A stretch of 64,000 bases of DNA, from contig NZ_CAKUBT010000007.1 of assembly GCF_934643285.1 (NCBI RefSeq), positions 4,755 to 68,754 on the forward strand, in the 5' to 3' direction. Positions 1 through 64,000 of this stretch are shown one piece after another. Source of the DNA: an uncultured Ellagibacter sp. (GTDB lineage: Bacteria > Actinomycetota > Coriobacteriia > Coriobacteriales > Eggerthellaceae). The translations under genes and the position numbers were made by a program. The notes under the pieces are model-generated. The model ran no database searches. It saw only the letters and a program-made list of their open reading frames with translations, and had not been told where the DNA came from. The first letter of the stretch is position 1. Every line of letters starts with the position of its first letter.

Positions 1-1091
1 CCTCCCAGGCACGTGGCCGCGCCGCCGAACGGCTCGATTTCGGTGGGATGGTTGTGCGTCTCGTTCTTGAAGAGGTAGAGCCAATCCTCGTCCTTGCCGT
101 CGACGTCGACCGTGCACTTCACCGTGCAGGCGTTGATCTCCTCGGACTCGTCGAGACCGGTCAGGATGCCTTGGGATTTCAGCCACTTCGCGCCGATGGT
201 GCCCATGTCCATAAGGCAGATGGGCTTCTCATCGCGACCGAGCTCATGGCGCAGCTCAAGGTAGCGCTCGTAGGTCTCGCGCACCTGCTCGTCGTCGATC
301 ACGACGTTGGTGAGCTCGGTGCCGAACGTGGTATGGCGGCAGTGATCCGACCAGTAGGTGTCGATCATCTTGATTTCGGTGATGGTCGGACAGCGCTTCT
401 CGCCCGCGAAATATTGCTGGCAAAACGCGATGTCCGCAAGGTCCATCGCCAAACCGCGCTCCTCGATGAACTGGGAAAGACCTGCCTCGTCCAAATCGAG
501 GAAACCCTCGATGACCTCGACGGGCTTGGGCGTCGGGTGGGCGATCTGGAGCGTTTCGCGCGCAACGAGGCACGCCTCGCGCGTCTCGACCGGGTTGATG
601 ACGTAGTGCTTCACCGCAGCGAGCGCATCGTCAGTGCACTCGCCCTCGATGACGTAGACCTGCGTGAAGGCGACGTCGGGACGCTCACCCTGGCTGATGA
701 ACTGGATGCACTGCGACGCGGAGTCGGCGCGCTGGTCGAACTGGCCGGGCAGCGCTTCGACGGCGAACACGTGCACATTGGCGGGAGCTGCGGCGATTCC
801 GGAGATGTCCGCCCCCTCCGCGGCGAGCTGCTTGGCGGTCTTGTCCGAGAACTCGACGCCCGCAACGGGAAACTTGCGCGAGGCGTCGTCGACCTGCGGC
901 TCGGAGAACACCGTGGGGATGCAGCGCTCGAAAAGCTCCTCGTCGATACCCTCGACGTCGTAGCAGTTGATCAGGCGCAGGCGAGCTGTCTTCGCAAGCC
1001 CCTCGGGGACGGCGGTGTGCAGCTCGGCGAGCAGCTGTTGCGCTTCGACATCGAAGCCAGGCTTCTTCTCCACGTATACACGCGAAACCAT
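1..1091 (-). CDS. purL: Phosphoribosylformylglycinamidine (FGAM) synthase, N-terminal ~363 aa; gene continues past the left edge
   Basis: Not in the ORF track because it runs off the window. My minus-strand translation from ATG 1091-1089 reads MVSRVYVEKKPGFDVEAQQLLAELHTAVPEGL... to ...LFKNETHNHPTEIEPFGGAATCLG, the hallmark FGAM synthase motif. purC and purB lie nearby. Confidence 0.85.
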   Translation of the reverse strand, partial: MVSRVYVEKKPGFDVEAQQLLAELHTAVPEGLAKTARLRLINCYDVEGIDEELFERCIPTVFSEPQVDDASRKFPVAGVEFSDKTAKQLAAEGADISGIAAAPANVHVFAVEALPGQFDQRADSASQCIQFISQGERPDVAFTQVYVIEGECTDDALAAVKHYVINPVETREACLVARETLQIAHPTPKPVEVIEGFLDLDEAGLSQFIEERGLAMDLADIAFCQQYFAGEKRCPTITEIKMIDTYWSDHCRHTTFGTELTNVVIDDEQVRETYERYLELRHELGRDEKPICLMDMGTIGAKWLKSQGILTGLDESEEINACTVKCTVDVDGKDEDWLYLFKNETHNHPTEIEPFGGAATCLG

Positions 1092-1118
1092 GATGATCCT
1101 TTCCAGGGTGGCAGGCGA

Positions 1119-1790
1119 TTACTTGTCGGCAGGCTTTGCAGCAGAAGCGGCATCGGCGGGTTTCGCAGCTTCGGCGGCGTCGACCTTCTTGCGGCCGAAC
1201 AGGCCGCGCTTAGGCTTGATCTGCTCCTCGGCAACCTCCGCAGCGGCCTCTTCCTTCTGCTTTTCCGCCTCGCGCTCGGCTGCGCGCTTCGCCTTCTCGG
1301 CGCGTCGGCTTTCCTTGGTGTTCTGGGATTCCATTTCCATCTGGTACTTGCGGCGACACTTGCGGATCTTCGAGAAGTCGAGGTAGAACGCAAGGATGAT
1401 GAGCACGTAGGACAAACCGAGCGTGACGTAGCTGATCCACGCAGGCTCCCACGAGCGGGCGAACCACGACAGCGCGACCATGATCACCGCGGCGATCAGG
1501 ACGACCCACCAAAGGCGGCGCAGGCGCTTGTATTCCGCCGTGGGCGGATTGTAGTACTTGCGGTCGAGCTCGTTTTGCTTGGCGCGCTCGGCCTTGCGGC
1601 GAGCCTTCTGCTCCGCTTTTCTCTCCTGAGGGGTCTTCGTCGAGGACTGGATATGCACCGAGGAGGCAGCTTTCGACTTCGGCTTCGCCGAGGCCGCACT
1701 CTTGCGCGTCGTACCCTTAGGTCCCTCGTCCTGGTAGCGGTCGTTCATGTAGTTACGTTGTGACATGCGATGGTTCTTTCTCGTGGACAC
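1119..1790 (-). CDS. Lys/Glu/Ala-rich membrane protein of unknown function
   Basis: 223-aa ORF. Two central hydrophobic helices (LWWVVLIAAVIMVALSWF, ISYVTLGLSYVLIILAFYL) are flanked by highly charged low-complexity arms. Sits between purL and purC on the same strand. Confidence 0.55.
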   Translation of the reverse strand: MSTRKNHRMSQRNYMNDRYQDEGPKGTTRKSAASAKPKSKAASSVHIQSSTKTPQERKAEQKARRKAERAKQNELDRKYYNPPTAEYKRLRRLWWVVLIAAVIMVALSWFARSWEPAWISYVTLGLSYVLIILAFYLDFSKIRKCRRKYQMEMESQNTKESRRAEKAKRAAEREAEKQKEEAAAEVAEEQIKPKRGLFGRKKVDAAEAAKPADAASAAKPADK

Positions 1791-1872
1791 TTATTTCAAA
1801 AGCGGGAAGGCCCCTTAAGGCAGCGCGCTCGGCCGGGAATGCCCGCCTGCCGGCGCGGACCGGGGAGGCTCC

Positions 1873-2754
1873 CTATGCGAACGGGAACTTCTCGCCCGTG
1901 ATCTTCTCGTAAGCCTCGATGTACTTCTCGCTCGTGCGCTTGATGACGTCCTCGGGAAGACGGGGCGGCTTGGTGCCGGACTCCTTGTCCCAATGGGCGG
2001 TGAGCCAATCGCGGACGTACTGCTTGTCGAAGCTCGACTGGCTTTTACCGGGCTCGTATTCGTCGCCTGGCCAGAAGCGCGAGGAGTCGGGGGTGAGGAC
2101 TTCGTCGGCCAAGATGAGGCGACCGTCGACGCGGCCGAACTCGAACTTGGTGTCGGCGATGATGATGCCGTGGTCGGCTGCGTGGTCGCGCGCGGCGGTG
2201 TACACCTTGATGGCCGCATCGCGCAGCTCGGCCGCCGCCTCGTCGCCGATGATCTCGGCGCAGCGCTCGAAGCTGATGTTCTCGTCATGGTCGCCGATTT
2301 CGGCCTTGGTGGAAGGCGTGAAGATGGGCGTCTCGAGCTTGGAGGAGTTCACAAGGCCGCCGGGCAGCTCGATGCCGCAGACCGTGCCCTGCGCCTGGTA
2401 CTCCTTAAGGCCGCTGCCCGCGAGGTACCCGCGCACGATGCACTCGATGGGATACATGTCGGCCTTCTTGACCAGCATGAACCGCCCTTCCAGCGCATCA
2501 GCATAGGGCTTGAAGCGCTCCGGCAGGTCGGCAACGTCGGCGGAGATGAGATGGTTCTCGATCACACCGTCGAGCAGTTTGAACCAGAAGCACGAAAGCT
2601 GCGTAAGCACCTGGCCCTTATGGGGAATCTCGTCCTCGAGAATGTAGTCGAACGCGGAGATGCGATCGGAAGCGACGACCAGAAGACGGTCGCCCAGATC
2701 GTAGAGGTCGCGAACTTTGCCTTGCGCATCGGGTTCGATGTCGATCACGCTCAT
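1873..2754 (-). CDS. purC: Phosphoribosylaminoimidazole-succinocarboxamide (SAICAR) synthase
   Basis: Start trimmed to ATG 2754 ([36 protein letters not shown]...), a typical PurC N-terminus and ATP-grasp-like core. Confidence 0.9.
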
Positions 2755-2859
2755 GATTTCAGGTCCTTTCAAAACCTCGTTGCGAATATGCGGCGTACGA
2801 GCAAGTGCCCCGTGCGCCGACAAGCGATAATGAGTCGCGACCCATTATCGCGCACTGCC

Positions 2860-4563
2860 TTACTTTTTGCGATTGGAAGCGGATTTTCCTTCGGCCGAGC
2901 GTTGCTGGCGGGCGCCCGAGAGCAACTGCTGGCGGTGCTGCTGCTTTTGCTGCTGGCGCTGCCTTTGCTGCTCGCGCTTGTCGTTGGTGCGCGTGCGCTG
3001 CTCGTCGTAGAGGGGGAAATGGAGCGTGAAGCAGGCGCCTTTGCCCTTCTCGCCCTCGACCTGCACCCAACCGCCGTGGCGATCGACGATCTCCTTCACG
3101 ACCGCAAGCCCGATACCTAAGCCGCCACTCGCGCGGTTACGCCCGGCGTCCGCCCTCCAGAAGCGCGAGAAGACCATCTTCGCCTCCTCGGGGGAAAGCC
3201 CGATGCCGGTATCGCGCACGGCGATCGAGGCCATGATGTCGCCCTTCGACACAGTGACCGACACATGCCCGCCTTCGGGGGTGTAGCGCACCGCGTTCGA
3301 GATGAGGTTGGCTGTGGCCTGGCGAATCATGTCGGGATCGCCCACGACGAGCACGCCTTTCTCGGCGCGGTACTCGAACGTGAGCCCCGAGTCGGCAACG
3401 AACGCCTCGTGCGTGGAGACGATGCTCTGGATGAGCTCGCCCACATCGACCACTTCCTCTTTCATGGGGGTGGCGCGGTTTTCCAGGCGGGAGAGCTTCA
3501 AGAGCGCATCAACCAGGCGACTTAAGCGCTGCACCTCGGAGTTCACGGTCTCGAGGCGCTCGGCATCGGCCTCGAACACGCCGTCGACCATCGCCTCGAC
3601 GGTGGACTGGATGGCCATAAGCGGCGTGCGCAACTCGTGGGCGACGTCGGTTGTGAGACGGCGCTCCAGCTCGCGGTCCTTCTCGACCGACTCCGCCATC
3701 TCGTCGAAGGTCTCGCCCAGACGGGCGATCTCGTCCTCGCCGTGAAGATCGGTGCGCGCTGAGAGGTCGCCTTCCTTGATGGCGCGGGCCGTCTTCGTCA
3801 TGCGGTTGATGGGGGCCACCAGATTGCGCGCGAACAAAAAGCCGATGCACGACGCGAGCACGATGGCCACGAGCGACGCGAAGAGCATAGCCTGGTAGGA
3901 ATTCTCGCGGAACTCCTGGTCGGGGCCGCGCATAAGCGTATCCGACCCGTAGACCCAGATGCGTACGGAGCCGACGACCTTGTCGTCGACCACGATCTTG
4001 GCGAGCGCGACCTTCGAGGCGTCCTTCGGCTCGAAGGAGCTCGTGGCGTTCGGGATGCCGTTGATGCGGTTCGAGGAATCGAAGACGGTGACGTCGTTCT
4101 CGTCGACGACCTTGATGGCGATGCCCGGCGTAACCTCGAGCGCGGCCTCGACGGGCATGAGTGCCGCAGAGCTCTTGATGGTGAGCGCGCTGTCGGCCTC
4201 CATGCGCTCCTCGATGCGGCTGGCGGTCGTCTCCGCGAGGGTCTCCATGTTGGACGCGGTGTAGGTTTGGAAATGCTGCTCCCACACAAACGAGATGACG
4301 CCGATGGCGACAAGACCGGTCATCGCGGCGATGAGCGCGAACGCCAAGGTGACGCGCGCGGTGTAGGAAAGGCTCGTCCAGCCGAACTTGCGGCGGCGCT
4401 CCTTTCGCGCGAGCTTTCCCTGATGGGGCTCGCCCGTTGAAGCCCGCTCCTCGGAAGAGTCGGGCATGACGCGAATGCGGGCAGCCCCGCCGCCCGCATT
4501 CGCAGAGGGGCTCGACGTCTCTTCGGACGCCGAGCCGTTATGTGCTCGGTTCGTTTCGCTCAC
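2860..4563 (-). CDS. Sensor histidine kinase (TM-extracellular loop-TM, HAMP, HisKA, HATPase_c)
   Basis: H-box HELRTPL; G-boxes RDTGIGL and GGLGIGLAVV; two TM helices. Starts 14 nt after the stop of the response regulator. Gln/Arg-rich C-terminal tail. Confidence 0.85.
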   Translation of the reverse strand: MSETNRAHNGSASEETSSPSANAGGGAARIRVMPDSSEERASTGEPHQGKLARKERRRKFGWTSLSYTARVTLAFALIAAMTGLVAIGVISFVWEQHFQTYTASNMETLAETTASRIEERMEADSALTIKSSAALMPVEAALEVTPGIAIKVVDENDVTVFDSSNRINGIPNATSSFEPKDASKVALAKIVVDDKVVGSVRIWVYGSDTLMRGPDQEFRENSYQAMLFASLVAIVLASCIGFLFARNLVAPINRMTKTARAIKEGDLSARTDLHGEDEIARLGETFDEMAESVEKDRELERRLTTDVAHELRTPLMAIQSTVEAMVDGVFEADAERLETVNSEVQRLSRLVDALLKLSRLENRATPMKEEVVDVGELIQSIVSTHEAFVADSGLTFEYRAEKGVLVVGDPDMIRQATANLISNAVRYTPEGGHVSVTVSKGDIMASIAVRDTGIGLSPEEAKMVFSRFWRADAGRNRASGGLGIGLAVVKEIVDRHGGWVQVEGEKGKGACFTLHFPLYDEQRTRTNDKREQQRQRQQQKQQHRQQLLSGARQQRSAEGKSASNRKK

Positions 4564-4577
4564 GGGTCACCCGCAGG

Positions 4578-5288
4578 CTATTTGCCGGATTTCGTGGGAT
4601 CCTCGAAGCGATACCCCACGCCGTGGACAGTGTGCAGCCACTTCGGGTTGCGCGGATTGTCGCCGATCTTCGCGCGCAGGTTCTTCACGTGCGAGTCGAT
4701 GGTGCGCTCGTAGCCCTCGAAGTCGTAACCGAGCACCTTTTCCACCAGCTCCATGCGAGAGTACACGCGGCCCGGATAACGGGAAAGCGTGGTGAGCAGC
4801 TTGAACTCGGAGGCCGTGAGGTCGACTTCCTCGCCCTTCACGAGAACCTTGTGACCGGAAACGTCGATCGTGAGGTCGCCGAACTCGAGCACTTCGCGCT
4901 GCGGCTCGGAGTCGGCGTGCACGCGGCGGAGCAGGGCGCGCACGCGCGCGACGAGCTCGCGGGGGCTGAAGGGCTTCACCAGGTAATCGTCGGCGCCCAG
5001 CTCAAGCCCGATGATGCGGTCTTCCACCTCGCCCTTCGCAGTGAGCATGATGATGGGCACATCGGAGTTGTCGCGGATGGCGCGGCAGACGCGCTCGCCG
5101 GGAACGCGTGGGAGCATAAGGTCGAGAACGACCAGGTCGAAATGATGCTTCTGGAATTCCTCAAGCGCCTCCTGGCCGTCGCCCACGGCGGTTACCCAGT
5201 AGTTTTCGCGCTCGAGATAAGCAGCGACCGCATCGCGGATCGCCTTTTCGTCTTCTACAAGAAGAATGCGTCGGGTTTCGTTGTTCAT
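4578..5288 (-). CDS. OmpR/PhoB-family response regulator
   Basis: REC domain (ILLVEDE...DLVVLDLMLP...MLTAK) plus winged-helix output (LTASEFKLL...VHGVGYRF). Confidence 0.9.
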   Translation of the reverse strand: MNNETRRILLVEDEKAIRDAVAAYLERENYWVTAVGDGQEALEEFQKHHFDLVVLDLMLPRVPGERVCRAIRDNSDVPIIMLTAKGEVEDRIIGLELGADDYLVKPFSPRELVARVRALLRRVHADSEPQREVLEFGDLTIDVSGHKVLVKGEEVDLTASEFKLLTTLSRYPGRVYSRMELVEKVLGYDFEGYERTIDSHVKNLRAKIGDNPRNPKWLHTVHGVGYRFEDPTKSGK

Positions 5289-5456
5289 TGACGTCTCCTA
5301 ACATGGGATTTTCCTGCGCGCATGGTTCATGCACGAGGCCGGCGGAGCGCGCAAGGCTTAAAGCCCACGGCGGACCGTCAGATTCGTCTTTGGGTTTATT
5401 GTAGCAATTGGGCGTATTCTCGCGCGAGGCGTAGGCGAAATGACACAATTACCACC

Positions 5457-6914
5457 ATGCCAACGAAAAGACCCACTCCAGGAAAAAACAGCGCGCACGC
5501 GCAAAGAAGCCCTCGCCAAAGCACGCGGCGGGGCACTTCTGCGAGCTATCGCCCGCGTGCGGCGCATGCAACGCACGCGCCGACGGTCCGCGTCGCCGAA
5601 GGGCGCTCAGAGCAGGGCATCAAGGTTCCCGCCCCAGGCGGTGGGCAGGTCCTCCTCACCCGACGGCACTTCCTTTACGGCGCGATCGGCATCGGAGCCC
5701 TTGCCGTTGTCGGCGGGGGCATCGGCGTGGGAGTAAACGCCGCCTCGAAGGCGAACGAGCCCACCTTCAACACGCTGACCGTCTCTAAGGACGCCGTCAC
5801 GTCGTGCTCCGCCGCGACGCCGGGCGACTTCACCGAAATCGAGGATTCAAGCACCGCGCTCGGGCTTTCAGGAACCTACGAGCTCCCCTACGGAACGCTC
5901 GTCTGGGCAAGCGACGATTCCCTCGCGGCGTGCCTCGTGCCCACCGACGGCTCGAAGCCACTTACGAAGGTGGTGTTGCTCTCCCTTTCGTCGGGCAACC
6001 AGACCACGGCGATTTCCCAGGCGAAAGGCCAAGAAGAAGGCTTCGAGATCTACGACGTGCGCGCGTGCGCGACCGGCATCGTGTGGACCGAGGCAAACAT
6101 CCTCGACGGCACCTGGCGCATCTACAGCGCAGCGCTTTCGAATGGGGAACTCGGGACGGCGGCGCTGGCTGAAGAAGGCAGCGCCGATTGGGAGACCCCG
6201 ACGCTCGCCGCATCGAGCGGATACGCCTTCTGGCAGGTTCTCCCTAAGAAGAACGGATCGGCGAGCAAGGAAGCGTCACGCCTGATGAGAGCACGTTTCG
6301 GCTCGAGCGACACCGAGGAGGCCTACACCTCGAAAGGCCGTATGTGCACACCGCCCTATGCGACGGGCGACTCCGTCGTCATCACCCCGCGCGCCGCGGC
6401 ATCCTCGTCTCGCTACCAGCTCACGCGCATCGACGCGCAATCCGCAAGCGTGGTCGACTCCCTCGTGCTTCCCTCTTCGATGAAGCCACTCGAGGCGGGT
6501 TACGGCGACACGGGGTTCATGTTCTCGTTCGAAGCAATCTACAATTTCGGCGAAGGCATCGCCAACCTGGGAACATACATTCCCGCAAGCACCGTGCAGC
6601 CCGACACCGACGCGCAGGGCAACGCCTCGTACAGCCTGGTTCCGTGGTTCCGTCATGGCGTGACCCCCACCGCCCCGCCCGCATGGTGCGGTGGGTGGAT
6701 CATCGCGAAGGACTCGTACAACGTGTGCGGGTTCAGCCCCGAGAGCAAGCAGTATTTCATGCTGGAGGTGAAGTCGGGCGCGCCGAGCTTCGGCGACTAC
6801 CTGGCGTCGACCGGCTCGGTCAAGCGAGTCGTCACGTACTCGAACATCGACAACACCACGCTTCAGGGCGAATCGCAGCAGTACTGCTGCGTGCGCGTCT
6901 GGGAACCGGCTTAG
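5457..6914 (+). CDS. Exported/membrane-anchored protein of unknown function (twin-arginine-like signal)
   Basis: Start moved to ATG 5457 (MPTKRP...). Basic N-region, then TRRHFLYGAIGIGALAVVGGGIGV. No motif recognised in the rest. Divergent from the two-component system. Confidence 0.6.
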   Translation: MPTKRPTPGKNSAHAQRSPRQSTRRGTSASYRPRAAHATHAPTVRVAEGRSEQGIKVPAPGGGQVLLTRRHFLYGAIGIGALAVVGGGIGVGVNAASKANEPTFNTLTVSKDAVTSCSAATPGDFTEIEDSSTALGLSGTYELPYGTLVWASDDSLAACLVPTDGSKPLTKVVLLSLSSGNQTTAISQAKGQEEGFEIYDVRACATGIVWTEANILDGTWRIYSAALSNGELGTAALAEEGSADWETPTLAASSGYAFWQVLPKKNGSASKEASRLMRARFGSSDTEEAYTSKGRMCTPPYATGDSVVITPRAAASSSRYQLTRIDAQSASVVDSLVLPSSMKPLEAGYGDTGFMFSFEAIYNFGEGIANLGTYIPASTVQPDTDAQGNASYSLVPWFRHGVTPTAPPAWCGGWIIAKDSYNVCGFSPESKQYFMLEVKSGAPSFGDYLASTGSVKRVVTYSNIDNTTLQGESQQYCCVRVWEPA

Positions 6915-7133
6915 CAGCCCTCCAGCCGCGCACGAGACCGGCATCCGCTGGGCGCTCAGACTACGAAGCCATCGCCCGCCTCCCAAGCCCTCACGCAAGG
7001 CGGGCATCGCAACCTTCACTTGGAGCCTGACTTCGCACGAGGCGACAATCCGCAAACCTACGACCCTGCAGCCCGACCTCGCGGAGCGGCAATCAACTCT
7101 ACCGAAGCAGCAGCGATGAAGTTCGGGTCCTTG

Positions 7134-7307
7134 CTGTACAAAAACGACGATAAGTTATGAAGAAACAGTGAAGATAAGCGTTTTCGAGCTTCACTTATCC
7201 CGAAAACGTCCCAATCTATACACTTTCAAAACGAGTTATTCCCCATTTTCTTTAATTATGGGGTGCGGTACATATTTACTTCATAACTTATCGTCGTTTT
7301 TGTACAG
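7134..7307. repeat. 174-bp AT-rich element bounded by perfect 29-bp terminal inverted repeats (MITE-like or long hairpin)
   Basis: 7134-7162 ctgtacaaaaacgacgataagttatgaag is the exact reverse complement of 7279-7307 cttcataacttatcgtcgtttttgtacag. The interior is clearly AT-rich against GC-rich flanks and has no ORF longer than about 7 codons. Confidence 0.6.
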
Positions 7308-7340
7308 GGGTGGCTCACCGAGGGCGTTAAAGACAAGATA

Positions 7341-7372
7341 AGGCCCTGAAACCCGAGCGGGCTTCAGGGCCT
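7341..7372. other. 10-bp stem hairpin in the 5457..6914 / purB convergent spacer
   Basis: aggccctgaa (7341-7350) pairs with ttcagggcct (7363-7372). No clear U-tract, so a terminator role is uncertain. Confidence 0.35.
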
Positions 7373-7555
7373 CGAAAAGCAGACGACGAAGAAAACCCGC
7401 CGCAAGGCGATCCCCGAGCCGAGACTCAAGCAGCCAGAATCCCAAACTCAAACGAGGGGCTTAGACCCGACCCTCGACTCAGGCTCCGAACCAAAACCCA
7501 GGCACCGAACCGGAACCCGAGCTCAAACCAAGCACGAGCCCTCAAGTCGAAGCAG

Positions 7556-8899
7556 TTAGAACTCCAGACCTTCGAGGCGCTTGAAGACCTCGTCTTTGCG
7601 CGTGAGGAAATCCCACGGATCGAAGATCTCGTCGAGCGTTTCCTTCGTAAGCTTCGCCTCGGGGTCGGCCTCCAGGCGCTCGCGATACGTCGGTCCCTCG
7701 ACGGCGTTCTGGATATCCTCCCACACCTTCATGGCGTTGCGCTGCACGATGACGTACGCCTCTTCGCGCGTGATGCCCGTCTGCACGAGCGCGAGCAGCA
7801 CCTTCGAGGAGAAGATGAGCCCGCGGGTGCGCCACAGGTTGTGCTCCATCTTGTCGGGGTAGGTCTGCAAGCCGTCCAAGATCCACTGCATCTTGCCGAA
7901 CATGTAATCGAGCGCCGTGAAGGAGTCGGCCAGCGCGACGCGCTCGGTGCCGGAGTGGGAAATATCACGCTCGTACCAAAGCGCCACGTTGTCAAGCGCC
8001 ACCTGGTCGTTCGCCTTCACCACGCGCGCGAGGCCGCAAACGCGCTCGGCGGTGATGGGGTTGCGCTTGTGGGGCATCGCCGACGAGCCCTTCTGGCCCT
8101 TCTTGAACGGCTCCTCCGCCTCGATCACGTCGGACTGCTGAAGCAGGCGCACCTGCATCGCGATCGACTCGAGCGTCGCCGCGGCGCATGCGAGCGCGCA
8201 CATGACCTGCGCGTGGCGGTCGCGCGCGAGCACCTGGGTCGAAAGCGGGTCAGGCGTAAGTCCCAGTTTCTCGCATACGTACTGCTCGACGAAGGGGTCG
8301 ATAGAAGAATACGTGCCCACCGCGCCCGAGATGGCGCCCGTCGCGGCAACTTCGCGTGCCTGCTCGAGACGCGTCTGAGCGCGCTTCAGAGCCCAAGCCC
8401 AGCTGCCGAACTTCATGCCGAAGGTCATCGGCTCGGCATGGATGCCGTGAGTGCGGCCCACGCACAGCGTGTTCTGGAACTCGAAGGCGCGGCGCTTGCA
8501 CGTCTCACCAAGCTGCTTCACGTCGGCCAAGATGATGTCGATCGCCTGGGTGATCTGGTAGGAAAGCGCCGTGTCTCCCAGGTCGCTGCTGGTCATGCCG
8601 TAGTGCACCCAGCGCGAGGGCTTCTCCTCGCCCTCCGGCACATCGGCATCGATGTACTCGGCCATGTTGGTGGTGAAGGCGATGACGTCGTGGTTGGTGA
8701 CCTTCTCGATCTCGTCGATGCGCTCGACGGTGAAGTCGGCATGGTCGCGAATCCACTTCGCCTCCTCTTTCGTAATGCCGGCTTTCCCCAGCTCAGCCTG
8801 CGCCTCGCACGCCAGGATCTCGATTTCCTTCCAAATGGAGAACTTGTTTTGAAGCTCCCAGATTGCGCCCATCTCAGGACGCGTGTAGCGGTTGATCAT
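7556..8899 (-). CDS. purB: Adenylosuccinate lyase
   Basis: 447 aa, MINRYTRPEMGAIWELQNKFSIWKEIEILACEAQ..., with the fumarate-lyase signature GSSAMPHKRNP. Confidence 0.95.
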   Translation of the reverse strand: MINRYTRPEMGAIWELQNKFSIWKEIEILACEAQAELGKAGITKEEAKWIRDHADFTVERIDEIEKVTNHDVIAFTTNMAEYIDADVPEGEEKPSRWVHYGMTSSDLGDTALSYQITQAIDIILADVKQLGETCKRRAFEFQNTLCVGRTHGIHAEPMTFGMKFGSWAWALKRAQTRLEQAREVAATGAISGAVGTYSSIDPFVEQYVCEKLGLTPDPLSTQVLARDRHAQVMCALACAAATLESIAMQVRLLQQSDVIEAEEPFKKGQKGSSAMPHKRNPITAERVCGLARVVKANDQVALDNVALWYERDISHSGTERVALADSFTALDYMFGKMQWILDGLQTYPDKMEHNLWRTRGLIFSSKVLLALVQTGITREEAYVIVQRNAMKVWEDIQNAVEGPTYRERLEADPEAKLTKETLDEIFDPWDFLTRKDEVFKRLEGLEF

Positions 8900-8976
8900 T
8901 GCGCTTGCTCGCCTTTCCCGTGTCGATCGTTCCCGTTTTGCTTGTCGCTAGCATACTATACGCCCGCGCGCGCCGG

Positions 8977-9648
8977 CTAAAGCCCCTTGAACAAAGCGCG
9001 TACGCGGTCGAGCGCTTCGGTGTCGGCGACGACGACCGCCTTGTCCCCGGGGTGCAGCACGGTGTCGTGGCGCACCACCTCGACGTCGTCGGCGGTGTCG
9101 ACGGCAACGATCAGACTGCCGTCGGGCATGGGGATGTCGCGCGCGAGCACGCCGTCGGCGTTCGAGTGGTAGCGCATGCGCGGCACCGTGACCTCGGAAA
9201 GCGCAACGTTGCCGTGCGTGAGCGAGGACACGACGCTCACCGAGCCCATAAGCGCTTCCTCTTCGATCATGTTCGCGATGAGCGTGGTGGAAGAGACGCT
9301 CTCGATGCCGACCTCGTGGAAGATGCGCATGTTCTTCGGGCTGTTCACGCGCGCGATGCATCGGGGCACGCTGAACACGCGCTGCGCGATCTCGCACGAC
9401 ACGAGGTTGCTGTCGTCCTGGCCGGTCGTGGCGACGAACACGTCGGCGTGGCGGATGCCTGCGTCCTCTTGGAATTTCGAGTCGCAGCCGTCGCCGTGGA
9501 TGATGAGGTAGCGGCCCGTGAGCTCCACCGACAGACGGTCGGCGGTGCGTCGGTTCTGCTCGATGACGGCGACTTCGTTGCCGCTCTTCAGAAGCACGTT
9601 CGCAAGATAGGCGCCGATCTTTCCGCCGCCGTTGATCACTACATACAT
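8977..9648 (-). CDS. trkA: Trk/Ktr potassium uptake regulatory subunit (TrkA-N + TrkA-C)
   Basis: Start trimmed to ATG 9648 (MYVVINGGGKIGAYLANVLL...), a Rossmann GxGxxG, followed by an RCK C-domain. Confidence 0.85.
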   Translation of the reverse strand: MYVVINGGGKIGAYLANVLLKSGNEVAVIEQNRRTADRLSVELTGRYLIIHGDGCDSKFQEDAGIRHADVFVATTGQDDSNLVSCEIAQRVFSVPRCIARVNSPKNMRIFHEVGIESVSSTTLIANMIEEEALMGSVSVVSSLTHGNVALSEVTVPRMRYHSNADGVLARDIPMPDGSLIVAVDTADDVEVVRHDTVLHPGDKAVVVADTEALDRVRALFKGL

Positions 9649-9715
9649 GAATGCCCTTTCGCGGAAGAGGCGCGGCGCCCGCAAGGCACGGCGTGCGATG
9701 CGGACAGACGAGCCC

Positions 9716-10378
9716 CTACTCCTGGATGTATTTGCTGAACAGGGGGATAAGCTCGTGGCGCACGCACGCGAGCACCGAATCCCCCTGGTAGAGAACGCTT
9801 TCCTTGTTGGGAATGGAACTCGCCGACCCATCACCGCGCTCGAAAGCGATGATGCGGATGTCGTGATCGCGCTCGAGCTCGCCCACGCGGATCGTGCGCT
9901 TCCCCTCGCGGGAGCTCAGATCGAGGGAGAATCGCAGCACCTCGAATTCCCCGAAGGTGTCGATATGCGCGCCGTGGCCCGACACCACCTTCGAGAACAC
10001 GTCCTCGGCGACGAGCGATGTGCCGCACACGTAGTCGATGCCAAGCTGCATGTAGGCGCGCTCGTGGTCGGGGTTGTACAGGCGCGCGATCACATGGGGA
10101 ACGCCGAACAGACGGCTTGCGACCTCCGCGACCATGAGGTTCGTGTTGTCGAGCTGCGTGACGGCCGCGACGACATCGCAGTCGTCCACACCCGCCTTCA
10201 CGAGGGTGTCCTCGTCGAAGCCGACGCCCTGCAGCGTGGAGCCGTTGAAGTTGCGGCCGAGGTTCGCGAATGCGTCGGCGCTCCTGTCGATCACGCAGAC
10301 GTTGCTCCCGTTGTCGGAAAGCATGTTGGCGAGCTGTGAGCCCACGCGCCCGCACCCTACCACAATGACATTGCTCAT
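9716..10378 (-). CDS. trkA: Trk/Ktr potassium uptake regulatory subunit, second paralog
   Basis: MSNVIVVGCGRVGSQLANMLSDNG... Rossmann fold plus RCK C-domain. Tandem with the previous gene. Confidence 0.85.
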   Translation of the reverse strand: MSNVIVVGCGRVGSQLANMLSDNGSNVCVIDRSADAFANLGRNFNGSTLQGVGFDEDTLVKAGVDDCDVVAAVTQLDNTNLMVAEVASRLFGVPHVIARLYNPDHERAYMQLGIDYVCGTSLVAEDVFSKVVSGHGAHIDTFGEFEVLRFSLDLSSREGKRTIRVGELERDHDIRIIAFERGDGSASSIPNKESVLYQGDSVLACVRHELIPLFSKYIQE

Positions 10379-10430
10379 AAATCGCCTTTCGCCGCGACGC
10401 CGTTTAGGTGCTTAGCATAGCGCATGCGGA

Positions 10431-10460
10431 AAAGAAAAGGCCGGACTCGCGCCCGGCCTT
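10431..10460 (-). terminator. Rho-independent terminator after the glucosaminidase-like gene
   Basis: Minus strand reads aaggccgg-gcgcgagt-ccggcctt followed by ttcttttcc. Lies 11 nt after the stop at 10471. Confidence 0.6.
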
Positions 10461-10470
10461 CAACCTTACG

Positions 10471-11226
10471 TTAGATTTTCGACATTTCCCGAAGCGTGTC
10501 ATGGAACCAGTTGTCGTAGTTCGGCGGACAATACTTCTGGGCGTTCGAGTAGCTGATGGTGTAGCCATACCCCTTCGCAAGGCCTGCGACATGGGCGTTG
10601 ATGGCTTCTTCCCACGAGCTCCAACCAGTAGAGCCCCAGCCCCACGCGTTGTGCAGCAGGAAGCAGTTCGTGCCCTTGGTGGACTCGGTGTTGGAAATAG
10701 CCGGCGACCAGCGAGGGTCGACGCCGTTTTCCCATGCAGCGGTGGCGAAGGTTTCGCCTTGGCCGGCAAGCGGAGAACCCGCAAGGTAATTGTTGATGCG
10801 GTTTGTCCACTCGGAGATGAAGGCGTCCTTGCCGCAGCTCCAATCCACTTCGGTGAGCTGGGACATCGCAGAAGAGGCATCAGTGGTGCGCGCCTTGGCG
10901 AGCGCCTGCTCGGCAGCCTGGATGCGAGCCTGCTCCTCGGCGAGAGCAGCTTGCTCGGCGGCGATGCGCTCGGCTTCCTTCTCGGCCTCGACGGCCTGAA
11001 CACCTTGGGTGATGTCGCGCGATGCGGGCTGCGACAAGACGCTGCCGACCGATGCGTCGGACACGTTGGAGACAAGCACCTCGGCAGCAGGCGCCGAAGA
11101 GGCCGTGCCACCGAACGGAGACGACGAGCCGCCTGCCGCGGCAAGGCCGTAGCCGAAGCAGCCGACCGCCACGACGGAGGCGCACCCGATCGCGGCGATT
11201 TTCGCGACCAAACCCGTCTTCTTCAT
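10471..11226 (-). CDS. Secreted protein with coiled-coil linker and glucosaminidase-like (FlgJ/LytD-type) cell-wall hydrolase domain
   Basis: Start taken as MKKTGLVAKIAAIGCASVVAVGC (signal/lipobox-like). The C-domain ...AISNTESTKGTNCFLLHNAWGWG... resembles the ..ESgwG...NN.FG.. glucosaminidase core. Family call is tentative. Confidence 0.55.
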   Translation of the reverse strand: MKKTGLVAKIAAIGCASVVAVGCFGYGLAAAGGSSSPFGGTASSAPAAEVLVSNVSDASVGSVLSQPASRDITQGVQAVEAEKEAERIAAEQAALAEEQARIQAAEQALAKARTTDASSAMSQLTEVDWSCGKDAFISEWTNRINNYLAGSPLAGQGETFATAAWENGVDPRWSPAISNTESTKGTNCFLLHNAWGWGSTGWSSWEEAINAHVAGLAKGYGYTISYSNAQKYCPPNYDNWFHDTLREMSKI

Positions 11227-11505
11227 ATTATTTCGACGTGTTACCACGCAGTGTCAACCTTTCTCGAACAGCACGAGAACTAACCGCCGAAGCGGTGACA
11301 GCGTATTGAATTGTGGGTGGGATTGCTGCCAAGAGAAGAACTTATGCTGTTGTTTGCAAGGCAAGATTTTACCTTATGCGAGGGTTTCAACGCAAAAACT
11401 TGTGAAGAACGCTCCACTGTTTGTTCGATATTACGCAGCAGATTCTTTATCGTCCCTGGTAGTTATTATTTTCAATTTTGGATTGAACAAGAACGAATTT
11501 CACAC

Positions 11506-11844
11506 TCAGCGGAACGAGCACGGCGGTTTCGGGGGCAAATGGCCGACCCCCACATAGGTTTGCCGCTCGCTTTCGGAAGACGGCGCGGCGCAATCGATGG
11601 GCCCGAATTTCTCGGAGGACGCCGACTCGGGACGGACGTCGAACACGTCCCCGGAAACCGACGATTTCGGCAAGACGAAGATGAGCGCCACATAGGCCAC
11701 GGCGAGAAGGCCGCCCGTGAGCAACGTGCCCGCGACGACGAGGATGCGCACGACGATCGGGTCGATGCCGAAGTAACGCGCAACGCCCGCGCACACGCCT
11801 CCGAGCCGCGCGTTCGCATCTCGCGTGAGCTTCCTTCCGACCAC
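11506..11844 (-). CDS. PspC-domain membrane protein
   Basis: LTRDANARLGGVCAGVARYFGIDPIVVRILVVAGTLLTGG matches the PspC N-terminal domain pattern, followed by a TM helix. Confidence 0.75.
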   Translation of the reverse strand: MVGRKLTRDANARLGGVCAGVARYFGIDPIVVRILVVAGTLLTGGLLAVAYVALIFVLPKSSVSGDVFDVRPESASSEKFGPIDCAAPSSESERQTYVGVGHLPPKPPCSFR

Positions 11845-11877
11845 GGTGCCGTCCCTTTCGTCCTAGTGCGTCTTTTC

Positions 11878-12738
11878 CTACTGGCCTTCCCCCTCTTCGG
11901 CGACGTCGGCCCCACCGGCCAGACGCTCCACGCGAATGGTGGAAATGCGCGAACGGCGCATACGCTCGATCTTGAACGAATAACCGCCCACCGTGAACTC
12001 ATCGCCCATCTCCGGCACGAAATCGAGCGTGTCGATCAGCCAGCCGGCGATGGTCTCGTAGTCCTCCGACTCGGAGGCCGGCCAGCCGAGCGCCGCCGCG
12101 TCCTCGACCGGGAAGCGTCCATCGACGCGCCATACGCCGTCGGAGAGCTTGGTGATTTCCTTGCCCTCCATGTCGTACTCGTCGACGATTTCGCCTACGA
12201 TTTCCTCGATGATGTCCTCAACGGTAATTAAACCATCGGTCCCACCGTATTCGTCCACCACGATGGCCATCTGTTGCCGATTCGTTTGCATTTCCTTGAG
12301 CAGCGGGAAGATGTCCTTGGTCTCGGGGACGAACAGGGGCTCGAAAGCGTACTTCGCGGCAAGGTCGTCCTCGCGGCCGTCGATGAGCGGCCCAACGAGA
12401 TTTTTGTAATGCACGATGCCGATGATGTGGTCGGCGTCCTCGTGGAAGATGGGAAGGCGCGAGTAGCCCGTGCCGTGCATGCGCTCGACCGCCGTGCGCA
12501 CCGTCTCGGTGTCCTCGACCATAATCATGTCGACGCGTGGCTGCATGATTTCATGTACCGACATGTCGCCCAAGTCGATGATGTCGTGGATCATGCGCTT
12601 CTCGTCGTCGGCGAGCTCATCGTTATCGGCGACGATGTCTTTGATTTCCTCCTCGGAGACCGTTTGCTTCTTCGCCGATCCGAAACGTGAGAAGAAGCCG
12701 GTCAGGCCCTTCTGCTCCTCGTCGCTCATCGTAATCAT
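11878..12738 (-). CDS. corC: CBS-pair + CorC/HlyC transporter-associated domain protein (Mg/Co efflux CorC / TlyC-like)
   Basis: MIHDIIDLGDMSVHEIMQPRVDM..., QMAIVVDEYGGTDGLITVEDIIEEIVGEI, and a C-terminal CorC_HlyC domain. Start at 12738 versus 12729 is ambiguous. Confidence 0.85.
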   Translation of the reverse strand: MITMSDEEQKGLTGFFSRFGSAKKQTVSEEEIKDIVADNDELADDEKRMIHDIIDLGDMSVHEIMQPRVDMIMVEDTETVRTAVERMHGTGYSRLPIFHEDADHIIGIVHYKNLVGPLIDGREDDLAAKYAFEPLFVPETKDIFPLLKEMQTNRQQMAIVVDEYGGTDGLITVEDIIEEIVGEIVDEYDMEGKEITKLSDGVWRVDGRFPVEDAAALGWPASESEDYETIAGWLIDTLDFVPEMGDEFTVGGYSFKIERMRRSRISTIRVERLAGGADVAEEGEGQ

Positions 12739-12819
12739 CCACTCCTCGCGCTCTTAGGGGACGTCAACCCCGAAAATCCATCCGCTGCGCCCGCGACAGT
12801 GCGGACGCGCACCTCGCCG

Positions 12820-13698
12820 CTACATCACATACAGCGCCACGGCCAGAAACTGCAGCACGCTCGCCGCTACGACCATCACGTGGAACACCGAATGCATGTA
12901 GGGAATCTTCTTCAACACGTAGAATACGCAGCCGACCGTATAGACCAGACCGCCCGCGACCAGGAGCGCAAGACCCTCCATGGGAAGGTTCGCCACGAGA
13001 GCCGGCAGATACGCAACGACGCACCACCCCAGAAGAAGGTAGAGCAACGCCGAGATCCAGCGCGGGCGAAATACCCAGAACGCCTCGCAGGCAATGCCCG
13101 CAAGCGCTACGGCCCACACGAACACAGCCAGGTAGATTCCCCCGTCGTTTCCAAGCGTGACCAGGCAAAACGGCGTATACGTTCCCGCGATAAACAGGTA
13201 GATCCCACTGTGGTCGAGCACCTTGAACACACGCTTGGCGCGGTCTACCGCAATAGCGTGGTACAGCGTCGACATGAGGTATTCCACCAGCATGGTGATG
13301 GTGTAGACGAGCGCCGCCGCAAGCTTCACGCCGCCGCCTGCGCGCACCGCGATCACCACGAGAATGGGGATCGCCGCAATGGAAAGAAGCGCGCCGATGC
13401 CGTGCGTCACGGAGTTGGCGATTTCCTCGCCGAGCGTGTACTCGCGCACGTTGCGGCGGGCGCGGTCGGCGTTCGCAGACGTGTTGGCGGGCTCGTTTCT
13501 ATGCTCGCGCGCCTCGGAAAGGGTGCGCGGCTTGAACTGGGAAGGGGTCCACGCCCGAGGCGCGGAGGGACGATCTTGCGCGCACGAAGGCGACGCGGCG
13601 GGCAGAGGGGCGTCTTTGCGGGCGGCAGGCCCAGGCGCTGAAGGGTCAGGCGCCGAACTTCGGCCGCCTTTCGAATCGGATGTCGCATGTGTGTCCAT
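12820..13698 (-). CDS. Hemolysin III / PAQR-family channel protein
   Basis: Seven TM helices with NSVTHGIGA, LYHAI, LDHSGIYLFIAGTYTP and HVMVVAASVLQF motifs. Start trimmed to MDTHAT (13698), which removes the overlap with the upstream gene. Confidence 0.85.
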   Translation of the reverse strand: MDTHATSDSKGGRSSAPDPSAPGPAARKDAPLPAASPSCAQDRPSAPRAWTPSQFKPRTLSEAREHRNEPANTSANADRARRNVREYTLGEEIANSVTHGIGALLSIAAIPILVVIAVRAGGGVKLAAALVYTITMLVEYLMSTLYHAIAVDRAKRVFKVLDHSGIYLFIAGTYTPFCLVTLGNDGGIYLAVFVWAVALAGIACEAFWVFRPRWISALLYLLLGWCVVAYLPALVANLPMEGLALLVAGGLVYTVGCVFYVLKKIPYMHSVFHVMVVAASVLQFLAVALYVM

Positions 13699-13703
13699 AC
13701 ATT

Positions 13704-15488
13704 TCACTCTATCACATTTCCCCCAGGGACAAGCCACGCCAGCCATGCGGCAGCATCTTCTTCACATGCGTCGATCAGCCTGGTCGAGGTGCCCTGCAAA
13801 CCCGCAGCTGTCCACGCGGTGACAGTCGCCACCTTCGCACGGCGCTGGAAGGGGTTCGACTTCGAGAAGCCGAACTGGATCTTCTCGCGAGGCAGGCAAA
13901 CCGAAACTGTGCCGAGGCCGCCGTTTCTCACCTGCATAAAGCGCCTGTTGAACGAAAACCACGACGAGCGCGCCCAAAGCACCGCGCTCACGGCGGCGAG
14001 CACCTCGGCAACCGCACACGCAACGTAGCCTAAAAGCGCGATCCGGTCGAACCAGAAGAGTTCCCCCGCCGACATGAAATCGTCGCCATAAGCGCTTACG
14101 CCGAACATCACGCCCACGTGGAGAAGAGCAAGAGCCACGGCGCACCAAAGCCCCCATCCTTGGATGACCGTGCGCCTGACCAGCGCACGGCGAAGAGCCA
14201 CCTTAGGAACGCGACGGCGCTCGGTCGGCATGTCGGCGAACTCGGGAATGAGCCCCGCGACGATCTCGGGCACGCGATCGACCTTCACGAAGGGATGCAC
14301 GACGAGCGCACCCTCGGAAAGGGAGTCCTCCATGCCACCCGACCCGCTCGACGCGTCCACCTTCCCGAGCGACAGCTCGCAGAAGCCGAAGATGCGTCTG
14401 ACGAAAGTCTGCTTCACGATAACCGACTGCACGCGATCAACCGACACACCGTGGAACCTGTGCTGGAGAAGGCCGCGCTCGACCTCAATGCGGTCGCCGC
14501 GGCGGCGCGCCTTGAAGCCTCCGAAGGAGATGCAGGTGCCGAGCGCCGACATCACCCACACGAACAGGGACAACGCGATGAAGCCGACAGCGATAAGGGC
14601 GATGATGCTATTGCCGAAAAGCGCGAGGCCCGCGTCGGCGAGCACTTCCGCGACGGCTCCGCCCGCCTCGCCCACCATCTGCGAGACGAAATCGGCGACC
14701 TGCGAGAACACGCCGATGATGCCGACGACGACGAGAATCAGCGTCGTGCTGTTCGAAAGCCCGGTGAGAATGAGCTCGCTGTTGGTTATGCCGTACTGGA
14801 AGGAGATGTGCCCCGTGTCGACCTCGCTCCCGGCGAATACGCCGCGCACGTCGTCCCACACCTCAGCGGGCGCATCGAGCACGTTGCCGAAGCTGCTCGG
14901 GGCGTCGGCTTCCCGAAAAGGCGCCCCGACGGCCGCCGACTTGCGAGCGAACAGGTCGGCCCGCAGCGCCTCCGCGTCGGCCTTGCGCAAAAACGGCACC
15001 GACACAGCCTTGTTCGACGCGCCGCCCGCCGTGTCGATCTGCACCGTGCACACGCCGAACACGCGCTGGAGAAGCGAGGCTGTCTGGTCGACCGACTGGA
15101 TGCGCCGGTAGGGCACATGCACACGCTTTTTGTTGAAGATGCCCGAATAGAAGCTGAATTCCTCGTCGCCGAACTCGTACCAGATGTGCTTGTAGGACAC
15201 GAGGCGGTAGATGAGGCTCGTGGCGAGCGAAACGACCACCGTGCCAAGGAAAAGCAGGACGATGACAATCGTCGCAAACCCGCCGTTCACGAACTGCCCG
15301 AGGCTGTCGGGGTTGAACAACTCGGGGATGATCTGGGGAAGCGCGCCGACAAGAAGCGCCGCGAACACCGCAGCGGCACCCTGAAGACCGCCAAGCCAGA
15401 TGTAGCTGGAATGGACCGCGTGCCTCTCGCGATTCCCACGCATCCCGCGCCTCTCGCGATTCTCGCGGTTTTGGACCCCGTCCATCAC
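13704..15488 (-). CDS. YdbT-like membrane protein with repeated bacterial PH (bPH_2/DUF304) domains
   Basis: 594 aa. Alternating TM hairpins and PH-like modules (..YRLVSYKHIWYEFGDEEFSFYSGIFNKKRVHVPYRRIQSV..). ATGA overlap with the ydbS-like gene. Confidence 0.7.
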   Translation of the reverse strand: MMDGVQNRENRERRGMRGNRERHAVHSSYIWLGGLQGAAAVFAALLVGALPQIIPELFNPDSLGQFVNGGFATIVIVLLFLGTVVVSLATSLIYRLVSYKHIWYEFGDEEFSFYSGIFNKKRVHVPYRRIQSVDQTASLLQRVFGVCTVQIDTAGGASNKAVSVPFLRKADAEALRADLFARKSAAVGAPFREADAPSSFGNVLDAPAEVWDDVRGVFAGSEVDTGHISFQYGITNSELILTGLSNSTTLILVVVGIIGVFSQVADFVSQMVGEAGGAVAEVLADAGLALFGNSIIALIAVGFIALSLFVWVMSALGTCISFGGFKARRRGDRIEVERGLLQHRFHGVSVDRVQSVIVKQTFVRRIFGFCELSLGKVDASSGSGGMEDSLSEGALVVHPFVKVDRVPEIVAGLIPEFADMPTERRRVPKVALRRALVRRTVIQGWGLWCAVALALLHVGVMFGVSAYGDDFMSAGELFWFDRIALLGYVACAVAEVLAAVSAVLWARSSWFSFNRRFMQVRNGGLGTVSVCLPREKIQFGFSKSNPFQRRAKVATVTAWTAAGLQGTSTRLIDACEEDAAAWLAWLVPGGNVIE

Positions 15489-15973
15489 ATGTCCTCGCGC
15501 GCGATGCGGGCAAGCTCGGCCGCGCGGTCACGCACCTGGTCGGCGACGTCGTTCGCAAGCCCGGGAATTACGTGCTCGCCAGCGGCCGTGGCGACGGTGA
15601 CGCTCGAGAGACCGAAGGCGCGTAGAATCGGCCCCTGGCGTGCGTCGGTGTTCTGGACGCGGATGAAGGGGATGATGTAGCGCTTGCGCCAGATAATTCC
15701 CTTGGCGATGTCGAGGTAGTCGTCGTGAAGCTCGTAGCGCCAGCGAACGTAGCGGATGGGCGGCAGCACGACGAGGAACGCCACAAGCAGCACCGCAGCA
15801 ATGGCCGAGAGCACGGCGATGAGGGCGAACGCCCAAGGCGCCGGTTCGACTGCGGCGCAAATGGCGAAGGGGACAGCGCAGCAGAGGTAGCCGAGCACGA
15901 TCCAGATGGTGTCGTTTACCCGCCACACATTCTTCACCCGAGGATCGAGCTTGCTTTGAGGGGTCCCGTTCAT
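15485..15973 (-). CDS. YdbS-like single bPH_2 domain membrane protein
   Basis: Start trimmed to ATG 15973 (MNGTPQSKLDPRV...). TM hairpin then RYELHDDYLDIAKGIIWRKRYIIPFIRVQN. Confidence 0.7.
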   Translation of the reverse strand: MNGTPQSKLDPRVKNVWRVNDTIWIVLGYLCCAVPFAICAAVEPAPWAFALIAVLSAIAAVLLVAFLVVLPPIRYVRWRYELHDDYLDIAKGIIWRKRYIIPFIRVQNTDARQGPILRAFGLSSVTVATAAGEHVIPGLANDVADQVRDRAAELARIAREDM

Positions 15974-16209
15974 GAGGAAAGCCTTTCTCGAACGCGCCCG
16001 CGATGCGAACGCTTCACCATGATAGCAAGTGTCGGCAAACTTTTTGTAAAGCGAACGAGAAAGCCCAACGCCGCCAAGAGTGATGTCGCCATCGAACCTG
16101 TTCACGGCATCGATGGCATTTGTCGCCTTTTTGCAGAAGGCCGCATGCGCCAGCCAAATTGTGTACGATGGAAAGGCTGAATCGATTGCGCAGCAGAAAA
16201 GAGGGAATC

Positions 16210-16653
16210 ATGAAATACCAGGAGCTGCAAGACGAAGTGAAGGCCGCGCTGAAAGCGCACGACAAGCCGCGCGTGTCCATCCTGCGCCAGGTGCACGGCG
16301 AGGTGAAGAACATCGAGGTGAACGAGCGCCGCGAGATCACGGACGCCGACGTCGACGCCATGCTCAAGCGCGTGATCAAGCAGACGAAGGAGACGCTTGA
16401 AGGCTCCATCAAGGCGGGGAACAACCAGGAGCGCACCGACCTTCTCGCCGCGCAGGTGGAAATTCTTGAGTCGTATCTTCCCAAGCAGGTTTCGGGCGAC
16501 GAGCTTATCGCGCTCATCGAGAAGACGCTCACCGAGACCGGTGCCACCTCGAAGAAGGAGATGGGGAAGGTGATGGGCGCGCTCACGAAGGCGACCGGCG
16601 GAAACTTCGACAAGGCCGCGGCCGCGGCCGAGCTCGGCAAGCGTCTCGCCTAG
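16210..16653 (+). CDS. yqeY: GatB/YqeY-domain protein
   Basis: Start trimmed to ATG 16210 after the RBS agaaaagaggga. MKYQELQDEVKAALKAHDKPRVSILRQV...MGKVMGALTKATGGNFDK is the typical YqeY pattern. Confidence 0.85.
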   Translation: MKYQELQDEVKAALKAHDKPRVSILRQVHGEVKNIEVNERREITDADVDAMLKRVIKQTKETLEGSIKAGNNQERTDLLAAQVEILESYLPKQVSGDELIALIEKTLTETGATSKKEMGKVMGALTKATGGNFDKAAAAAELGKRLA

Positions 16654-16692
16654 CACAGGACCCACGCGACCCGCTGCGACGTTTTGGAGACA

Positions 16693-16746
16693 GCGCCCGA
16701 CCGTTTCGATGCCCGCAAGGACTTCAAAGCGGTCGGGCGCTTTTTT
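16693..16746 (+). terminator. Terminator-like hairpin with T6 tract after yqeY
   Basis: gcgcccgacc (16693-16702) pairs perfectly with ggtcgggcgc (16731-16740), then tttttt. The loop is long (28 nt). Confidence 0.55.
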
Positions 16747-16804
16747 GCGGGCAATCGGCTTGCGTTGTGCGAGATGACGGGCTGAACCGTTGTACGTGGG
16801 ACAA

Positions 16805-16998
16805 CAAAAAACGCCCGCAGGCGTTTCGTTTCGAGGAGAGGAGGCCGGTGAGGGCGAGGGGGGGGTAGGCCCTCACCGGCTTGTGATGGATGGCCAGACG
16901 AGAGGAGCCTCCACCACCGGGTCAGCATTAAGAAGTGTGCTGGTCAGCGGGTTCGTTTTCTTGAGAGAGAGGGGGGGTTCGAACCCTCGCTGCTGACA
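16805..16998 (-). ncRNA. Candidate ~190-nt sRNA with two hairpins bearing C-rich loops plus an intrinsic terminator (6C-RNA-like architecture)
   Basis: Minus strand. Hairpin 1 spans 16992-16945 (stems cagcg/cgctg plus cgaacc/ggttcg; loop contains C7, the complement of G-run 16971-16977). Hairpin 2 spans 16880-16844 (12-bp perfect stem gccggtgagggc/gccctcaccggc; loop contains C8, the complement of G-run 16858-16865). Terminator acgcc-tgcg-ggcgt plus tttttt lies at 16824-16805. No ORF in the unit. Confidence 0.45.
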
Positions 16999-17004
16999 TT
17001 TGTT

Positions 17005-17033
17005 ATCTTAGGTTAACCTTGCTGGCGCGTCAA
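17005..17033 (-). promoter_or_regulatory. Sigma-70-type promoter for the candidate sRNA
   Basis: Minus strand reads TTGACG (17033-17028), a 17-nt spacer, then TAAGAT (17010-17005). The predicted transcription start is about 16998, just before hairpin 1. Confidence 0.45.
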
Positions 17034-17186
17034 CAGGGTTAACCATGGTTTACAATTCCTCCACAAATGTCTTGCAAGTTGGTGGGAGAATCCGCCACCA
17101 CCGCAAGCGGCCTCGCCAGAAGATTGCCCGCATGAAGGAAAAACTGTGCAAAGTCAACGCGCTTTCATCGACAGCCGCGTGAGGGC

Positions 17187-17327
17187 AGCAAGTGAGAAGC
17201 AAATGACAGGCAAATGAAAAGTTGCGGCTAACTTTTCACGAATCCGCAGGTTATCGCATTGCTGAGGCAAAATCAAACCCGCGATAAGCTTTCCCCGCGG
17301 CCAGAAAAGCAAGTGACGAGCAAGTGA
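17187..17327. repeat. Direct repeat copy A (~140 bp) flanking the AlbA_2 gene; contains 11-bp phased GCAAGTGA/GCAAATGA motifs
   Basis: 17188-17249 is identical to 18859-18920 (62 nt). 17301-17324 is identical to 18972-18995. The constant offset is 1671 bp. The central ~51 nt is diverged. Confidence 0.85.
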
Positions 17328-17357
17328 AAAACACGCAGGGAAGACACACGTTGTCGT

Positions 17358-18806
17358 TTATGCCCATTGAGGAATGTATCTCATATATCTCGGCGACGTC
17401 GACGGATCGACGGGCTTAATCAGCCCTTGTTCAACGCATGTTTTAAGCAACCGGGAAATCTGCGCCGAGTTGGAGTCTTTCAATCCGAAGCGCTCGCGAA
17501 GAGACTGATTACTCGCATAATCACGCGCCGCATAGCGCACGCACACATGCCAATAGCATGCGTCCCGCTTTTCCTCGATAGTTAAATCTTTAAAGGGACG
17601 CCGACCATAAAGCACCACCCTCGTGCTGTCGCCGTACAGCTCAATGCGCGGAGCAGGAAGATGGAGCAGCTCGCACGAATAGATGATTTTATCCCAACCC
17701 GTCCCCGCCTCCTCGCATATGCCCATACGCCGCATAACGCCCGCAAGATGCTCATTGCGCGAGCACGGCGGGTCATTCACGATTCGAGATACGTCAACCA
17801 AAGGCTGACCTGGGTTGGTGAATTCAATACGCCCGTCGAAAACCTCGACCATGGGTCCCGCGCCGCCAACCTGGAAGTCCTGATGGATCAGCGAGTTCCC
17901 CATAAGCTCGCGTAAGGCTATTTGAGGATACTCCCCTTCCGTTCTTCTTACCGCACCTTCGATGCGCTCTTCAGAAGGCAGAAGCGCCATAAGATAACGA
18001 AAAGCATCTTCGAACGACTGGGCATAGCCAGATGAAAGCGTCTCTTCTTTTTGCATGAGAATTCGAGAGGAACCATCGTAGCGGATCACCCGCAGCGCCT
18101 TCCTGGCAACGGGAGGAAACGCCGACATATCGCGCGCGATGGTTAAGGCACCTAAGTTCGTAATCGCATAGGAACCATCCACGTCTTTCGCAACGAAACG
18201 ATCGACCTCGAGGGCGTGTAGCGCAGATTCCGTCTGAGCGGGCATCGGCTCGTCAAGTTTCTCGTAATAAAGGGGAATATCAAGAAGCGACACAACCTCG
18301 TCAAGCGTCAAGCGATCGAGCGCCACTTGCGTCTCAAACGCCGCCCGCCCAACCTTCGCCCATAGCTCCGATTCTCGACGAGAACCTGGAACGAGCTTCT
18401 GGGTACTGCTCCCCGTTCGAATGTAGGCTTCGTTTTTAAATCGAGCAATCTGGTACGCAGCGGGCATTATCTTCGCGACAACGACGTGCTTCCCGAACGC
18501 TTCCCCTTCCTCGAATTCGAAATGCACGTTGCTGCTCAACATGCTCCGAAGCCAAATCTCCAGATCTTGGTTGCCGTGTTTTTGCCTACGCGGATAAAAG
18601 GACGTGCCCACGACCTCGTGCGATTTATCGGTAACTCCCCATACCTTGTAGGCGAATCGGACGTCATGTAACGTCGCCGAATTGGCCAGAGCGCAAATGT
18701 CCTTCCCCTCTTTCTCGAACTCGACGAAGTTCTCTTTGAATTCGAGGTATTCGGTTTCTTCGGGATATGCGCTTAGCTCTTGAATGAGCAGTTTCATATC
18801 TTTCAC
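17358..18806 (-). CDS. AlbA_2 (Schlafen-like divergent AAA) + HATPase_c_4 (RecG-C-like) domain protein; putative nucleic-acid-binding regulator/defence-type ATPase
   Basis: N-terminus ...EETEYLEFKENF...DICALANSATL...VWGV matches the AlbA_2 pattern. C-terminus ALRELMGNSLIHQDF...IEFTNPGQPL...SRNEHLAGVMRRMGICEEAGTGWDKI matches the HATPase_c_4 pattern. GTG start at 18806, 6 nt after AAGGAG. Visibly lower GC than neighbours. Confidence 0.75.
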   Translation of the reverse strand: MKDMKLLIQELSAYPEETEYLEFKENFVEFEKEGKDICALANSATLHDVRFAYKVWGVTDKSHEVVGTSFYPRRQKHGNQDLEIWLRSMLSSNVHFEFEEGEAFGKHVVVAKIMPAAYQIARFKNEAYIRTGSSTQKLVPGSRRESELWAKVGRAAFETQVALDRLTLDEVVSLLDIPLYYEKLDEPMPAQTESALHALEVDRFVAKDVDGSYAITNLGALTIARDMSAFPPVARKALRVIRYDGSSRILMQKEETLSSGYAQSFEDAFRYLMALLPSEERIEGAVRRTEGEYPQIALRELMGNSLIHQDFQVGGAGPMVEVFDGRIEFTNPGQPLVDVSRIVNDPPCSRNEHLAGVMRRMGICEEAGTGWDKIIYSCELLHLPAPRIELYGDSTRVVLYGRRPFKDLTIEEKRDACYWHVCVRYAARDYASNQSLRERFGLKDSNSAQISRLLKTCVEQGLIKPVDPSTSPRYMRYIPQWA

Positions 18807-18841
18807 GGCGAGCTCCTTGCTTCCTTAGGTTTTCATTATAA

Positions 18842-18998
18842 AGAAAAGCAAGTGACGAGCAAGTGAGAAGCAAATGACAGGCAAATGAAAAGTTGCGGCT
18901 AACTTTTCACGAATCCGCAGCTTATCGAGCTGTTGGGGCAGAATCAACCCCGCAAAAGGCCTTCCCTGCGGCCAGAAAAGCAAGTGACGAGCAAGAGA
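18842..18998. repeat. Direct repeat copy B plus the 25-bp junction duplicate
   Basis: 18842-18866 agaaaagcaagtgacgagcaagtga is identical to 17303-17327. Four consecutive 11-mers run from 18847: agcaagtgacg / agcaagtgaga / agcaaatgaca / ggcaaatgaaa. Confidence 0.85.
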
Positions 18999-19088
18999 AA
19001 AGCTAGTGAGAATCCGCCCAAGCAACAAGTCCCGTAGGGCACTTTCTCACGCGCCATTTCGTGCAAACGGAGTCCTCCCCGAACGCAA

Positions 19089-19118
19089 GAAGGCCGGGCA
19101 CTTTCGCGTCCGGCCTTC
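19089..19118 (-). terminator. Hairpin downstream of the feo operon
   Basis: gaaggccgg (19089-19097) pairs with ccggccttc (19110-19118). The U-tract on the minus strand is weak. Confidence 0.45.
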
Positions 19119-19141
19119 CCGTTGAATCATAAGAAAACGTG

Positions 19142-19366
19142 CTATCTGAGCGCCTTGCCCATGTCGGCTACCATGCACTCGACCGCTCCGCAGCCGGAAC
19201 AGCCATGGCAGCTTCCACATCCGCTTCGAGGGCTATCGCTATCCCCGCAGTGGTCGTGGCAATCGCACAGGCCGCGCGTCGCAATGCGGCGCACCGCCAG
19301 CACAGCAAGCACGGCGATGACGAGCGCGACGACGATCGTCGACGGCGTCCAAACCAAACCCATCAT
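19142..19366 (-). CDS. FeoB-associated Cys-rich small membrane protein
   Basis: 74 aa. N-terminal TM helix then CDCHDHCGDSDSPRSGCGSCHGCSGCG. Immediately downstream of feoB. Confidence 0.7.
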   Translation of the reverse strand: MMGLVWTPSTIVVALVIAVLAVLAVRRIATRGLCDCHDHCGDSDSPRSGCGSCHGCSGCGAVECMVADMGKALR

Positions 19367-19444
19367 AGGTGCGCCTCCTTTCTTGCGGTTTGATATCGGG
19401 GACGCGCCCGAAAACGCATCCCCGAAAGTTACTCTCAGTATACT

Positions 19445-22075
19445 TTACGCCGCTTCATTCTCGGTTTCAAGCTTGCGAGCAACCTTTTCGTCCTTCTTGT
19501 CGTAATTCGGCATCGGACGGAAGATTTGGAAGAGCATGAGCGCCGCGATGATGATGGCAACCACGGTCCAGATACCGAAGCTCACTTCTCCCAAGGCCAG
19601 GCCAACGAACTGGTAGAGCATGCATCCCACGCACCAGGCAAAACCGCACATGTAGCCGATGGTGATCCAGAACCACTTAGCCGAGCGCTGCTGCTGGCGA
19701 ATGGTGCCCATTGCCGCGAAGCACGGCGCGCACAGCAGGTTGAAGGCGCAGAAGGCGACGATCGCAGCGGTCGATCCGCTAAGCATCTGGGCAAAGCCGT
19801 ACCACAGCTGCGGGTCCGCCTCGCCGAAGTCGCCGAGCTGGGTGATGATGCCGACGGTCGCGACGACGTTTTCCTTCGCAACGAGGCCGGTGACGGCAGT
19901 TGCAGTGGCCTGCCAGTTCGCGAAGCCGAGCGGCGCGAAGATCCAGGCCAGCAGGTTACCAAGGCCCGCCATGAGGCTGTACTCCATGTAGTCGGGCGCC
20001 TCGGAATCAAGCAGGCCGAAGCCTTCGCCCGCATCGCCGAAGTTCATGAGGAACCAGATGACGATCGTGGACAGGAAGATGATGGTACCTGCTTTGATGA
20101 TGTAGCCCTTCACGCGCTCCCACATCGAGAGCAGGATGTTCTTCACGCCCGGCATGTGGTACTGCGGAAGCTCCATGATAAACGGCGTGGTCTCGCCGGC
20201 GAAGAGCTTGGTCTTTTTCAGCATGATGCCGGAGAGGATGATCGCAATGACGCCCATGAAGTAGAACATCGGGGCGACATACCAGGTGGCGTCGGAATTG
20301 CCGGACGCGATCGCGCCGAACACGAGGGCGATGATCGGCATCTTCGCGCCGCAGGGGATCATGGTGGTGGTCATGATCGTCATGCGGCGATCCTTCTCGT
20401 TCTCGATCGTCTTGGTTGCCATGACGGCGGGCACGCCGCAGCCGGAGGCGATGAGCATCGGGATGAAGGATTTGCCAGACAGGCCGAACTTGCGGAAGAT
20501 GCGGTCCATGATGAACGCGACGCGGGACATGTAGCCGCACAGCTCCAGGAAGCCAAGGAGCAAGAAGAGGATGACCATCTGCGGAATGAAGCCGATAACG
20601 GCGCCAACACCTGCGACGATGCCGTCCATGACGAGCGACTGGAGCCACGGGGCGACTTCGGCTGCCTCAAGGGCATTGCCAATGATAGCACCAAGACCCG
20701 GGATCCACAGGCCCCAAGAACCATCGGAGGGGTCGGGCTCTTCGACTTCGAGAGCAGCCCGGTAATCGGCGAAGGTGATCGCCTGCTCCTCGACCTCGCC
20801 GTCGTCGCCTTCGACCTCCATCGTGGCAACAGCGTGCTTGGCCTGGGCCTCTTCGTCGAACGCCGCAATCGTTGCCTGAGCATCGTCGTACTCGGCAACG
20901 GCGTCTTCGTACTCGGCCATAGCGTCGGCGTCGGTGGCGTCTTCGGGAGCCTCGGGCTCGGCCAAAACCAGCGCGTCGATCACTTCTTGGGAGTCATCGG
21001 AGGGAAGGCCGGACACCTCGTCCTCGCCGAGGATGTTCTCGACGTAGGCGGTAATCTGCGCCTGGGCGTCTTCGTACTCGGCCGTGGCCTCGTCGAACGC
21101 CTCGCCGCCGGTGTAGAGCCAGCCGTCGCCGGAGATGCCGTCGTTGGCCCAGTCGGTCACAACGCCGCCGCCGACAGAGACGGCCAGCCAGTACACGAAG
21201 AACATGATGACGATGAAGATCGGCAGGCCGAGGAATCGGTTCGTGACGACGCGGTCGATCTTCTGGGTGGTGGACATGCCCTTGGTCGACTTCTTCACCG
21301 TGTCGTCGACGACGCTGGCGATCTCATCGTAGCGGGCAGAGGTCACGATAGACTCTGCGTCATCGTCGAGCTCGGCCTCAAGCGCGTCACGGATGGCGTC
21401 GACCGTTTTCTTGTCGGCGTCCGTCAGCTTGAGCTGGGAAATCGTGCGCTCCTCGCCCTCGAGCACCTTGATGGCGAACCAACGGGCCGTCGCGGAGGAA
21501 ACCCGCGAGCCGAGAACGTCAATAATCTTCGCGAGCGCCGTCTCGATCTCGTCGGAGAAGCGGATCTGCGGCGCAGCGGGAACGCCCTTCTTGCCGAGCT
21601 CGATCGCAGTCTTCACAAGCTCGTCCATGCCGCGGCCCTTGAGCGCCGAGGTGGGAACAATCGGGCATCCAAGCTCGCGAGAGAGCTTGTCGACGTCGAT
21701 CTTGTCGCCGTTCTTCTCGACGAGGTCCATCATGTTGAGGGCGATGACCACAGGCAGGCCCAACTCGAGGATCTGCGTGGTCAAATACAGGTTGCGCTCC
21801 AGGTTGGTCGCGTCGATCAGGTTGATGACGACGTCCGGGTCGCCATCGAGAAGATAGTCGCGCGCGACGATTTCTTCGGGCGAATACGGCGAGAGCGAAT
21901 AGATGCCGGGAAGGTCGGTAACCGTGACGTCCTTGTCCTTGGTGTACTTGCCTTCCTTCTTTTCAACAGTAACGCCAGGCCAGTTGCCAACATATTGGTT
22001 GGCGCCGGTCAGGTCGTTGAACATGGTCGTCTTGCCGCAGTTCGGGTTGCCGGCAAGCGCAATGCGAATTCCCAT
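19445..22075 (-). CDS. feoB: Ferrous iron transporter FeoB (with large acidic insertion in an extracytoplasmic loop)
   Basis: G-domain MGIRIALAGNPNCGKTT..DLPG..NMMD, then a polytopic gate domain. 876 aa. Confidence 0.95.
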   Translation of the reverse strand: MGIRIALAGNPNCGKTTMFNDLTGANQYVGNWPGVTVEKKEGKYTKDKDVTVTDLPGIYSLSPYSPEEIVARDYLLDGDPDVVINLIDATNLERNLYLTTQILELGLPVVIALNMMDLVEKNGDKIDVDKLSRELGCPIVPTSALKGRGMDELVKTAIELGKKGVPAAPQIRFSDEIETALAKIIDVLGSRVSSATARWFAIKVLEGEERTISQLKLTDADKKTVDAIRDALEAELDDDAESIVTSARYDEIASVVDDTVKKSTKGMSTTQKIDRVVTNRFLGLPIFIVIMFFVYWLAVSVGGGVVTDWANDGISGDGWLYTGGEAFDEATAEYEDAQAQITAYVENILGEDEVSGLPSDDSQEVIDALVLAEPEAPEDATDADAMAEYEDAVAEYDDAQATIAAFDEEAQAKHAVATMEVEGDDGEVEEQAITFADYRAALEVEEPDPSDGSWGLWIPGLGAIIGNALEAAEVAPWLQSLVMDGIVAGVGAVIGFIPQMVILFLLLGFLELCGYMSRVAFIMDRIFRKFGLSGKSFIPMLIASGCGVPAVMATKTIENEKDRRMTIMTTTMIPCGAKMPIIALVFGAIASGNSDATWYVAPMFYFMGVIAIILSGIMLKKTKLFAGETTPFIMELPQYHMPGVKNILLSMWERVKGYIIKAGTIIFLSTIVIWFLMNFGDAGEGFGLLDSEAPDYMEYSLMAGLGNLLAWIFAPLGFANWQATATAVTGLVAKENVVATVGIITQLGDFGEADPQLWYGFAQMLSGSTAAIVAFCAFNLLCAPCFAAMGTIRQQQRSAKWFWITIGYMCGFAWCVGCMLYQFVGLALGEVSFGIWTVVAIIIAALMLFQIFRPMPNYDKKDEKVARKLETENEAA

Positions 22076-22220
22076 GATCTACCTTTCCAAAATCAACGAT
22101 GCTTACCTTTGCTGCTTCGCCGAAACGGCGGCACCCTGAAGGGTCGGTGCGGTCGCTTCGATAAGTTAGATGACACTAACCGCCAAGCAAAGAAAAAGGC
22201 CTGCAAAGGCCCTGCTCGAA

Positions 22221-22460
22221 CTAAAGAACGAGCACACTTTCGGCTTCGCTCTTGCGCAGCGAAAGCTCATAGCCGCGAACGGTGACCTCGATAGGATCGC
22301 CGAGCGGCGCCACCTTGCGAACGAAAACCTCGACGCCCTTGGTGATGCCCATGTCCATGATGTGGCGCTTGAGGGCACCTTCGCCCACAAGGCGGCGCAC
22401 CGTGGCGGTCTCGCCGATGGCGACATCGCGCAGCGTCTTGTCCTGACCTGCTTCTGCCAT
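22221..22460 (-). CDS. feoA: FeoA-domain protein
   Basis: Start trimmed to ATG 22460, preceded by AAGGAGGAG. LRDVAIGETATVRRLVGEGALKRHIMDMGITKGVEV... is a FeoA SH3-like domain. Confidence 0.85.
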   Translation of the reverse strand: MAEAGQDKTLRDVAIGETATVRRLVGEGALKRHIMDMGITKGVEVFVRKVAPLGDPIEVTVRGYELSLRKSEAESVLVL

Positions 22461-22618
22461 AGCTTCTCCTCCTTTTCCTTCCTGTCTCAAAAGTCGTCCT
22501 GTCGCCGCAGCTTTCCGCGCAGTTGCGGAAACGGACGCAATGCGCCCTTTGCTGTGGCTTTAGCTTTTCACGGGGCTGCCGCACTCCCCTTTGCGGAAAG
22601 TGCGCCCGCCCACGAAAA

Positions 22619-22903
22619 CTAACGGGTGATGATGCGCTGCGCGACCTGCTTGTTCAGTGCGACCTGCGCACCTTTGACCTCGACGATGAAGTTGCCCGCC
22701 TGCTCGGAGACGACCTTCACTTCAGCGCCGGCGACAAAGCCAAGATTCTCGAGATGATGGAGCACATCGCCCTTTTCGCGAACCTTGACGACGGTGCCCG
22801 TCTCGCCCGTCTTCATAAAGGTGAGCGGCATCTGCGCCATGGAAGGTCCCGCAACGGTTGCGGTGCTCATGCCTTTGTCCATCGCCATTGCTTCCTGCAT
22901 CAT
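22619..22903 (-). CDS. feoA: FeoA-domain protein (second copy)
   Basis: MPLTFMKTGETGTVVKVREKGDVLHHLENLGFVAGAEVKVV. The exact start is uncertain because several in-frame Met codons are present. Confidence 0.8.
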   Translation of the reverse strand: MMQEAMAMDKGMSTATVAGPSMAQMPLTFMKTGETGTVVKVREKGDVLHHLENLGFVAGAEVKVVSEQAGNFIVEVKGAQVALNKQVAQRIITR

Positions 22904-23180
22904 AGCTACCTCGTCTTTCTTTGCTAACCGCGGTTAACATCTAGCTATCATATGCCATCTCTGGCTCGATTTGGAAGCCTTGGTGAACTTTTTTGTTTCC
23001 TTCGGCTAATCTCCATAATTCGCCGTGGTTAATTTTTCGTTACGAAACGCCTTAGAGCCAGACGCCAAAGCGAAGGTTGCGATAATGGTTGAATTGCAAA
23101 AATTGCGGATAATTTCCCTTTAAGATGTTTTCGCAGATAGTATAGTAAGCATGACTTATCTGAACGCGGAAGGTTGCAAT

Positions 23181-24761
23181 ATGAAAGACAGCTTCGCCCC
23201 GGCTGCAGGCGTAAACGAGAACTTCTATTCCGACACGCGCGGCCTCGTGAGCGACCCCGTCCCCTTCACAAAGGCGGTCATTGACGGCCTGGCCCATGGA
23301 GGCGGCCTCTACGTCCCTGCCCACGTGCCGGCACTTTCGATCGACGAGATTTGCAGCTTGGCGGGAATGCCCTACTCCAAGCGCGCCGCCACGGTTTACC
23401 GCGCCTTCGGCGTCGACCTGCCGACCGAGCGCATCGAAGCGCTTATGGAAAGCGCCTACGGCGACCAGTTCGACGACGAGCGCATCTGCCCGATCACCTC
23501 GCTCGATGAGAACACCCACGTGCTCGAGCTGTGGCATGGCCCCACGAGCGCGTTCAAGGACATGGCACTGCAATGCCTGCCCCGCTTCTTCTCCGCGAGC
23601 GCCGAGGTGCTTCGCGAACGCGGGGAACTCGACCACGACTTCCTCATCCTGGTGGCAACTTCGGGCGACACGGGCAAGGCCGCGCTCGAAGGCTTCAAGA
23701 ACGCCGAGCACGTGCGCATCGGCGTGCTGTTCCCCGATGGCGGCGTGAGCGACATTCAGCGCAAGCAGATGGTCACGACCACCGGCGACAACGTGCAGGT
23801 CTGGGGCGTGCGCGGCAACTTCGACGACTGCCAGACCGGCGTGAAGAACGTCTTCGGCGACGAGGCGTACGCCGAGAAGCTGCTCTCTGAGCACAACGTG
23901 ACCTTATCGAGCGCGAACTCCATCAACTGGGGGCGCCTCATGCCCCAGATCGTGTACTACATCTCGAGCTACGCCGAGCTGGTTGCCAAGGGCAAGGTCG
24001 AAGCTGGCAAGCCGATCGACGTCTGCGTCCCCACGGGCAATTTCGGGAACATCCTCGCCGCATGGTACGCCAAGCGCATGGGCACCCCGATCGAAATGCT
24101 CTTCTGCGCGAGCAACGAGAACCGCGTGCTCACCGACTTCATCAACACCGGCACCTACGACATCTCCGAGCGCGACTTTGCACTGACGCCGTCGCCGTCG
24201 ATGGACATCCTGGTGTCCTCCAACCTGGAGCGCCAGCTGTTCGAGCTTTCCGGGCGCAACGCCGAGGCGGTTCGCAGCTGGATGTCCGACCTGCGCGAGA
24301 AGAAATGCTTCCGCGTGGATGCCGACACCTTCGCGGCCGTGCGCGCCGAGTTCGCGGCCGACTCCGTCGACAATGAGACCTGCCTTTCCACCATCAAGGA
24401 GGTCTTCGACGCCAACGGCTATCTCATCGACCCGCACACCGCGGTCGCCTACAAGGTCGCCGAGCAGCTGCGCGGCGAAAACCCCGTGCTCATCGCGAGC
24501 ACGGCCCATTGGGCGAAGTTCGGCGACAACGTGTATCGCGCGCTTCACGGCATGGCGCCCGGAGAGCCGCTTCCCGAAGAGGCTGCTGCGCTTTCGGGAT
24601 GCCAGCTCAACGAGCTGATCGCCGACGAGACCGGGCAGCACAACGTGCCCGCCAACCTGGCATCCCTCGACGCGGCGCACGTGCGCTTCGAAGAGGTTAT
24701 CGATAACTCGACCGAGGACATCGAGCACGCAGCAGCGGCTTTTCTCGGCAAGACAAACTAA
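23181..24761 (+). CDS. thrC: Threonine synthase (long form)
   Basis: Start moved to ATG 23181 after GGAAGG. FYSDTRG...GGLYVP; PLP-lysine motif GPTSAFKDMALQ. Confidence 0.9.
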   Translation: MKDSFAPAAGVNENFYSDTRGLVSDPVPFTKAVIDGLAHGGGLYVPAHVPALSIDEICSLAGMPYSKRAATVYRAFGVDLPTERIEALMESAYGDQFDDERICPITSLDENTHVLELWHGPTSAFKDMALQCLPRFFSASAEVLRERGELDHDFLILVATSGDTGKAALEGFKNAEHVRIGVLFPDGGVSDIQRKQMVTTTGDNVQVWGVRGNFDDCQTGVKNVFGDEAYAEKLLSEHNVTLSSANSINWGRLMPQIVYYISSYAELVAKGKVEAGKPIDVCVPTGNFGNILAAWYAKRMGTPIEMLFCASNENRVLTDFINTGTYDISERDFALTPSPSMDILVSSNLERQLFELSGRNAEAVRSWMSDLREKKCFRVDADTFAAVRAEFAADSVDNETCLSTIKEVFDANGYLIDPHTAVAYKVAEQLRGENPVLIASTAHWAKFGDNVYRALHGMAPGEPLPEEAAALSGCQLNELIADETGQHNVPANLASLDAAHVRFEEVIDNSTEDIEHAAAAFLGKTN

Positions 24762-24810
24762 CAATCAGGAAACCACAGGCAAACAGAAAACCGTCGAAAA
24801 AGGGGAACCC

Positions 24811-25155
24811 ATGAGCAAGCTTACCAACCTCACTCCATCCATCAGGCTTTCCATCAAGAACCCGGACTCCGAGAGCGGATCGGTGTTCGGCCGCGGCATC
24901 GCCGATTTGTGCCTCGGCGTGCGTGAGAAGGGCTCGCTGAACGCCGCCGCGAAGAGCATCGGCATGGCGTACAGCAAGGCCTGGCGCATCATCAAGGAAA
25001 CCGAAGCAGCCTTGGAAATCCAGCTGCTCAATCGCGATGGCGCCCACGGGAGCAGCCTTACCGATGAGGGTAACAAGCTTCTCGACTCCTATCTTGAAAT
25101 CGCCAAGCGCGTTCAGGAAGCAGCCGAGAAGGAATTCCACCGTCTCGTCGACTAG
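24811..25155 (+). CDS. Small winged-helix regulator resembling the ModE N-terminal/LysR-type HTH domain
   Basis: 114 aa. GSLNAAAKSIGMAYSKAWRIIKETEAALEIQLLNR matches the ModE_N/LysR HTH pattern. No molybdate-binding Mop domains. Confidence 0.55.
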   Translation: MSKLTNLTPSIRLSIKNPDSESGSVFGRGIADLCLGVREKGSLNAAAKSIGMAYSKAWRIIKETEAALEIQLLNRDGAHGSSLTDEGNKLLDSYLEIAKRVQEAAEKEFHRLVD

Positions 25156-25502
25156 GCATCGGCGGCTCTCGTCCGCCCAGCTGGGGCGCATCCCGCAAAA
25201 TCGACGGCAACCCGCACGCCCGCGGCGCCTTCCGGCACCGCGATATGGAGTACGAGGTCCCGCGTAGCCGATTTCGCATCCGCTTTGCTTTCTTGGCGCA
25301 CGTCCACAGGGCGTGCGTCTTTCTTTTTCTCCTCGGCTTCGACCGAATCGCGGGCTTTTCCCGAGCAATCCGACGGCTCCTCCGGTTCGAACACACCCCC
25401 ATGCGCCTCTTCGGCATCGGGGGAATCGAATCGATGCAGGCATCCGTAGCAAGTATCCATATCGTCGAACACCCGCGCCTTGCACACAGGGCACACTTTC
25501 AT
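25152..25502 (-). CDS. Zinc-ribbon protein, last gene of the Tad operon
   Basis: Start taken at ATG 25502 (MKVCPVCKARVFDDMDTCYGCLHRF, CxxC..CxxC). ATGA overlap with the DUF192 gene stop. Confidence 0.5.
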   Translation of the reverse strand: MKVCPVCKARVFDDMDTCYGCLHRFDSPDAEEAHGGVFEPEEPSDCSGKARDSVEAEEKKKDARPVDVRQESKADAKSATRDLVLHIAVPEGAAGVRVAVDFAGCAPAGRTRAADA

Positions 25503-25816
25503 CTTGTTGGTCCTTTCCGCTCTCTTTGCGCCGCATAGGCAACAAGCCCCACGCGGTCCCCTTCCGAAAACCATGCCCCGCATTCGGCAAAGCGCTCAAT
25601 AGTCGCCACCGCACGAGGACATCGCAGACGCCTCATCGGACCCACTGCGCGATACGATTCGAGCACGACGCCGCAGCGATCGACGAACGCGATGTCGAGC
25701 TTTCGAACCATGCCGACGGTATGCACGTCGTTGCACGGCATGAGAATCAAAGGCTCGCTGCACCTGCGCCGCAAAAGCAGCCCGCGCGCCCTCGACGGGC
25801 CGTCCGTCGCCACCAT
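25499..25816 (-). CDS. DUF192-family protein
   Basis: Start taken at ATG 25816. RARGLLLRR...PLILMPCNDVHTVGMVRKLDIAFVDRCGVVL fits the DUF192 pattern (RGLmgr...lll.PC.siHT.gM...lDv.FlD..g.V). Confidence 0.6.
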   Translation of the reverse strand: MVATDGPSRARGLLLRRRCSEPLILMPCNDVHTVGMVRKLDIAFVDRCGVVLESYRAVGPMRRLRCPRAVATIERFAECGAWFSEGDRVGLVAYAAQRERKGPTR

Positions 25817-25845
25817 GAGCCGCGACCAGGCGCGATCGCCCGACC

Positions 25846-26370
25846 TCAATCCTCGCTTATCGCGCACTGCACGACCACGCTTGAGCCCTCCCCCATAGGT
25901 ACGCACGACACCATCGCCCACAGGCACACGCCCCCTTCCTTCACAAAGACCGAGCACCCCTCGATGCCCGTTTCCGATTCAACCCAACCTTTGCGCGCAA
26001 GCTCGCCCTCTATCTGCGAGAACTCGCTTTCCGCCGAATGTACGCACGAGAATCCGACGACCCCGCCCCCGCCTGAAACCCGCACCGACTTAGCCCCGCC
26101 GAGCGAGAAGAGCTCTTTCTCGAACCATGAGGGCACCGCCTCGATTCCCGTTTGCTCGCCCGCGAGCGACACCGCAGCATCGCCGTCGCTCGAATCAGGG
26201 CCGCCCCCGAGCGCGATTTTCGCCTGGTCTCCCGCGTCTTCAGCCCAAAGCGCGCGGCCCATCTTCGTCGCCGCACCCGCGACTTCGAGCCCGTCGTCGA
26301 TCGCCATCGCGAGCACGATGACGACCGCGATCGAAAGCAAGGCGGCAAGCGCCCGATGCCCCTGCCCCAT
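25846..26370 (-). CDS. Membrane-anchored protein of unknown function in the Tad operon
   Basis: 174 aa. N-terminal TM (ALAALLSIAVVIVLAMAI). Start overlaps the preceding stop by 1 nt (TGATG). Confidence 0.5.
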   Translation of the reverse strand: MGQGHRALAALLSIAVVIVLAMAIDDGLEVAGAATKMGRALWAEDAGDQAKIALGGGPDSSDGDAAVSLAGEQTGIEAVPSWFEKELFSLGGAKSVRVSGGGGVVGFSCVHSAESEFSQIEGELARKGWVESETGIEGCSVFVKEGGVCLWAMVSCVPMGEGSSVVVQCAISED

Positions 26371-26843
26371 CAGAACAGCACCCCCGGCTTGTAGACATCC
26401 ACCACCAACTCCGTCGAATGCTCCAACTGCGGAAGCGACACGCCGAAAACGGAGGACTTCAAGCCCATGCCGAAAAGCGTCGGAGTGAAGCGAAGGGTCG
26501 CACGGAAGCGCTTCTGCCCGAACGACTCGCTCGCCACCGAAACGCTTGCCTCCAGGTAGTCCTTGTCCGCAATGTCCATTCCCTCCTCGATCGCGCCAAG
26601 TGCAGCGGCGCAGCTTTGGTTCGAGTCCTCGCCATATGCCGGAGACGTCGCGAACACGCGCACCGCATTACGGGCAAGCCTGTCGAATGCGGCGCACTCC
26701 GAGAAGAAGAGCATCGCGTTCATCGCGATCACCGCAATAGCGACGAGCACCGGGATCATCACGGCGAGCTCGACGGTCATCTGCCCGCGCTCGTCGCGCG
26801 AGCAGCCGAACCTTTCTTTTTGCAGCCCGCCCATCAGTGCCAC
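26370..26843 (-). CDS. tadE: TadE-like pseudopilin/pilus assembly protein
   Basis: ERGQMTVELAVMIPVLVAIAVIAMN matches the G/xxxxE prepilin-peptidase-type motif plus a hydrophobic helix. Confidence 0.65.
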   Translation of the reverse strand: MALMGGLQKERFGCSRDERGQMTVELAVMIPVLVAIAVIAMNAMLFFSECAAFDRLARNAVRVFATSPAYGEDSNQSCAAALGAIEEGMDIADKDYLEASVSVASESFGQKRFRATLRFTPTLFGMGLKSSVFGVSLPQLEHSTELVVDVYKPGVLF

Positions 26844-28981
26844 ACCCTCGTGCCGGTAACGCTCGCAACAACCCCGCGGAGCGCATCCGCCGCCGCGCTC
26901 ACCAACCCTCCCGTCGCCTGCCTCACCGAATCGGGTAGCGTGATGGTTATGGGAACCGAACCACCGCCAAGCGGAAACTCTACTTGGACGATCTCGATTG
27001 CGCCGTCCGCACCCTCAAGGGCTCGAAGCGCTTCGTCTTCTACCTTCCCGACAAGAGAGTCAAACAAGCTTGCCGACGAGCCCGAAGTCGAGAGCACCCC
27101 ATTGCGAATCACCTGATAGTTGGCAGAAAACGTACCCGAATCAGACGCGGCAACGTACCCCGTGCTCACAAGAACGGGTTTGAGCGCATCCAGTTTCGCG
27201 GGCGCAAACCCCGCCGCTTCGACGATGCTCGCAAGCTTGTCTGCCGCCCATATGCCCAAACCGCTTGCGCTTGCGAGCGGCAACGAATCGAGCGAATGGC
27301 GAATCGCGTTGTCGATTGCTTCTTGCCCATCGCAGTAAGCGCGAAGGGCGCGCGACCACACGTCGAGTGCAAACCTTGCAGCACCAACAGCCGCTCCTCC
27401 GTCTTCGGCCAGGCTGTCGAGGAGCGAGGAGACGACCGTGCGCCCCTCTTCGCTGTCCTCCTCGAGCAACGTTGCACCGGAAACGGCGGCTCTCGTCCCG
27501 AGCGAGGACGAACCCTCAACAAACGAGCTCGCGAAGCCAGTATCCGCAGGCGCCGCAACGAGGTTCACAACCATCGAGATGGCCCCCTTGTATCCAGGAG
27601 GCTTCGCATCGATGCGCATTCCTCCAATTTCAGAGAGCGCCTCCTTGCACTTTTCGAGCAGGCCGCCGGCTTTGCCCTTCACCTCCTTCGCCGTTTCATC
27701 CTGCTTTTCGCGAGCTGCCGTGTAATCCGCTGCAGCTCGTGCCACGGCGCCGTAGTGGTACTCGAAGCCGTTCGAGATGGAGCTCGATGCGGCGGCTACC
27801 CTCCCAAGGCTCGAGGCGGTGAAGCGGCAGACGTCGCACACGGGGTAGTTTTCTGCCTCCATCTGGGCGATCGAAGCCGTGCCCATACTAGGAGACGCAT
27901 TCGGGCAACCTTCCCACGCATGAAGCGTCGTCGCACCCGATGAGTCCTTCCCAAGCGGGAACACCAGGTCCGTATAGAGCCTTGTGGCCTTCATCTCCGC
28001 CGTATTCTTAGGGAGCAAAGGGAAGAAGGCGTCGAAGGAATCTCCCGTGTCGAGCACGAACCCGCGCGACACCTCGGCAAGCGCGAAGCGGTAGAACACC
28101 TTGCGCAAGGCGGACTCGGCCTGCTCCTCTGTCGCCGAAGACTGGGGAGCCTCGTCTTCAAGGCGCGCCGAGTAATAGGCCTTCGCACGATCGAGGGCGA
28201 CGGAGAACGACCACGCATCAACCGAGCGGAACAGCGGATTCGATGTTGGGGAAATGTTCGAAAGGGCCTCGGCGCGCTCGTACATGCAATACGCAGGCGC
28301 ATCGCCGCAATCGCGCTTGAAGCCTTCCTCCTTTGTCGAGAAGGCCTCTTTTGCAGCCTCTTCCGCCTCTTCAGAAGCTTGTTTGAGCGACTCGGTGTCC
28401 TCGGACACAGCGTCAGCGGCATCGGAGAGCGCCTTCGACGACCCCACCTCGATCCGCTCCCCCTCTGCGGGGACGAGCATCGCTATACCGAGATAGCTCG
28501 CAGCCATGACACCGCCCGAGTTTGAGCTCGCCGTCGCATACGCGCTCGCCGCCGCAAGAAACGGCAGGGCCTCCTGGAGGGCATTGAGCCCCGACGCGGC
28601 ACGCTCGGCGAAGGCGTTCCTCGACTGAAGCACCTTCGTCCCCAGGTTCACCAGCTCGATCCCCAGATCTGCTGCAGGTGGAGCGCAGAGCGCAACGACG
28701 CCCAAGCCGAACATCGCGGCGCTCGTCAGCGAAAGGGAGAGCACGACGGCGTCGCACACGCGAACGGCGATCATGAACTCTGCAACCTCGCCCTCCGCCG
28801 CAAGAACGCACGCGTCGGCGACGTCCTGTATGTCCGCAGAGGCCGAAGAGACCCGATACACCTGGGCCGCCGAGAACACGAGGGACAACGTGACCAAGAG
28901 GGCAATCGCCATGCCAAGCGTCGAGAATCCCCCATCGTCATCCCAGAAGGCACCGCGCCCGCCCTTGAGCCTAAGCCTCAT
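26834..28981 (-). CDS. Large TadG-like (Tad_N-type N-terminus) pilus-associated protein
   Basis: Start taken at ATG 28981 (MRLRLKGGRGAFWDDDGGFSTLGMAIALLVTLSLVFSAAQVY). 715 aa, Ala/Ser-rich. Overlaps both neighbours by about 10 nt. Confidence 0.6.
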   Translation of the reverse strand: MRLRLKGGRGAFWDDDGGFSTLGMAIALLVTLSLVFSAAQVYRVSSASADIQDVADACVLAAEGEVAEFMIAVRVCDAVVLSLSLTSAAMFGLGVVALCAPPAADLGIELVNLGTKVLQSRNAFAERAASGLNALQEALPFLAAASAYATASSNSGGVMAASYLGIAMLVPAEGERIEVGSSKALSDAADAVSEDTESLKQASEEAEEAAKEAFSTKEEGFKRDCGDAPAYCMYERAEALSNISPTSNPLFRSVDAWSFSVALDRAKAYYSARLEDEAPQSSATEEQAESALRKVFYRFALAEVSRGFVLDTGDSFDAFFPLLPKNTAEMKATRLYTDLVFPLGKDSSGATTLHAWEGCPNASPSMGTASIAQMEAENYPVCDVCRFTASSLGRVAAASSSISNGFEYHYGAVARAAADYTAAREKQDETAKEVKGKAGGLLEKCKEALSEIGGMRIDAKPPGYKGAISMVVNLVAAPADTGFASSFVEGSSSLGTRAAVSGATLLEEDSEEGRTVVSSLLDSLAEDGGAAVGAARFALDVWSRALRAYCDGQEAIDNAIRHSLDSLPLASASGLGIWAADKLASIVEAAGFAPAKLDALKPVLVSTGYVAASDSGTFSANYQVIRNGVLSTSGSSASLFDSLVGKVEDEALRALEGADGAIEIVQVEFPLGGGSVPITITLPDSVRQATGGLVSAAADALRGVVASVTGTRVWH

Positions 28982-29444
28982 CAACCCACGCTCCAATCCA
29001 TTCAGAGGGCGACCTTCCCGCCGCAGCATCAGCCACCCAAGTCGGCTGCACAGGCGCCGACGCCTCGACGGATACTTCGAAGTCCTCGCCATCGTTGACT
29101 ACCCCCAAAAGACGGGCCCCCACCCCGATAAGCGGCAGCGGCCTTGCCTTCGTCGCAATGCGCACGCGAACCGTATCGCTCGCTTCGCCGCCCTCAAGCT
29201 CCACCTCCCACGTGCAACCTCCCTGGTGAACGTGAAAGCAATCCTGCTCAGGCACCGCGCCCAGCCGCCTGAGCGCGAACGCCCTGCACACCCCCGAAGG
29301 GTCCCCCTCAGGAGTCGTCGCAAGCAGACGACAGGTTTCCGCGGCGGCGTGCTGCATGACGATGCGGTCGTAGAGCAAGATGCCCGGCTGCACGAGCAGT
29401 ATCACCAACGCCAGCGCGACAGGAAGCGCAAACGCCGCCTCCAC
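28971..29444 (-). CDS. tadE: TadE-like protein; true start unresolved (lies between 29444 and 29482)
   Basis: The frame reads ..KVFREDAGQATVEAAFALPVALALVILLVQPG.. (TadE motif). No ATG/GTG/TTG lies in frame between the flp2 stop (29483) and GTG 29444, and starting at that GTG would remove the GQ/ATVE leader. Confidence 0.5.
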   Translation of the reverse strand: MEAAFALPVALALVILLVQPGILLYDRIVMQHAAAETCRLLATTPEGDPSGVCRAFALRRLGAVPEQDCFHVHQGGCTWEVELEGGEASDTVRVRIATKARPLPLIGVGARLLGVVNDGEDFEVSVEASAPVQPTWVADAAAGRSPSEWIGAWVDEA

Positions 29445-29482
29445 GGTTGCCTGACCAGCATCTTCGCGAAATACCTTGCAAA

Positions 29483-29677
29483 CTAGAACGCGAACACGTC
29501 CGCCACCGACCCTAAAGCCGCGAGCTGCAGGTGATGGGAAGCCGACATGAGCGCATGCTCCACGAACAGCCCTTCCCCCATCGCCTTGGCAAGCATGCCC
29601 AGCGCCATAATTGCGCACAGCACGCCGACGAGCACGACAGCGTATTCCACCGTGCCCTGCCCCCGCTCCGATCGCAT
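29483..29677 (-). CDS. flp: Flp/Fap-family pilin, second copy
   Basis: 64 aa, MRSERGQGTVEYAVVLVGVLCAIMALG... (G/TVEY processing motif). Confidence 0.6.
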   Translation of the reverse strand: MRSERGQGTVEYAVVLVGVLCAIMALGMLAKAMGEGLFVEHALMSASHHLQLAALGSVADVFAF

Positions 29678-29721
29678 CTTGTCGGCGAGGGGCGCGAGGT
29701 CGGCCCTCGCCCTCGGGGCCG

Positions 29722-29943
29722 TCACAGCCCGTTGATACCGTTTGCGATCGCATCCCAAAGCTCCTGGATTTTCGGCCGGAACAAGGTTATGGCGACTATC
29801 GCGATCACGACGAGCACGCCGACGAGAATCGCGTACTCGGTCGTCCCCTGCCCCTTCTCGCAGGCAAGCTTCGCCTTCGCCGCGCACCATGCGCCTATCG
29901 CACGTTGGCCGATTTCGGCGCGCACCCTTCTCATGAACATCAT
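29722..29943 (-). CDS. flp: Flp/Fap-family pilin
   Basis: 73 aa, ...EKGQGTTEYAILVGVLVVIAIVAITLF... (G/TTEY motif plus hydrophobic helix). Confidence 0.7.
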   Translation of the reverse strand: MMFMRRVRAEIGQRAIGAWCAAKAKLACEKGQGTTEYAILVGVLVVIAIVAITLFRPKIQELWDAIANGINGL

Positions 29944-29963
29944 CCTGCATCCACCTTTCCTTT

Positions 29964-30893
29964 CTAAAACCCGCCGACCAGCTCAAGCAGCATCGGCCCT
30001 AACACCAAGATGAGCATCGCGGGGAGCATGAGCGTCCCCGTCAGGACCATCATCTTTACCGGCGCCTTCGCGACCTGCTCCTGCTTGAGCGCGCGATACG
30101 ACGCCCTCGCTTCGCGCGCCGTCGCCTCAAGCCCCTCAGCAAGCGAGGAGCCGTAGCGCAAAGATCGGATCACGGACTCGATCGCCCGCGCGAAAAGCGC
30201 CGAATCGTAGGTTTCGGCGACACCGCGAAGCGCGTCGTCCCGGCGAGCCAGCCCTAAAGCCCATTGCTGATGAGCGGATGCCAAGGAGCGGGAAAGCAGC
30301 GTGTCGAAATGGTCCAGATACACGTCAAGGCTCCTATCGAACGACAAGCCGCTCCTCAAACCGAGCGAGACCACCTCGAGCATTTCGGGAAGATGCCGCT
30401 CAAGCTCTTCTGCCCGCGCCTTCCTTCTTTTCTCAAGCGCCCTTTTCGGGGCCGACCAGCCCCACAGCCCGCCCGCCGCCGCAAGCAGAACGGCAAGCTC
30501 CGAGGAAAGCGAACACCCGAGAAGAGCACCTGCGGCGGCTGCGTAGAGCGTCAAGCGAAGCCGCGCGTCACAAAACCCAGCGATCGATGCTGACGAGGCC
30601 AACCCCGCCTGTCGAATTACCTGGGCAAGGGCCTCTTCCCGTCGTGGGGAAACCGGGCGGGCAGACCGCTTCTTCGCAACGCGGCTTCGCGCCTCGACAA
30701 ATGAGATCACCCCGTCCGAGATGCCCTTGCCCTCGCGAGAGGCAGCCGTCCCTTCCCCCGAGAGGGAAGCACGGCGCCTCGCTGCGGCTCGGCTTTTCTC
30801 GCGCGCTCGAACGGCCTCGACAGACGCGACGAGCCCCGCGCCGAAAGCCCCGACACCCGCAAGCACCGCGACGACACCGCTTTCCGCAACCAT
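29964..30893 (-). CDS. tadC: Tad pilus inner-membrane platform protein TadC (T2SS-F domain)
   Basis: Only the last 309 aa of the 643-aa track ORF are taken (MVAESGVVAVLAG...). ATG 30893 shares one nucleotide with the tadB stop. Confidence 0.75.
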   Translation of the reverse strand: MVAESGVVAVLAGVGAFGAGLVASVEAVRAREKSRAAARRRASLSGEGTAASREGKGISDGVISFVEARSRVAKKRSARPVSPRREEALAQVIRQAGLASSASIAGFCDARLRLTLYAAAAGALLGCSLSSELAVLLAAAGGLWGWSAPKRALEKRRKARAEELERHLPEMLEVVSLGLRSGLSFDRSLDVYLDHFDTLLSRSLASAHQQWALGLARRDDALRGVAETYDSALFARAIESVIRSLRYGSSLAEGLEATAREARASYRALKQEQVAKAPVKMMVLTGTLMLPAMLILVLGPMLLELVGGF

Positions 30894-31876
30894 CACTCCA
30901 CCTCGACTTTCAACATATGGCGCACGGACACGATGCCCGCGACTTGCATGGCAACGGCGATGCACAGAAGCGCCATCCCCGCGAAGCTCGAGAAGAAAGG
31001 GCCGAGGAAGTCTTCGCTCACCAGCGAGAACAACGCGACAAGGACAATCGGCATCACGCTGACGATGCGGGCCGAAAGCTTTGCCTGGGCGGTCTGGACG
31101 CGAAGCGAGCGTGTGAGCTCGAGCTCGCCCTCGACAGTCTCCCGCGCGGCGTCGAGCACGCGCTCCATGCTCCCCCCCGTTTGATGCTGCACGTCGAGCG
31201 CAACGGAAACGAAGGCGAGCTCGGGGACCGAGTTCCTCCCCTGGAAAACCGAGAGCGCCTCGCGCGTGCTGCCGCCCGTCTCGAGAAGGTGAGCTGCGCG
31301 CTGGAACAGTACCCCAACAGAGCCTTTCGTAGCAGCCCCGACCTGCTGCATCGTCTGGAGAAGCGACTGCCCCGACCGAAAGCACACCGCCATCGAGCGC
31401 AATGCGTCGGGAACGGCCTCGCGCATACGCTCGCGCCGCTTGTCCTCCGAGCTCTTCGCGCAAACCGCGCACGCCGCCGCAACGCAGAAGGCGAGGGCCA
31501 CGCCGCATATCGGAGCTGCGGTGAGCGCAGCTCCGCCCACTCCGACGACGAGCATCGCGACGAGGACGAGCGACAGCACCGATTCCTCGGTTGCCGCAAA
31601 CCCCCGCCCCTCTGCGGCAGCAAGAACGTTCTCGCCCGTCGCGCGCACCTTCGCGCTCCTTAGCGCAAGCCGCGCAGCAGGACGCATGATTCCCACCCCG
31701 TTGCGAACAAGCCACGAGAACCAACCCGATTTGCCCCTTTCGGACCCGATCGAGTATGCGGCGGCACGTGGCCTTTTGCCGAGCACTCCCAAAATGGCAT
31801 GCATCAAGAAGAGAGCACAGCCAAACGCCGCCAAAACCGCTACAGAGCGCAAAGCGAGGCTTCCCTCCATGAGCAC
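30893..31876 (-). CDS. tadB: Tad pilus inner-membrane platform protein TadB (T2SS-F domain)
   Basis: 327 aa. ...PDALRSMAVCFRSGQSLLQTMQQV... with TM helices at both ends. Confidence 0.8.
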   Translation of the reverse strand: MLMEGSLALRSVAVLAAFGCALFLMHAILGVLGKRPRAAAYSIGSERGKSGWFSWLVRNGVGIMRPAARLALRSAKVRATGENVLAAAEGRGFAATEESVLSLVLVAMLVVGVGGAALTAAPICGVALAFCVAAACAVCAKSSEDKRRERMREAVPDALRSMAVCFRSGQSLLQTMQQVGAATKGSVGVLFQRAAHLLETGGSTREALSVFQGRNSVPELAFVSVALDVQHQTGGSMERVLDAARETVEGELELTRSLRVQTAQAKLSARIVSVMPIVLVALFSLVSEDFLGPFFSSFAGMALLCIAVAMQVAGIVSVRHMLKVEVE

Positions 31877-33165
31877 ACCTCCTCGTCGGTTGCAATTCTC
31901 CTCTTCACCAAGTCACCCACCCACTCAGGCGCAGCGAGCCATGTGCCCTCCTCGCCGCAGATATCCCGCCGGTATATCGGCTCGACTGCGCAGCCCCTGC
32001 CGCCCTCTCCTGGGGAAATGACCGCAATTTGGGACACCATTCGCGAGCCATCGGCACCGCGGGCCGTCTGGACGATAAGGTCGAAAGCGCTCGCAACCTG
32101 CGACTCGATGACGTCGACGGGCAAATCGGCAACGAAGCGCACCATGGTCACCAAGCGAGAAATCGCCTCCTTCGGGGAGTTCGCATGAAGCGTTGTAAGC
32201 GACCCTTCATGCCCCGTGTTCATGGCGGAAAGCATGTCGAGCGCCTCGCCGCCGCGGCATTCGCCCACGATGATGCGGTCGGGGCGCATGCGCAGCGCGT
32301 TCGCGACCAGATCGCGGATAGTGACTTCCCCCACCCCTTCCGCATTGCGCGGACGAGCCTCTAAGCGCACGACATGAGGATGTTCCAAAAAGCGCAGCTC
32401 GGCGGAGTCTTCTATCGTGATAATCCTCTCATCAGGGGGAACATGGCAAGAAAGGGCATTAAGCAGCGTCGTCTTGCCACTTCCCGTTCCGCCGGAAACA
32501 GCGATGCTCTTGCGAGCTCGAACAGCCCAGATGAGCAAGCGCCGCACGCTCCGCTCCACAGAGCCGCTCTCCACCATGTCCTGCAAGGTGATGACCCTCG
32601 AGGAGAATGTTCGGATCGTGAGCATCGGGCCATCGAGCGCAAGAGGAGGCACGATGGCGTTCACGCGATGCCCCTGCGCAAGGCGGGCGTTCACCATAGG
32701 CGACGACTCGTCGATTCGCCTGCCGAGCGGGCCGATGATGCGGTCGATGAGCATCCTCACCTCGTCATCGCTTGCAAAGCAAAACTCGCTTCGATGCAAG
32801 ACGCCTTCGCGCTCGTAGAACAGGGAGCGCGAACCGTTCACCATGATCTCGGTTATCGACTCGTCGGCAAGAAACGCCTCGAGAGGCCCGAAGCCCAGCA
32901 TGGAATCAATCAGAGTGTCGGCGAGCGCTTCCTGCTCCGCAAGGCCAGTATCGAAGCGGCCGCTTCCCTCGAACGCTGCCCGGCAAACCGCTCGGATCTC
33001 GTTGCGCGCCCGCTCGGGATTGCCCTTGGCAAGCGAGGCGATATCGTCAGCGGGAAGCTGCTCGCGAACCCGCCCCTTCAACCACTCGAGCATTTCATCG
33101 CGAGTCGCCCGAGAAACGGCAGGAGTTTCATTTCCCGCCGCCCGAACGCGATCGAGGAGCGTCAT
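31840..33165 (-). CDS. tadA: Tad secretion ATPase TadA/CpaF
   Basis: Walker [17 protein letters not shown]; Asp/His boxes ([10 protein letters not shown], ..[12 protein letters not shown]). ATGA overlap with tadZ. Confidence 0.9.
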
Positions 33166-34430
33166 GGGAGCACCCCCTCTCGGCGAGCACGTCTGAAGGA
33201 GAATAGCCCGCGCGATAGCGCCTCGGATTCTTCGGATGAAGCCAATGAGCCCGCAGCCTCCCCGGCCACCTCGCCCATAAGCTCCCTCACGCTTAGCGCG
33301 AAGGGATTGCGCGAGGAAACCAAATCGTAAGCAAGCCCTGTACCGAGCGCCTGCTCGACTTCCACTCCGCCATCTTTAAGTTCGGCAGCATGCGCACCCT
33401 GCATCGCGCACGACACATCGATTGACGAGAACAGCGAACGCTTCGAGCAGCGATTTGCGACGAATAGGAAGGGTCTTGCCGCAATTCCGCAACGAGCGCA
33501 CAGCTCGACCGCATGCTTGCATGCCCGAAGAGACGATGCCCTCTGATCGACGAGGAACAGCGCCCGAGAAGATCGCTCGAGAAGCACCGCATGCTGCTCT
33601 CCCCAGTTTGCGCCCGTGTTTGCAACGATCGCGTCGAAGTGAGCCATTGCCGAATCGAGCAGCGCAGGCAATTCGTGCACTATCGTTTCGGATTGCTCGA
33701 GCCTTCTCGGTGCAGCGATAAGGCAGAGCCCTTGCTCGTCGCGCGGCAAATCGGACAGGGGAACAGCGCCGGAAAGCACCTCGTCAATCCCGTAAGCACG
33801 CTTGGCCCCGAGCAGTTCGCGCATATCCCCGAATTGGAAGTCGCAATCGAGAAGCAGCGTCTTGATTCCCGCCGAAGCTAACGTCGCCGCCGCAACCGCA
33901 GATACCGCACTCTTACCCGCGCCGCCGCTTCCACTGACGACGGTAATCAGAGTAGCTCGCTTTTCACCTGATGAAACGACAGGTTTTGGCAAAACCGAGC
34001 CCGTGCAGGGAACCGCGCAGGGACCAGTCTCCCTTTTGGAATCGCGCGAGCCCGAAGCTAGCGCACGGACCTGCCGCTTGCGCGCCGCATAACGTTCAGC
34101 AAGCACCTGGTGAGTCATTGTCTCATCTATTCCCGCCGCCTTCGTCCGACTATGAAGCGAGCCGGACGGCTGCGAACAGAGCATCGACACGCGACGCCTT
34201 GGATTGTCGCGCTTCACCGCCGCAGCCAAGTTAATCGGCTCGACGTCGGGGCAAGAGACCACCCATATTTCCTCAATCGAGGCGCTTTTCGCGGCCAAGT
34301 CCCGCGCTTCCCGAGCCGTCGTACGAACCGCAAGCCATGGCTGCTCGAGCAGATTCTCCTCCCGAAGGCCGATAAGCTCGGGGTGACGTGCGCTCTCCTC
34401 GTCGGCGCACAACAAAACCTTAGCGTTCAT
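33162..34430 (-). CDS. tadZ: TadZ/CpaE-like ParA/MinD-family ATPase with N-terminal receiver-like domain
   Basis: Start taken at ATG 34430 (MNAKVLLCADEE...). Deviant Walker A VVSGSGGAGKS...LLLDCD. Confidence 0.75.
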   Translation of the reverse strand: MNAKVLLCADEESARHPELIGLREENLLEQPWLAVRTTAREARDLAAKSASIEEIWVVSCPDVEPINLAAAVKRDNPRRRVSMLCSQPSGSLHSRTKAAGIDETMTHQVLAERYAARKRQVRALASGSRDSKRETGPCAVPCTGSVLPKPVVSSGEKRATLITVVSGSGGAGKSAVSAVAAATLASAGIKTLLLDCDFQFGDMRELLGAKRAYGIDEVLSGAVPLSDLPRDEQGLCLIAAPRRLEQSETIVHELPALLDSAMAHFDAIVANTGANWGEQHAVLLERSSRALFLVDQRASSLRACKHAVELCARCGIAARPFLFVANRCSKRSLFSSIDVSCAMQGAHAAELKDGGVEVEQALGTGLAYDLVSSRNPFALSVRELMGEVAGEAAGSLASSEESEALSRGLFSFRRARREGVLP

Positions 34431-35274
34431 GGGAAGCCCCTTCTCCAGAGTCGAGGTCGGAAGCAGGCGCCGGCAAGGCGCCCTCAGCCTGTGATGCGTC
34501 AGCAGCCGCGGACCGATCGTCAGGTTGCGAAACCTGAGACGAACCCGAATCAAACGCCACATCCGACCTCCGTTGGACACTCGACCCTTTCTGACCCTCG
34601 TTCGCATCGAGAGACATCGACACCGTCGGCTCGGGAACGTCTTCGCCAGGAAGGGTGAAATACAGCTCCGATCCCTGCGCAACCGATACGATTTCCTGAA
34701 CATTCGCAGGGTCGAGCGCAAGCGTTACCCATGAAACGGAATCGGCCCCCGATTTCGACGAAGAGCTCGCATTCGTTGCAAGCACCAAAACGCTATGGGC
34801 GATGAGCGTCGTTCCCGCCGAGCCCGTCGCGTACACGTCGACGAACATACCTGGGCGAAGCGCGCCCCCGACCGTTTGCACATCGCGCGCAGGAACGCTG
34901 ACGGCGGTCAGCTCGCCGGGAACCTCGATGGAAGATGACGACTCCTCGAACCGCCTTGAGGTCAGCACCTCGCCTTTCAGCACCGTTGAGGTCACCTGCT
35001 TGCCAAGGACGTCGCCATCCTGCGTAAGGGGGTCTTCGGGCAGAAGCGCCGTGACCCACATCCGCTTCTCGAAAGAAGAGGCATCGACCACTTCGCCAGC
35101 TGCGATGTCCCTTTTCGCCACACACACCTCGACTTGCTCGCCGCCAAAACGCTCGAGCGCCTCGGCGCGCGCCGCATCGACCTGCGCACCCGCATCCTGC
35201 AGGTACATAAACACGCAGACGGCGCATAACACGCCGCATGCGATGCCGATGATCCACGATTTCGTTCGTCTCAT
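34420..35274 (-). CDS. cpaB: Flp pilus assembly protein CpaB/RcpC
   Basis: Start taken at ATG 35274, 5 nt after GGAGGA (MRRTKSWIIGIACGVLCAV...). SAF-like region VAKRDIAAGEVV and the RcpC C-domain pattern. Confidence 0.8.
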   Translation of the reverse strand: MRRTKSWIIGIACGVLCAVCVFMYLQDAGAQVDAARAEALERFGGEQVEVCVAKRDIAAGEVVDASSFEKRMWVTALLPEDPLTQDGDVLGKQVTSTVLKGEVLTSRRFEESSSSIEVPGELTAVSVPARDVQTVGGALRPGMFVDVYATGSAGTTLIAHSVLVLATNASSSSKSGADSVSWVTLALDPANVQEIVSVAQGSELYFTLPGEDVPEPTVSMSLDANEGQKGSSVQRRSDVAFDSGSSQVSQPDDRSAAADASQAEGALPAPASDLDSGEGASHER

Positions 35275-35602
35275 GAGTCCTCCGCTCATCCAAGTGAAGG
35301 ACATGCTAGCGAGCGATTCAGGCACAACTCGAGCAAATAGCTTCTCGAAAACCCACGCCTTATCCGCAGGGATTAGTCAGCTTTTCCGAAAATGCGCGCA
35401 AAAACCTGGCAGTAAGTCCCTGAATACGCGCCATTTCTCGGCAGAAACGAGACGCGAAATCGAAAAAACCTTGCAGAAACCCGGCAGGAACCTGGCACGA
35501 CGTCGACGGAAAACAGGCAGGCCCGACGAGCCGTCAAGACGCGAACAATCCTCCGCCGAAAGAAAAAACGGGCCACGGAAAACCCGTGACCCGTCGAATA
35601 CC

Positions 35603-35677
35603 TGGTGGTCGCTGAGGGATTTGAACCCCCGACCCAGTGCTTGTAAGGCACTTGCGCTCCCGCTGCGCCAAGCGACC
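35603..35677 (-). tRNA. tRNA-Val (anticodon UAC), CCA encoded
   Basis: The reverse complement GGTCGCTTGGCGCAGCGGGAGCGCAAGTGCCTTACAAGCACTGGGTCGGGGGTTCAAATCCCTCAGCGACCACCA folds into a full cloverleaf: 7-bp acceptor, GCGC D-stem, AGTGC/GCACT anticodon stem, loop CTTACAA, T-loop TTCAAAT. Confidence 0.95.
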
Positions 35678-35717
35678 ATGATTGCACGAATGCGCCTCAG
35701 TATTGTCCCACACCTTC

Positions 35718-36539
35718 CTAGCGAGCGCAATATGGTGTGAACCCGAAGTGCTCTTGGAGCGCCGCCGAGACCGCAGCATCGTCTTCGAGCGGAGTCTTCT
35801 CGCTCACGCCGGATTCGCGCACGTTCAACACCCCGCGGCCGATGCTTTTGAAGCCGGAAGCCGTGCGGATATTCGCCATCACGGTATCGCGGAACACGGT
35901 CCCAGGCTGTGAACAGGCCAAACTCAACGCTGCAAAATCAATATCCTCGACAGCGGCAAGGCAGAACTCAAGCTCAGTCTGGCGCCTCGACGGACCCTCG
36001 TCGCCATACAGGTCGCGCTTCGCCTGCGAAATCCGGTCGATGGCCCACCAGTGCTCGTCGATACGGCGCGGAATGTACACCTCGCCGCGAACCGTCTGCT
36101 CACGCTCGTCGCAGATGACAAGCGAGCCCGCGGGAAGCGGTCCGCCGAACCCGACGTCGACTGAAAGCAGCTCCCCGTCGAGGGAAACAAGTGTGCCCCG
36201 GTGGTTGATCGGCATGCGCCCTTCCCTGCCGCGGACAGCTCGGCTGAGGCAGGGACGCACCTCGAAGCCCACCGAACGAAGCAGCAGCTCGAACATCTTG
36301 TTCAGCTCGAAGCAAAATCCACCATGCCGATCGACAACGATCTTTTGATAGAGGTCGCCCATCTCAAGAGAGGGCGCTTCCCCAAGCGCAACCAAATCGG
36401 CGGTTTCGAACGGGACGCTGCACTGATGCGCATACACCAGGCCGTCGAGCGTCTCTCTCGTCACCGGGGCGTCGCCTTCCCATCCGATTCTCGTCAAGTA
36501 CGCCGAAGTCATAACGTCGTTGAGCATCTCCATCGCCAT
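35718..36539 (-). CDS. Arylamine N-acetyltransferase (NAT family)
   Basis: Start at ATG 36539, 7 nt after GGAGGAGG. YLTRIGW..., catalytic Cys context HGGFCFELNKMF, typical NAT length. Confidence 0.85.
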   Translation of the reverse strand: MAMEMLNDVMTSAYLTRIGWEGDAPVTRETLDGLVYAHQCSVPFETADLVALGEAPSLEMGDLYQKIVVDRHGGFCFELNKMFELLLRSVGFEVRPCLSRAVRGREGRMPINHRGTLVSLDGELLSVDVGFGGPLPAGSLVICDEREQTVRGEVYIPRRIDEHWWAIDRISQAKRDLYGDEGPSRRQTELEFCLAAVEDIDFAALSLACSQPGTVFRDTVMANIRTASGFKSIGRGVLNVRESGVSEKTPLEDDAAVSAALQEHFGFTPYCAR

Positions 36540-36697
36540 AGAGGGCCTCCTCCGCAAATCGCCGCGTTTCCCATCGGTTCCATATTACTAGAGCAAGCCG
36601 CATATATCAGCTACACTCCAATTGAGTGTTGACTTGCCCTTGTTGCAGCGTATCTTGCATAGCAGGAACGCGTATTGCCGAGCCGAAGGGGGACGCC

Positions 36698-37156
36698 ATG
36701 GGATCCTACGAACGCGAACAGCAGATGATTGCCGACAAGACAGCCTCGCGAGGAGAAACCGCGCGACGGTATTTCGCGGAGCTCGATTCCCAGCTCAACG
36801 AGGAGACGTCGCATCTCTCCCATCGACCCGACTACTCGAAAACGCTCTTCGCTCCCGAAAACGACGACATCTACCGCGAGTTCTGTTCCTTCGTCGACCT
36901 TCCCGAGCCACGCCATTTCGACGATATCGAAGACCCGATCTCCGTCGATGGGCGCACTGCCGCCGACGTTTACTTCGCCATGAAATCGAAGAACGACCGC
37001 ATCGTCGCCATCGACGGCGCGGCCGTCTATAACATGCTCGTGAAACTTCGCACGCAGCCCGAGATCGCCAACAAGGTGCTCAACTTCCGTCCCACCTGCT
37101 ACCAGGGAGGATGCGGCTCAAAGGACGCTGGCTTCGACCTGGGGTATTACGACTAG
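36698..37156 (+). CDS. Hypothetical protein (152 aa)
   Basis: ATG 36698 after GAAGGGGGA. No recognisable motif. Confidence 0.5.
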   Translation: MGSYEREQQMIADKTASRGETARRYFAELDSQLNEETSHLSHRPDYSKTLFAPENDDIYREFCSFVDLPEPRHFDDIEDPISVDGRTAADVYFAMKSKNDRIVAIDGAAVYNMLVKLRTQPEIANKVLNFRPTCYQGGCGSKDAGFDLGYYD

Positions 37157-37362
37157 GAAGGCACCCGAGCAAGCCGCACACCCGGTGGAAAACAGGCTCG
37201 CCTGCGAAGGGCGCGAGGTAGCTCACCCGCGCAAGGCTAGCTTTGCGCCCGTTCCATAACAAAGCCGCGCGATTCGTCCCATAATTCCCGCACCGCCCAA
37301 ACGAACCCCCGCGCACCGCATACTGAAACGAAAGCACACGCCACCCTACCCGAGGAGTTCGC

Positions 37363-38442
37363 ATGCAAACCAGCAATGCGCTTTTGCTCGATATCGTGGG
37401 CGCCTCCCGAACTCGATTCGTCATTCCCCCTTATCAGCGGGCGTATTCGTGGAAGCGCCGCCAATGCGAAGAGCTCTGGCTCGACATTTTCCGCGCCGCA
37501 CGGTCCGCCTCGCAGCACTTCGTGGGAACGCTTCTCTACGCCCCCGAGAAAAGCGACGAGAACGGCAACGACCGTTTCTCCATCGTGGACGGCCAGCAGC
37601 GCACGACGACCATCTCGCTTATCCTGGTCGCGCTCGTTCGCCACCTGAGAAACACGGGCACCACCCTCGCCCATACTACGGCAGGCGAAATCGAGGCGCG
37701 CTACCTTTTACTCGACGGCGACTCGAACCTCCCTGGCAAGCTCGTGCTTTCCCGAGGAGACCGCACCTCCTACTTCGACGCGCTGCACGGGGCCGCTCCC
37801 GATGCGATCGCCTCGGAGTCCATCGCGCACAACCTCGCGTTCTTCAGCGAGAAAATGGCCGAGCCCGATTTCGACGCCGAAGCGCTCTGGCAGGGGCTCA
37901 ACCTGCTTTCCGTCATCTTCGCCGAAGTCGAGAAAACGGAGAGCGCACAGCCGATCTTCGAGAGTTTGAACTCCAAAGGTGCACCTCTTACCACCGCTGA
38001 CCTGGTACGAAACTATCTTCTGCTTGCCGAAACGCACACGCAGCAAACCTATCTCTACGACACGTATTGGAGCATCATCGAGAGCCTGTTCGTGCCCGAC
38101 CCTGGTTCTCTTCGGCTCGATAACGCGATCCAAGGATGGCTTTCGATTAGGTTCCGAAAGGTTCGTGCGCACGGGCCCGGCGAGGTGTACAGCATCTTCA
38201 AGCGCTACGTCGAGGACGACTACACCGGCACGACCGAGGACCTTTTGCGGGAGCTGCGCAACTTCTGCTTCGTCTGGGCGGAAAACTACCGCTACCACGC
38301 GGTGAAGAAGTTCCGCACCATGGATTGGGCTGTTAACGGCGCACCCACATTGACCAGCGGGTTCACCCGCCAGAAAGCCCACAACGAAGCATATGCGCAA
38401 CGCGTGCGCGCCGAGATGCGCAACACAGACGCGACGCTTTAG
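37363..38442 (+). CDS. DUF262 (ParB-like NTPase, GmrSD N-domain family) protein, no nuclease domain
   Basis: FVIPPYQRAYSWKRRQCEELW..., IVDGQQRTTTISL, IFESLNSKGAPLTTADLVRNYLL. Confidence 0.8.
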   Translation: MQTSNALLLDIVGASRTRFVIPPYQRAYSWKRRQCEELWLDIFRAARSASQHFVGTLLYAPEKSDENGNDRFSIVDGQQRTTTISLILVALVRHLRNTGTTLAHTTAGEIEARYLLLDGDSNLPGKLVLSRGDRTSYFDALHGAAPDAIASESIAHNLAFFSEKMAEPDFDAEALWQGLNLLSVIFAEVEKTESAQPIFESLNSKGAPLTTADLVRNYLLLAETHTQQTYLYDTYWSIIESLFVPDPGSLRLDNAIQGWLSIRFRKVRAHGPGEVYSIFKRYVEDDYTGTTEDLLRELRNFCFVWAENYRYHAVKKFRTMDWAVNGAPTLTSGFTRQKAHNEAYAQRVRAEMRNTDATL

Positions 38443-38452
38443 GAGAGATGGC

Positions 38453-39502
38453 ATGAAAACGACGCAGCGCACCTTCCTCGATTACCTCGGGGCACCGCAC
38501 ACGCACTTCATCATTCCCGTCTACCAGCGCGTCTACACCTGGAGCGACAAGCAATGCGCGACGCTCTGGCGCGACTGCGCGCATGCGGGCGAGACGCAAA
38601 GCGAGCACTTCATCGGGACGGTGCTCTATTCGCCCGACCCGGAGCTCACAAGCGCGCAGACCCAAGCAATCGACATCATCGACGGGCAGCAGCGCACGGC
38701 AACGATTTCGCTGCTCATCGCCGCGTTGGCCGACTATCTGGAAGAACAGGGAATGACCCTCGAAGACGGAACCGACGCAGCCGAGCTTCGCACGCGGTTC
38801 CTCTTTGCGGACGAGCGCAATCCCGAGGAAGCTTCGCGCAAGGAGAAGCTGACCCTCTCGCGGCTCGACAGGGAGACCATGACCGCGGTGCTCAACCACA
38901 CCGAGCCTCCCGAGGAGGACGACCTGTCGAAAAACGTCGTCTCCAACTACCAGCGCTTCAAAAGCTACCTGCAAGCCGAATCCGATGCGGAAACGATATG
39001 GCGAGGCCTCAAGCAACTGACCATCATCGCCGCCGAGGTCGAGGAAAGCGACCATCCCCAAACGGTGTTCGAGAGCCTGAACTCGAAGGGAATGCCGCTC
39101 ACCACAGCGGACCTTGCGAGGAACCTCTTGTTCTCCGACGTCGAGTACGAGGAGCAGGAGCGGCTCTACGATCATTACTGGAAACCCATCGAGAACCTGT
39201 TCGCGGATGACGATGACGACGCCACGAGCATGAACGCCGCGTTGCGCGGATGGCTCGCCGTGAAGGCGCCGCGCCTGCGCAGCAGGGCGAGCGACGATGT
39301 CTACGACGCGCTCAAAGCGTTCTTGCAAACCGAGAACCACGCAGATACCGAATCGTTGCTGCGTGGATTCAAGGGCTTTTGCGAAACGTTCCGCGCCCGC
39401 TCCCAGTCGAAGGGAGCGCGAACCGCCGATATGCACACGACCTGGGGAATCGGCGGAAGAACAAAGGGGCTGCCCGTCGATCGAAGTCTCTTCGGGGAAT
39501 GA
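38453..39502 (+). CDS. DUF262 protein, tandem paralog, no nuclease domain
   Basis: Start moved to ATG 38453 after AGGAGAG. FIIPVYQRVYTWSDKQCATLW, IIDGQQRTATISL, VFESLNSKGMPLTTADLARNLLF. Collinear with the upstream gene. Confidence 0.8.
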   Translation: MKTTQRTFLDYLGAPHTHFIIPVYQRVYTWSDKQCATLWRDCAHAGETQSEHFIGTVLYSPDPELTSAQTQAIDIIDGQQRTATISLLIAALADYLEEQGMTLEDGTDAAELRTRFLFADERNPEEASRKEKLTLSRLDRETMTAVLNHTEPPEEDDLSKNVVSNYQRFKSYLQAESDAETIWRGLKQLTIIAAEVEESDHPQTVFESLNSKGMPLTTADLARNLLFSDVEYEEQERLYDHYWKPIENLFADDDDDATSMNAALRGWLAVKAPRLRSRASDDVYDALKAFLQTENHADTESLLRGFKGFCETFRARSQSKGARTADMHTTWGIGGRTKGLPVDRSLFGE

Positions 39503-39586
39503 TCGCGCCAGCTTGCGGGCAGCATCGTGTCCGCAAGCAAACGCCCCGGCTGATGCCGCGGGTCCCGCCGAGAACCCCCGCCCACG

Positions 39587-39865
39587 CTACGCCGGGTCGG
39601 CGGAGTTCAGCCTGATGGCGCACGCCTGGAGCTCGTCGACCAGCTCCATCGTGAGAGGCTCCGCAAGCTCTTCGCCCGCCTCCAGCTCGGCGTCGAGCGC
39701 AAAGCAGCGCCTTACGAACGCCTCGTTTTCGGCATCGAACATCTTAAGCTCGCGCGCGGCGCGAAAGCCGTCTTCCACATCGGTCGACTTCGCGATGCGC
39801 CACAACAGCAGCGTCACCAGCCGAACCGACCCACGAAACCGCTTGTCAACAGGCACTTCAGCCAT
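39587..39865 (-). CDS. Hypothetical 92-aa protein, possibly the fourth gene of the LRR/VWA/MoxR operon
   Basis: ATG 39865 preceded by AAGGGGGA. Lies 95 nt downstream of the AAA-MTase stop on the same strand. Confidence 0.45.
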   Translation of the reverse strand: MAEVPVDKRFRGSVRLVTLLLWRIAKSTDVEDGFRAARELKMFDAENEAFVRRCFALDAELEAGEELAEPLTMELVDELQACAIRLNSADPA

Positions 39866-39959
39866 TGTTCCCCCTTTTTATGCGAAGGCGCCTGCCAAGC
39901 CGCAGCGGCCCGGCAGGCGCCTCACTCCCTCTGCAAGGCACGACGCCTAGCCGCAAAGT

Positions 39960-42395
39960 TTAGCGCTTCTTGCGAACGTAGAGAGACACGGCCGTGAACT
40001 TCACGTTTTCGTCTCCTGCCACCTTCGGCACGGTATGCCCCGCCTTGTAACCGCGATCTGCCTCAACCTCGAAGGACTCTTCGACAGAGGGCGTCTCGAA
40101 ACCCGCAGCTTCAAGCCATGCGACGTTTTCCTGCTCGGTTCGCGCCGCCTGCACGCTGTTGCCGATGGAGCGAGCCTCATCCACGACCGAGTCGGTGCGC
40201 GGCCGGTCCGCGAAGATTGTTTCCAAAATCAGCAGTCCGCCCGGTTTCAGGACGCGGCCAAATTCCCGTATTGCCTGCTCCTGATCGTAGAAAAGCGTAA
40301 TCACGTTATTCACGTAGATTGCATCGTAGACAGATGACCCAAGGCCTGCGCCGATCAGGTCTTCGGGGAAGGCGACGCGGAACTCCATGTTGTTGTGTGA
40401 AAGCCCGCTCTCGTGCCACGCGCGGCTCATGCCGTCTTTCGCCTCTTCGACATACGACGGGCTCCAATCGATGCCCATCACCTCGCCGCTATCGCCGACC
40501 AGGGAGCTGAGCTTGTATACGCCGCGCCCGCGCCTGCAGCATATGTCGAGCACCTTCTTGCCTTTGAGCTCCTCGCGCGGCAAGAGCATCTTGCACACGC
40601 TTGCGAAACCGTACTCGAACTGCTTCCCGCCATAGTGCCTTGCAAGCGCACCCGCAGGAATCTCCGCCGGCGTGCCCTGCGAGCCCCGTGCGCTCGCGGA
40701 GGCCGCAGAGGAAGGGGCGGAAGTCGCCGCGCCGCTATCGACCGCGCCGCCCGCAGGTGTTGAGACAGGCACCGCCGCGCCTCGCGAGCCCGCCGTCGCA
40801 CCTGGCTCGCCCTTCGGCTTCGAGCCGACGCGCATCCCGACCGCGCCGGGCTCGCCCACCTCGCGCTCTTCTGCCAGCGAGGCGTCGATCTCGGCAAGCT
40901 TGCTCACCCGCTCGGTAAGTCCCATGCGGGCCGCGTCGACCTGAAGCTCCTGGTTGTGCTCGTAGTACTTCTCGTTCCCGTAATGGGAGATGAAGCGCGT
41001 AGTCGGCTTGCGCGTGGTGAGCTCGGCAAGAAACACGAGCATCTCGCGGCTGCTGAGCGTCTCGTCGATGAAGTCGAACGCGTTGCCCATGCGCTCGTCC
41101 GCCATAGCTACCAAAGGCGAAATCTTCGAGACCTCAGCTTTGTACGCACGCTCGATGGCATGGAACGCAACATCGCCCTCGGTCGCCTTCTCGAGCATAC
41201 ACCGCGCCGCAAAGCCCTTCAGCAAGTCGATGACCAGGCGCTCCTCACGAACGAACTTCCGCGAGGCGGTGCCAGACTCGATCTTTCTCGCCAGTTTGCG
41301 CTCTCGCTCGGCAATGCGGGGAGCGAGCTCCTCGTCAACGCTCGCACCTGCAAGGAACCCGGGCTTCGTCTCGCGCAGCAAGTCGCGAAGCGCCACAACG
41401 ACGCCCTCCTGATCGAGAGCCTTCGAGCAATCCGCCGACAGCGTGTCGATCATCAGGCCCAGAAGCGCAATGCGCTCGTCGAAGGGCGCCGCTTTCGCGC
41501 GATCTTTGATGGACGGCGTCGCAGTACCGGAAAGAATCGACCCCACCTGATAATCGGAGCGATACTTCTCGAACAGCGAGTAGTACACGGTGAACTGGTC
41601 GGCAATTTCGTCGTCGCGCAGGAACTGCACGAACAAGTCGCGGTTCACCGGCTTGCCCATCTGCTCGTACAGCGAGATGACCTTGGCCAAATCCTCCCAG
41701 CCGCGAGCCGTCACGAACGACTTGCCGCCGCCCGGCCGCGACTCGACCTTGTAGAAGCAGTCCTTCTTCGCCTCGAGAAACGTGGTCACGGCGGGGTGGA
41801 GGCCCGCTTCGGAAGCGTAGGTCTTCCACGCGCCGTAGTCGGGCTCGACGTCGATTTCGCGCAAACGGTCAAGCGTCACGATGTCGAACTCGTGCACCGA
41901 GCGATTATACTCGGGCGGGTTGCCCGCGCACACGATGACCCATCCTTCAGGCACCCTATGTTTACCGAACGTCTTGAACTGCAGGAACTGGAGCATCGAG
42001 GGGTACAGCGTCTCCGAAACGCAGTTGATCTCGTCGAGGAACAGGATGCCCTCGCGCAACCCCGTGCGTTCCATGTAATCGTAAATCGCCGCGATGATCT
42101 CCGACATCGTGTACTCGGATGTATCGAATTCCTTCCCCTCGAATTCCCGATGCTCGATATGCGGAAGGCCGAGCGCGCTCTGGCGCGTATGATGCGTCAT
42201 GGAGTACGACACGATGCCGATGCCCAGCTCGCGGGCGACCTGCTCCATGATTGCGGTCTTGCCGATTCCCGGCGCACCCACCAAGAAAATCGGTCGCTGG
42301 TGCACGGAGGCAATCGAGAGCAGCCCCGCGTCATCCCTCTTCAAGTATGCCTCAACAGTGTCTTTCACCTGCTGTTTCGCCGAGACGATATTCAT
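39960..42395 (-). CDS. MoxR/AAA_5-type ATPase fused to a C-terminal class-I SAM-dependent methyltransferase
   Basis: Walker A GAPGIGKT, Walker B ILFLDEIN, helical middle region. Ala/Ser/Gly linker at aa ~512-580. MTase motifs VLDICCRRGRG, VMGIDWSP, LKPGGLLILE at aa ~585-811. Confidence 0.8.
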   Translation of the reverse strand: MNIVSAKQQVKDTVEAYLKRDDAGLLSIASVHQRPIFLVGAPGIGKTAIMEQVARELGIGIVSYSMTHHTRQSALGLPHIEHREFEGKEFDTSEYTMSEIIAAIYDYMERTGLREGILFLDEINCVSETLYPSMLQFLQFKTFGKHRVPEGWVIVCAGNPPEYNRSVHEFDIVTLDRLREIDVEPDYGAWKTYASEAGLHPAVTTFLEAKKDCFYKVESRPGGGKSFVTARGWEDLAKVISLYEQMGKPVNRDLFVQFLRDDEIADQFTVYYSLFEKYRSDYQVGSILSGTATPSIKDRAKAAPFDERIALLGLMIDTLSADCSKALDQEGVVVALRDLLRETKPGFLAGASVDEELAPRIAERERKLARKIESGTASRKFVREERLVIDLLKGFAARCMLEKATEGDVAFHAIERAYKAEVSKISPLVAMADERMGNAFDFIDETLSSREMLVFLAELTTRKPTTRFISHYGNEKYYEHNQELQVDAARMGLTERVSKLAEIDASLAEEREVGEPGAVGMRVGSKPKGEPGATAGSRGAAVPVSTPAGGAVDSGAATSAPSSAASASARGSQGTPAEIPAGALARHYGGKQFEYGFASVCKMLLPREELKGKKVLDICCRRGRGVYKLSSLVGDSGEVMGIDWSPSYVEEAKDGMSRAWHESGLSHNNMEFRVAFPEDLIGAGLGSSVYDAIYVNNVITLFYDQEQAIREFGRVLKPGGLLILETIFADRPRTDSVVDEARSIGNSVQAARTEQENVAWLEAAGFETPSVEESFEVEADRGYKAGHTVPKVAGDENVKFTAVSLYVRKKR

Positions 42396-42422
42396 AGTGT
42401 CCGTCCTTTCACGCGCCCGCGG

Positions 42423-44069
42423 TTAGCGGATGCCTTGGCTTTTGAACCGATTGATGCCCGCCTCGTCGATGACGACCTTCATCGCCCAGGGCGGCACTGG
42501 CGGAAGGTCGCGCCCCTCTTCGTCCATGAATACGAACGCTGTGTCGTAATCGGGCGGCTTTTCGGGAAAGCTCCCCAGACCGTCCGTGAAATAGATAAGC
42601 CCCTTCATCTCGGCCAACTCGCCGCGATCGCGCAGCGTCTCGACATAGTCGAACACTGGACGGAAGTCAGTCCCGCCGAACCCCCTGATGACGAAGTCCT
42701 CCATGAGCTTGTCGATCTCGCCGATATCGGTGATCCGCATATCGGACTGCACGCGCGCGTCGCATTGCACGATATGCACGTTGACCTCGGTCGTATAGGT
42801 TTCCGACTCCTTCAGGATGTCGAACGTGTGCTGGATGAATCGGCGGACCAGATCGCCCCGCACCGACCCCGACGTGTCGATCGCGATGACGAACTCGCGC
42901 ACCCGATCGGTCTCCTTGTACTCGAGCGGCTCGACAAGGGGCATGTTCCCGTAGAGCTCCATGCCGTAGGTGTAGTAGATGTAGTCGAATTCGTCCTGGT
43001 TGAGCAGCATTTCCTCGTTCATCGTCATGAACTTGCGCAGAAACTCCGTGTAGTCGTACACCTTGCGGTTCGCCACCGACAGATGCTGCATCAGGCTGTC
43101 CGATTCGCGGCCCCATTCCTTCGAGAAGGTCTCGAGGTTCATCTCGATTTCCTTCGAGATTTCCTCCCATTCCCGCTCAGCCTCGTCGTCCTCGGAATGA
43201 TCGCGTTCCTCATCCTCGCTGGTCAGCGGAACGGGCTCGGCGTTTTCACCTTCTCCATCCTCAGCATCATCGGTATCGTCCGCCGCATCTTCCGCCTGTT
43301 CGGTTTGCGAATCGTCCCTTTTATCGTCCGCGTCGGTTGGCTCGTCGGCACCGCCAGCAGATTCAAGCTCCATGTCGTCGGACTCGGGTGCTTCGCCGGA
43401 ATCGCGCTCGCTCACCTCTTCCGGCTTCTGAGCCTCACGGCGTTCAGCAGGCGAATCCTCGTCAGCATTCGACGGCCATGCCGAATGATCGTCCCTCTCG
43501 AACAGGGCAACCCAATCGTTGAGCGTCGAGCGGCCCATCCCCAGGTACTGCTGCCCGGAAGGCGCGAGAACCATACCCTTCACCAGCGCATATACCTTAT
43601 TGGGAAGAAGGCTTCCCGTGAGCATCTTTATCCTGTCGAGCGCTTCTGTTCGCTCGGCATCTTGCGGGGAGGGAAATCTCCCCGCGCACATGTCAAGCGC
43701 CACGCTTTCGGCGATGATATCGCACGTCAGGTTCCAAGCCTGGCGATTTCGGTGGTCCTTGTCGAACGGATGGCGGAAGATGCAGTGCATCACCATATGC
43801 AGGTAGTCGCGAATGAGCTCGTCGAAGCCCTCCTCGAACCGCGCGATCACACGCGGCGGATCGAACGCCACACGGCGCGCATCAGTGGTCAGCGGATACC
43901 GCGCCCCCGCACGAATCGGCAGGTTTTCCATGCGCCAAAGGGCCATGTCCAGGAAACGGAACTTCAGCATGAGCTGAACGCGACATTCGTCGAGGATGTC
44001 CCGAGCGAGCTCGTCTTCGCGCGCGCGTCGCGCAAGCTTCGTGTCAGCTATCGTCTCATGCTCCGACAT
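42423..44069 (-). CDS. DUF2201_N (putative metallopeptidase-like) + VWA-like (DUF2201) domain protein
   Basis: N-domain has HMVMH where HExxH is expected. Poly-acidic linker at aa ~200-305. VWA core with MIDAS AIDTSGS and GFGGTDF. Confidence 0.8.
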   Translation of the reverse strand: MSEHETIADTKLARRAREDELARDILDECRVQLMLKFRFLDMALWRMENLPIRAGARYPLTTDARRVAFDPPRVIARFEEGFDELIRDYLHMVMHCIFRHPFDKDHRNRQAWNLTCDIIAESVALDMCAGRFPSPQDAERTEALDRIKMLTGSLLPNKVYALVKGMVLAPSGQQYLGMGRSTLNDWVALFERDDHSAWPSNADEDSPAERREAQKPEEVSERDSGEAPESDDMELESAGGADEPTDADDKRDDSQTEQAEDAADDTDDAEDGEGENAEPVPLTSEDEERDHSEDDEAEREWEEISKEIEMNLETFSKEWGRESDSLMQHLSVANRKVYDYTEFLRKFMTMNEEMLLNQDEFDYIYYTYGMELYGNMPLVEPLEYKETDRVREFVIAIDTSGSVRGDLVRRFIQHTFDILKESETYTTEVNVHIVQCDARVQSDMRITDIGEIDKLMEDFVIRGFGGTDFRPVFDYVETLRDRGELAEMKGLIYFTDGLGSFPEKPPDYDTAFVFMDEEGRDLPPVPPWAMKVVIDEAGINRFKSQGIR

Positions 44070-44078
44070 GTCGCCCCC

Positions 44079-46385
44079 CTACAAATCGAAGTCCATCAAC
44101 TGGCTGCCGAAGAATCGGCGCTTCACTTCAAGAAGGTATCCTGTCATCGCGGCATCCTGCACATCACCCGCGCGCTCTACCACGATATCGATATTATCTT
44201 TTGTGAGATAGCCCAAATCAAGCATGTCATCTACGACCTGCCGATCGTCATGACGCGCCGCCTGCACGATGATGTCGACGAGGTTGCTCCTCATCACGCG
44301 ATCGCACATGCTCCTGTTCGAAGGCGTCATGAGAACAGGGTCTTTCAGCCGCGCGATGATCATCTTGCTCTGGTCGTATAGACCTATGCCGCCGTCTACC
44401 ATCGCGTCATAGCTCGAGCCGCTCACTATCGAGCCGTCGTAATGGTCGAGAATCGCCTCGACGCTCACATGATCGGGGACGCTGAATGCAAGCTCAATCT
44501 GCTTGACGCTTCGGTCAATCTCGGGAAAGCGCACGTCGAAGCTGGTATGACCCTCAATCGGCTCTTCAAGGTCAATGTGGATCAGCTCGATAAAGCACTG
44601 GAAGGCAAGGCCGCGCATTCCCACCAGCTTGATACGGTCGGAAAGGTAGAGCTCGCGAATGTTCCTGTCGCCGTTGAAAGCGTAGGGCGCGATGGCGACA
44701 ACCTCCTCGGGGATTCTCACGCATTCCCGAGAATCGGTGTTCACTACGACGCGGGCGTGGCCATTGCTCCATTTCTCGAGCAGCATGCCGCCCTTCTCCT
44801 CGTAGCGCGCATTGCCCTGCGCCACCGTTATCTCGCGAAGCGTCGGCTGGCGTTTCCCGTTGTGCGCGTTGTAAGTGACGAGCGCGTTCTCCTCGATTTT
44901 CTCGAGCGACGCGGGAATGTGAATCGATTCGAGCGCCGTGTCCATGAGCGCCTCAGCGCCCATCTCGGCAACGCCCTCCGGGATAACGACGCGCCGCAGC
45001 GCTCGGCAGCCCTTGCATGCGGCGGCACCGATAACGCGAACACCTTCGGGCAGCACCACCTCTTCGAGCGCCGCATGGTTGAGCAGCGCCCCCGAGGCTA
45101 CCTCCGTCGTCCCCCTCGCAGCCTCAAATCGCTTCGCCTCGCCATCGAACAGGCACAACAGCTTCATGCCGTCGCCTTGAAGCTCATAAAGAGCGCCAGA
45201 TTTATCGAGCACGAGCCGCTCGGAACCAGGCTCCATTGTAAACGTCGCACCCTCGCCCGCGTAAACCAGCTTCGTCCGCACAGCGATGGGGTAGCCGATT
45301 TCAACAATGCTGTTCGGAATCCTTAAGGTTGATATACCCGAATTGCTGAACGCATCCGCTCCGATGACCTGCAGCTTCTCGTTGAGCGAGACACCCTCAA
45401 GGGAGGCGCAGGCAAAGAATGCGCGCTCCCCGATTTCCCTCAAAGCAGAAGGCGCCTCGAAAGTTCGCACCCCAGTGCGAGCGAAAGCGTAGGGGCCTAT
45501 TACTTCAACGCTGTTCGGCAAGTCGACCTTCGCAAGCTCGTCAAAGGAGCTGAACGCCTTCCGAGCAATCGTCGTACACGAGGGCGCAACGGCGTACGAA
45601 AACAGGGGGCACGCAAGCGCCACGAGCGTTTCGCCGTCTTTCGAATAGATTGCAACCCCGTCGGTTTGCAGCCAAGGATTTTCAGGGTCGATCGATATTC
45701 CAATCAGCCGACTCTTCTGGAACGTTCCCGGTTCAACGCGGGAAAGCGCCGCGCCGAACTCAACATACTCAAGGTGAGGGATATCGAAGAGGCTCGGACC
45801 GACCTCTTCCAAAAGCCCCGGCATGCGCAATCTCGAAAGAGAAGGGCATCCACGAAACCAGTCGGACTCGAAAGTCGCAAGGTTACACGGCAGCACAACG
45901 CATTCCAAACGCTTGCAGAAGCGGAAAGCGCAGCCCCCGACAAACTTCACTTCATCTGGTACGACGATCGACGTCACGTCTTCCAGACCTGAGCAGGCAT
46001 CGGGTGCCAGCGAGCGAACCGGCAAACCCTCGATCGCATCGGGAACAACCAGCTCTCCCGCCGCACGAATACAACGATCGATGCGAACCGACGATTCCGA
46101 CAGCACGACGTATTCCCAATCGGTTCCAGCTTCATCAATGAAATGACAAAGCTCAGAAGTGCATGCATCCTGAATCGCCTGCGCTCGCAGAGCAGCCTCG
46201 CGGCGCTCACGAATTCGCGCCTCCGTCGAGATGACCTGCTCCCTTGTCGCCTTTCCGTCGTTGAGCGGCATAGGGGTAAAGCCTCCAAAGCTCACATCGA
46301 GCTTGCTAACATCGAGCGACTTGTTACGATTCACCTGAGCCTTAGCGTAGGCGATATGAGGAATCCCTAATAGACCGTCTGCCAT
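44079..46385 (-). CDS. BspA-type leucine-rich-repeat (LRR_5) protein, predicted cytoplasmic
   Basis: 768 aa with many repeats of the pattern ..F..C..L..V.LP..L..IG..AF... No signal peptide, TM helix or anchor is visible. RBS GAGGTG. Confidence 0.8.
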   Translation of the reverse strand: MADGLLGIPHIAYAKAQVNRNKSLDVSKLDVSFGGFTPMPLNDGKATREQVISTEARIRERREAALRAQAIQDACTSELCHFIDEAGTDWEYVVLSESSVRIDRCIRAAGELVVPDAIEGLPVRSLAPDACSGLEDVTSIVVPDEVKFVGGCAFRFCKRLECVVLPCNLATFESDWFRGCPSLSRLRMPGLLEEVGPSLFDIPHLEYVEFGAALSRVEPGTFQKSRLIGISIDPENPWLQTDGVAIYSKDGETLVALACPLFSYAVAPSCTTIARKAFSSFDELAKVDLPNSVEVIGPYAFARTGVRTFEAPSALREIGERAFFACASLEGVSLNEKLQVIGADAFSNSGISTLRIPNSIVEIGYPIAVRTKLVYAGEGATFTMEPGSERLVLDKSGALYELQGDGMKLLCLFDGEAKRFEAARGTTEVASGALLNHAALEEVVLPEGVRVIGAAACKGCRALRRVVIPEGVAEMGAEALMDTALESIHIPASLEKIEENALVTYNAHNGKRQPTLREITVAQGNARYEEKGGMLLEKWSNGHARVVVNTDSRECVRIPEEVVAIAPYAFNGDRNIRELYLSDRIKLVGMRGLAFQCFIELIHIDLEEPIEGHTSFDVRFPEIDRSVKQIELAFSVPDHVSVEAILDHYDGSIVSGSSYDAMVDGGIGLYDQSKMIIARLKDPVLMTPSNRSMCDRVMRSNLVDIIVQAARHDDRQVVDDMLDLGYLTKDNIDIVVERAGDVQDAAMTGYLLEVKRRFFGSQLMDFDL

Positions 46386-46487
46386 TCTCGCACCTCAAAG
46401 CAACTATCAACTAACGAACGCAATACGTCGCAAGGGGCAATCCAAGAATAACCCCCGTCCAATCCCATTGCATTCCCCAGAATAGAC

Positions 46488-46521
46488 AAAACGGCCCGAC
46501 GCGAGGGTGTCGGGCCGTTTT
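46488..46521. terminator. Bidirectional-looking terminator hairpin
   Basis: aaaa-acggcccgac-gcgagggt-gtcgggccgt-tttt. Lies 13 nt after the stop of the 46534..46869 gene, isolating it from the LRR operon. Confidence 0.65.
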
Positions 46522-46533
46522 CGTAAAATGCGA

Positions 46534-46869
46534 TTACTTTCGGGGAACGCCAGCAGGGTCGACCGGGCGACGAGAGGAAATCTCATCGCCAAACGTGATG
46601 CAATAGCGCATACCCTTGAGGGTTACGTACAAGCAGGCAATCTCATGCTTCCCGCCCTTGTTGAATACCTCGTAGGTCAGCATCTCGCGATCAATCATCG
46701 GTTGATAGATTTCGCTATCGACAACCTTCTCAAGCAACATGTTCGTCGCCTCGCGGCCAAGCTCGTCCTGCTTCAGAGCGATGTTGTACAGAATATCTTC
46801 TTGAGCTTCCGTAAGACGCCCGAGCTCTTCAACTTCAGCGCGAATTTCCTCTTCATTCGTCATAGCCAT
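46534..46869 (-). CDS. Hypothetical 111-aa protein
   Basis: ATG 46869, 11 nt after AAGGAGGA. Lower GC. No motif recognised. Confidence 0.45.
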   Translation of the reverse strand: MAMTNEEEIRAEVEELGRLTEAQEDILYNIALKQDELGREATNMLLEKVVDSEIYQPMIDREMLTYEVFNKGGKHEIACLYVTLKGMRYCITFGDEISSRRPVDPAGVPRK

Positions 46870-47014
46870 ATCGAAAGCAATCCTCCTTGAGTAGGTAGCG
46901 CGAAAACGCATAACTCTGCTGATGGAAGTATCTTAGCATTGGAAAATCGCCATTTGAGCAGGTCGAAGCTAGTGGAACAGTATGGCTGAAATCGTTTCAT
47001 CCGCATTTTCGGGA

Positions 47015-47048
47015 CAAAAAAAGAACCCCTTCTTACGAAGAGGTTCTT
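47015..47048 (-). terminator. Rho-independent terminator ending the molybdoenzyme operon
   Basis: Minus strand reads aagaacctcttcgtaagaaggggttctt followed by ttttttt. Confidence 0.6.
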
Positions 47049-47094
47049 AAGCGAGCTTAAATCAGGCCCCTAGAAAAACATCCCCTGGAGGGAA

Positions 47095-47370
47095 CTAGAT
47101 GCCGTTGTAGCCCTTCGAAGGATCGGAGTCGCCAACGCCATTAGCGGTGTCGCCAGCTTCATTGCCGGTACGCTTCGTAGAGGTGTATCCACCCCAAGCG
47201 CGAGCAATGAACTTGTCCTTCACGAAGAAGATCTGAGCCTTCATGAGGTCAGCCTGAGCAATGCCGTGCTCAGCGAGGACTTCGTCCTTGCTCTTGCCAG
47301 CCTCGAGGCCTGCGTTCAGCTCAGCAGCTGCAGCAGCAGCGTCGAGCTCAAAAAATTCATCGCGGGTCAT
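47095..47370 (-). CDS. Hypothetical 91-aa protein, third gene of the molybdoenzyme operon
   Basis: ATG 47370 after AAGGAGGG. MTRDEFFELDAAAAAAELNAGLEAGKSKDEVLAEHG... No motif recognised. Confidence 0.45.
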   Translation of the reverse strand: MTRDEFFELDAAAAAAELNAGLEAGKSKDEVLAEHGIAQADLMKAQIFFVKDKFIARAWGGYTSTKRTGNEAGDTANGVGDSDPSKGYNGI

Positions 47371-47453
47371 GTTATCCCTCCTTATTGGTCTATCACACGA
47401 TGCCGTGGTCGCCAGTCGCCTAGCGACCACAGACATCTTAACACACTAAAGAG

Positions 47454-47813
47454 TTACAGCTGGAAGAGAACCATCGGACGATCGAACTCTGCCATCTTGG
47501 CGATCATGTCCTCGAGGGTACCGTAGTACATCGAAGCGGACTCGTCGACCTGCACCGCGAGCGGACGCTGGCCGGCCTTGTCGCCATTGGTTCCCCAATG
47601 CTCGGAGAAGATGGACGTCGGGCAAGGAATGTAGAACCACTCCCAAGCGTCGCCGTCATTACCTTCGCCCTTCTTGAAGGGACCAACCTGAACTTCCTTG
47701 ATACCGAACTGTTCGAGAGGAAGGCCAAGCTCTTCTTTGCAGCCGATCTCGGCGGCATGGTTACCGGAGTAGTACGTGTAGTCTACGAGCAGTGCGTACT
47801 TCTGATCTGCCAT
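47454..47813 (-). CDS. Degenerate, truncated ferredoxin-like (4Fe-4S beta-subunit-derived) protein lacking cluster ligands
   Basis: N-terminus KYALLVDYTYYSGNHAAEIGCKEE aligns with the beta-subunit consensus (K/R)Y..(.)D...CxGCxxCxxACKxE. Three of the four Cys are replaced (Y, N, A). Only 2 Cys in 119 aa. RBS GAAAGGAAG. Lies 17 nt after the molybdoenzyme stop. Confidence 0.55.
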   Translation of the reverse strand: MADQKYALLVDYTYYSGNHAAEIGCKEELGLPLEQFGIKEVQVGPFKKGEGNDGDAWEWFYIPCPTSIFSEHWGTNGDKAGQRPLAVQVDESASMYYGTLEDMIAKMAEFDRPMVLFQL

Positions 47814-47830
47814 TTATGCCACTTCCTTTC

Positions 47831-50146
47831 TTAGTCGTCGGAGTTCAGGCTATGGACGCGGCGGATGTTGCACATAACACCCTTGTACGGAGCGCCAAAG
47901 CCAAGCTTACCAATGTTCTGATGCGGCACGAGGCTGTTGAAGTTGGACTTCCAAACGCCGAACAGGTTGGGCTCTTCGCCGTCCTGCTCAGGGAACCACC
48001 AGCCGTGAGCGCAGTTGAGGATACCAGGCTTCATGACCGGCGTGATCTCAGCCTTGAAGCGAGCCTCGCCGAACATGTTGTAAACCTCAATCCAGTCACC
48101 GTCGGTCACATCGTACTCTGCAGCGGTCTCCGGATTGATCTGGCACCACGGCCACGGATCGATCTGGCGCAGGGACGGAACCTGACGATGCTCAGAATGG
48201 AAGGAGCTGTAGCGACGGGAACCAGAGGTGGTGATCAGAGGATACTGACCAGCCAAGTCGGGCTTGCTGATCGGGCTGTAGTTCGGCTCCTCGTAGTACG
48301 GCAGCGGATCCTCGCCCCAGGATTCGTAAAGAATCGAGTAGGCTTCGATCTGGCCGGTAATGGTGTTGAAGCCGGGAGCACCGTCGAAGCGGAGCATGCC
48401 CTTCGCGTACTTCTCGTACTCGAAGCCATGAGCACCAGGCTGATAAAGGCCGAGCTCCTGGAAAGTCTTCCAGTCGAAGCCGAGCTCCTTGAGCTGATCG
48501 CTGAAGAAGTCTTCGACTGCCTGCTGAAGAGCAGCGAGGTCAAGCGACTTGCCGTCTGCAGGCTTGTACCACGGCCACCACTCGGGGTTGAGGCGCTGAC
48601 CGAACATGAGGCAGATCTCGATGTCGGACTTGCACTCGCCAACCGTGAGAGCCTTGTTCATGGGGCCCATGAACACGGTGTTGCGGCCATAGTGGGTGAG
48701 GACGATGCCATCATGCTCAGCCCAGGTGGACATGGGCAGGAAGTAGTCACCGAGAGCCATGGAAGTCGGCGTCTGGGTGAGGTCCTGGATGACGACGAAC
48801 TCGAGCTTCTGGAGAGCCTTGTGCCAACGCTTCGGCTGAGCGGAGCAGGTCGGCGTCAGGAAGTTGGAGCTGTTGAACCAGCCCATCTTCAGAGCGTACG
48901 GCTGATCCGTCTCCATGGTGTTCAGGGTCTCGTCAGGCTGGGTGGTAGCCATGCCGGTGGACAGGCCAGGCCACTGCGCAGCACCGATACGCTTCGACCA
49001 AACTTCGTCGGTCATAGCGCCGCGCTGCTCCATGCGCCACTTGCCGAGAAGTGCCGACGGAGGACCAAGGGTAAGTCCGCCAGGACGGTCGATAGAACCG
49101 CACATAGCAGCCAAGATGATGAAGGACTGGGACAGCTGAACGCCGTTCTTGTTCTGGTCGAATGCCAGACCCCAAGCCCAACCGATAGGACGCTCGGTGC
49201 CGATGATGTGAGCGACGCGCTTGATTTCCTCAGCGTCGACCGTGGTGATCTCGGCGACCTTGTCCACAGGATACTCAGCAGCGCGAGCCTTCAGCTCGTC
49301 AACGCCGTAGATCCAGTTCTCAACGAACTCATGATCGTACTCATCGTTCTCGAAGAGGAGGTTGATGAGGCCGAGTGCGAGAGCCGTGTCGGTCTGCGGG
49401 CGAACCTGCAGGTTGATGTTGCCATCATGAGCGCCGACCCAAGTGATGCGGGGGTCAACGGAGATGATGTGCGTGCCAAGCTTCATCATGTCGACGAGGC
49501 AGTGGCCGAAGAAACCGTCGCCGTTGGAGGGCAGCGGCTCCTTGCCCCAAACCACAACCCACTTGGACAGCGTGTAACGCGGGTCATGATAAGAACCGGG
49601 CAGGTGACCAGCGTAGTCGAGCTCAGGATAGCCTGCGCCGAGCACGTAGTCAGAGATGGAGCAACGAGGACCGTAGCAGGACCAGCCGGACTGCGTGTAG
49701 CAGCAGTTGGGGGACTGCAGAACGGAGAACGTCAGCGCGTAGTAGTAGATGCAAGCCTCACGACCCGTACCACCGAAGCAAACGATGGACTCGGGGCCGT
49801 AGGTGTTCTGGAAGTAACGGACCTTCTCGCAGATCGTGTCCATTGCCTCGTCCCAAGTGGTGCGCTCCCACTTGTCCTTGCCGCGATCTTCGAACGCGCG
49901 CTTCATCGGGTAGATGACGCGATTCGGAGAATGGGTGTACTCACGAAGAGCAAGGTTCATGGCGTTAACACGACCAGTGGTGATCGGGTTATCGTCGTCG
50001 CCTTCGACACGGATGAGCTGGTCGCCCTTCGTAACGACCTTGACACCGTATCCAACCGGGTGAGATCCCGGAGGAGACCAAGTGTTGCTACGAGTGACTA
50101 CGGTACCGTCTTCAAGCTCGGTACGCCACTGCTTACCATATGCCAT
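47831..50146 (-). CDS. Molybdopterin (bis-MGD) oxidoreductase-family catalytic subunit, cytoplasmic, without the N-terminal FeS-cluster motif
   Basis: Start moved to ATG 50146 after GGAAGGAAG (MAYGKQWRT...). MopB core (ISVDPRITWVGAHDGNINLQVRPQTDTALALGL) and C-terminal molydop-binding barrel (INPETAAEYDVTDGDWIEVYN..). The usual CxxCxxxC...C region reads TWSPPGSHPVGYGV...GRVNAMN. No RR signal peptide. Confidence 0.85.
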   Translation of the reverse strand: MAYGKQWRTELEDGTVVTRSNTWSPPGSHPVGYGVKVVTKGDQLIRVEGDDDNPITTGRVNAMNLALREYTHSPNRVIYPMKRAFEDRGKDKWERTTWDEAMDTICEKVRYFQNTYGPESIVCFGGTGREACIYYYALTFSVLQSPNCCYTQSGWSCYGPRCSISDYVLGAGYPELDYAGHLPGSYHDPRYTLSKWVVVWGKEPLPSNGDGFFGHCLVDMMKLGTHIISVDPRITWVGAHDGNINLQVRPQTDTALALGLINLLFENDEYDHEFVENWIYGVDELKARAAEYPVDKVAEITTVDAEEIKRVAHIIGTERPIGWAWGLAFDQNKNGVQLSQSFIILAAMCGSIDRPGGLTLGPPSALLGKWRMEQRGAMTDEVWSKRIGAAQWPGLSTGMATTQPDETLNTMETDQPYALKMGWFNSSNFLTPTCSAQPKRWHKALQKLEFVVIQDLTQTPTSMALGDYFLPMSTWAEHDGIVLTHYGRNTVFMGPMNKALTVGECKSDIEICLMFGQRLNPEWWPWYKPADGKSLDLAALQQAVEDFFSDQLKELGFDWKTFQELGLYQPGAHGFEYEKYAKGMLRFDGAPGFNTITGQIEAYSILYESWGEDPLPYYEEPNYSPISKPDLAGQYPLITTSGSRRYSSFHSEHRQVPSLRQIDPWPWCQINPETAAEYDVTDGDWIEVYNMFGEARFKAEITPVMKPGILNCAHGWWFPEQDGEEPNLFGVWKSNFNSLVPHQNIGKLGFGAPYKGVMCNIRRVHSLNSDD

Positions 50147-50312
50147 AGTCTTCTTCCTTCCTTTTCCCTCGCCAATTTCTTTCTCCACATTTACCAAGCG
50201 GGGTCGCTTGGAAGCCGCTGTCTTGCTTCCTTGCGTCACCGCCTCAAGGCACGTTTCATATTAGAGACATTACGGGGCTTGGAATCGAATCAGCGGGTTG
50301 TTTTTGGGTAGT

Positions 50313-50335
50313 TCAACCTCATCCTGTTAGGTTGA
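50313..50335. promoter_or_regulatory. Inverted repeat TCAACCT-N9-AGGTTGA in the molybdoenzyme promoter region (candidate operator)
   Basis: TCAACCT at 50313-50319 and AGGTTGA at 50329-50335. The 9-mer TCAACCTCA is shared with 57226-57234. Confidence 0.35.
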
Positions 50336-50593
50336 TTTTCGTAATCCAACCCTCTATTTCCCCTGGTCATAAAAAATTCCGCGAACGGCATGCCCATTTT
50401 TCAACTTTTTGGCATTTCACGTCCCTCCCCTGAAATCGGGTAGGAAAAGGCGCGGAATCACGCGCTGCATGACACCATCCATTGGTACAATAAGAAGCGG
50501 TATTCATGCTGTCTGATACCAATTACGTATGAAGATATCCACGTCACGTCCCGGGCCTGATTCACGGCCCGGTTTTTTGGGGAGGAACGCACT

Positions 50594-51370
50594 ATGGCCA
50601 CTCAGCAATTCACCCTTACTTCTTACGATCCTGTCTACGCGATCGCCGAGGAAGTCCGCATTCCGGAGGACACGATCCGCGAGACCGCTGTCCGCTGGCT
50701 TGAGATCAACATCTGCAAGGAGGGCGAGAAGGCGAAGCTGACCGACGGCTGGGTCAACGCCCACTGCGAAGATTTCAAGTCGGTCGACGAGCTTTTGATT
50801 TTCATCCGCTACAACATGTACCGCGACAATCGCGAGGTTCAGGAGCTTGCCGACCAGGATGCTATCTGCAAGGAACTCTCCAAGCGCCTCGTCGAGGAAC
50901 TTCCCGCCGATCTCGTGGAGAACTCCCTCTATGCGTCGACGATGCGCATGGAAGAGATGATCAGCCGCCAGGGCATGACGAAGGAAGAGTTCTGCGAGCA
51001 GCGCGGCATCACGCCCGAGCAGCTCGACACTGACGTTCGCGAGCGCACCATCCAGAGCCTGAAGGAGGATTCCGCTCTGGCTGCATACGCCGACCATGCC
51101 AATTACACGCTCGAGGCCGAGGACTTCTACGCCATCATTCCAGGCGACTCCATTCAGGACAAGGCTTACAAGCGCCGTCAGATCGAGCTCGATGGACGAC
51201 TTCCCCAAATGGAGGAATACGCCCGCAAGACCAAGGCGCTGAAGGAAATCATGGAGAACGCCATGATCAAGCGCAAGGCAACCGACACCGAGTGGCTGCG
51301 CTACGGCGACACGAGCAAGGACGTGCTGAACGCGAACAAGCAGTTCCCCGAGAACTTCGTCACGCTGTAA
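50594..51370 (+). CDS. Trigger-factor C-terminal-domain-like protein (no ribosome-binding or PPIase domain)
   Basis: 258 aa, RBS GGGGAGGA. ...LVEELPADLVENSLYASTMRMEEMISRQGMTKEEFCEQRGITPEQLDTDVRERTIQSLKEDSALAAYADHANYTLEAEDF... parallels the TF C-domain pattern seen in tig at 52117..53427. The call is tentative. Confidence 0.5.
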   Translation: MATQQFTLTSYDPVYAIAEEVRIPEDTIRETAVRWLEINICKEGEKAKLTDGWVNAHCEDFKSVDELLIFIRYNMYRDNREVQELADQDAICKELSKRLVEELPADLVENSLYASTMRMEEMISRQGMTKEEFCEQRGITPEQLDTDVRERTIQSLKEDSALAAYADHANYTLEAEDFYAIIPGDSIQDKAYKRRQIELDGRLPQMEEYARKTKALKEIMENAMIKRKATDTEWLRYGDTSKDVLNANKQFPENFVTL

Positions 51371-51532
51371 GCGCCCCTGCATCACCTAACATGCGAAAGC
51401 CGCTGCAAAGCTGCAGCGGCTTTTCTTTCGCCTGAGCGAGGCTCTGTTTGGCTCGTATAGGCACAGCAAGGCCCCCGCATCTGCGAGGGCCTTTTGTTTC
51501 ACTTGAAATGGATGTGTTGCTTCGGCGATGCG

Positions 51533-52051
51533 CTATCGGTAGGACTCGCCCTGGTCGCCGCCGAGGAGCTTCGACTGCTCCTTCATATGCTGGCGCTTCT
51601 CGTGTTCCGAGATGAAATTCTCAGGAGCCGCCTCGACGCTCTTGATCTCTACCTCGAAGGTGAGGTCCTTGCCTGCGAGCGGGTGGTTCAAGTCGAACTT
51701 GGCGTTGCCGCCCTCAATCTCGATGACGGTGCCGAGCGTCGGTTCACCCTCGTCGTTGGCCATCCACAAGCGAGAGCCCACTTTGATGTCGCGCTTGGGA
51801 ATCTGGTGCGTCGGGATGACGACGACGTAATCATCGAGGTACTCGCCGTACGCCTCGTACTGGTCGACGGTGAACGTTTTCTTCTCGCCTTCGATGCCTT
51901 CCATGGCGAGGATTTCCTTCTCGAAACCGTCGATCGCCATGTCCATGCCTGTCTGGAAAACCATGGGGTTTTCCTCGGTAGCATAGCCGAAAACGGTACC
52001 ATCTTCCAACTTGCCCGTGTACACGAGCGTTACGGTAGATCCAAGATCCAT
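51533..52051 (-). CDS. slyD: FKBP-type peptidyl-prolyl isomerase, SlyD-like
   Basis: Start trimmed to ATG 52051 (MDLGSTVTLVYTGKLEDGTVF...). IF-insert and NHPLAGKDLTFEVEI motif. Confidence 0.85.
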   Translation of the reverse strand: MDLGSTVTLVYTGKLEDGTVFGYATEENPMVFQTGMDMAIDGFEKEILAMEGIEGEKKTFTVDQYEAYGEYLDDYVVVIPTHQIPKRDIKVGSRLWMANDEGEPTLGTVIEIEGGNAKFDLNHPLAGKDLTFEVEIKSVEAAPENFISEHEKRQHMKEQSKLLGGDQGESYR

Positions 52052-52116
52052 GTTTATCTCCCTTTTCCGGCGCCCGGCCAAGGTGCCGCAGCGCGCCTGA
52101 GCGTTTCTATGCTGGC

Positions 52117-53427
52117 TTAAGCCTCTTCGTCGACTACGGTCACTTCTGCGGTCTGTACAAGCCAGCGAGAAGCCTTCGAATGGCGGCAGACCTTGCGAAG
52201 CTCGGCCATGCGGTTCGCCTTTTCCCACTTCTCGCGCGTTGCGATGGCGTCGTCTTCCTGGGCAAGTTCCTTCTCGATGTCTTCCTCGGTGACGTCGATG
52301 CCCTTCTCGGCGATGAGGGCCTCGAGGGCGCAATCGATACGGGCGCGGCGAATTGCCTCTTGCGTCACGTTCTCCTTGATCTCATCGGCCTTGCCGTTGT
52401 TGTTGAGGAGCCATTCCTGCAAAGAGGTGCCCTGCTTCTCGAAGCTCTGCATCATCTCGCGGCCGACGTCCTGGCGAATGAAGTCCACATAGTATTGCGG
52501 AACGTCGCCCACAAGGCGATTAGCGAGCGCGTCAACCGCACGCTGCACCATAAGGCCCGGGAGCTCGGCTTCTTTATGTTGATTGATCTGGTGGCGCATC
52601 TGCTTGCGCATATCCTCGGCGTCCATGCAGCCCACCTTAGCCGCGAGCTCATCACCGATCTCGGGAACGATCTTGCGGCGGAATTCCTGAATCTCGACGT
52701 TGGCATGCAGCTGGCCATCACCGAACTGCGTGTTGCCCTCCTCGTCTTTCGCCTCGAAATCGAATTCGAGAGTATCGCCGAGCTTGCTGCCGACAAGATG
52801 CTCGTCAAAGGACGCGGGCATGGAACCAGAACCCAACTCGATCATGCGCGTCGCATAGCGAAGGCCGTTCACGGCGTTGCCGTCTTGCGTAACCGTCACG
52901 GCCGCCGAGACAACATCGCCCATTTCTGCAACGTGTTCAGGGTCGTCGATCTTTTCAAAGGAATGGTAGACATCCTGGAGATGCTTGAGCTGGCGCTCGA
53001 CTTCCGCATCGGTAGCCTCGTCGGGCGGCATCTCGATGGAAACGCCGTCGTAGCTCGAAAGCTTCATCTGCGGCACCACGGCGCCGGAGACGGTGAACGT
53101 GAACGGCTGGCCCTCGACGACGTCGTTATCAACGTTGAAATCCGGTTCCCCTACGAAGATCACGTCTGCGTCGTCAAGTGCCTTGAAAGCGTTCTCGTTG
53201 ATGAGCATCTCGGCGACGCCGCCCATGGCGTTCTTATGGCCGCCAACGTTCTGCTCGAGAACCGCGCGAGGGGCCTTGCCCTTGCGGAACCCGGGAATAT
53301 CACGCTGGGCGATCTCGGCGAAGAACTTGTCTGCCGCTTCCTTCACCTCGTCGGCAGACGCAACCAGCGTGAGAACTAGCTCCTGCTTGTCCCCATCGTC
53401 TTCGCGAACTCTGTCTTTAACCTGCAC
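52117..53427 (-). CDS. tig: Trigger factor
   Basis: 436 aa. N-terminal ribosome-binding signature IPGFRKGKAPR, then the PPIase and C-domains. Confidence 0.9.
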   Translation of the reverse strand: MQVKDRVREDDGDKQELVLTLVASADEVKEAADKFFAEIAQRDIPGFRKGKAPRAVLEQNVGGHKNAMGGVAEMLINENAFKALDDADVIFVGEPDFNVDNDVVEGQPFTFTVSGAVVPQMKLSSYDGVSIEMPPDEATDAEVERQLKHLQDVYHSFEKIDDPEHVAEMGDVVSAAVTVTQDGNAVNGLRYATRMIELGSGSMPASFDEHLVGSKLGDTLEFDFEAKDEEGNTQFGDGQLHANVEIQEFRRKIVPEIGDELAAKVGCMDAEDMRKQMRHQINQHKEAELPGLMVQRAVDALANRLVGDVPQYYVDFIRQDVGREMMQSFEKQGTSLQEWLLNNNGKADEIKENVTQEAIRRARIDCALEALIAEKGIDVTEEDIEKELAQEDDAIATREKWEKANRMAELRKVCRHSKASRWLVQTAEVTVVDEEA

Positions 53428-53600
53428 AGCTCCTCCTTTATGCCGGCAATGATTTCTGCGTTGCTGAATTTACGCTGTTCCTGCAGTTCATTGTACCTTA
53501 GAGGGCATTTCAGGGAATAAAAAAGACTGGTCCAGATGCTTTCTGGACCAGTCTTCGAAAAATCGTACTACAACTTTTACGTTGCGGAACGAGCGGCTTC

Positions 53601-53834
53601 TTACATGCCAGGAGCCTTGGGAGCGCCAGGGGCAGCCGGGGCACCAGGAGCAGCCGGAGCGCCGGGAGCGCCAGGGGCAGCCGGGGCACCAGGAGCGCCG
53701 GGGGCAGCAGCCGTCAGATCACCTTTGCAGAAGGGGCAGTTCTTGAGAACCATGCCGCCCATAGCCTGGATGGCCTTGCCGCAGTGCGGGCACTTGCTCG
53801 GGCCAGCCGATGCGTCTGCAGGACGAAAACACAT
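53601..53834 (-). CDS. Small zinc-ribbon protein with Ala-Pro-Gly repeat tail
   Basis: 77 aa, strong RBS AAAGGAGGA. CPHCG...CPFCKG, then (APGAPG)n encoded by a DNA tandem repeat at 53606-53710. Confidence 0.5.
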   Translation of the reverse strand: MCFRPADASAGPSKCPHCGKAIQAMGGMVLKNCPFCKGDLTAAAPGAPGAPAAPGAPGAPAAPGAPAAPGAPKAPGM

Positions 53835-54302
53835 AACAATCCTCCTTTGTAGCTTCCCAAAGAATCAGCTTCATACCGAGCCTTCGGGCATCCTTTTTTC
53901 AAAACGCCATCCCCGCCGGATAGACGCTTCGATTACCTTCCGCTTTGTCCGAACGTAGCCATCGGCTGCTCTGGACCTTCCCAATCCGTAAATTGAGCAG
54001 TCTCCAACTAAGCTCTGTTATCAAAGCATCTTTAGTTTATAGGTCGAGCAGGGAAATGCATCATCACAATGGGATGTCTTTATATTTTCACCATCATCCT
54101 TCGAGGTTGAATTTCCTCGTCTTATCTGGGAAAACGTATAGGACATAATCCACTATATGGGGCATTCCTATGATAAAATCGAAAAGCAAGAATAACGGTA
54201 GCTTTTAAAGCTAAATCTATGAGATTGCCGACCCCTAAAGCGGCGAAATCACGTCTTGCACTATACTTTTAGTAACATTTTCGGCACTACCGAAGGAGCT
54301 CT

Positions 54303-54908
54303 ATGCCCAAGTTCAACAAGATGTACTTCCCCGTCGACGCTATCGCGAAACACGAGGATTTCGATGTTTGGTATAGCGACGGAGAACGAGCTTTGCGCTT
54401 CGAGGGCCCTTGGGAGAAAGAGTCCGACCGCATCGCGATGATCGGGCGCATGGGCGGCCAAATCGGCCAAATCAGGCCCGACAACAAGGCACTCAACTAC
54501 TATCTGCGCCACGATCGCTTCGAATACGAGTTCCAAACCCGCGTCATCAAGGAGCACTATTATGTCGAGGGCATGCTGTGGGATATCCACGGCAGCGTGA
54601 GCAAACCGCCGGTCGACTTCTTTCAGATCAAAAAGAAGAAAAACGAAGTCCACGTTCGCAAGACGCTGTTCAAGGACCACGGCGAGTGCTTCGAGGTAAC
54701 CGCTCGCGACACGGCGACGCTGCGCATTGCCGTCGAGGCTACGGTGGCCATGTGCATCAAAGAGGAGTACAAGGGCTTGAGCGACCCTGATGAAGACGAG
54801 CGCGGCGGAAAGAAACGCGGTACCTTCGGCAAGTTCTTCGACTTCATCCAGCCCAAGGGCGTTCCCTACGAGAAGCTCTACGATGAGGAGGGCAATCCTC
54901 TCGGCTAG
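54303..54908 (+). CDS. Hypothetical 201-aa protein
   Basis: RBS GAAGGAG. Lower GC. Preceded by a ~470-bp AT-rich noncoding stretch. No motif recognised. Confidence 0.55.
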   Translation: MPKFNKMYFPVDAIAKHEDFDVWYSDGERALRFEGPWEKESDRIAMIGRMGGQIGQIRPDNKALNYYLRHDRFEYEFQTRVIKEHYYVEGMLWDIHGSVSKPPVDFFQIKKKKNEVHVRKTLFKDHGECFEVTARDTATLRIAVEATVAMCIKEEYKGLSDPDEDERGGKKRGTFGKFFDFIQPKGVPYEKLYDEEGNPLG

Positions 54909-54957
54909 TAACTGCCGCTTTAGCTGGGCAAAAGCCAAGCAGCAACCCAAAACTAGA

Positions 54958-55005
54958 GATATAAGGAAGGCCTCGGGCATCGTGACCCGAGGCCTTCCTT
55001 ATATC
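54958..55005. terminator. 20-bp perfect-stem hairpin between convergent genes (no U-tract)
   Basis: gatataaggaaggcctcggg-catcgtga-cccgaggccttccttatatc. Confidence 0.5.
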
Positions 55006-55093
55006 CTCCAAGCGCTTCTTCGGGAGCAGGTGGAACCTGACAGCGACACTCTAACGCCCGGAGGCTGTTAATGTCGCCCCTGCCCTGCCCGCA

Positions 55094-55125
55094 CAACAAA
55101 AGAACCCCCGCCGAAGCGGGGGTTC
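55094..55125 (-). terminator. Rho-independent terminator of the MFS gene
   Basis: Minus strand reads gaacccccgc-ttcg-gcgggggttc followed by ttttgttg. Confidence 0.65.
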
Positions 55126-55161
55126 TCGATGCAACCGAATGGGTTACTTTTCAAGCTTGCG

Positions 55162-56841
55162 CTATTCCGCGAAGTAAGCCTTGCGATGCGGGGTAGCGAA
55201 GATGAAGAAGTAGACGAACGGAAGCAGAACACCGACTGCCATGAGGGGCAGAGCGATCGGGAGCTTCGACCAACCGGTGATGGCCAGCGGGCACACGATG
55301 CAGGTGATGAACAGGAACGCGATCACGACGAGCATGATGATGAAGTTCGTCATGCCGGTGTCGGAAGCATCGGTCTTGCCGTCGCCAGCGAGCTCGTCCA
55401 TGGACTTACCGCCGGTTTCCTTAACGAACAGGAGGCAGCAGATGAAGCCGAGAACGAACGGAACGATGAGGACGAGAACGACCGACGACCAGTTGGTAGC
55501 GCCTTCAGCGGTCTGGAACATAGCCATACCAGCGATGCCGCCGAGGACGATCGAGGAGGCGGAGCCGCCGAAGCGGGCAAACGCCTGGCACCACGAAACG
55601 CCGGTGTTGCGGATTGCGGTCGGGTAAGACTCAGGCATCAGCGGCTGAACAGCGGTGATGGCGTAGTTCAGAGCGAAGCCGAAGAGAAGCATGAGGGCAA
55701 TCGACAGACCGAAGTTGTTCGGGACAACGAACACGGAGCAGATGACGATTGCGACGATGCAGAAGATCCAGGAGAACGCCAGGTTGCGCTTACGGCCGAT
55801 GCGGTCAGCGACGAAGCCGACGCAGCAGTTGGAGGCGATAGCAGCAACGTTGTTCCAGGTCTGGAGAGCAACAGCCTCAGACGGGGTGTAGCCAATGCCC
55901 TTGAACCAGGTGGGCAGCCATGCGTTCATGCCGTACACGCAGAACTGGCCAACGAAGTAAGCGGTCCAGATAGCAGCGGTCGGGACGATGAACTTCTTGG
56001 AGAACAGGATGTTCGGGGAGGTCTTGGCAGGCTTCGGCGGAACGACGAGGAGCTTCGGGTCGAAGTGGGTCTCTTCCTGGCCAGCGGAGCGCTGCAGATG
56101 GTTGAGAGCCTTGCAAGCCTCTTCCATGCGACCGGCGTTGGCGAACCAGTGCGGGGTCTCATGCATGAAGAAGTGAAGCACGATTCCGTAGATGATGGGC
56201 AGAGCGCCGATCAGGTAGCAGAGGCGCCAGTTGGCATACATGGTGGCAGAGGAACCATCAGCGTTGAGGTAGGTGACTTCGTTGGTGAAGCCGCCCAGGA
56301 TCGGGGTTGCGGTGTTGCAGATCGGGTTGCCGATAACGCCAGCGAGAACCCAGCCAGCAACCATGCCCGCCATGCCGATCGTCACGAAGACGCCGCGCTG
56401 CTTGGACGGAATCGTCTCAGAGAACACGGTGGTGACGATGGGGATGCAGGAGCCGACGCCGAAGCCGGCGATCAGGCGGAATGCTGCGAAGAACACGAGG
56501 TCGTTCGCGAAAGCCTGGGGCAGGGTGAACAGACCATAGAAGATAACAGCGATGGTCAGCATCTTCTTACGGCCGATCTTGTCGGACAGGATGCCGCCGA
56601 CTGCGCCGCCGAGAACCATGCCGAGCAGTCCCCACGTGGTGAGCGAGCCCATGAGAGCACCCGGGTTCGGGTTGTCGGGCCAGAACGTATGTGCAACGAA
56701 CAGGTTGGTGGTGTTAACGACCATGAAGTCGTAACCATCGAAAATCATAGCGAAGATCATGAGGAAGAACATAAGCCACGTGTGGCCGTTAACTCCCAAA
56801 TGGTCTACAACCTCTGAAACGGTGAATTCCTTACCGTTCAT
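55162..56841 (-). CDS. MFS transporter, aromatic-acid/H+ symporter-like
   Basis: Start trimmed to ATG 56841 after AAAGGAGGGA. 12+ TM helices. Motif A-like GILSDKIGRKK. FDGYDFMVV and FRLIAGFGVGSCIP are typical of AAHS/sugar-porter-type MFS. The substrate call is inference. Confidence 0.8.
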   Translation of the reverse strand: MNGKEFTVSEVVDHLGVNGHTWLMFFLMIFAMIFDGYDFMVVNTTNLFVAHTFWPDNPNPGALMGSLTTWGLLGMVLGGAVGGILSDKIGRKKMLTIAVIFYGLFTLPQAFANDLVFFAAFRLIAGFGVGSCIPIVTTVFSETIPSKQRGVFVTIGMAGMVAGWVLAGVIGNPICNTATPILGGFTNEVTYLNADGSSATMYANWRLCYLIGALPIIYGIVLHFFMHETPHWFANAGRMEEACKALNHLQRSAGQEETHFDPKLLVVPPKPAKTSPNILFSKKFIVPTAAIWTAYFVGQFCVYGMNAWLPTWFKGIGYTPSEAVALQTWNNVAAIASNCCVGFVADRIGRKRNLAFSWIFCIVAIVICSVFVVPNNFGLSIALMLLFGFALNYAITAVQPLMPESYPTAIRNTGVSWCQAFARFGGSASSIVLGGIAGMAMFQTAEGATNWSSVVLVLIVPFVLGFICCLLFVKETGGKSMDELAGDGKTDASDTGMTNFIIMLVVIAFLFITCIVCPLAITGWSKLPIALPLMAVGVLLPFVYFFIFATPHRKAYFAE

Positions 56842-57224
56842 TAGTCCCTCCTTTAAGTGAGAAGCTTGAGTATCCCGACTCAAGCGGAGCGGCTTTGCCT
56901 ATATCCCTTAGGCGGACCGCCATGCAATTACTCCCCATTTGCACTAACGGCAAGAACATGGTGCGAAGGACATGCCCCAGAATTCAGATTCCGCAACTAC
57001 GGGTAGTGACTCTTCAATACCGGCCATTGCAGAAGCTTCGGCGCCCTCTCGCATCCACTGCGAGAAACCGTGTGTGCGCATCCCCCTTTCTGACTTCTCT
57101 TTCAAATTGCCAATCTATCCCCTGCGGCCAGCGGTATAAAAACGCCGGCGAACAGACAAGCGGTACTTTACGTAAGGCAAACGGTATGAGCGTCAAACCA
57201 TGAGGTTATTTTTGTGAATATCAC

Positions 57225-57243
57225 ATCAACCTCACGGGTTGAT
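57225..57243. promoter_or_regulatory. Perfect inverted repeat ATCAACC-N5-GGTTGAT in the MFS/LuxR divergent intergenic region (candidate operator)
   Basis: 57225-57231 and 57237-57243. Shares TCAACCTCA with 50313-50321. An extra half-site AGGTTGA lies at 57437-57443. Confidence 0.35.
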
Positions 57244-57506
57244 ATTTCGACATCCACACATAAATCTGTCCACTTTTGCCCTCATCAAATCGCAATTGCC
57301 TGTCCCTTCCCTAAAATGGGCACTGTGTTGTTTTTGTTGCATTCTGCGCACGAAATTGAGCAAAGATTGCGCGCATTCGATAGCATTACCTAGCTTCAGT
57401 AGGGTAATATAGCTGCGTACGCAGTATCGAACGTTTAGGTTGAGAATTACCGCGCAAAAGAAGATAATCACGAAGCTCGCAAACGCATCATTTAGGGGAA
57501 CAACTT

Positions 57507-59183
57507 ATGGCTTCGACTTTTCCGCATGTCACTATTACGGTCGCAGGCAAGGAAAACGGCGCTGACGCCTCGGGTGAACTTAATACGCTTTCACTCGGGT
57601 ACGGCTTCCATCAGGCATGGATTTACTCCGCCATGTTCAGCGCTGGCGTATTCTTTGGGACCGACAAGCCCTTCACCATGCTTTTCGACGGAGCATATTC
57701 CTGCTCGCTCATTGTTCTCGTAATCTCGATGCTTTTCTTCGGCATCGCACTTCTGGCCCTTGGCGTTACCAATCAGATGTTCTTGCGCTTCTACGTGTCG
57801 AAGCGAGCGCTCGGGCTTTCCGCATCGCTCACCTGTTTGGGCACCTACGCCTCGTTCCTCGTTCCTGTCGGCGGGCCCCTCGGCACCCTCGCCCTGCTCT
57901 TCGCCGGCTTGGCAACGGGCATCGGATCGAGTCTTATGGTCGTGCTGTGGGGCACAGCGTTCGCACGCTATGAATTCAGCACCATCATCCTGAACACGGC
58001 CGTCTCAGTTGCCATCGGTATCGGCCTTTATATGGTTCTCACCCACTTGATGCCGCCCTTCTGCTCGGGCATCATCACCGGCATCCTCCCCATAGCCGAG
58101 GTCTTCATCCTCTGGCGTCTGACGCCGATTCCCTACTATCGTCGTCGCGAGATTCCGATTTTCCATCCGTTGACGGTTAAGCCCGCGCAGTTCCTTGTCC
58201 GCATGCTTATCCCGACAGCGATCTTCGGTTTCGCGCTCGGCGTCCTGCGCACCGTTGCGAGCAACATCGTGCTTCCTGCCGCCGACTTAACGATGCTCCT
58301 CGTCATGGGCGCCGCAGCCTGTTTGGGCATGTTCATCACCATCGCAACGATTTTCATTTCGAAGAACGAGGGGCATTGGGACCTCATCTTCCGGACGCTT
58401 TTGCCGTTTATCGCCCTCGCAGCGATTTCCCTGCCGTTCCTTAACTCCCCGAGCTCGCTTCTCGCGTGCCTCGCGCTCATCGCGGGATACATGTGTTTTG
58501 AAGCGCTCATGTGGATATTCTTCGCCGACCTGGCGCAGGAGTTCCGCCTTTCGCCCATTTTCGTGTTCGGCACGGGACGAGGCACGCTTGCGCTTACCTC
58601 TCTTTTCGGAACACTCTTCGCCATGACACCAATCGGCGACGCCAGCTCCATGATCACGGGAGCCGATTACGGCTCCGGGGCTCTACTCGTTCTGTTTGCG
58701 CTCATCCTCGGATACGTGCTGTCCCCTCGCCAGCGCGAAGTGAAGGCGATTGTCGCCGCCCCAACTGAAGGAGTAAACGTTGACCAGGGAACGGAAGCCC
58801 TGAAAAAGCACATCGCCGCGCTGGACGAGAGAGACGCCACTGCAGAGAAGGCGCCCGCTCCCGAATCCGAAGAACCTCAGGAGACACCGCAGGATGCCGA
58901 GGAGGGTCGCCGCGCGAAGGGCCGCTTCCATGCCCAATGCGAGGCAATTGCCGACCGCTACCTTCTCTCGCGGCGCGAGACCGAGGTTATGTTCCTTCTT
59001 GCGAAGGGCCATAACGCGGCGTTCATTCAAGACCAGCTTTGCATCTCTAAGAGCACAGCGAAGACGCATATCAACCATATCTATCGCAAACTCGATATCC
59101 ATACGCAGCAGGAGCTTCTCAGCATGGTTGAGGCAGCCAAACGCGAAGCGTACGACTCCGAGAACAATCCTCCGCGCCGCTAG
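57507..59183 (+). CDS. LuxR-family transcriptional regulator with polytopic N-terminal membrane domain
   Basis: About 10-12 TM helices, an acidic linker, then C-terminal HTH LSRRETEVMFLLAKGHNAAFIQDQLCISKSTAKTHINHIYRKL. Confidence 0.85.
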   Translation: MASTFPHVTITVAGKENGADASGELNTLSLGYGFHQAWIYSAMFSAGVFFGTDKPFTMLFDGAYSCSLIVLVISMLFFGIALLALGVTNQMFLRFYVSKRALGLSASLTCLGTYASFLVPVGGPLGTLALLFAGLATGIGSSLMVVLWGTAFARYEFSTIILNTAVSVAIGIGLYMVLTHLMPPFCSGIITGILPIAEVFILWRLTPIPYYRRREIPIFHPLTVKPAQFLVRMLIPTAIFGFALGVLRTVASNIVLPAADLTMLLVMGAAACLGMFITIATIFISKNEGHWDLIFRTLLPFIALAAISLPFLNSPSSLLACLALIAGYMCFEALMWIFFADLAQEFRLSPIFVFGTGRGTLALTSLFGTLFAMTPIGDASSMITGADYGSGALLVLFALILGYVLSPRQREVKAIVAAPTEGVNVDQGTEALKKHIAALDERDATAEKAPAPESEEPQETPQDAEEGRRAKGRFHAQCEAIADRYLLSRRETEVMFLLAKGHNAAFIQDQLCISKSTAKTHINHIYRKLDIHTQQELLSMVEAAKREAYDSENNPPRR

Positions 59184-59205
59184 CACGTAAGTTGGCGCTC
59201 GAAAG

Positions 59206-62200
59206 ATGACGGCAGAGGATTCCGCTAAAACCTATCGCTTCGGAATCGACGCGGGGTCGAAGACCGTGAAAGTCGTGATCGTCGACGAAGACGGCACCGT
59301 GGTGAACTCGATTTACCGCCGCCATCTTTCAAACATTCGCGAGACGCTTGTCGATATTCTGCACAACCTGACCTGGCGTTATGGCGATCTTTCCGGCAAG
59401 GCAACCGTCACCGGCTCGGCGGGCATCGCGCTCGCCGAGATGCTTAAGCTCCCGTTTGTGCAGGAAGTTCTAGCAACCGAGCGCGCCGTGCGGGAACTCT
59501 ACCCCGACGCCGACGCCGTCATCGAGCTTGGCGGCGAGGACGCGAAGGTGATCTACCTCTCGGGCAACCCCGAACAGCGGATGAACGCGACCTGCGCTGG
59601 CGGGACAGGCGGGTTCATCGACTCGATTGCCTTCATGCTCGGCGTGCGCACAAGCGATATGAGCCGACTTGCGGGCGGGGCGTCGCGTATCTACCCGATT
59701 GCATCGCGATGCGCCGTGTTCGCGCAAACCGACGTACGACCGCTTCTGAACGCCGGCGCCAAGAAGAGCGACATCGCAGCAAGCGCCCTTGAGGCCGTCG
59801 TGCGGCAAACGATTACCGGGCTCGCATGCGGACGACCCATCGAAGGGAAGGTCATCTTCCTCGGAGGGCCGTTACAATTCATTCCTGACCTGGTCAGACG
59901 CTTTCAAATTGGCCTTGGACTGAAACGCGGAGAGGGCATTAGACCGCGCTGGGCCCACATCTTCACCGCCCATGGCGCCGCACTGTATGCAGGGGAGCCG
60001 CCAGAAAGCAAGCCCACATCGCTTGGGCAACTCGAAGAGCGCATACGACAAGCGGATGCGCCGGAAGACGACTTGACGCGGCTTGGACCCCTGTTCGCAA
60101 CCGACGAGGAACGCGAGGCGTTCAAGGAGCACCATGCACGGGTTGATTTCCCTCGAAAGAGGCTCTTCGATTGCAGGGGTCCGCTTTACTTAGGGATAGA
60201 CTCAGGATCGACCACGGTGAAGATGGCCGTCATAGACGATGCGGGCAATCTTGTTTATTCCTGCTATACGCCGGTGCAGGGCGATGCGCTTGCCACCGCG
60301 ACCGAGGAGCTGCTCGATTTCGACAGATCGCTCCCCCACGTCTACGGCACGGACGAAACGACCGCCTGGGTCGCACACGCCACGGCGACGGGATATGGTG
60401 AGGACCTGTTGTGCGCGGCGCTCGGTATTGATTCAGGCATCGTGGAGACGACGGCGCACGCCCGCGCGGCAATGGAGCTCGTGCCCGACGCGACGTTCGT
60501 GCTCGATATCGGCGGGCAGGATATGAAGGCGCTCTGGATTAAGAATGGCATGGTGTCGAACGCTATCCTCAACGAAGCGTGCTCGAGCGGATGCGGATCG
60601 TTCATCGAGGGAACCGCGCATTCGCTGCGCTTGAGCCCCCATGCGTTCAACGATGCCGCACTTACCTCCGAGCACCCTGTTGACCTGGGGACGAAGTGCA
60701 CGGTGTTCATGTCTTCCCGCGTCAAGCACGCCCAGAAGATCGGAGCGAGCGTCAACGATTTAGCAGCAGGCATCGCGTATTCGGTTGTGAAGAACGCCCT
60801 GTTCCGCATCATCGGCGCCGAAAGAATCGACACGCTGGGGCCTCAGATAGTCGTGCAGGGCGGGGCGTTCAAGTCCGACGCCGCGCTGCGCGCATTCGAG
60901 AAGGTTTGTGGCGTGGAGGCCATCCGCCCCGAGACCGCCCATCTTATGGGAGCGATCGGTGCGGCGCTGATCGCGCGCGAGCGAGCCTGTGATGCGGCGA
61001 GGAGCACCGACGGCGGCTTGGACGCAGCGCCGCAAAGCACGATGATTTCCGCGCGCGAGCTTGAGTCGCTGTCCGTCGATCGCTTCTCGTCCCGATGCCC
61101 GGGGTGCTCGAACGCGTGCCTTCTCGCCATTGCCGATTTCGGGCATGGCAGGCGTTTCATCAGCGGAAACAAATGTAATAACGCGAATGACTTCGAGTTT
61201 TCGCGAAACGAGAAACCCAAAGCCCGCGCCGCGGAGGCGGCCGCGATTGAAGATCGCGAGCCGACCCCCCGCCCCCACCAGGCCCCGAACGCGATCGCCG
61301 TCGAGCAGCGTCTGCTGCAGTCGGTTGGGGGCGCAGCGCAAGCTGGACTTCGGGGGGCATGCTCGGTCGGAATCATGAACTGTTTCGAAACCTACGAATA
61401 CACCCCGTTTTGGCGGACGTTGTTTGCAGAGCTTGGTTTCAGCGTCATCATGCCCGACGATGCTCGTGGAGCCTCGCTCGAGCAAGCGGCGCTCGCAACC
61501 GTCCCCGCCGAAGGTGCGTGCTTTCCCGCAAAGATTGCGCATATGAGAGCATTTGACCTGATGAACGCAGGTGCGGACGTCATTTTCATGCCCCGCTTCA
61601 ACCGTATCGGGCGCTGTGCGGTGTCGTGCGAATACGCCGATGCGCTCACAGACGCCGTACCCGCGTTTGAACAAGGGAAGGTGCGACTCTCGCGCCCCCA
61701 CCTTTCATCGTTCAAAGTGGCGCGCATTGTAAAGGACGAGGATGACCTGTCGACGCTCTTTTCCGAGGTAGCCAGCTTCTGTCCTGACGGCGCGCCGCTT
61801 TCGCGAGAAGAGTTCGACCACGCCCTCGAAAAGGCGCTCGCATCGCAAAGGGAATTCTTCGATGCGGTCGCCCGGGCAAATGAAAAGGTGATCGACTGGC
61901 TTGCCAAAGACGCACGGCGGCACGCCATCGTGGTTGCCGGGCGCCCTTACCACACCGACCCTCGCCTTATGAGGGGAATCGATACGATGCTTACGAAGTT
62001 GGGGTTCGCCATCCTGTGCCCCACGAGCTCGGACGCGTGGGCGACGCGTCGGCCGCACGATCCGCATTGCCCGCCGTGGAAACCGGGCAAGCACCTTGCG
62101 CGCCTCGCTCGATTCGCCGCCGAGAATACGCAGGTCGACCTTGTGTGCCTGCAATCGTTCGGCTGCGGCTACGACGCACTGAGCCTTGAAGACGCGCGCG

Positions 62201-63177
62201 ACATCCTCGAAGCGGCAGGGAAGCCCTTCACCGCGCTGAAGATCGACGACCTTTCGGACAAGGCCCACCTCAATATTCGGCTTCGCACGCTGGCCGAGGG
62301 GATCGAGTCGATGAGCCGCCGCGGGAAAAGCGGACAAGGATTGCTCGCTGCGAGCCCAAGAAAGCGCGAACGCACGATCGGCCACCCAGCTACCAGCGCC
62401 CTGGCCGCAACATCGCATGTCGAGAAGGAGCGTGCCGCAGTCGAAGGCTTCGCCGGAAACGTAGAGGCCCCCGAAGCTTCGGGCCGCGAGTTCGATCGTA
62501 TTCCGAACGTCATGAACAAGGGACTATCCGCCATCGATGCGCAGGTTGCGCAACGCCAGATGCCGGGCGACGTCTGCTTTACCGCAGCGGCTCTCATCGC
62601 ACGCACTCTGCGAATAGTTGAAGAGAATCCTCAGGTCAAAGCATTACGTATCCCGTTGGTCTGCAACCGCTGCCTGCTCGATGGGCTCGCCCATACGATT
62701 TGGCGGCTCAACGGCAGCTGCCCGGAAATCATAGAGGAAGAGCGCTGGCCGCAACCCATCGAAGAACCCGCCGCGCCCAAGGGGAAAGACACTAGACGAG
62801 TTCTCGTCGGCATTGTTGGCAATCCGCTTCTCTGCTTCGACGCCTTCATGAACGATTCCATCTTGAAGCTGCTGGAACGCTTGGGGTGCAACGTTGCGAT
62901 GCCCGACCCCGACAAGCTCTTCTGCGAAGATGTTCGCTATCTCGACCAGCTGGACGAGTTCTCGCGCAAGGGAGTCGATTGCGTGATCTACCTGCAGAGC
63001 TTCGGCTGCATGAAAGCGCATGTGCACGCACGCGGCTTCGCCCACGAATTCGCGCGGCGATACCCCGATATGCCGATCACCGTCATCGACTACGACCCCG
63101 AATCATCAGCGCTGAACAGGGAAAATCGCATTCGTCTCGCCGTGGAGGCCGCTCTGCGAGCGAAGAAGGAAAGATAG
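59206..63177 (+). CDS. Double BcrAD/BadFG-type ATPase (CoA-substrate-specific enzyme activase family) fused to DUF2229-like domains
   Basis: Two acetate/sugar-kinase-fold ATPase modules (YRFGIDAGSKTVKVVIVDEDG and LYLGIDSGSTTVKMAVIDDAG). Long C-terminal region typical of the ~1300-1400-aa activase-related proteins. Confidence 0.85.
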   Translation: MTAEDSAKTYRFGIDAGSKTVKVVIVDEDGTVVNSIYRRHLSNIRETLVDILHNLTWRYGDLSGKATVTGSAGIALAEMLKLPFVQEVLATERAVRELYPDADAVIELGGEDAKVIYLSGNPEQRMNATCAGGTGGFIDSIAFMLGVRTSDMSRLAGGASRIYPIASRCAVFAQTDVRPLLNAGAKKSDIAASALEAVVRQTITGLACGRPIEGKVIFLGGPLQFIPDLVRRFQIGLGLKRGEGIRPRWAHIFTAHGAALYAGEPPESKPTSLGQLEERIRQADAPEDDLTRLGPLFATDEEREAFKEHHARVDFPRKRLFDCRGPLYLGIDSGSTTVKMAVIDDAGNLVYSCYTPVQGDALATATEELLDFDRSLPHVYGTDETTAWVAHATATGYGEDLLCAALGIDSGIVETTAHARAAMELVPDATFVLDIGGQDMKALWIKNGMVSNAILNEACSSGCGSFIEGTAHSLRLSPHAFNDAALTSEHPVDLGTKCTVFMSSRVKHAQKIGASVNDLAAGIAYSVVKNALFRIIGAERIDTLGPQIVVQGGAFKSDAALRAFEKVCGVEAIRPETAHLMGAIGAALIARERACDAARSTDGGLDAAPQSTMISARELESLSVDRFSSRCPGCSNACLLAIADFGHGRRFISGNKCNNANDFEFSRNEKPKARAAEAAAIEDREPTPRPHQAPNAIAVEQRLLQSVGGAAQAGLRGACSVGIMNCFETYEYTPFWRTLFAELGFSVIMPDDARGASLEQAALATVPAEGACFPAKIAHMRAFDLMNAGADVIFMPRFNRIGRCAVSCEYADALTDAVPAFEQGKVRLSRPHLSSFKVARIVKDEDDLSTLFSEVASFCPDGAPLSREEFDHALEKALASQREFFDAVARANEKVIDWLAKDARRHAIVVAGRPYHTDPRLMRGIDTMLTKLGFAILCPTSSDAWATRRPHDPHCPPWKPGKHLARLARFAAENTQVDLVCLQSFGCGYDALSLEDARDILEAAGKPFTALKIDDLSDKAHLNIRLRTLAEGIESMSRRGKSGQGLLAASPRKRERTIGHPATSALAATSHVEKERAAVEGFAGNVEAPEASGREFDRIPNVMNKGLSAIDAQVAQRQMPGDVCFTAAALIARTLRIVEENPQVKALRIPLVCNRCLLDGLAHTIWRLNGSCPEIIEEERWPQPIEEPAAPKGKDTRRVLVGIVGNPLLCFDAFMNDSILKLLERLGCNVAMPDPDKLFCEDVRYLDQLDEFSRKGVDCVIYLQSFGCMKAHVHARGFAHEFARRYPDMPITVIDYDPESSALNRENRIRLAVEAALRAKKER

Positions 63178-63333
63178 GCACCAACATAACAATGCCGCGC
63201 CTGGCAAACCCGAGCCTGCCGCAAGCACCCGGCAAATTGCGCACGCGAGGTACGCAGGGAGCTTATGGTGGGAAGGCGGGCGCCGAGCGCGGCCTTGAAA
63301 GCGGCCCACTTTACGAGCCGCCCATCCGAATAA

Positions 63334-64000
63334 CTAGTTGACGCAGTGGACCTTTTTGCCCGTTTCCAGGTAATCCATAACTTCGCGCACGGCCATTTCT
63401 GCACAGTTTTCCTCAGCCTCTGCGGTCGATGCACCCAGGTGAGGAAGGACAAGCGCGCCCTCCATCGTCATGACCTCGGGCGTCGCAAAGTCCGTCACGT
63501 AACGGCGAACCTTGCCCGACGCAAGTCCCGCGCGCATAGCATCATTGTCGATCAGGGTGTCACGCGAGAAGTTCAGAAACGCCGCGCCCTCCTTCATGGC
63601 CGCAATTTCGTCCGCACCGATCATGCCCTTCGTCTTCGGCGTTGCCGGGACATGGATCGTGATGTAGTCGCAGCTCGCACACAGGTCGAGCAGGTCGTCG
63701 GTGAAGCGGAGGTTCGGGGAGATGGCAGCTGCGCGCTCGGCATCGAGGAACGGGTCGTAGCCGACCGTCTTCATCCCCAGAGCCTCAGCTGCGGGGATGA
63801 CGAGGCGCCCGATGGCGCCAAGGCCGATCACCCCGAGCGTCTTCCCCATGATTTCGGTGCCGGCAAACTGCTTCTTCGCCTTCTCGGCGCTCTTCGCGAT
63901 GTTCTCGTCGTCCGCGTTGTGGCGGCACCATGCGGCGCCCCCCACGACATCGCGCGCAGCCATGAACAGGGCACACAGCACGAGCTCCTTCACCGCGTTC
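63334..64000 (-). CDS. D-isomer-specific 2-hydroxyacid dehydrogenase (phosphoglycerate dehydrogenase-like), C-terminal part; gene continues past the right edge
   Basis: NAD-binding GKTLGVIGLGAIGRLV, catalytic region ..NFSRDTLID..LPHLGAST.E. The reading frame is open to position 64000. Confidence 0.8.
   Translation of the reverse strand, partial: NAVKELVLCALFMAARDVVGGAAWCRHNADDENIAKSAEKAKKQFAGTEIMGKTLGVIGLGAIGRLVIPAAEALGMKTVGYDPFLDAERAAAISPNLRFTDDLLDLCASCDYITIHVPATPKTKGMIGADEIAAMKEGAAFLNFSRDTLIDNDAMRAGLASGKVRRYVTDFATPEVMTMEGALVLPHLGASTAEAEENCAEMAVREVMDYLETGKKVHCVN

Follow-up and report, generated by a model that had tools for sequence, protein, structure and literature searches.

The closest described relatives of the locus analyzed here couple a MoxR-type AAA+ ATPase to a VWA protein with a MIDAS site. 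In the NorQ/NorD, CbbQ/CbbO and RavA/ViaA pairs, the protein encoded next to the ATPase consists of an N-domain, a long linker and a C-terminal MIDAS-VWA domain, and the VWA domain and linker of NorD are engaged and remodelled by NorQ (PMC13036017). MoxR–vWA pairs are also found in 'ternary' conflict systems, which comprise the VMAP, iSTAND, FtsH and β-propeller classes (Kaur, Burroughs, Iyer, Aravind 2020; PMC7159879). The VMAP class has a VMAP-C third protein, vWA proteins with C-terminal effectors and MoxR proteins with N-terminal WxhapG/PsWRxa motifs, and the third conserved component of the iSTAND and FtsH classes is an inactive STAND NTPase and an FtsH AAA+ protein, respectively (PMC7159879). 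A further cluster of similar composition is yehI-yehK-yehL-yehM-yehP-yehQ from Escherichia coli, where the MoxR protein YehL and the VWA protein YehP are accompanied by a large repeat/helical protein, the DUF4132 protein YehI. Midasin/Rea1 links an AAA_5-type ATPase with a MIDAS domain; the latter holds on to an acidic residue of the partner protein, which ATP hydrolysis then extracts.

Three adjacent genes of the window, by which we mean the whole 64,000-nucleotide stretch of DNA that was analyzed, encode an LRR protein, a VWA protein and a MoxR-like ATPase fused to a methyltransferase (Table 1). Their positions, strand, spacing (ORF coordinates leave gaps of 9 and 27 nt) and domain content agree with the first-pass annotation. 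The 'GGAGG-like' ribosome-binding sites proposed there hold insofar as a purine-rich, SD-like sequence lies upstream of each of the three starts (GAGGTG, GGGGGG and AAAGGA), but the likeness to GGAGG is only approximate.

Table 1. Features of the locus, in coordinates of the window.
Feature	Coordinates	Strand	Size, basis or location
s125, 125-aa small protein gene	46534..46911	minus	upstream of LRR gene
Terminator-like hairpin	46488..46521	minus	between s125 and LRR gene; predicted
LRR_5 protein gene	44079..46385	minus	768 aa
LRR_5 repeat region, ~aa 100–590	44616..46088	minus	Pfam, three matched stretches
C-terminal module (CTM), aa 671–768, ends ...MDFDL-COOH	44082..44375	minus	HMM
DUF2201_N + DUF2201 VWA protein gene	42423..44069	minus	548 aa
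Zincin-like N-domain, degenerate active site, aa 32–198	43476..43976	minus	motif alignment
Acidic disordered linker, aa 199–300	43170..43475	minus	composition, AF2 pLDDT
Highly conserved low-confidence stretch, aa 349–388	42906..43025	minus	invariant residues, pLDDT
VWA domain with complete MIDAS site, aa 390–535	42465..42902	minus	alignment, Foldseek
MoxR-like AAA+ ATPase::methyltransferase gene	39960..42395	minus	811 aa
MoxR-like AAA+ module, aa 1–290	41526..42395	minus	motifs, AF2 model, Foldseek
Family-specific all-helical C-terminal domain, aa 291–510	40866..41525	minus	AF2 model
Low-complexity Ala/Ser/Gly/Pro linker, aa 511–599	40599..40865	minus	sequence
Class I SAM-dependent methyltransferase domain, aa 600–811	39963..40598	minus	Pfam, lineage-specific fusion
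s92, 92-aa small protein gene	39587..39865	minus	downstream of AAA::MTase gene

The ATPase matches the AAA_5 family of Pfam at 27.6 bits with a cut-off of 22, a marginal membership, and the bpMoxR family at 27.2 bits with a cut-off of 27, over the 68 residues 9–76 only; no MoxR model of NCBIfam matches it. Its motifs include Walker A (GAPGIGKT), Walker B (D121–E122), sensor-1 N159, R177 and R231, all of which are invariant in a 60-sequence family alignment, and the protein belongs to the MoxR-type AAA+ ATPases by its intact Walker A, Walker B, sensor 1, Arg finger and sensor 2. According to the AF2 model (pLDDT of 91.5), with a β-hairpin insert after strand 2 (residues 80–93) and paired strands just before the sensor-1 strand (residues ~142–148), the ATPase would have both the helix-2 insert and the pre-sensor-1 β-hairpin of the MoxR type. 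The best Foldseek matches of the model are NorQ, CbbQ and dynein, and those to NorQ and CbbQ span 246–267 residues, which corresponds to the AAA+ module only and not to the helical domain. Matches of the P-loop region to sequences in the PDB include midasin. The helical domain is modelled confidently as long helices, is present throughout the ~500-aa family and has no Pfam family, and the linker that follows is variable and gapped among relatives.

The VWA protein matches DUF2201 (1.2e-14) and DUF2201_N (4.1e-07) in Pfam, and its MIDAS motif DTSGS is intact, as had been read from the sequence at the outset. D398 is invariant among relatives, S400 and S402 are 98% conserved, and T467 and D496 are invariant; the DxSxS motif, the downstream Thr and Asp and the Rossmann-like VWA fold identify a VWA domain with a MIDAS site. 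Foldseek matches to this domain of the AF2 model, which is of moderate quality (overall pLDDT of 64), are VWF A2, integrin I-domains, Rpn10 and the MDN1 MIDAS domain, with TM-scores on the target of 0.38–0.61. At E ≤ 0.001, the protein has over 7,500 homologues, named 'VWA-like domain-containing protein' or 'metallopeptidase' in the sources. The acidic linker consists of 38% Asp and Glu, is 49 to 164 aa long among relatives and has pLDDT values below 50 over residues 197–292. Values below 50 are also found in the conserved stretch that precedes the VWA domain, where E352, D362, Y366, G369, P377, L378, E383 and Y384 are invariant and which is a candidate interaction motif.

The N-domain contains the zincin-like motif H91-M-V-M-H95-C-x3-H100. 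H91 and H95 are invariant in relatives and H100 is 95% conserved; D117, D193 and H195 are also invariant, and E121 nearly so. The position of the zincin Glu is hydrophobic in nearly all of 71 aligned sequences, with HE found only in locus L074, and membership of the HExxH zincin metallopeptidases was rejected on these grounds. The metal-binding His are kept and the catalytic Glu is missing; the domain is more likely to serve in binding or metal handling than as a protease. Canonical DUF2201_N/DUF2201 proteins ('predicted metal-dependent peptidase') share the domain order, the H-x3-H-C-x3-H framework and the MIDAS; however, a plasmid homologue has HEVLHCGNGH and no AAA+ neighbour, whereas in the present family the Glu is lost and the ~500-aa ATPase is a strict partner.

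The third protein is built from LRR_5 repeats (E = 2.6e-51 in Pfam), and its sequence matches in the PDB are BspA-type LRR proteins. BspA-type LRR_5 repeats are best known from surface proteins, and the same repeat family occurs in BspA, LrrA, TpLRR and PcpA. In contrast to these, the present protein lacks a signal peptide, lipobox, wall anchor and choline-binding domain, carries the CTM, and is encoded by a gene linked to an ATPase/VWA pair. The first-pass annotation had described it as devoid of a signal peptide, TM helix and wall anchor, and a hydropathy scan indeed detects neither a hydrophobic N-terminus nor a TM segment, with no anchor domains in Pfam scans of the LRR proteins. The same hydropathy heuristic finds neither a signal peptide nor a TM segment in ~98 of 100 partner LRR proteins, and the two signal-bearing proteins sit at the upstream edge of one array (L080). 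The LRR partners are thus predicted to be cytoplasmic as a rule.

The repeat proteins share a CTM of ~100 aa that ends in an acidic–hydrophobic tail, with a terminal consensus of D (−4), F/L/Y (−3), D/E (−2) and L (−1). With an HMM made from the last 100 residues of partner proteins, the CTM of the present protein scores 87–91 bits, and an equivalent module was found in 88 loci fetched via the AAA or VWA gene, in an ORF that nearly always adjoins the pair. The CTM has no match in Pfam or the PDB. It is carried not just by LRR proteins, but also by ankyrin and DUF4132 partners, and is missing from some LRR genes in arrays. The LRR protein is a candidate specificity subunit or client of the ATPase/VWA pair.

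Members of the ~500-aa AAA+ family are present in no fewer than 598 stretches of species-representative genomes, and the trio is found in hundreds of species of gut anaerobes from two phyla, among them Coriobacteriia and Clostridia. Among the 56 loci with enough flank, the VWA gene lies within 6 kb of the AAA gene in 55, and a CTM protein within 10 kb in 53, with none found in L040, L059 and L080; LRR ORFs adjoin the AAA and VWA genes in 50 (phmmer with the LRR_5 region). No gene families other than AAA, VWA and LRR recur across 88 loci. The AAA+ ATPase, the zincin-like/VWA protein and at least one cytoplasmic repeat protein are co-inherited across the two phyla, and the recurrence of the trio in hundreds of species shows that it is a real system and not a chance neighbourhood, which bears out the proposal of a co-conserved, NTPase-centred unit in Coriobacteriia and Clostridia. 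The third gene nearly always encodes a signal-peptide-less LRR_5 protein, is present in one to ~9 copies per single AAA/VWA pair and varies in position. Since the gene order varies (LRR-VWA-AAA, VWA-AAA-LRR and VWA-LRR(n)-AAA), selection appears to act on co-occurrence rather than preserving an inherited order.

The three genes are under purifying selection, with dN/dS of ~0.1 (0.10–0.11) for each, and diverge at different rates. Amino acid identity to the sister species is 76% for the LRR protein and 87% and 89% for the other two, and in more distant Eggerthellaceae ~45–50% for LRR and 70% for AAA, with 86–90% for the neighbouring Mo enzyme. The identity of AAA between phyla (~50%) is similar to the deepest divergence within Eggerthellaceae and suggests horizontal transfer. 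The first-pass annotation had placed the genes in an accessory-looking stretch beside DUF262 genes. Because the locus is syntenic across related Eggerthellaceae, near tig, this description does not stand. The DUF262 genes are lineage-specific neighbours rather than partners.

Several Pfam methyltransferase families score above cut-off on the MTase domain, and class I SAM MTase families cover residues 605–766 of the ATPase (Methyltransf_31, E = 3.4e-15). The nearest solved structures are those of ArsM (E = 4.9e-15); at equivalog level, the domain is not ArsM (59.5 bits, against an ArsM cut-off of 263), and the position that we take to be the As(III)-binding Cys of the ArsM 'SNCV' motif reads 'VNNV'. 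Motif I, VLD[IV][CGA][CS]RRG[RK]G, is conserved in 19 aligned fused relatives; it reads CCRRGRG here, with Arg at the central Gly position, and the D of G-I-D-W is conserved. The MTase is missing throughout the Clostridia loci and in part of the Eggerthellaceae loci. Among the best 150 of 515 family representatives (50%-identity clusters at E < 1e-30), nearly all ATPases are ~500 aa long and lack the extension. The domains proposed at first, a MoxR/AAA_5 ATPase with a C-terminal SAM methyltransferase, agree with the Pfam matches, but, as judged from this distribution, the MTase is an Eggerthellaceae-only addition to the ATPase and no core part of the system.

Two small genes flank the trio. 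The hairpin upstream of the LRR gene, with a stem of 13 bp and 8 G–C pairs followed by GTCTATTCTG, is present where a terminator had been proposed. It is not the functional upstream boundary of the system, because in relatives s125 is either fused to the LRR gene (L023 and L026) or located 9–20 nt upstream of it (L013 and L020). In the fusions, s125 forms the N-terminal part of the LRR protein (phmmer E = 1e-18 and 5e-18). The small protein has no Pfam family in a Pfam scan, its gene is kept directly upstream of the LRR gene in relatives, and comparison of the sequences indicates that s125 is an accessory component of the system in Eggerthellaceae. On the other side, s92 lies downstream of the AAA::MTase gene in close relatives (L003–L014, L028, L037 and L106), at a distance of 3 nt in L013, and occurs only alongside MTase-bearing versions of the system. 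It has no family match in Pfam, NCBIfam and PADLOC scans, and is possibly an accessory gene.

A comparison with the described systems reveals that none has this composition, and the initial statement that the domain combination cannot be assigned to a characterized system holds. The architecture of the ATPase/VWA pair is that of NorQ/NorD, CbbQ/CbbO and RavA/ViaA; however, the sequences are only marginally similar (AAA_5, 27.6 bits), the ATPase has an extra ~220-aa helical domain and the MTase, the VWA partner has a zincin-like N-domain, and a conserved, multi-copy LRR component takes part with no conserved metalloenzyme client nearby. With Midasin/Rea1 the trio shares the coupling of an AAA_5-type ATPase to a MIDAS domain, the MDN1 MIDAS being a VWA fold match, but ATPase and MIDAS are separate proteins here, one AAA module stands against six fused ones, and the partner is an LRR protein instead of a UBL-domain assembly factor. 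In L086 and L104, a CTM-bearing DUF4132 protein stands in for the LRR protein or occurs alongside it, recalling YehI; DUF4132 partners occur only in some of the present loci, and HMMs of the AAA, VWA and CTM families give no match at E ≤ 10 to YehI, K, L, M, P or Q.

Like the MoxR–vWA ternary systems, to which the first-pass annotation had pointed, the trio combines a MoxR-like ATPase with a vWA protein and a third component that is conserved and partly built of repeats; further points of resemblance are the marginal bpMoxR match and the lack of a conventional effector, as in the β-propeller class. None of the four classes matches, however. The third component here is LRR_5 with a new CTM, and not VMAP-C, an inactive STAND, FtsH or a β-propeller; the vWA protein ends with its vWA domain and has no further domain fused behind it; the P-loop sequence is GAPGIGKT in place of GxxxTAKS; and the system resides in unicellular gut anaerobes, in housekeeping contexts. 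The VMAP class was rejected since there is no VMAP family in Pfam scans, the VWA domain is at the C-terminus and the ATPase starts with the AAA+ helix, with no WxhapG/PsWRxa. The iSTAND and FtsH classes fail because only AAA, VWA and LRR recur in the 88 loci and Pfam finds no STAND or FtsH domain, and the β-propeller class because nothing follows the VWA domain, the third protein is an LRR_5 protein without TM segments, and the P-loop and the short bpMoxR match disagree.

A role of the trio as an anti-phage or other conflict system, the line taken in the first-pass annotation, is conceivable but doubtful. Diversified LRR proteins would be the sensors of an invader protein, the MoxR/VWA pair the NTP-dependent switch, and the degenerate zincin or, here, the MTase domain the effector. 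The LRR protein evolves fastest of the trio, its arrays reach ~9 paralogues, the system is present twice or three times in some genomes (L017 and L033 in the same MAG; L013 and L036), the cross-phylum identity of AAA suggests horizontal transfer, and the published ternary systems are predicted conflict systems, of which the β-propeller class also works without conventional effectors (PMC7159879). The genomic context gives no support to this reading: the flanks of 24 Clostridia loci (95 genes) are housekeeping, with scattered and generic PADLOC matches in place of the defence islands or mobile elements that might have been expected, and the Eggerthellaceae locus is syntenic. In PADLOC-DB v2.0.0, the LRR and VWA proteins match no model, and the only matches are generic ones, of the MTase to mad2 and, weakly, of the ATPase P-loop to IetA. 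No nuclease, TIR, caspase or pore-forming effector is present and the zincin catalytic Glu is lost, dN/dS indicates purifying selection, only 4 family members were found in 2.9 million viral contigs, and none was found in plasmids.

Alternatively, the LRR proteins could be the clients, with the MoxR/VWA pair as a chaperone that folds, assembles or disassembles LRR_5 proteins or a superstructure of them via the CTM as a handle. Known pairs serve one nearby-encoded client (NorQD, NOR; CbbQO, Rubisco; RavA-ViaA, respiratory complexes), the conserved C-terminal tail resembles a recognition tag, and no other conserved neighbour gene could be the client. We nonetheless consider this improbable, as a dedicated machine for each of one to nine divergent LRR paralogues is hard to explain, LRR solenoids generally self-fold, some array members lack the CTM, and the retained zincin metal site and the MTase are left unexplained. 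A role of the trio in the maturation or regulation of the neighbouring molybdopterin oxidoreductase (47831–50239) is very unlikely. In the window as well as in close relatives, the Mo enzyme is encoded immediately upstream together with its two small partner genes, and metalloenzyme maturation is commonly served by MoxR/VWA pairs; but this linkage is limited to one Eggerthellaceae sub-clade and is missing in L016, L019, L024–L036 and all Clostridia loci, and dS is 0.04–0.22 for the Mo block versus 0.7–1.6 for the trio. An ordinary BspA-type surface adhesin lying by chance beside the pair is scarcely credible, even though LRR_5 repeats are best known from the cell surface and the nearest NCBIfam models are the adhesins HupY/LrrG and Gli349, far below cut-off. 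It is refuted by ~100 associated LRR proteins without signal peptides (with the two exceptions in L080), by adjacency in 50–53 of 56 loci from two phyla, and by the CTM shared throughout loci that were fetched via the AAA/VWA family.

In the reading we put forward, whose chances we judge to be about even, the locus encodes a self-contained MoxR/VWA-type module that remodels proteins at the expense of ATP and includes a third component not described before. If its mechanism resembles those of NorQ/NorD, RavA/ViaA and midasin, a ring of the ATPase would engage the VWA protein, and the CTM or tail of the LRR proteins might dock via the MIDAS of the VWA protein or onto the ring itself. ATP hydrolysis would then pull the long linker of the VWA protein and remodel whatever the variable LRR surface holds. 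The LRR proteins would thereby be interchangeable specificity subunits, each with a variable repeat surface and a constant docking module. In the Eggerthellaceae lineage, the tethered MTase could methylate the captured partner or a small molecule, and s125 and s92 would have joined the operon. The locus is stable in its chromosomal context, which suggests a housekeeping or regulatory role in the cell rather than that of a mobile defence island.

The LRR partners may be likened to the F-box-LRR receptors of SCF, which also combine a variable LRR surface with a small constant docking module and provide many receptors per machine. This is a functional analogy with no homology, and the docking module, the machine and the chemistry all differ. 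A bolder extension, which we hold to be unlikely at present, is that the remodelling module is a bacterial cytoplasmic surveillance machine, in which arrays of diversified LRR receptors with a common CTM capture foreign or aberrant proteins for ATP-driven disassembly or modification by the MoxR/MIDAS motor. If true, prokaryotes would have an equivalent of the LRR-based innate immune or F-box receptors, with a docking domain for which neither Pfam nor the solved structures provide a match, and such a surveillance machine would be widespread in human and animal gut anaerobes.

The three trio genes lie on the minus strand of the window as tightly packed open reading frames separated by gaps of 9 and 27 nt, as the first-pass annotation had described. 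The GGAGG-like ribosome-binding sites that it assigned to them hold in a looser form, a purine-rich, Shine-Dalgarno-like sequence preceding each of the three starts. Its domain assignments were borne out by Pfam for all three proteins: the LRR protein matches LRR_5 (E=2.6e-51), the middle protein consists of DUF2201_N followed by the VWA-like DUF2201, and the ATPase matches AAA_5 weakly but above threshold (27.6 bits) and bpMoxR marginally (27.2 bits), with a class I SAM methyltransferase at its C-terminus (Methyltransf_31, E=3.4e-15). NCBIfam and PDB sequence searches are consistent with these assignments, and in the PDB search the LRR region of the window protein resembles BspA-type LRR structures. 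An Rfam scan of positions 36000-52000 found no RNA family. The contig is metagenomic, of human-gut (Hadza) origin, and belongs to an Adlercreutzia-like bacterium of the Eggerthellaceae.

Features of the trio and its surroundings in the window
Feature	Position	Strand	Description
Tad/Flp-type pilus cluster	~29900-35300	minus	RcpC/SAF, TadZ-like ParA, TadA T2SSE ATPase, TadB/C T2SSF
GmrSD_N (DUF262) gene	37363-38442	plus	~350 aa
GmrSD_N (DUF262) gene	38393-39502	plus	~350 aa
s92	39587-39865		92 aa; downstream of ATPase::methyltransferase gene
GC-rich hairpin	39880-39945	minus	between ATPase::methyltransferase stop codon and s92
ATPase::methyltransferase	39960-42395	minus	ORF, 811 aa
Antisense open frame	40956-44381	plus	1141 aa; opposite VWA and ATPase genes
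VWA protein	42423-44069	minus	ORF, 548 aa
LRR protein	44079-46385	minus	ORF, 768 aa
Terminator-like hairpin	46521-46488		strong; between s125 and LRR gene
s125	46534-46911		125 aa; upstream of LRR gene
Mo enzyme (molybdopterin oxidoreductase) and two small downstream genes	47095-50239	minus	small genes of 119 and 91 aa, no family
Trigger factor (tig)	52117-53427	minus	

The trio is one unit. Homologous loci were fetched from other genomes through the AAA or VWA gene (L numbers below), their six-frame ORFs were searched with the window proteins, and all called genes were clustered. No families recur other than the ATPase (72 loci), the DUF2201 VWA protein (71 loci) and LRR proteins (100 genes in 66 loci). 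Among the 56 loci with enough flank, the VWA gene lies within 6 kb of the ATPase gene in 55, a protein with the C-terminal module described below (CTM) is present in 53, and an LRR_5 gene is detectable in 50. The trio is co-conserved in Coriobacteriia and Clostridia. The neighbourhood is fully syntenic in Eggerthellaceae relatives at 60-65% VWA identity. Gene order varies by lineage, being LRR-VWA-AAA in Eggerthellaceae, VWA-AAA-LRR in Lachnospiraceae and VWA-LRR(n)-AAA in Oscillospiraceae; it is therefore co-occurrence, not order, that is conserved. A search of 1.84 billion representative proteins with the AAA+ part, without the methyltransferase, returned 515 clusters at E<1e-30, and the length is about 500 aa in nearly all of the best 150 of these. 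A scan of GTDB species representatives gave at least 598 encoding stretches, the best 80 of which comprise about 30 from Coriobacteriia and about 50 from Clostridia, including Lachnospiraceae and Oscillospiraceae. The system is widespread in gut anaerobes. One sheep-gut Eggerthellaceae MAG (L033 2646-13535; L017) carries three copies, two of them in tandem, one with and one without the methyltransferase, each with its own divergent LRR gene.

The catalytic motifs of the ATPase are invariant in the family alignment, and AF2 models residues 1-510 with confidence (pLDDT 91.5, pTM 0.83). The model displays a helix-2 insert hairpin and a pre-sensor-1 hairpin, the marks of the MoxR/dynein clade, and then an all-helical domain (residues 291-510) that is specific to the family; structurally it is closest to NorQ, CbbQ and dynein AAA modules. 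Fusion to the methyltransferase is limited to part of the Eggerthellaceae, the domain being missing from L023, L026, L029, L035, L036, L039, L085 and every Clostridia locus. Where fused, it is well conserved; its motif I is unusual (VLD[IV]CCRRG[RK]G), and the post-I Asp is retained. ArsM/UbiE-type enzymes come closest to it in NCBIfam and PDB searches, although its score is far short of every equivalog cut-off; the presumed counterpart of the As(III)-binding Cys of ArsM ('SNCV') reads 'VNNV'.

In the VWA protein, the MIDAS residues D398, S400, S402, T467 and D496 are invariant or nearly so among relatives. The AF2 model, built on a shallow alignment, has a pLDDT of 64 overall and of 60-85 in the VWA domain, which matches VWF-A2, integrin I-domains, Rpn10 and the midasin MIDAS domain. 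The N-domain, a zincin in degenerate form, has invariant H91, H95, D117, D193 and H195 and nearly invariant H100 and E121; it has no PDB match among the 50 best listed. Of the 71 aligned sequences, nearly all have a hydrophobic residue after H91, and HE is found only in L074. Because the His and Asp residues are invariant while this position is hydrophobic, a metal site is probably kept and peptidase chemistry of the canonical kind is doubtful. Disordered and acidic (38% D+E here), the linker that joins the two domains varies greatly in length, and the residues directly before the VWA domain (349-388) are almost invariant, yet of low confidence in the model, a pattern typical of a partner-binding motif. 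The thousands of DUF2201-type VWA proteins are as unstudied as cytoplasmic BspA-type LRR proteins, which are plentiful in gut Clostridia and Coriobacteriia and are not known to have a particular function. A canonical DUF2201_N/DUF2201 protein with intact HEVLH (motif HEVLHCGNGH) is encoded on a conjugative betaproteobacterial plasmid (L110, NZ_CP027670.1, 4341-5513), where it adjoins a DNA cytosine methyltransferase with no AAA+ gene nearby; it is a different use of the same two-domain protein.

The third component is variable in its repeats and constant at its C-terminus. An N-terminal hydrophobic signal or TM segment is found in almost none of the approximately 100 trio-associated LRR proteins, the two exceptions lying at the upstream edge of one array (L080); the cytoplasmic location predicted for the window protein is thus a property of the family. 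Inspection of the C-termini revealed a module of about 100 aa (residues 671-768 in the window protein) with the consensus ...RL.dP..L......dlG.lt.eN.d.lle.....A...AyLLeyK..rFg....DFdL-COOH, the final four positions being D, F/L/Y, D/E and L. An HMM of this CTM has matches in 88 fetched loci, and the ORF that bears it adjoins the AAA/VWA genes nearly always. Pfam has no family for the module, and the PDB no significant relative, ankyrin hints being sub-threshold; a word-index protein search with the C-terminal 176 aa of the LRR protein returned 10 fragments. The LRR genes that go with a single ATPase/VWA pair number from one to about nine (e.g. L053, L061, L080, L086, L104), some members of the arrays lacking the CTM. 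The module also occurs on an ankyrin-repeat partner that takes the place of the LRR protein (L038, L079) and on a DUF4132 protein, which carries CTM and tail inside a nine-gene LRR array (L086 13490-15007; L104 19126-20646).

Two small genes flank the trio. In L023 and L026 the upstream gene s125 forms the N-terminal part of a fusion with the LRR gene, and in L013 and L020 it lies only 9-20 nt from that gene; on the strength of these arrangements it belongs to the system in Eggerthellaceae. The proposal that a terminator insulates the trio upstream does not fit this picture, as the hairpin separates s125 from the LRR gene, yet s125 belongs with it. By eye, s125 resembles the helical hairpin of the CTM, and it was considered as a copy of that module, but the CTM HMM does not match it even at E<=10. 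The downstream gene s92 follows the ATPase::methyltransferase gene in close relatives, with a gap of 3 nt in L013, and is restricted to methyltransferase-bearing versions of the system. The GC-rich hairpin before it (GGCGCCTGCC...GGCAGGCGCC) has no clear T-tract and may be a weak terminator or a processing site. The long antisense frame has as its only recurring relatives equivalent frames in other high-GC loci (gene cluster 4), and is almost certainly a GC-rich artefact, not a gene.

No defence-island or mobile-element setting, which the first-pass annotation had proposed to look for, was recovered. In 24 Clostridia loci, 95 flanking genes analysed with Pfam and PADLOC proved to be housekeeping (relA/spoT, MBL-fold hydrolase, TraX, azoreductase-like flavoproteins, GDSL lipases, dCMP deaminase, RNase R, polysaccharide synthesis genes, transporters), with scattered, generic PADLOC matches, and no PADLOC model matches the LRR or the VWA protein. 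True family members number four among 2.9 million viral contigs (IMG/VR) and none on plasmids, so that a phage- or plasmid-borne element was rejected; a few short, unannotated 'Bacteriophage sp.' faecal contigs match the family, and curated phage genomes give weak partial matches to the VWA domain only. The two tandem DUF262 genes, convergent to the operon, contain GmrSD_N without a DUF1524 nuclease domain (Pfam); being syntenic only in the closest Eggerthellaceae relatives and absent elsewhere, they are neighbours, not partners, of the trio. Downstream of this pair, an arylamine N-acetyltransferase gene accompanies the pilus cluster. The locus lies near tig in Eggerthellaceae, within a few kb in 11 loci, and a trigger-factor-like FKBP protein with a predicted N-terminal membrane anchor directly adjoins the trio in five Lachnospiraceae loci (the window, L013, L020, L037, L057, L058, L075 and L077 are examples of the tig or FKBP observation). 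This proximity may be coincidence or a chaperone link.

Amino acid identity to the sister species is 76% for the LRR protein, 87% for the VWA protein, 89% for the AAA::methyltransferase and 98% for the Mo enzyme; in more distant Eggerthellaceae it falls to about 45-50% for the LRR protein, about 70% for the ATPase and 86-90% for the Mo enzyme. Since dN/dS against the sister species is about 0.1 for each trio gene, all three are functional and under purifying selection. Of the trio, the LRR protein evolves fastest. Across phyla, the ATPases are about 50% identical, which suggests an old horizontal transfer. The Mo block shares 98-100% protein identity with the sister species at a dS of 0.04-0.22, against 0.7-1.6 for the adjoining LRR, VWA and AAA genes, which suggests recent exchange or unusual constraint.

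In the established behaviour of MoxR/VWA pairs, ATP drives the remodelling of a partner via a MIDAS-VWA cofactor, and in NorQD the ring engages the VWA domain and remodels the NorD linker (PMC13036017). The trio is like NorQ/NorD in its N-domain, long linker, VWA domain and MoxR-like ring, and differs from known MoxR/VWA pairs in that its LRR partner, variable and multi-copy, bears a docking-like module that is constant. Because of this layout and this module, we propose for the LRR proteins the role of interchangeable specificity subunits. The CTM or its acidic tail would dock them on the MIDAS site or on the ring, whatever they bind would be remodelled by the motor, and in Eggerthellaceae the methyltransferase would modify it; this docking, the direction of the force and the target are inferred by analogy, while the co-inheritance of the trio and the motifs and folds of its proteins are read directly from loci, alignments and models.

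A conflict system, as first suggested for this locus, would accord with the diversification of the LRR proteins, their gene arrays and the multiple copies of the system, but the genomic context, the lack of an effector and the system's absence from mobile elements speak against it, and we regard it as unlikely. That the trio is a dedicated chaperone for LRR proteins is less likely still. Maturation of the Mo enzyme was rejected on the phyletic pattern, since only one sub-clade shows the linkage, and because the divergence history of the Mo block is a different one. By their published definitions, none of the four MoxR-vWA ternary classes includes the locus (PMC7159879). Nor is it a BspA-type adhesin locus, or its methyltransferase an ArsM. 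The arrays containing DUF4132 (L086, L104) echo E. coli yehI (DUF4132)-yehL (MoxR)-yehP (VWA); homology to that cluster was rejected, as HMMs detect no similarity to Yeh proteins. Literature searches for DUF2201, COG3864, LRR_5 with MoxR/VWA and BspA with von Willebrand/AAA turned up no account of the system, of the DUF2201 family or of an LRR_5-MoxR-VWA association. What is new within the MoxR/VWA type is the docking module, with no Pfam or solved-structure match, and the lineage-specific methyltransferase fusion.

Scattered 'hypothetical' annotations are turned into one testable system by three findings combined: a distinct MoxR-like ATPase has the LRR and DUF2201 VWA families locked to it, the LRR partners have in common a constant, docking-like C-terminal module with an acidic tail, and a single ATPase/VWA pair serves one to many LRR genes. 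The methyltransferase fusion of Eggerthellaceae offers a natural handle on the identity of the target. If the receptor-plus-motor model is true, the system would represent a new AAA+ architecture and a new bacterial use of LRR domains, with relevance to proteostasis or immunity in dominant gut taxa.

Follow-up and report, generated by a model that had tools for sequence, protein, structure and literature searches.

Gordonibacter-type catechol dehydroxylases are cytoplasmic enzymes with an alpha subunit of ~770 aa, followed directly downstream by the gene for a small subunit that binds Fe-S clusters and shuttles electrons, with an MFS transporter and a LuxR-type regulator encoded nearby. The best described relative of the locus analyzed here is the hydrocaffeic acid dehydroxylase of Gordonibacter pamelaeae 3C (Gp Hcdh, or Unk-9), whose subunits HcdhA (C1877_07565, 770 aa) and HcdhB (C1877_07560, A0A369M407, 119 aa) were purified together in active form (Bae et al. 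2024, PMC11585353). Gp Hcdh is an enzyme of gut bacteria, and its substrate, hydrocaffeic acid, is a metabolite linked to coffee and vegetables. Gp Hcdh converts 3,4-dihydroxyphenylpropionate to 3-hydroxyphenylpropionate, a two-electron reductive para-dehydroxylation, with methyl viologen reduced by dithionite serving as the donor in the assay. By ICP-MS it contains equimolar Mo, one per protein. Hydrocaffeate induces the enzyme >250-fold, and a knock-out in G. urolithinfaciens abolished both hydrocaffeate dehydroxylation and hydrocaffeate-driven ATP formation. In the same report HcdhB is termed an "accessory subunit," and a membrane-bound LuxR regulator is described as co-localized with unk-9 (PMC11585353).

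The window, that is, the whole 64,000-nt stretch of Ellagibacter DNA that was analyzed, carries a cassette of the same kind. We read it, by analogy with Gp Hcdh and with a probability of roughly 85%, as an hcdhAB operon with a conserved third gene in an Ellagibacter-like member of the Eggerthellaceae, encoding a cytoplasmic, Gordonibacter-type hydrocaffeic acid dehydroxylase. Enzyme identity and reductase function are, through the orthologue, already known; what the alignments add to prior knowledge is the history of cluster loss in the Hcdh clade and the purifying selection on HcdhB. The relevant features of the window are as follows:

47831..50146, minus strand: hcdhA, catalytic Mo-bisMGD subunit, 771 aa (open reading frame, Pfam, and orthology)
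47454..47813, minus strand: hcdhB, 119-aa accessory subunit (hhalign and orthologue peptides)
47095..47370, minus strand: third gene, 91 aa, with an AAGGAGG ribosome-binding site (open reading frame and conservation)
47021..47048, minus strand: intrinsic terminator of the hcdhA-hcdhB-third gene unit (12-pair stem, 4-nt loop, then TTTTT)
55162..56841, minus strand: MFS transporter gene (Pfam MFS_1, 8e-46; Sugar_tr, 4e-33)
[quoted passage not shown]

The three open reading frames of the operon are co-directional and keep the coordinates of the initial annotation, with hcdhB starting 17 nt past the hcdhA stop. That annotation had the 91-aa gene complete the operon, as is borne out by the terminator (47048..47021) that follows it. 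Of 80 loci, 78 have a gene for the 119-aa protein after alpha and 75 have the third gene; some of the loci that lack them end right after alpha. Upstream of the operon, the window has genes for a trigger factor, a SlyD-like FKBP, and a Trigger_C-like protein, whereas in other genera a Zn-ribbon gene lies directly upstream of the cassette.

The assignment to Hcdh is carried by direct comparison with published sequences and peptides. HcdhA is identical at 395/399 positions to a sequence of SSN cluster 9, the Gp Hcdh cluster, in Table S1 of PMC11585353, which places it in that cluster, and at 351/399 positions to the representative of the Table S1 entry listing GpHcdhA; to Gordonibacter sequences it is 88 to 89% identical. 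Peptides reported for the purified enzyme recur in the window proteins, with SNTWSPPGSHPVGYGVK, VNAMNLALR, and MAEFDRPMVLFQL identical and YALLVDYTYFSGNHAAEIACK matching at 19 of 21 residues (PMC11585353). The GpHcdhA peptides are identical to HcdhA residues 20-36 and 60-68, that is, across the Cys-less segments discussed below, and those of GpHcdhB match window HcdhB at 13/13, 19/21, and 24/27 residues. The 119-aa frame is thus translated in the orthologue and its product co-purifies with alpha, which settles half of a question raised by the initial annotation, namely, whether the small frames are expressed; for the other half, the orthologue's proteomics table (Table S4 of PMC11585353) holds no peptides of the 91-aa protein. 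The purified enzyme gave 483 PSMs for A and 128 for B, and Fe-S proteins in traces only, so no canonical Fe-S partner co-purifies beyond that level.

HcdhA begins with MAYGKQW and its frame is preceded by the ribosome-binding site GGAAGGAAG. Its N terminus (MAYGKQWRTELEDG) has no RR motif, in keeping with the lack of a twin-arginine signal claimed at the outset and with a cytoplasmic Gordonibacter-type enzyme of ~770 aa. The protein matches PF00384 (4.4e-22) and PF01568 (7.4e-18), both above gathering scores, and this MopB core and C-terminal barrel place it in the Mo/W-bisPGD (DMSO reductase) superfamily. The Fe4S4 domain PF04879 was not found in the Pfam search. In NCBIfam, matches to every named family were sub-threshold. 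Membership of the BisC/TorA/DorA families was considered and rejected on scores (TIGR00509 bisC_fam, 132.7 bits with the cut-off at 1017.55; torA, 90.7 with the cut-off at 1465), as was membership of acetylene hydratase, given the absent FS0 ligands and the reductase activity of the orthologue. Acetylene hydratase (2e7z) is nonetheless the best PDB match (E = 1.9e-74), in three HMMER stretches (residues 71-407, 400-479, and 555-726) of partial identity.

The initial annotation held that all four Cys of the FS0 motif are replaced in this 771-aa MopB protein, and the alignment agrees: the ligand positions are N21, Y33, N61, and N64, so that the ligands of a type I/II FS0 [4Fe-4S] cluster are absent, and no Cys ligands are supplied from elsewhere. 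At these positions 47 to 53 of the 53 cysteine-bearing relatives have Cys, against N, Y, N, and N in 53 or 54 of the 54 members of the window clade; the N/Y/N/N state also occurs in ~100 genome loci, within a Cys-state matrix that spans 168 loci. The ancestral motif of the relatives is C-x11-C...C-x2-C, not the canonical CxxCxxxC, and is still recognized by PF04879. The putative Mo ligand Cys157 (SGWSCYGPR) is invariant in 54/54 clade members and 53/53 relatives. This segment aligns with MYMCIGN of 2e7z, which we take to hold the tungsten ligand Cys141. Overall, 281 of 404 family-conserved positions (70%) are unchanged in HcdhA; 26 have switched, 10 of them within the first 100 residues. Alpha dN/dS is 0.08-0.16.

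The 119-aa protein had been called a relic of a ferredoxin beta subunit that lost three of four Cys in its first motif, and this is what we find. Motif I reads YSGNHAAEIGC in HcdhB and CTGCHSCEVAC in relatives. The remainder of the four-cluster protein had been thought missing. This proved right for motifs II and III, which are missing throughout the small-subunit subfamily, cluster-bearing members included, but not for motif IV: the C-terminal half of HcdhB corresponds to the motif IV region of PsrB/DmsB-type subunits, where it keeps none of the four Cys. In comparison with the PsrB/DmsB/FdnH beta subunits, which have motifs II and III, the family aligns to PsrB residues 1-40 (motif I) and 115-150 (motif IV), and the eight ligand positions that remain in HcdhB have no conserved Cys. 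At seven of these eight positions HcdhB of the window has a residue other than Cys; the remaining C24, as well as C63, varies across the family, in which no Cys is invariant. When Pfam and the PDB were searched with the HcdhB sequence by itself, nothing matched. Homology to the Fer4_11-type fold emerges through the 8-Cys small subunits of relatives, to which HcdhB aligns with an hhalign probability of 99.96% (E = 4e-39, 39% identity) and whose profile matches PsrB 2vpw_B (6e-12), FdhB (3e-11), and ArrB (5e-9), as well as EbdB. HcdhB keeps none of the four-Cys groups of that fold and, by the same token, does not fit the description of a small subunit that binds Fe-S clusters and shuttles electrons. 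By profile homology, then, HcdhB is a descendant of a ~111-aa two-cluster ferredoxin subunit with motifs I and IV. Its dN/dS of 0.04-0.07 indicates strong purifying selection. Because this selection persists, and because the Mo-ligand Cys and most conserved residues of alpha are kept, HcdhB is most likely a structural piece that keeps alpha together.

The third gene is conserved as well. Most homologues among the 120 matches listed keep the length of 91 aa, dN/dS is 0.16-0.35, and a homologue (37% identity, E = 2e-10) is also found in cluster-bearing relatives. AlphaFold2 predicts a small helical domain and a hairpin (pLDDT, 80-90 at residues 1-50) followed by a disordered tail (<50 at residues 60-72). 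Despite this predicted disorder, the sequence of the tail hardly varies (ARAWGGYTSTKRTGNE...SDP..G). A PDB fold search gave no match for the 91-aa protein.

In relatives of ~57% identity FS0 is present and the small subunit has two further clusters, whereas in the Hcdh clade all twelve ligand Cys are gone or no longer conserved. As read from these alignments, Hcdh descends from a subfamily whose alpha has FS0 and whose small subunit, a ~111-aa mini-ferredoxin, has two [4Fe-4S] sites. FS0 alone has been lost several times, independently, in other lineages, and is therefore dispensable in this subfamily; loss of all three clusters is confined to the Hcdh clade. The literature on these dehydroxylases that we consulted does not mention this loss. 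The main text of PMC11585353 does not mention the iron content of Gp Hcdh, and neither the absent Fe-S ligands nor the third gene come up in the portions of that report used here. A cluster with non-cysteine ligands might conceivably be present in Gp Hcdh.

As no internal wire is left, electrons would have to come directly from an external donor. Two electrons would pass from that donor straight to the Mo-pterin, with methyl viologen presumably playing this part in vitro. The donor might be a redox protein that docks on the enzyme, or else a small reductant entering the substrate funnel in ping-pong fashion. In BisC/BSOR, DorA, and TorA, cluster-less Mo-bisMGD reductases, the metal is likewise reduced directly by an external donor. 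We offer tentatively, and as rather doubtful in its full form, the proposal that a reductase with three clusters gave rise to Hcdh as a naturally wire-less enzyme, whose Mo is reduced directly by an outside donor, with the 91-aa protein or the vestigial B as docking adaptor. If true, Fe-S relays are dispensable for catechol dehydroxylation, and the human gut's most transcribed catechol dehydroxylase takes its electrons by a route undescribed in its enzyme family. How a soluble cytoplasmic reductase that lacks a wire could be coupled to ATP formation is difficult to see unless a membrane partner takes part.

Alternatively, the wire may be external. It is quite possible, if at less than even odds, that a dissociable ferredoxin, flavodoxin, or hydrogenase- or formate dehydrogenase-linked carrier docks on the vestigial FS0/HcdhB surface, the 91-aa protein possibly recruiting it. 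The very strong purifying selection on HcdhB is as expected of an interaction surface, and the third gene, with its nearly invariant tail, is widespread both in Hcdh loci and in cluster-bearing relatives. Hydrogen and reduced carriers promote Gordonibacter dehydroxylation according to the literature, and ATP formation on hydrocaffeate calls for a membrane link. However, neither a redox partner (beyond traces) nor the third protein appears with the purified enzyme in the proteomics table of PMC11585353, no redox-protein gene is conserved beside the operon in the loci compared, and a cluster in a docked protein would probably lie farther from the pterin than canonical FS0.

As to the substrate, the initial annotation took the MFS and LuxR genes as a hint of a phenolic or aromatic compound, and the Gp Hcdh orthologue bears out a phenolic one. 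Both kinds of gene are indeed nearby, as is typical of the Gordonibacter type, and the small-subunit gene is directly downstream of alpha. A distance of ~5-7 kb, which includes chaperone genes, separates these two genes from the operon. Homologues of the transporter occur in the flanks of 28, and of the regulator in 38, of the 88 other loci compared; in relatives, MFS genes come directly after the cassette, and in the literature they adjoin Gordonibacter-type dehydroxylases. The MFS gene likely encodes a phenolic acid importer or exporter, a link made by neighborhood, and would move substrate or product. The regulator combines ~10 hydrophobic segments with a GerE helix-turn-helix at its C terminus (residues 487-540); it is likely the counterpart of the hydrocaffeate-responsive Unk-9R and would sense hydrocaffeate.

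Catechol dehydroxylases are highly substrate specific, and Ellagibacter encodes many, including Eadh enzymes for urolithins. The window enzyme could thus be an Hcdh-like paralogue shifted to another catechol, e.g., a urolithin or another phenylpropionate, which we consider highly improbable. It shares the SSN cluster of Gp Hcdh, is 99% identical to a listed member, and falls in a monophyletic clade (100% bootstrap) with 80-91% identity across genera and the same gene order in 75-78 of 80 loci. In published descriptions the Eadh enzymes, unlike Hcdh, are co-localized with 4Fe-4S proteins. Moreover, cluster 9 lists an Ellagibacter protein, E. isourolithinifaciens is named as an unk-9 carrier, and several other strains carrying unk-9 dehydroxylate hydrocaffeate (PMC11585353).

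The initial annotation, noting the absence of a wire, favored a non-redox or internally balanced, hydratase- or transhydroxylase-like reaction on an aromatic substrate over a reduction. The loss of all Fe-S ligands, the non-redox acetylene hydratase as nearest solved structure, and the net non-redox aromatic reaction of pyrogallol transhydroxylase in the same superfamily speak for this reading, which we now judge very improbable. Acetylene hydratase keeps FS0, so FS0 loss is no mark of hydratases, and cluster-less Mo-bisMGD reductases such as BisC, DorA, and TorA are well known. The net reaction catalyzed by the purified orthologue is a two-electron reduction that needs reduced methyl viologen, and the knock-out loses both activity and hydrocaffeate-driven ATP formation (PMC11585353). 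Its Mo content, activity with methyl viologen and dithionite, induction, and knock-out phenotype together make it a reductase.

There is next to no chance that HcdhA is a degenerate MopB pseudoenzyme without molybdenum cofactor, like QrcB or the C-terminal domain of NuoG/Nqo3, as its sub-threshold NCBIfam matches might suggest, given invariant Cys157, 70% of family-conserved positions kept, and dN/dS of ~0.1. In some degenerate MopB proteins, loss of FS0 ligands does go along with cofactor loss. The orthologue, however, is catalytically active with equimolar Mo (PMC11585353).

Taken together, Hcdh can be set against several known systems. In type III enzymes the ligand is Ser and the whole FS0 domain is missing, whereas Hcdh has a Cys ligand and an FS0 domain without cysteines; with BisC/BSOR, DorA, and TorA, in which Mo-bisMGD is the sole redox center, it shares an analogy of working and, for BisC/BSOR, the cytoplasmic location. 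Pyrogallol-phloroglucinol transhydroxylase (4v4c) resembles Hcdh in its polyphenol ring substrate, cytoplasmic location, and large subunit without Fe-S cluster, but three [4Fe-4S] clusters are retained in its beta subunit, and its reaction is net non-redox; it matches the small-subunit profile only faintly (E = 0.059), and in a published phylogeny the catechol dehydroxylases are set apart from it. Acetylene hydratase of Pelobacter acetylenicus is likewise cytoplasmic with a Cys ligand to the metal, but it is a monomeric, non-redox tungsten enzyme that keeps FS0, whereas Hcdh is a Mo reductase with a B subunit and no FS0. In acetylene hydratase, the catalytic Asp lies beside the second Cys of the FS0 cluster.

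Closer still are Dodh, Cldh, Eadh1-3, and relatives from Sporomusa, Desulfitobacterium, Desulfosporosinus, and Desulfuromonadales. Like Hcdh, these are cytoplasmic enzymes without a Tat signal, whose alpha subunit is ~745-790 aa long; they share a small-subunit gene directly after alpha, often a small third gene, usually adjacent MFS and regulator genes, and acetylene hydratase as nearest structure. The Gordonibacter-type dehydroxylases keep four Cys in the N-terminal domain (GCHNGCG...RLCLRC in Dodh; TCGW...GCG...RLCVRC in relatives), and the relatives examined have 8-9 Cys in the small subunit (CxxCxxCxxxC plus CxxC...CxxxC), in contrast to the Hcdh clade, which has none of either. Gp Hcdh itself shares with the window the same A/B pair, the Cys-less peptide segments, and the membrane LuxR type of regulator.

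The cassette consists of three minus-strand genes and lies near genes for a transporter and a regulator, as follows.

50146..47831, minus strand: hcdhA, the 771-aa MopB catalytic subunit (alpha), start MAYGKQW, with a GGAAGGAAG ribosome-binding site ahead
47813..47454, minus strand: hcdhB, the 119-aa small subunit, starting 17 nt past the hcdhA stop
47370..47095, minus strand: the third gene, 91 aa, with an AAGGAGG ribosome-binding site ahead
47048..47021, minus strand: terminator, a 12-pair hairpin with a T-run, which closes the three-gene unit
55162-56841: MFS transporter gene near the cassette
57507-59183: membrane-bound LuxR-type regulator; about 10 hydrophobic segments, GerE domain at the C terminus

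Judging from their spacing and the terminator, the three genes are probably co-transcribed. No conserved operator was found upstream of hcdhA, where only the ribosome-binding site aligns across genera, and a search of the window for a paralogue of the cassette returned none.

The cassette encodes an already known and biochemically characterised enzyme, the orthologue of the Gordonibacter hydrocaffeic acid dehydroxylase, Gp Hcdh. Catechol dehydroxylases of the Gordonibacter type are cytoplasmic enzymes without a Tat signal, smaller than those of Eggerthella; they pair with a small 4Fe-4S protein and are encoded near MFS transporters (PMC7028382). Gp Hcdh, which belongs to sequence similarity network (SSN) cluster 9 ("Unk-9"), pairs a catalytic subunit of 770 aa with an "accessory subunit" (Bae et al. 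2024, PMC11585353). Its published carriers are Gordonibacter, Paraeggerthella, Ellagibacter isourolithinifaciens, and Raoultibacter, and cluster 9 includes an Ellagibacter protein (PMC11585353). The genera of our 80 genome loci overlap these carriers and also include Adlercreutzia and Slackia. The window alpha is identical at 395 of 399 residues to one cluster 9 sequence of Table S1 (PMC11585353). Table S4 of the same paper reports proteomics of natively purified, active Gp Hcdh, with peptides SNTWSPPGSHPVGYGVK and VNAMNLALR for GpHcdhA (A0A369M2P7, C1877_07565, 770 aa) and YALLVDYTYFSGNHAAEIACK and MAEFDRPMVLFQL for GpHcdhB (A0A369M407, C1877_07560, 119 aa). The former pair is identical to window alpha residues 20-36 and 60-68, precisely the segments without cysteine, and the latter pair matches window HcdhB at 19/21 and 13/13 residues; the 119-aa open reading frame is thus translated in the orthologue. 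The preparation yielded 483 peptide-spectrum matches for A and 128 for B, with Fe-S proteins present in traces only.

All of the functional evidence that follows was obtained with the orthologue (PMC11585353). Hydrocaffeic acid induces Gp Hcdh >250-fold, and a membrane-bound LuxR regulator is co-localised with its genes. With methyl viologen and dithionite, purified Gp Hcdh reduces hydrocaffeate to 3-hydroxyphenylpropionate (kcat, 28 per min; Km, 0.24 mM); it contains equimolar Mo by ICP-MS. A frameshift knock-out in G. urolithinfaciens lost both the activity and the ATP formation that hydrocaffeate drives. Among G. pamelaeae genes in human gut metatranscriptomes, those for A and B rank as the two most expressed. 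Its discoverers describe Gp Hcdh as the most highly transcribed catechol dehydroxylase there, and the enzyme inactivates hydrocaffeic acid, an anti-inflammatory metabolite. The initial annotation had guessed at a phenolic substrate, which hydrocaffeate bears out, and had inferred a non-redox reaction, which the reductase activity contradicts. The Mo content and activity in the literature likewise led us to reject readings of the enzyme as a hydratase or as a pseudoenzyme.

In the alpha subunit, Pfam detected the MopB core (PF00384) and the dinucleotide-binding barrel (PF01568) but no match to the Fe4S4 domain PF04879, and every named molybdoenzyme family of NCBIfam scored below threshold. The top solved-structure match was acetylene hydratase (2e7z; E, 1.9e-74), whose MYMCIGN segment, with the metal-ligand cysteine, aligns with SGWSC157YGPR of alpha. 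Homologues fell into two groups: those at least 70% identical, which lack PF04879, and those about 57% identical, which mostly have it and come from Peptococcaceae, Sporomusa, Desulfitobacterium, and some Coriobacteriales. We aligned 54 sequences of the former group, the Hcdh clade, with 53 of the latter, the cluster-bearing relatives. In the relatives, positions 21, 33, 61, and 64 are cysteines; 53-54 of the 54 clade sequences have N, Y, N, and N there, confirming that the N-terminal [4Fe-4S] site (FS0) has lost its cysteines, whereas Cys157 is invariant in both groups. The ancestral FS0 motif is itself unusual, being TCGWSPPGDHPVGCG...GRLCVRC rather than CxxCxxxC. We also looked in this alignment for compensating cysteines elsewhere in alpha and found none. 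Those common in the Hcdh clade but not in the relatives (positions 106, 148, 712, 123, and 216) are each variable, and the invariant ones are all present in the relatives too, so ligands are not supplied from elsewhere in the protein.

Direct searches of the 119-aa protein against Pfam, NCBIfam, and PDB sequences gave no match; its homology emerged only from the genes beside alpha in distant relatives and from profile comparison. The cluster-bearing relatives have the same three-gene cassette, with a small subunit of 111-123 aa bearing CxxCxxCxxxC near the N terminus and CxxC...CxxxC in the C-terminal half, cysteines that would suffice for two [4Fe-4S] clusters. When searched as a profile, these subunits hit PsrB (2vpw_B, 6e-12), FdhB, ArrB, and EbdB. 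The N-terminal part corresponds to motif I (PsrB 1-40) and the C-terminal part to motif IV (PsrB 115-150) of the four cysteine groups of PsrB/DmsB-type beta subunits. The HcdhB family aligns with the relatives' subunits over 109 columns (hhalign probability, 99.96%; E, 4e-39; 39% identity). In window HcdhB, the motif I stretch is YSGNHAAEIGC and that of motif IV is free of cysteine; the one remaining cysteine of motif I, Cys24, varies within the family. Because the relatives match motifs I and IV only, motifs II and III are missing from the whole subfamily, and what is peculiar to Hcdh is the loss of all ligands. The earlier description of HcdhB as a ferredoxin relic therefore stands as to homology and cysteine loss but not in holding that the rest of the protein is missing, since the motif IV region is kept and motifs II and III are lacking subfamily-wide. 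A search of 1.84 billion representative proteins with an HcdhB profile found one representative at E <1e-30, the sole fully Cys-less full-length match among the best 150. The AF2 model of HcdhB is poor (pLDDT 62), and its best PDB fold match, PsrB, is not significant (E, 0.17) and was given no weight.

The third gene was found in 75 of the 80 loci and also occurs in the cluster-bearing relatives (37% identity; E, 2e-10). Its 91-aa product had no direct match in Pfam, NCBIfam, or PDB sequences. In the AF2 model, four short helices plus a hairpin (pLDDT 80-90) precede a tail of low confidence that is predicted to be disordered. The tail, A56-R-A-W-G-G-Y-T-S-T-K-R-T-G-N-E71...S82-D-P...G (in the C-terminal third; window 47095-47200), is nevertheless invariant in 29 homologues that are 69-92% identical to the 91-aa protein, and homologues from the Fe-S-bearing relatives have a related one, PMRGYQTT.RSGNE. 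This conservation suggests a partner-binding peptide. No significant PDB fold match was found for the model; the top ones were weak winged-helix proteins (E >2), and a DNA-binding role was not adopted. As none of its peptides appear in Table S4 (PMC11585353), the protein is not a stable subunit of the purified enzyme, and it is possible that it acts as a maturation factor, adaptor, or regulator.

We scored the ligand positions over 168 loci. All Hcdh-clade loci with a readable motif have N/Y/N/N in alpha and a Cys-less B. Relatives from Firmicutes, Desulfuromonadales, Acidobacteriota, and termite-gut Coriobacteriales have four cysteines in alpha, and the open reading frame called for their small subunit typically has 8-11. 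Two Coriobacteriia lineages have lost FS0 and kept the B clusters, namely the type of homologue P0119 (C..W..N..G), which includes Raoultibacter massiliensis, and that of P0063 (C..H..D..T); loci in this state are L085, L086, L142, L145 (R. massiliensis), L146, and L087/L101. A Trichloromonas metagenome-assembled genome (L140) has lost both FS0 and one B cluster, keeping the ligands of the other. The subfamily thus holds a natural series of 3 (the Desulfitobacterium/Sporomusa type), 2, 1, and 0 clusters, with Hcdh at 0. In a neighbour-joining tree that left out the N-terminal 90 columns, the Hcdh clade had 100% support and L140 was nested inside a Cys-bearing group (95-100%), so FS0 was lost more than once.

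P0051 (locus L088) and P0079 (L089), which combine FS0 with a Cys-less B, were rejected as intermediates, since their identity to the window protein is bimodal (~30-55% N-terminal versus 82-100% C-terminal), and are treated as chimeric assemblies or recombinants. P0187 has a similar hybrid look for the small subunit. In the metagenome contigs of L088, L089, and P0187, alpha looks like another dehydroxylase paralogue in its N-terminal part and is Hcdh-like in the remainder; L088 also has a frameshift in hcdhB. These hybrids may be either assembly chimeras between paralogues or real recombinants.

Hcdh is not in decay. The relatives have 404 positions conserved at 90% or more; the Hcdh clade has the same residue at 281 of these and has switched to another fixed residue at only 26, 10 of them within the first 100 residues. 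Against five genera, alpha gave a dN/dS of 0.08-0.16, B one of 0.04-0.07, and the third gene one of 0.16-0.35. HcdhB is thus more constrained than alpha, which fits a structural role in the complex in which the two co-purify.

Published accounts differ on the Fe-S question. The word iron is absent from the main text of PMC11585353, which names 4Fe-4S for the Eggerthella enzyme only; a JACS paper gives the Gordonibacter type in general an Fe-S subunit; and a review (PMC11574389, section 12) says that the Gordonibacter catalytic subunits Dodh and Cldh lack an Fe-S motif. However, the Dodh sequence (Table S1, PMC11585353) has four N-terminal cysteines (GCHNGCG...RLCLRC), and close relatives score on PF04879, at odds with the review. 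The Dodh motif is non-canonical rather than absent, and Hcdh is the one that truly lacks it. In the available portions of the literature on Gp Hcdh, the total ligand loss in both subunits seems to go undiscussed.

Just past the operon terminator is a fourth small gene (46534-46911, minus strand; ~110-125 aa; MTNEEEIRAEVEELGRLTEAQEDILYNIALKQDELGRE...) with its own terminator (46521..46488), which adjoins the cassette in 72 of 88 other loci compared. A family search gave nothing above threshold, only a sub-threshold ElaD/SseL_N match, and none of its peptides occur in the Gp Hcdh proteomics table; it may be merely syntenic. Beyond it lie three large minus-strand genes in a row (39960-46385). Their products are an 811-aa fusion of a MoxR-like AAA ATPase with a SAM methyltransferase, a 548-aa DUF2201 protein of VWA-like/metallopeptidase-like character, and a 768-aa leucine-rich-repeat protein of the BspA type; the genes for the last two adjoin the cassette in 37-43 loci. 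On the other side, three chaperone-type genes (50594-53427), for a Trigger_C-like protein of 258 aa (plus strand), a SlyD-like FKBP that also matches the IF domain, and trigger factor, separate the operon from a Zn-ribbon gene (53601-53834, minus strand; 77 aa, CxxC...CxxC and then an (A/P)PGAP repeat tail). The Zn-ribbon gene is directly upstream of hcdhA in Adlercreutzia, Gordonibacter, Raoultibacter, Paraeggerthella, and Slackia, so the window carries a rearrangement or insertion here. A homologue lies 3' of the cassette in a termite-gut Coriobacteriales locus (L083, 8456-8761), and FKBP genes are also near the cassette in L087 and L089.

Taken together, these comparisons indicate that Hcdh has lost every Fe-S ligand of its relatives, those of FS0 and of both small-subunit clusters. 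The enzyme itself is known; what remains of interest is that a working reductase, which from the function of the orthologue still supports ATP formation, has lost a three-cluster wire completely and in this clade specifically. With its graded relatives, it offers a comparison series on whether the clusters are needed, and it cautions annotators against reading non-redox chemistry into a MopB enzyme because its Fe-S motif is missing. As shown for the orthologue, the membrane LuxR regulator would sense hydrocaffeate and the operon be induced, and HcdhA, with Mo-bisMGD and the Cys157 ligand, would remove the para-hydroxyl in a two-electron, two-proton reduction. Sequence and selection suggest that the clusterless HcdhB would serve as a scaffold. 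The electron route to Gordonibacter-type dehydroxylases is stated to be open (2026 preprint, bioRxiv 10.64898/2026.04.18.719167). We infer that an outside donor would pass electrons directly to Mo, as methyl viologen does in vitro, with a docking redox protein or a small reductant as the putative physiological donor. By analogy, Hcdh may thus resemble BisC/BSOR, DorA, and TorA, in which Mo is reduced directly by an outside donor.
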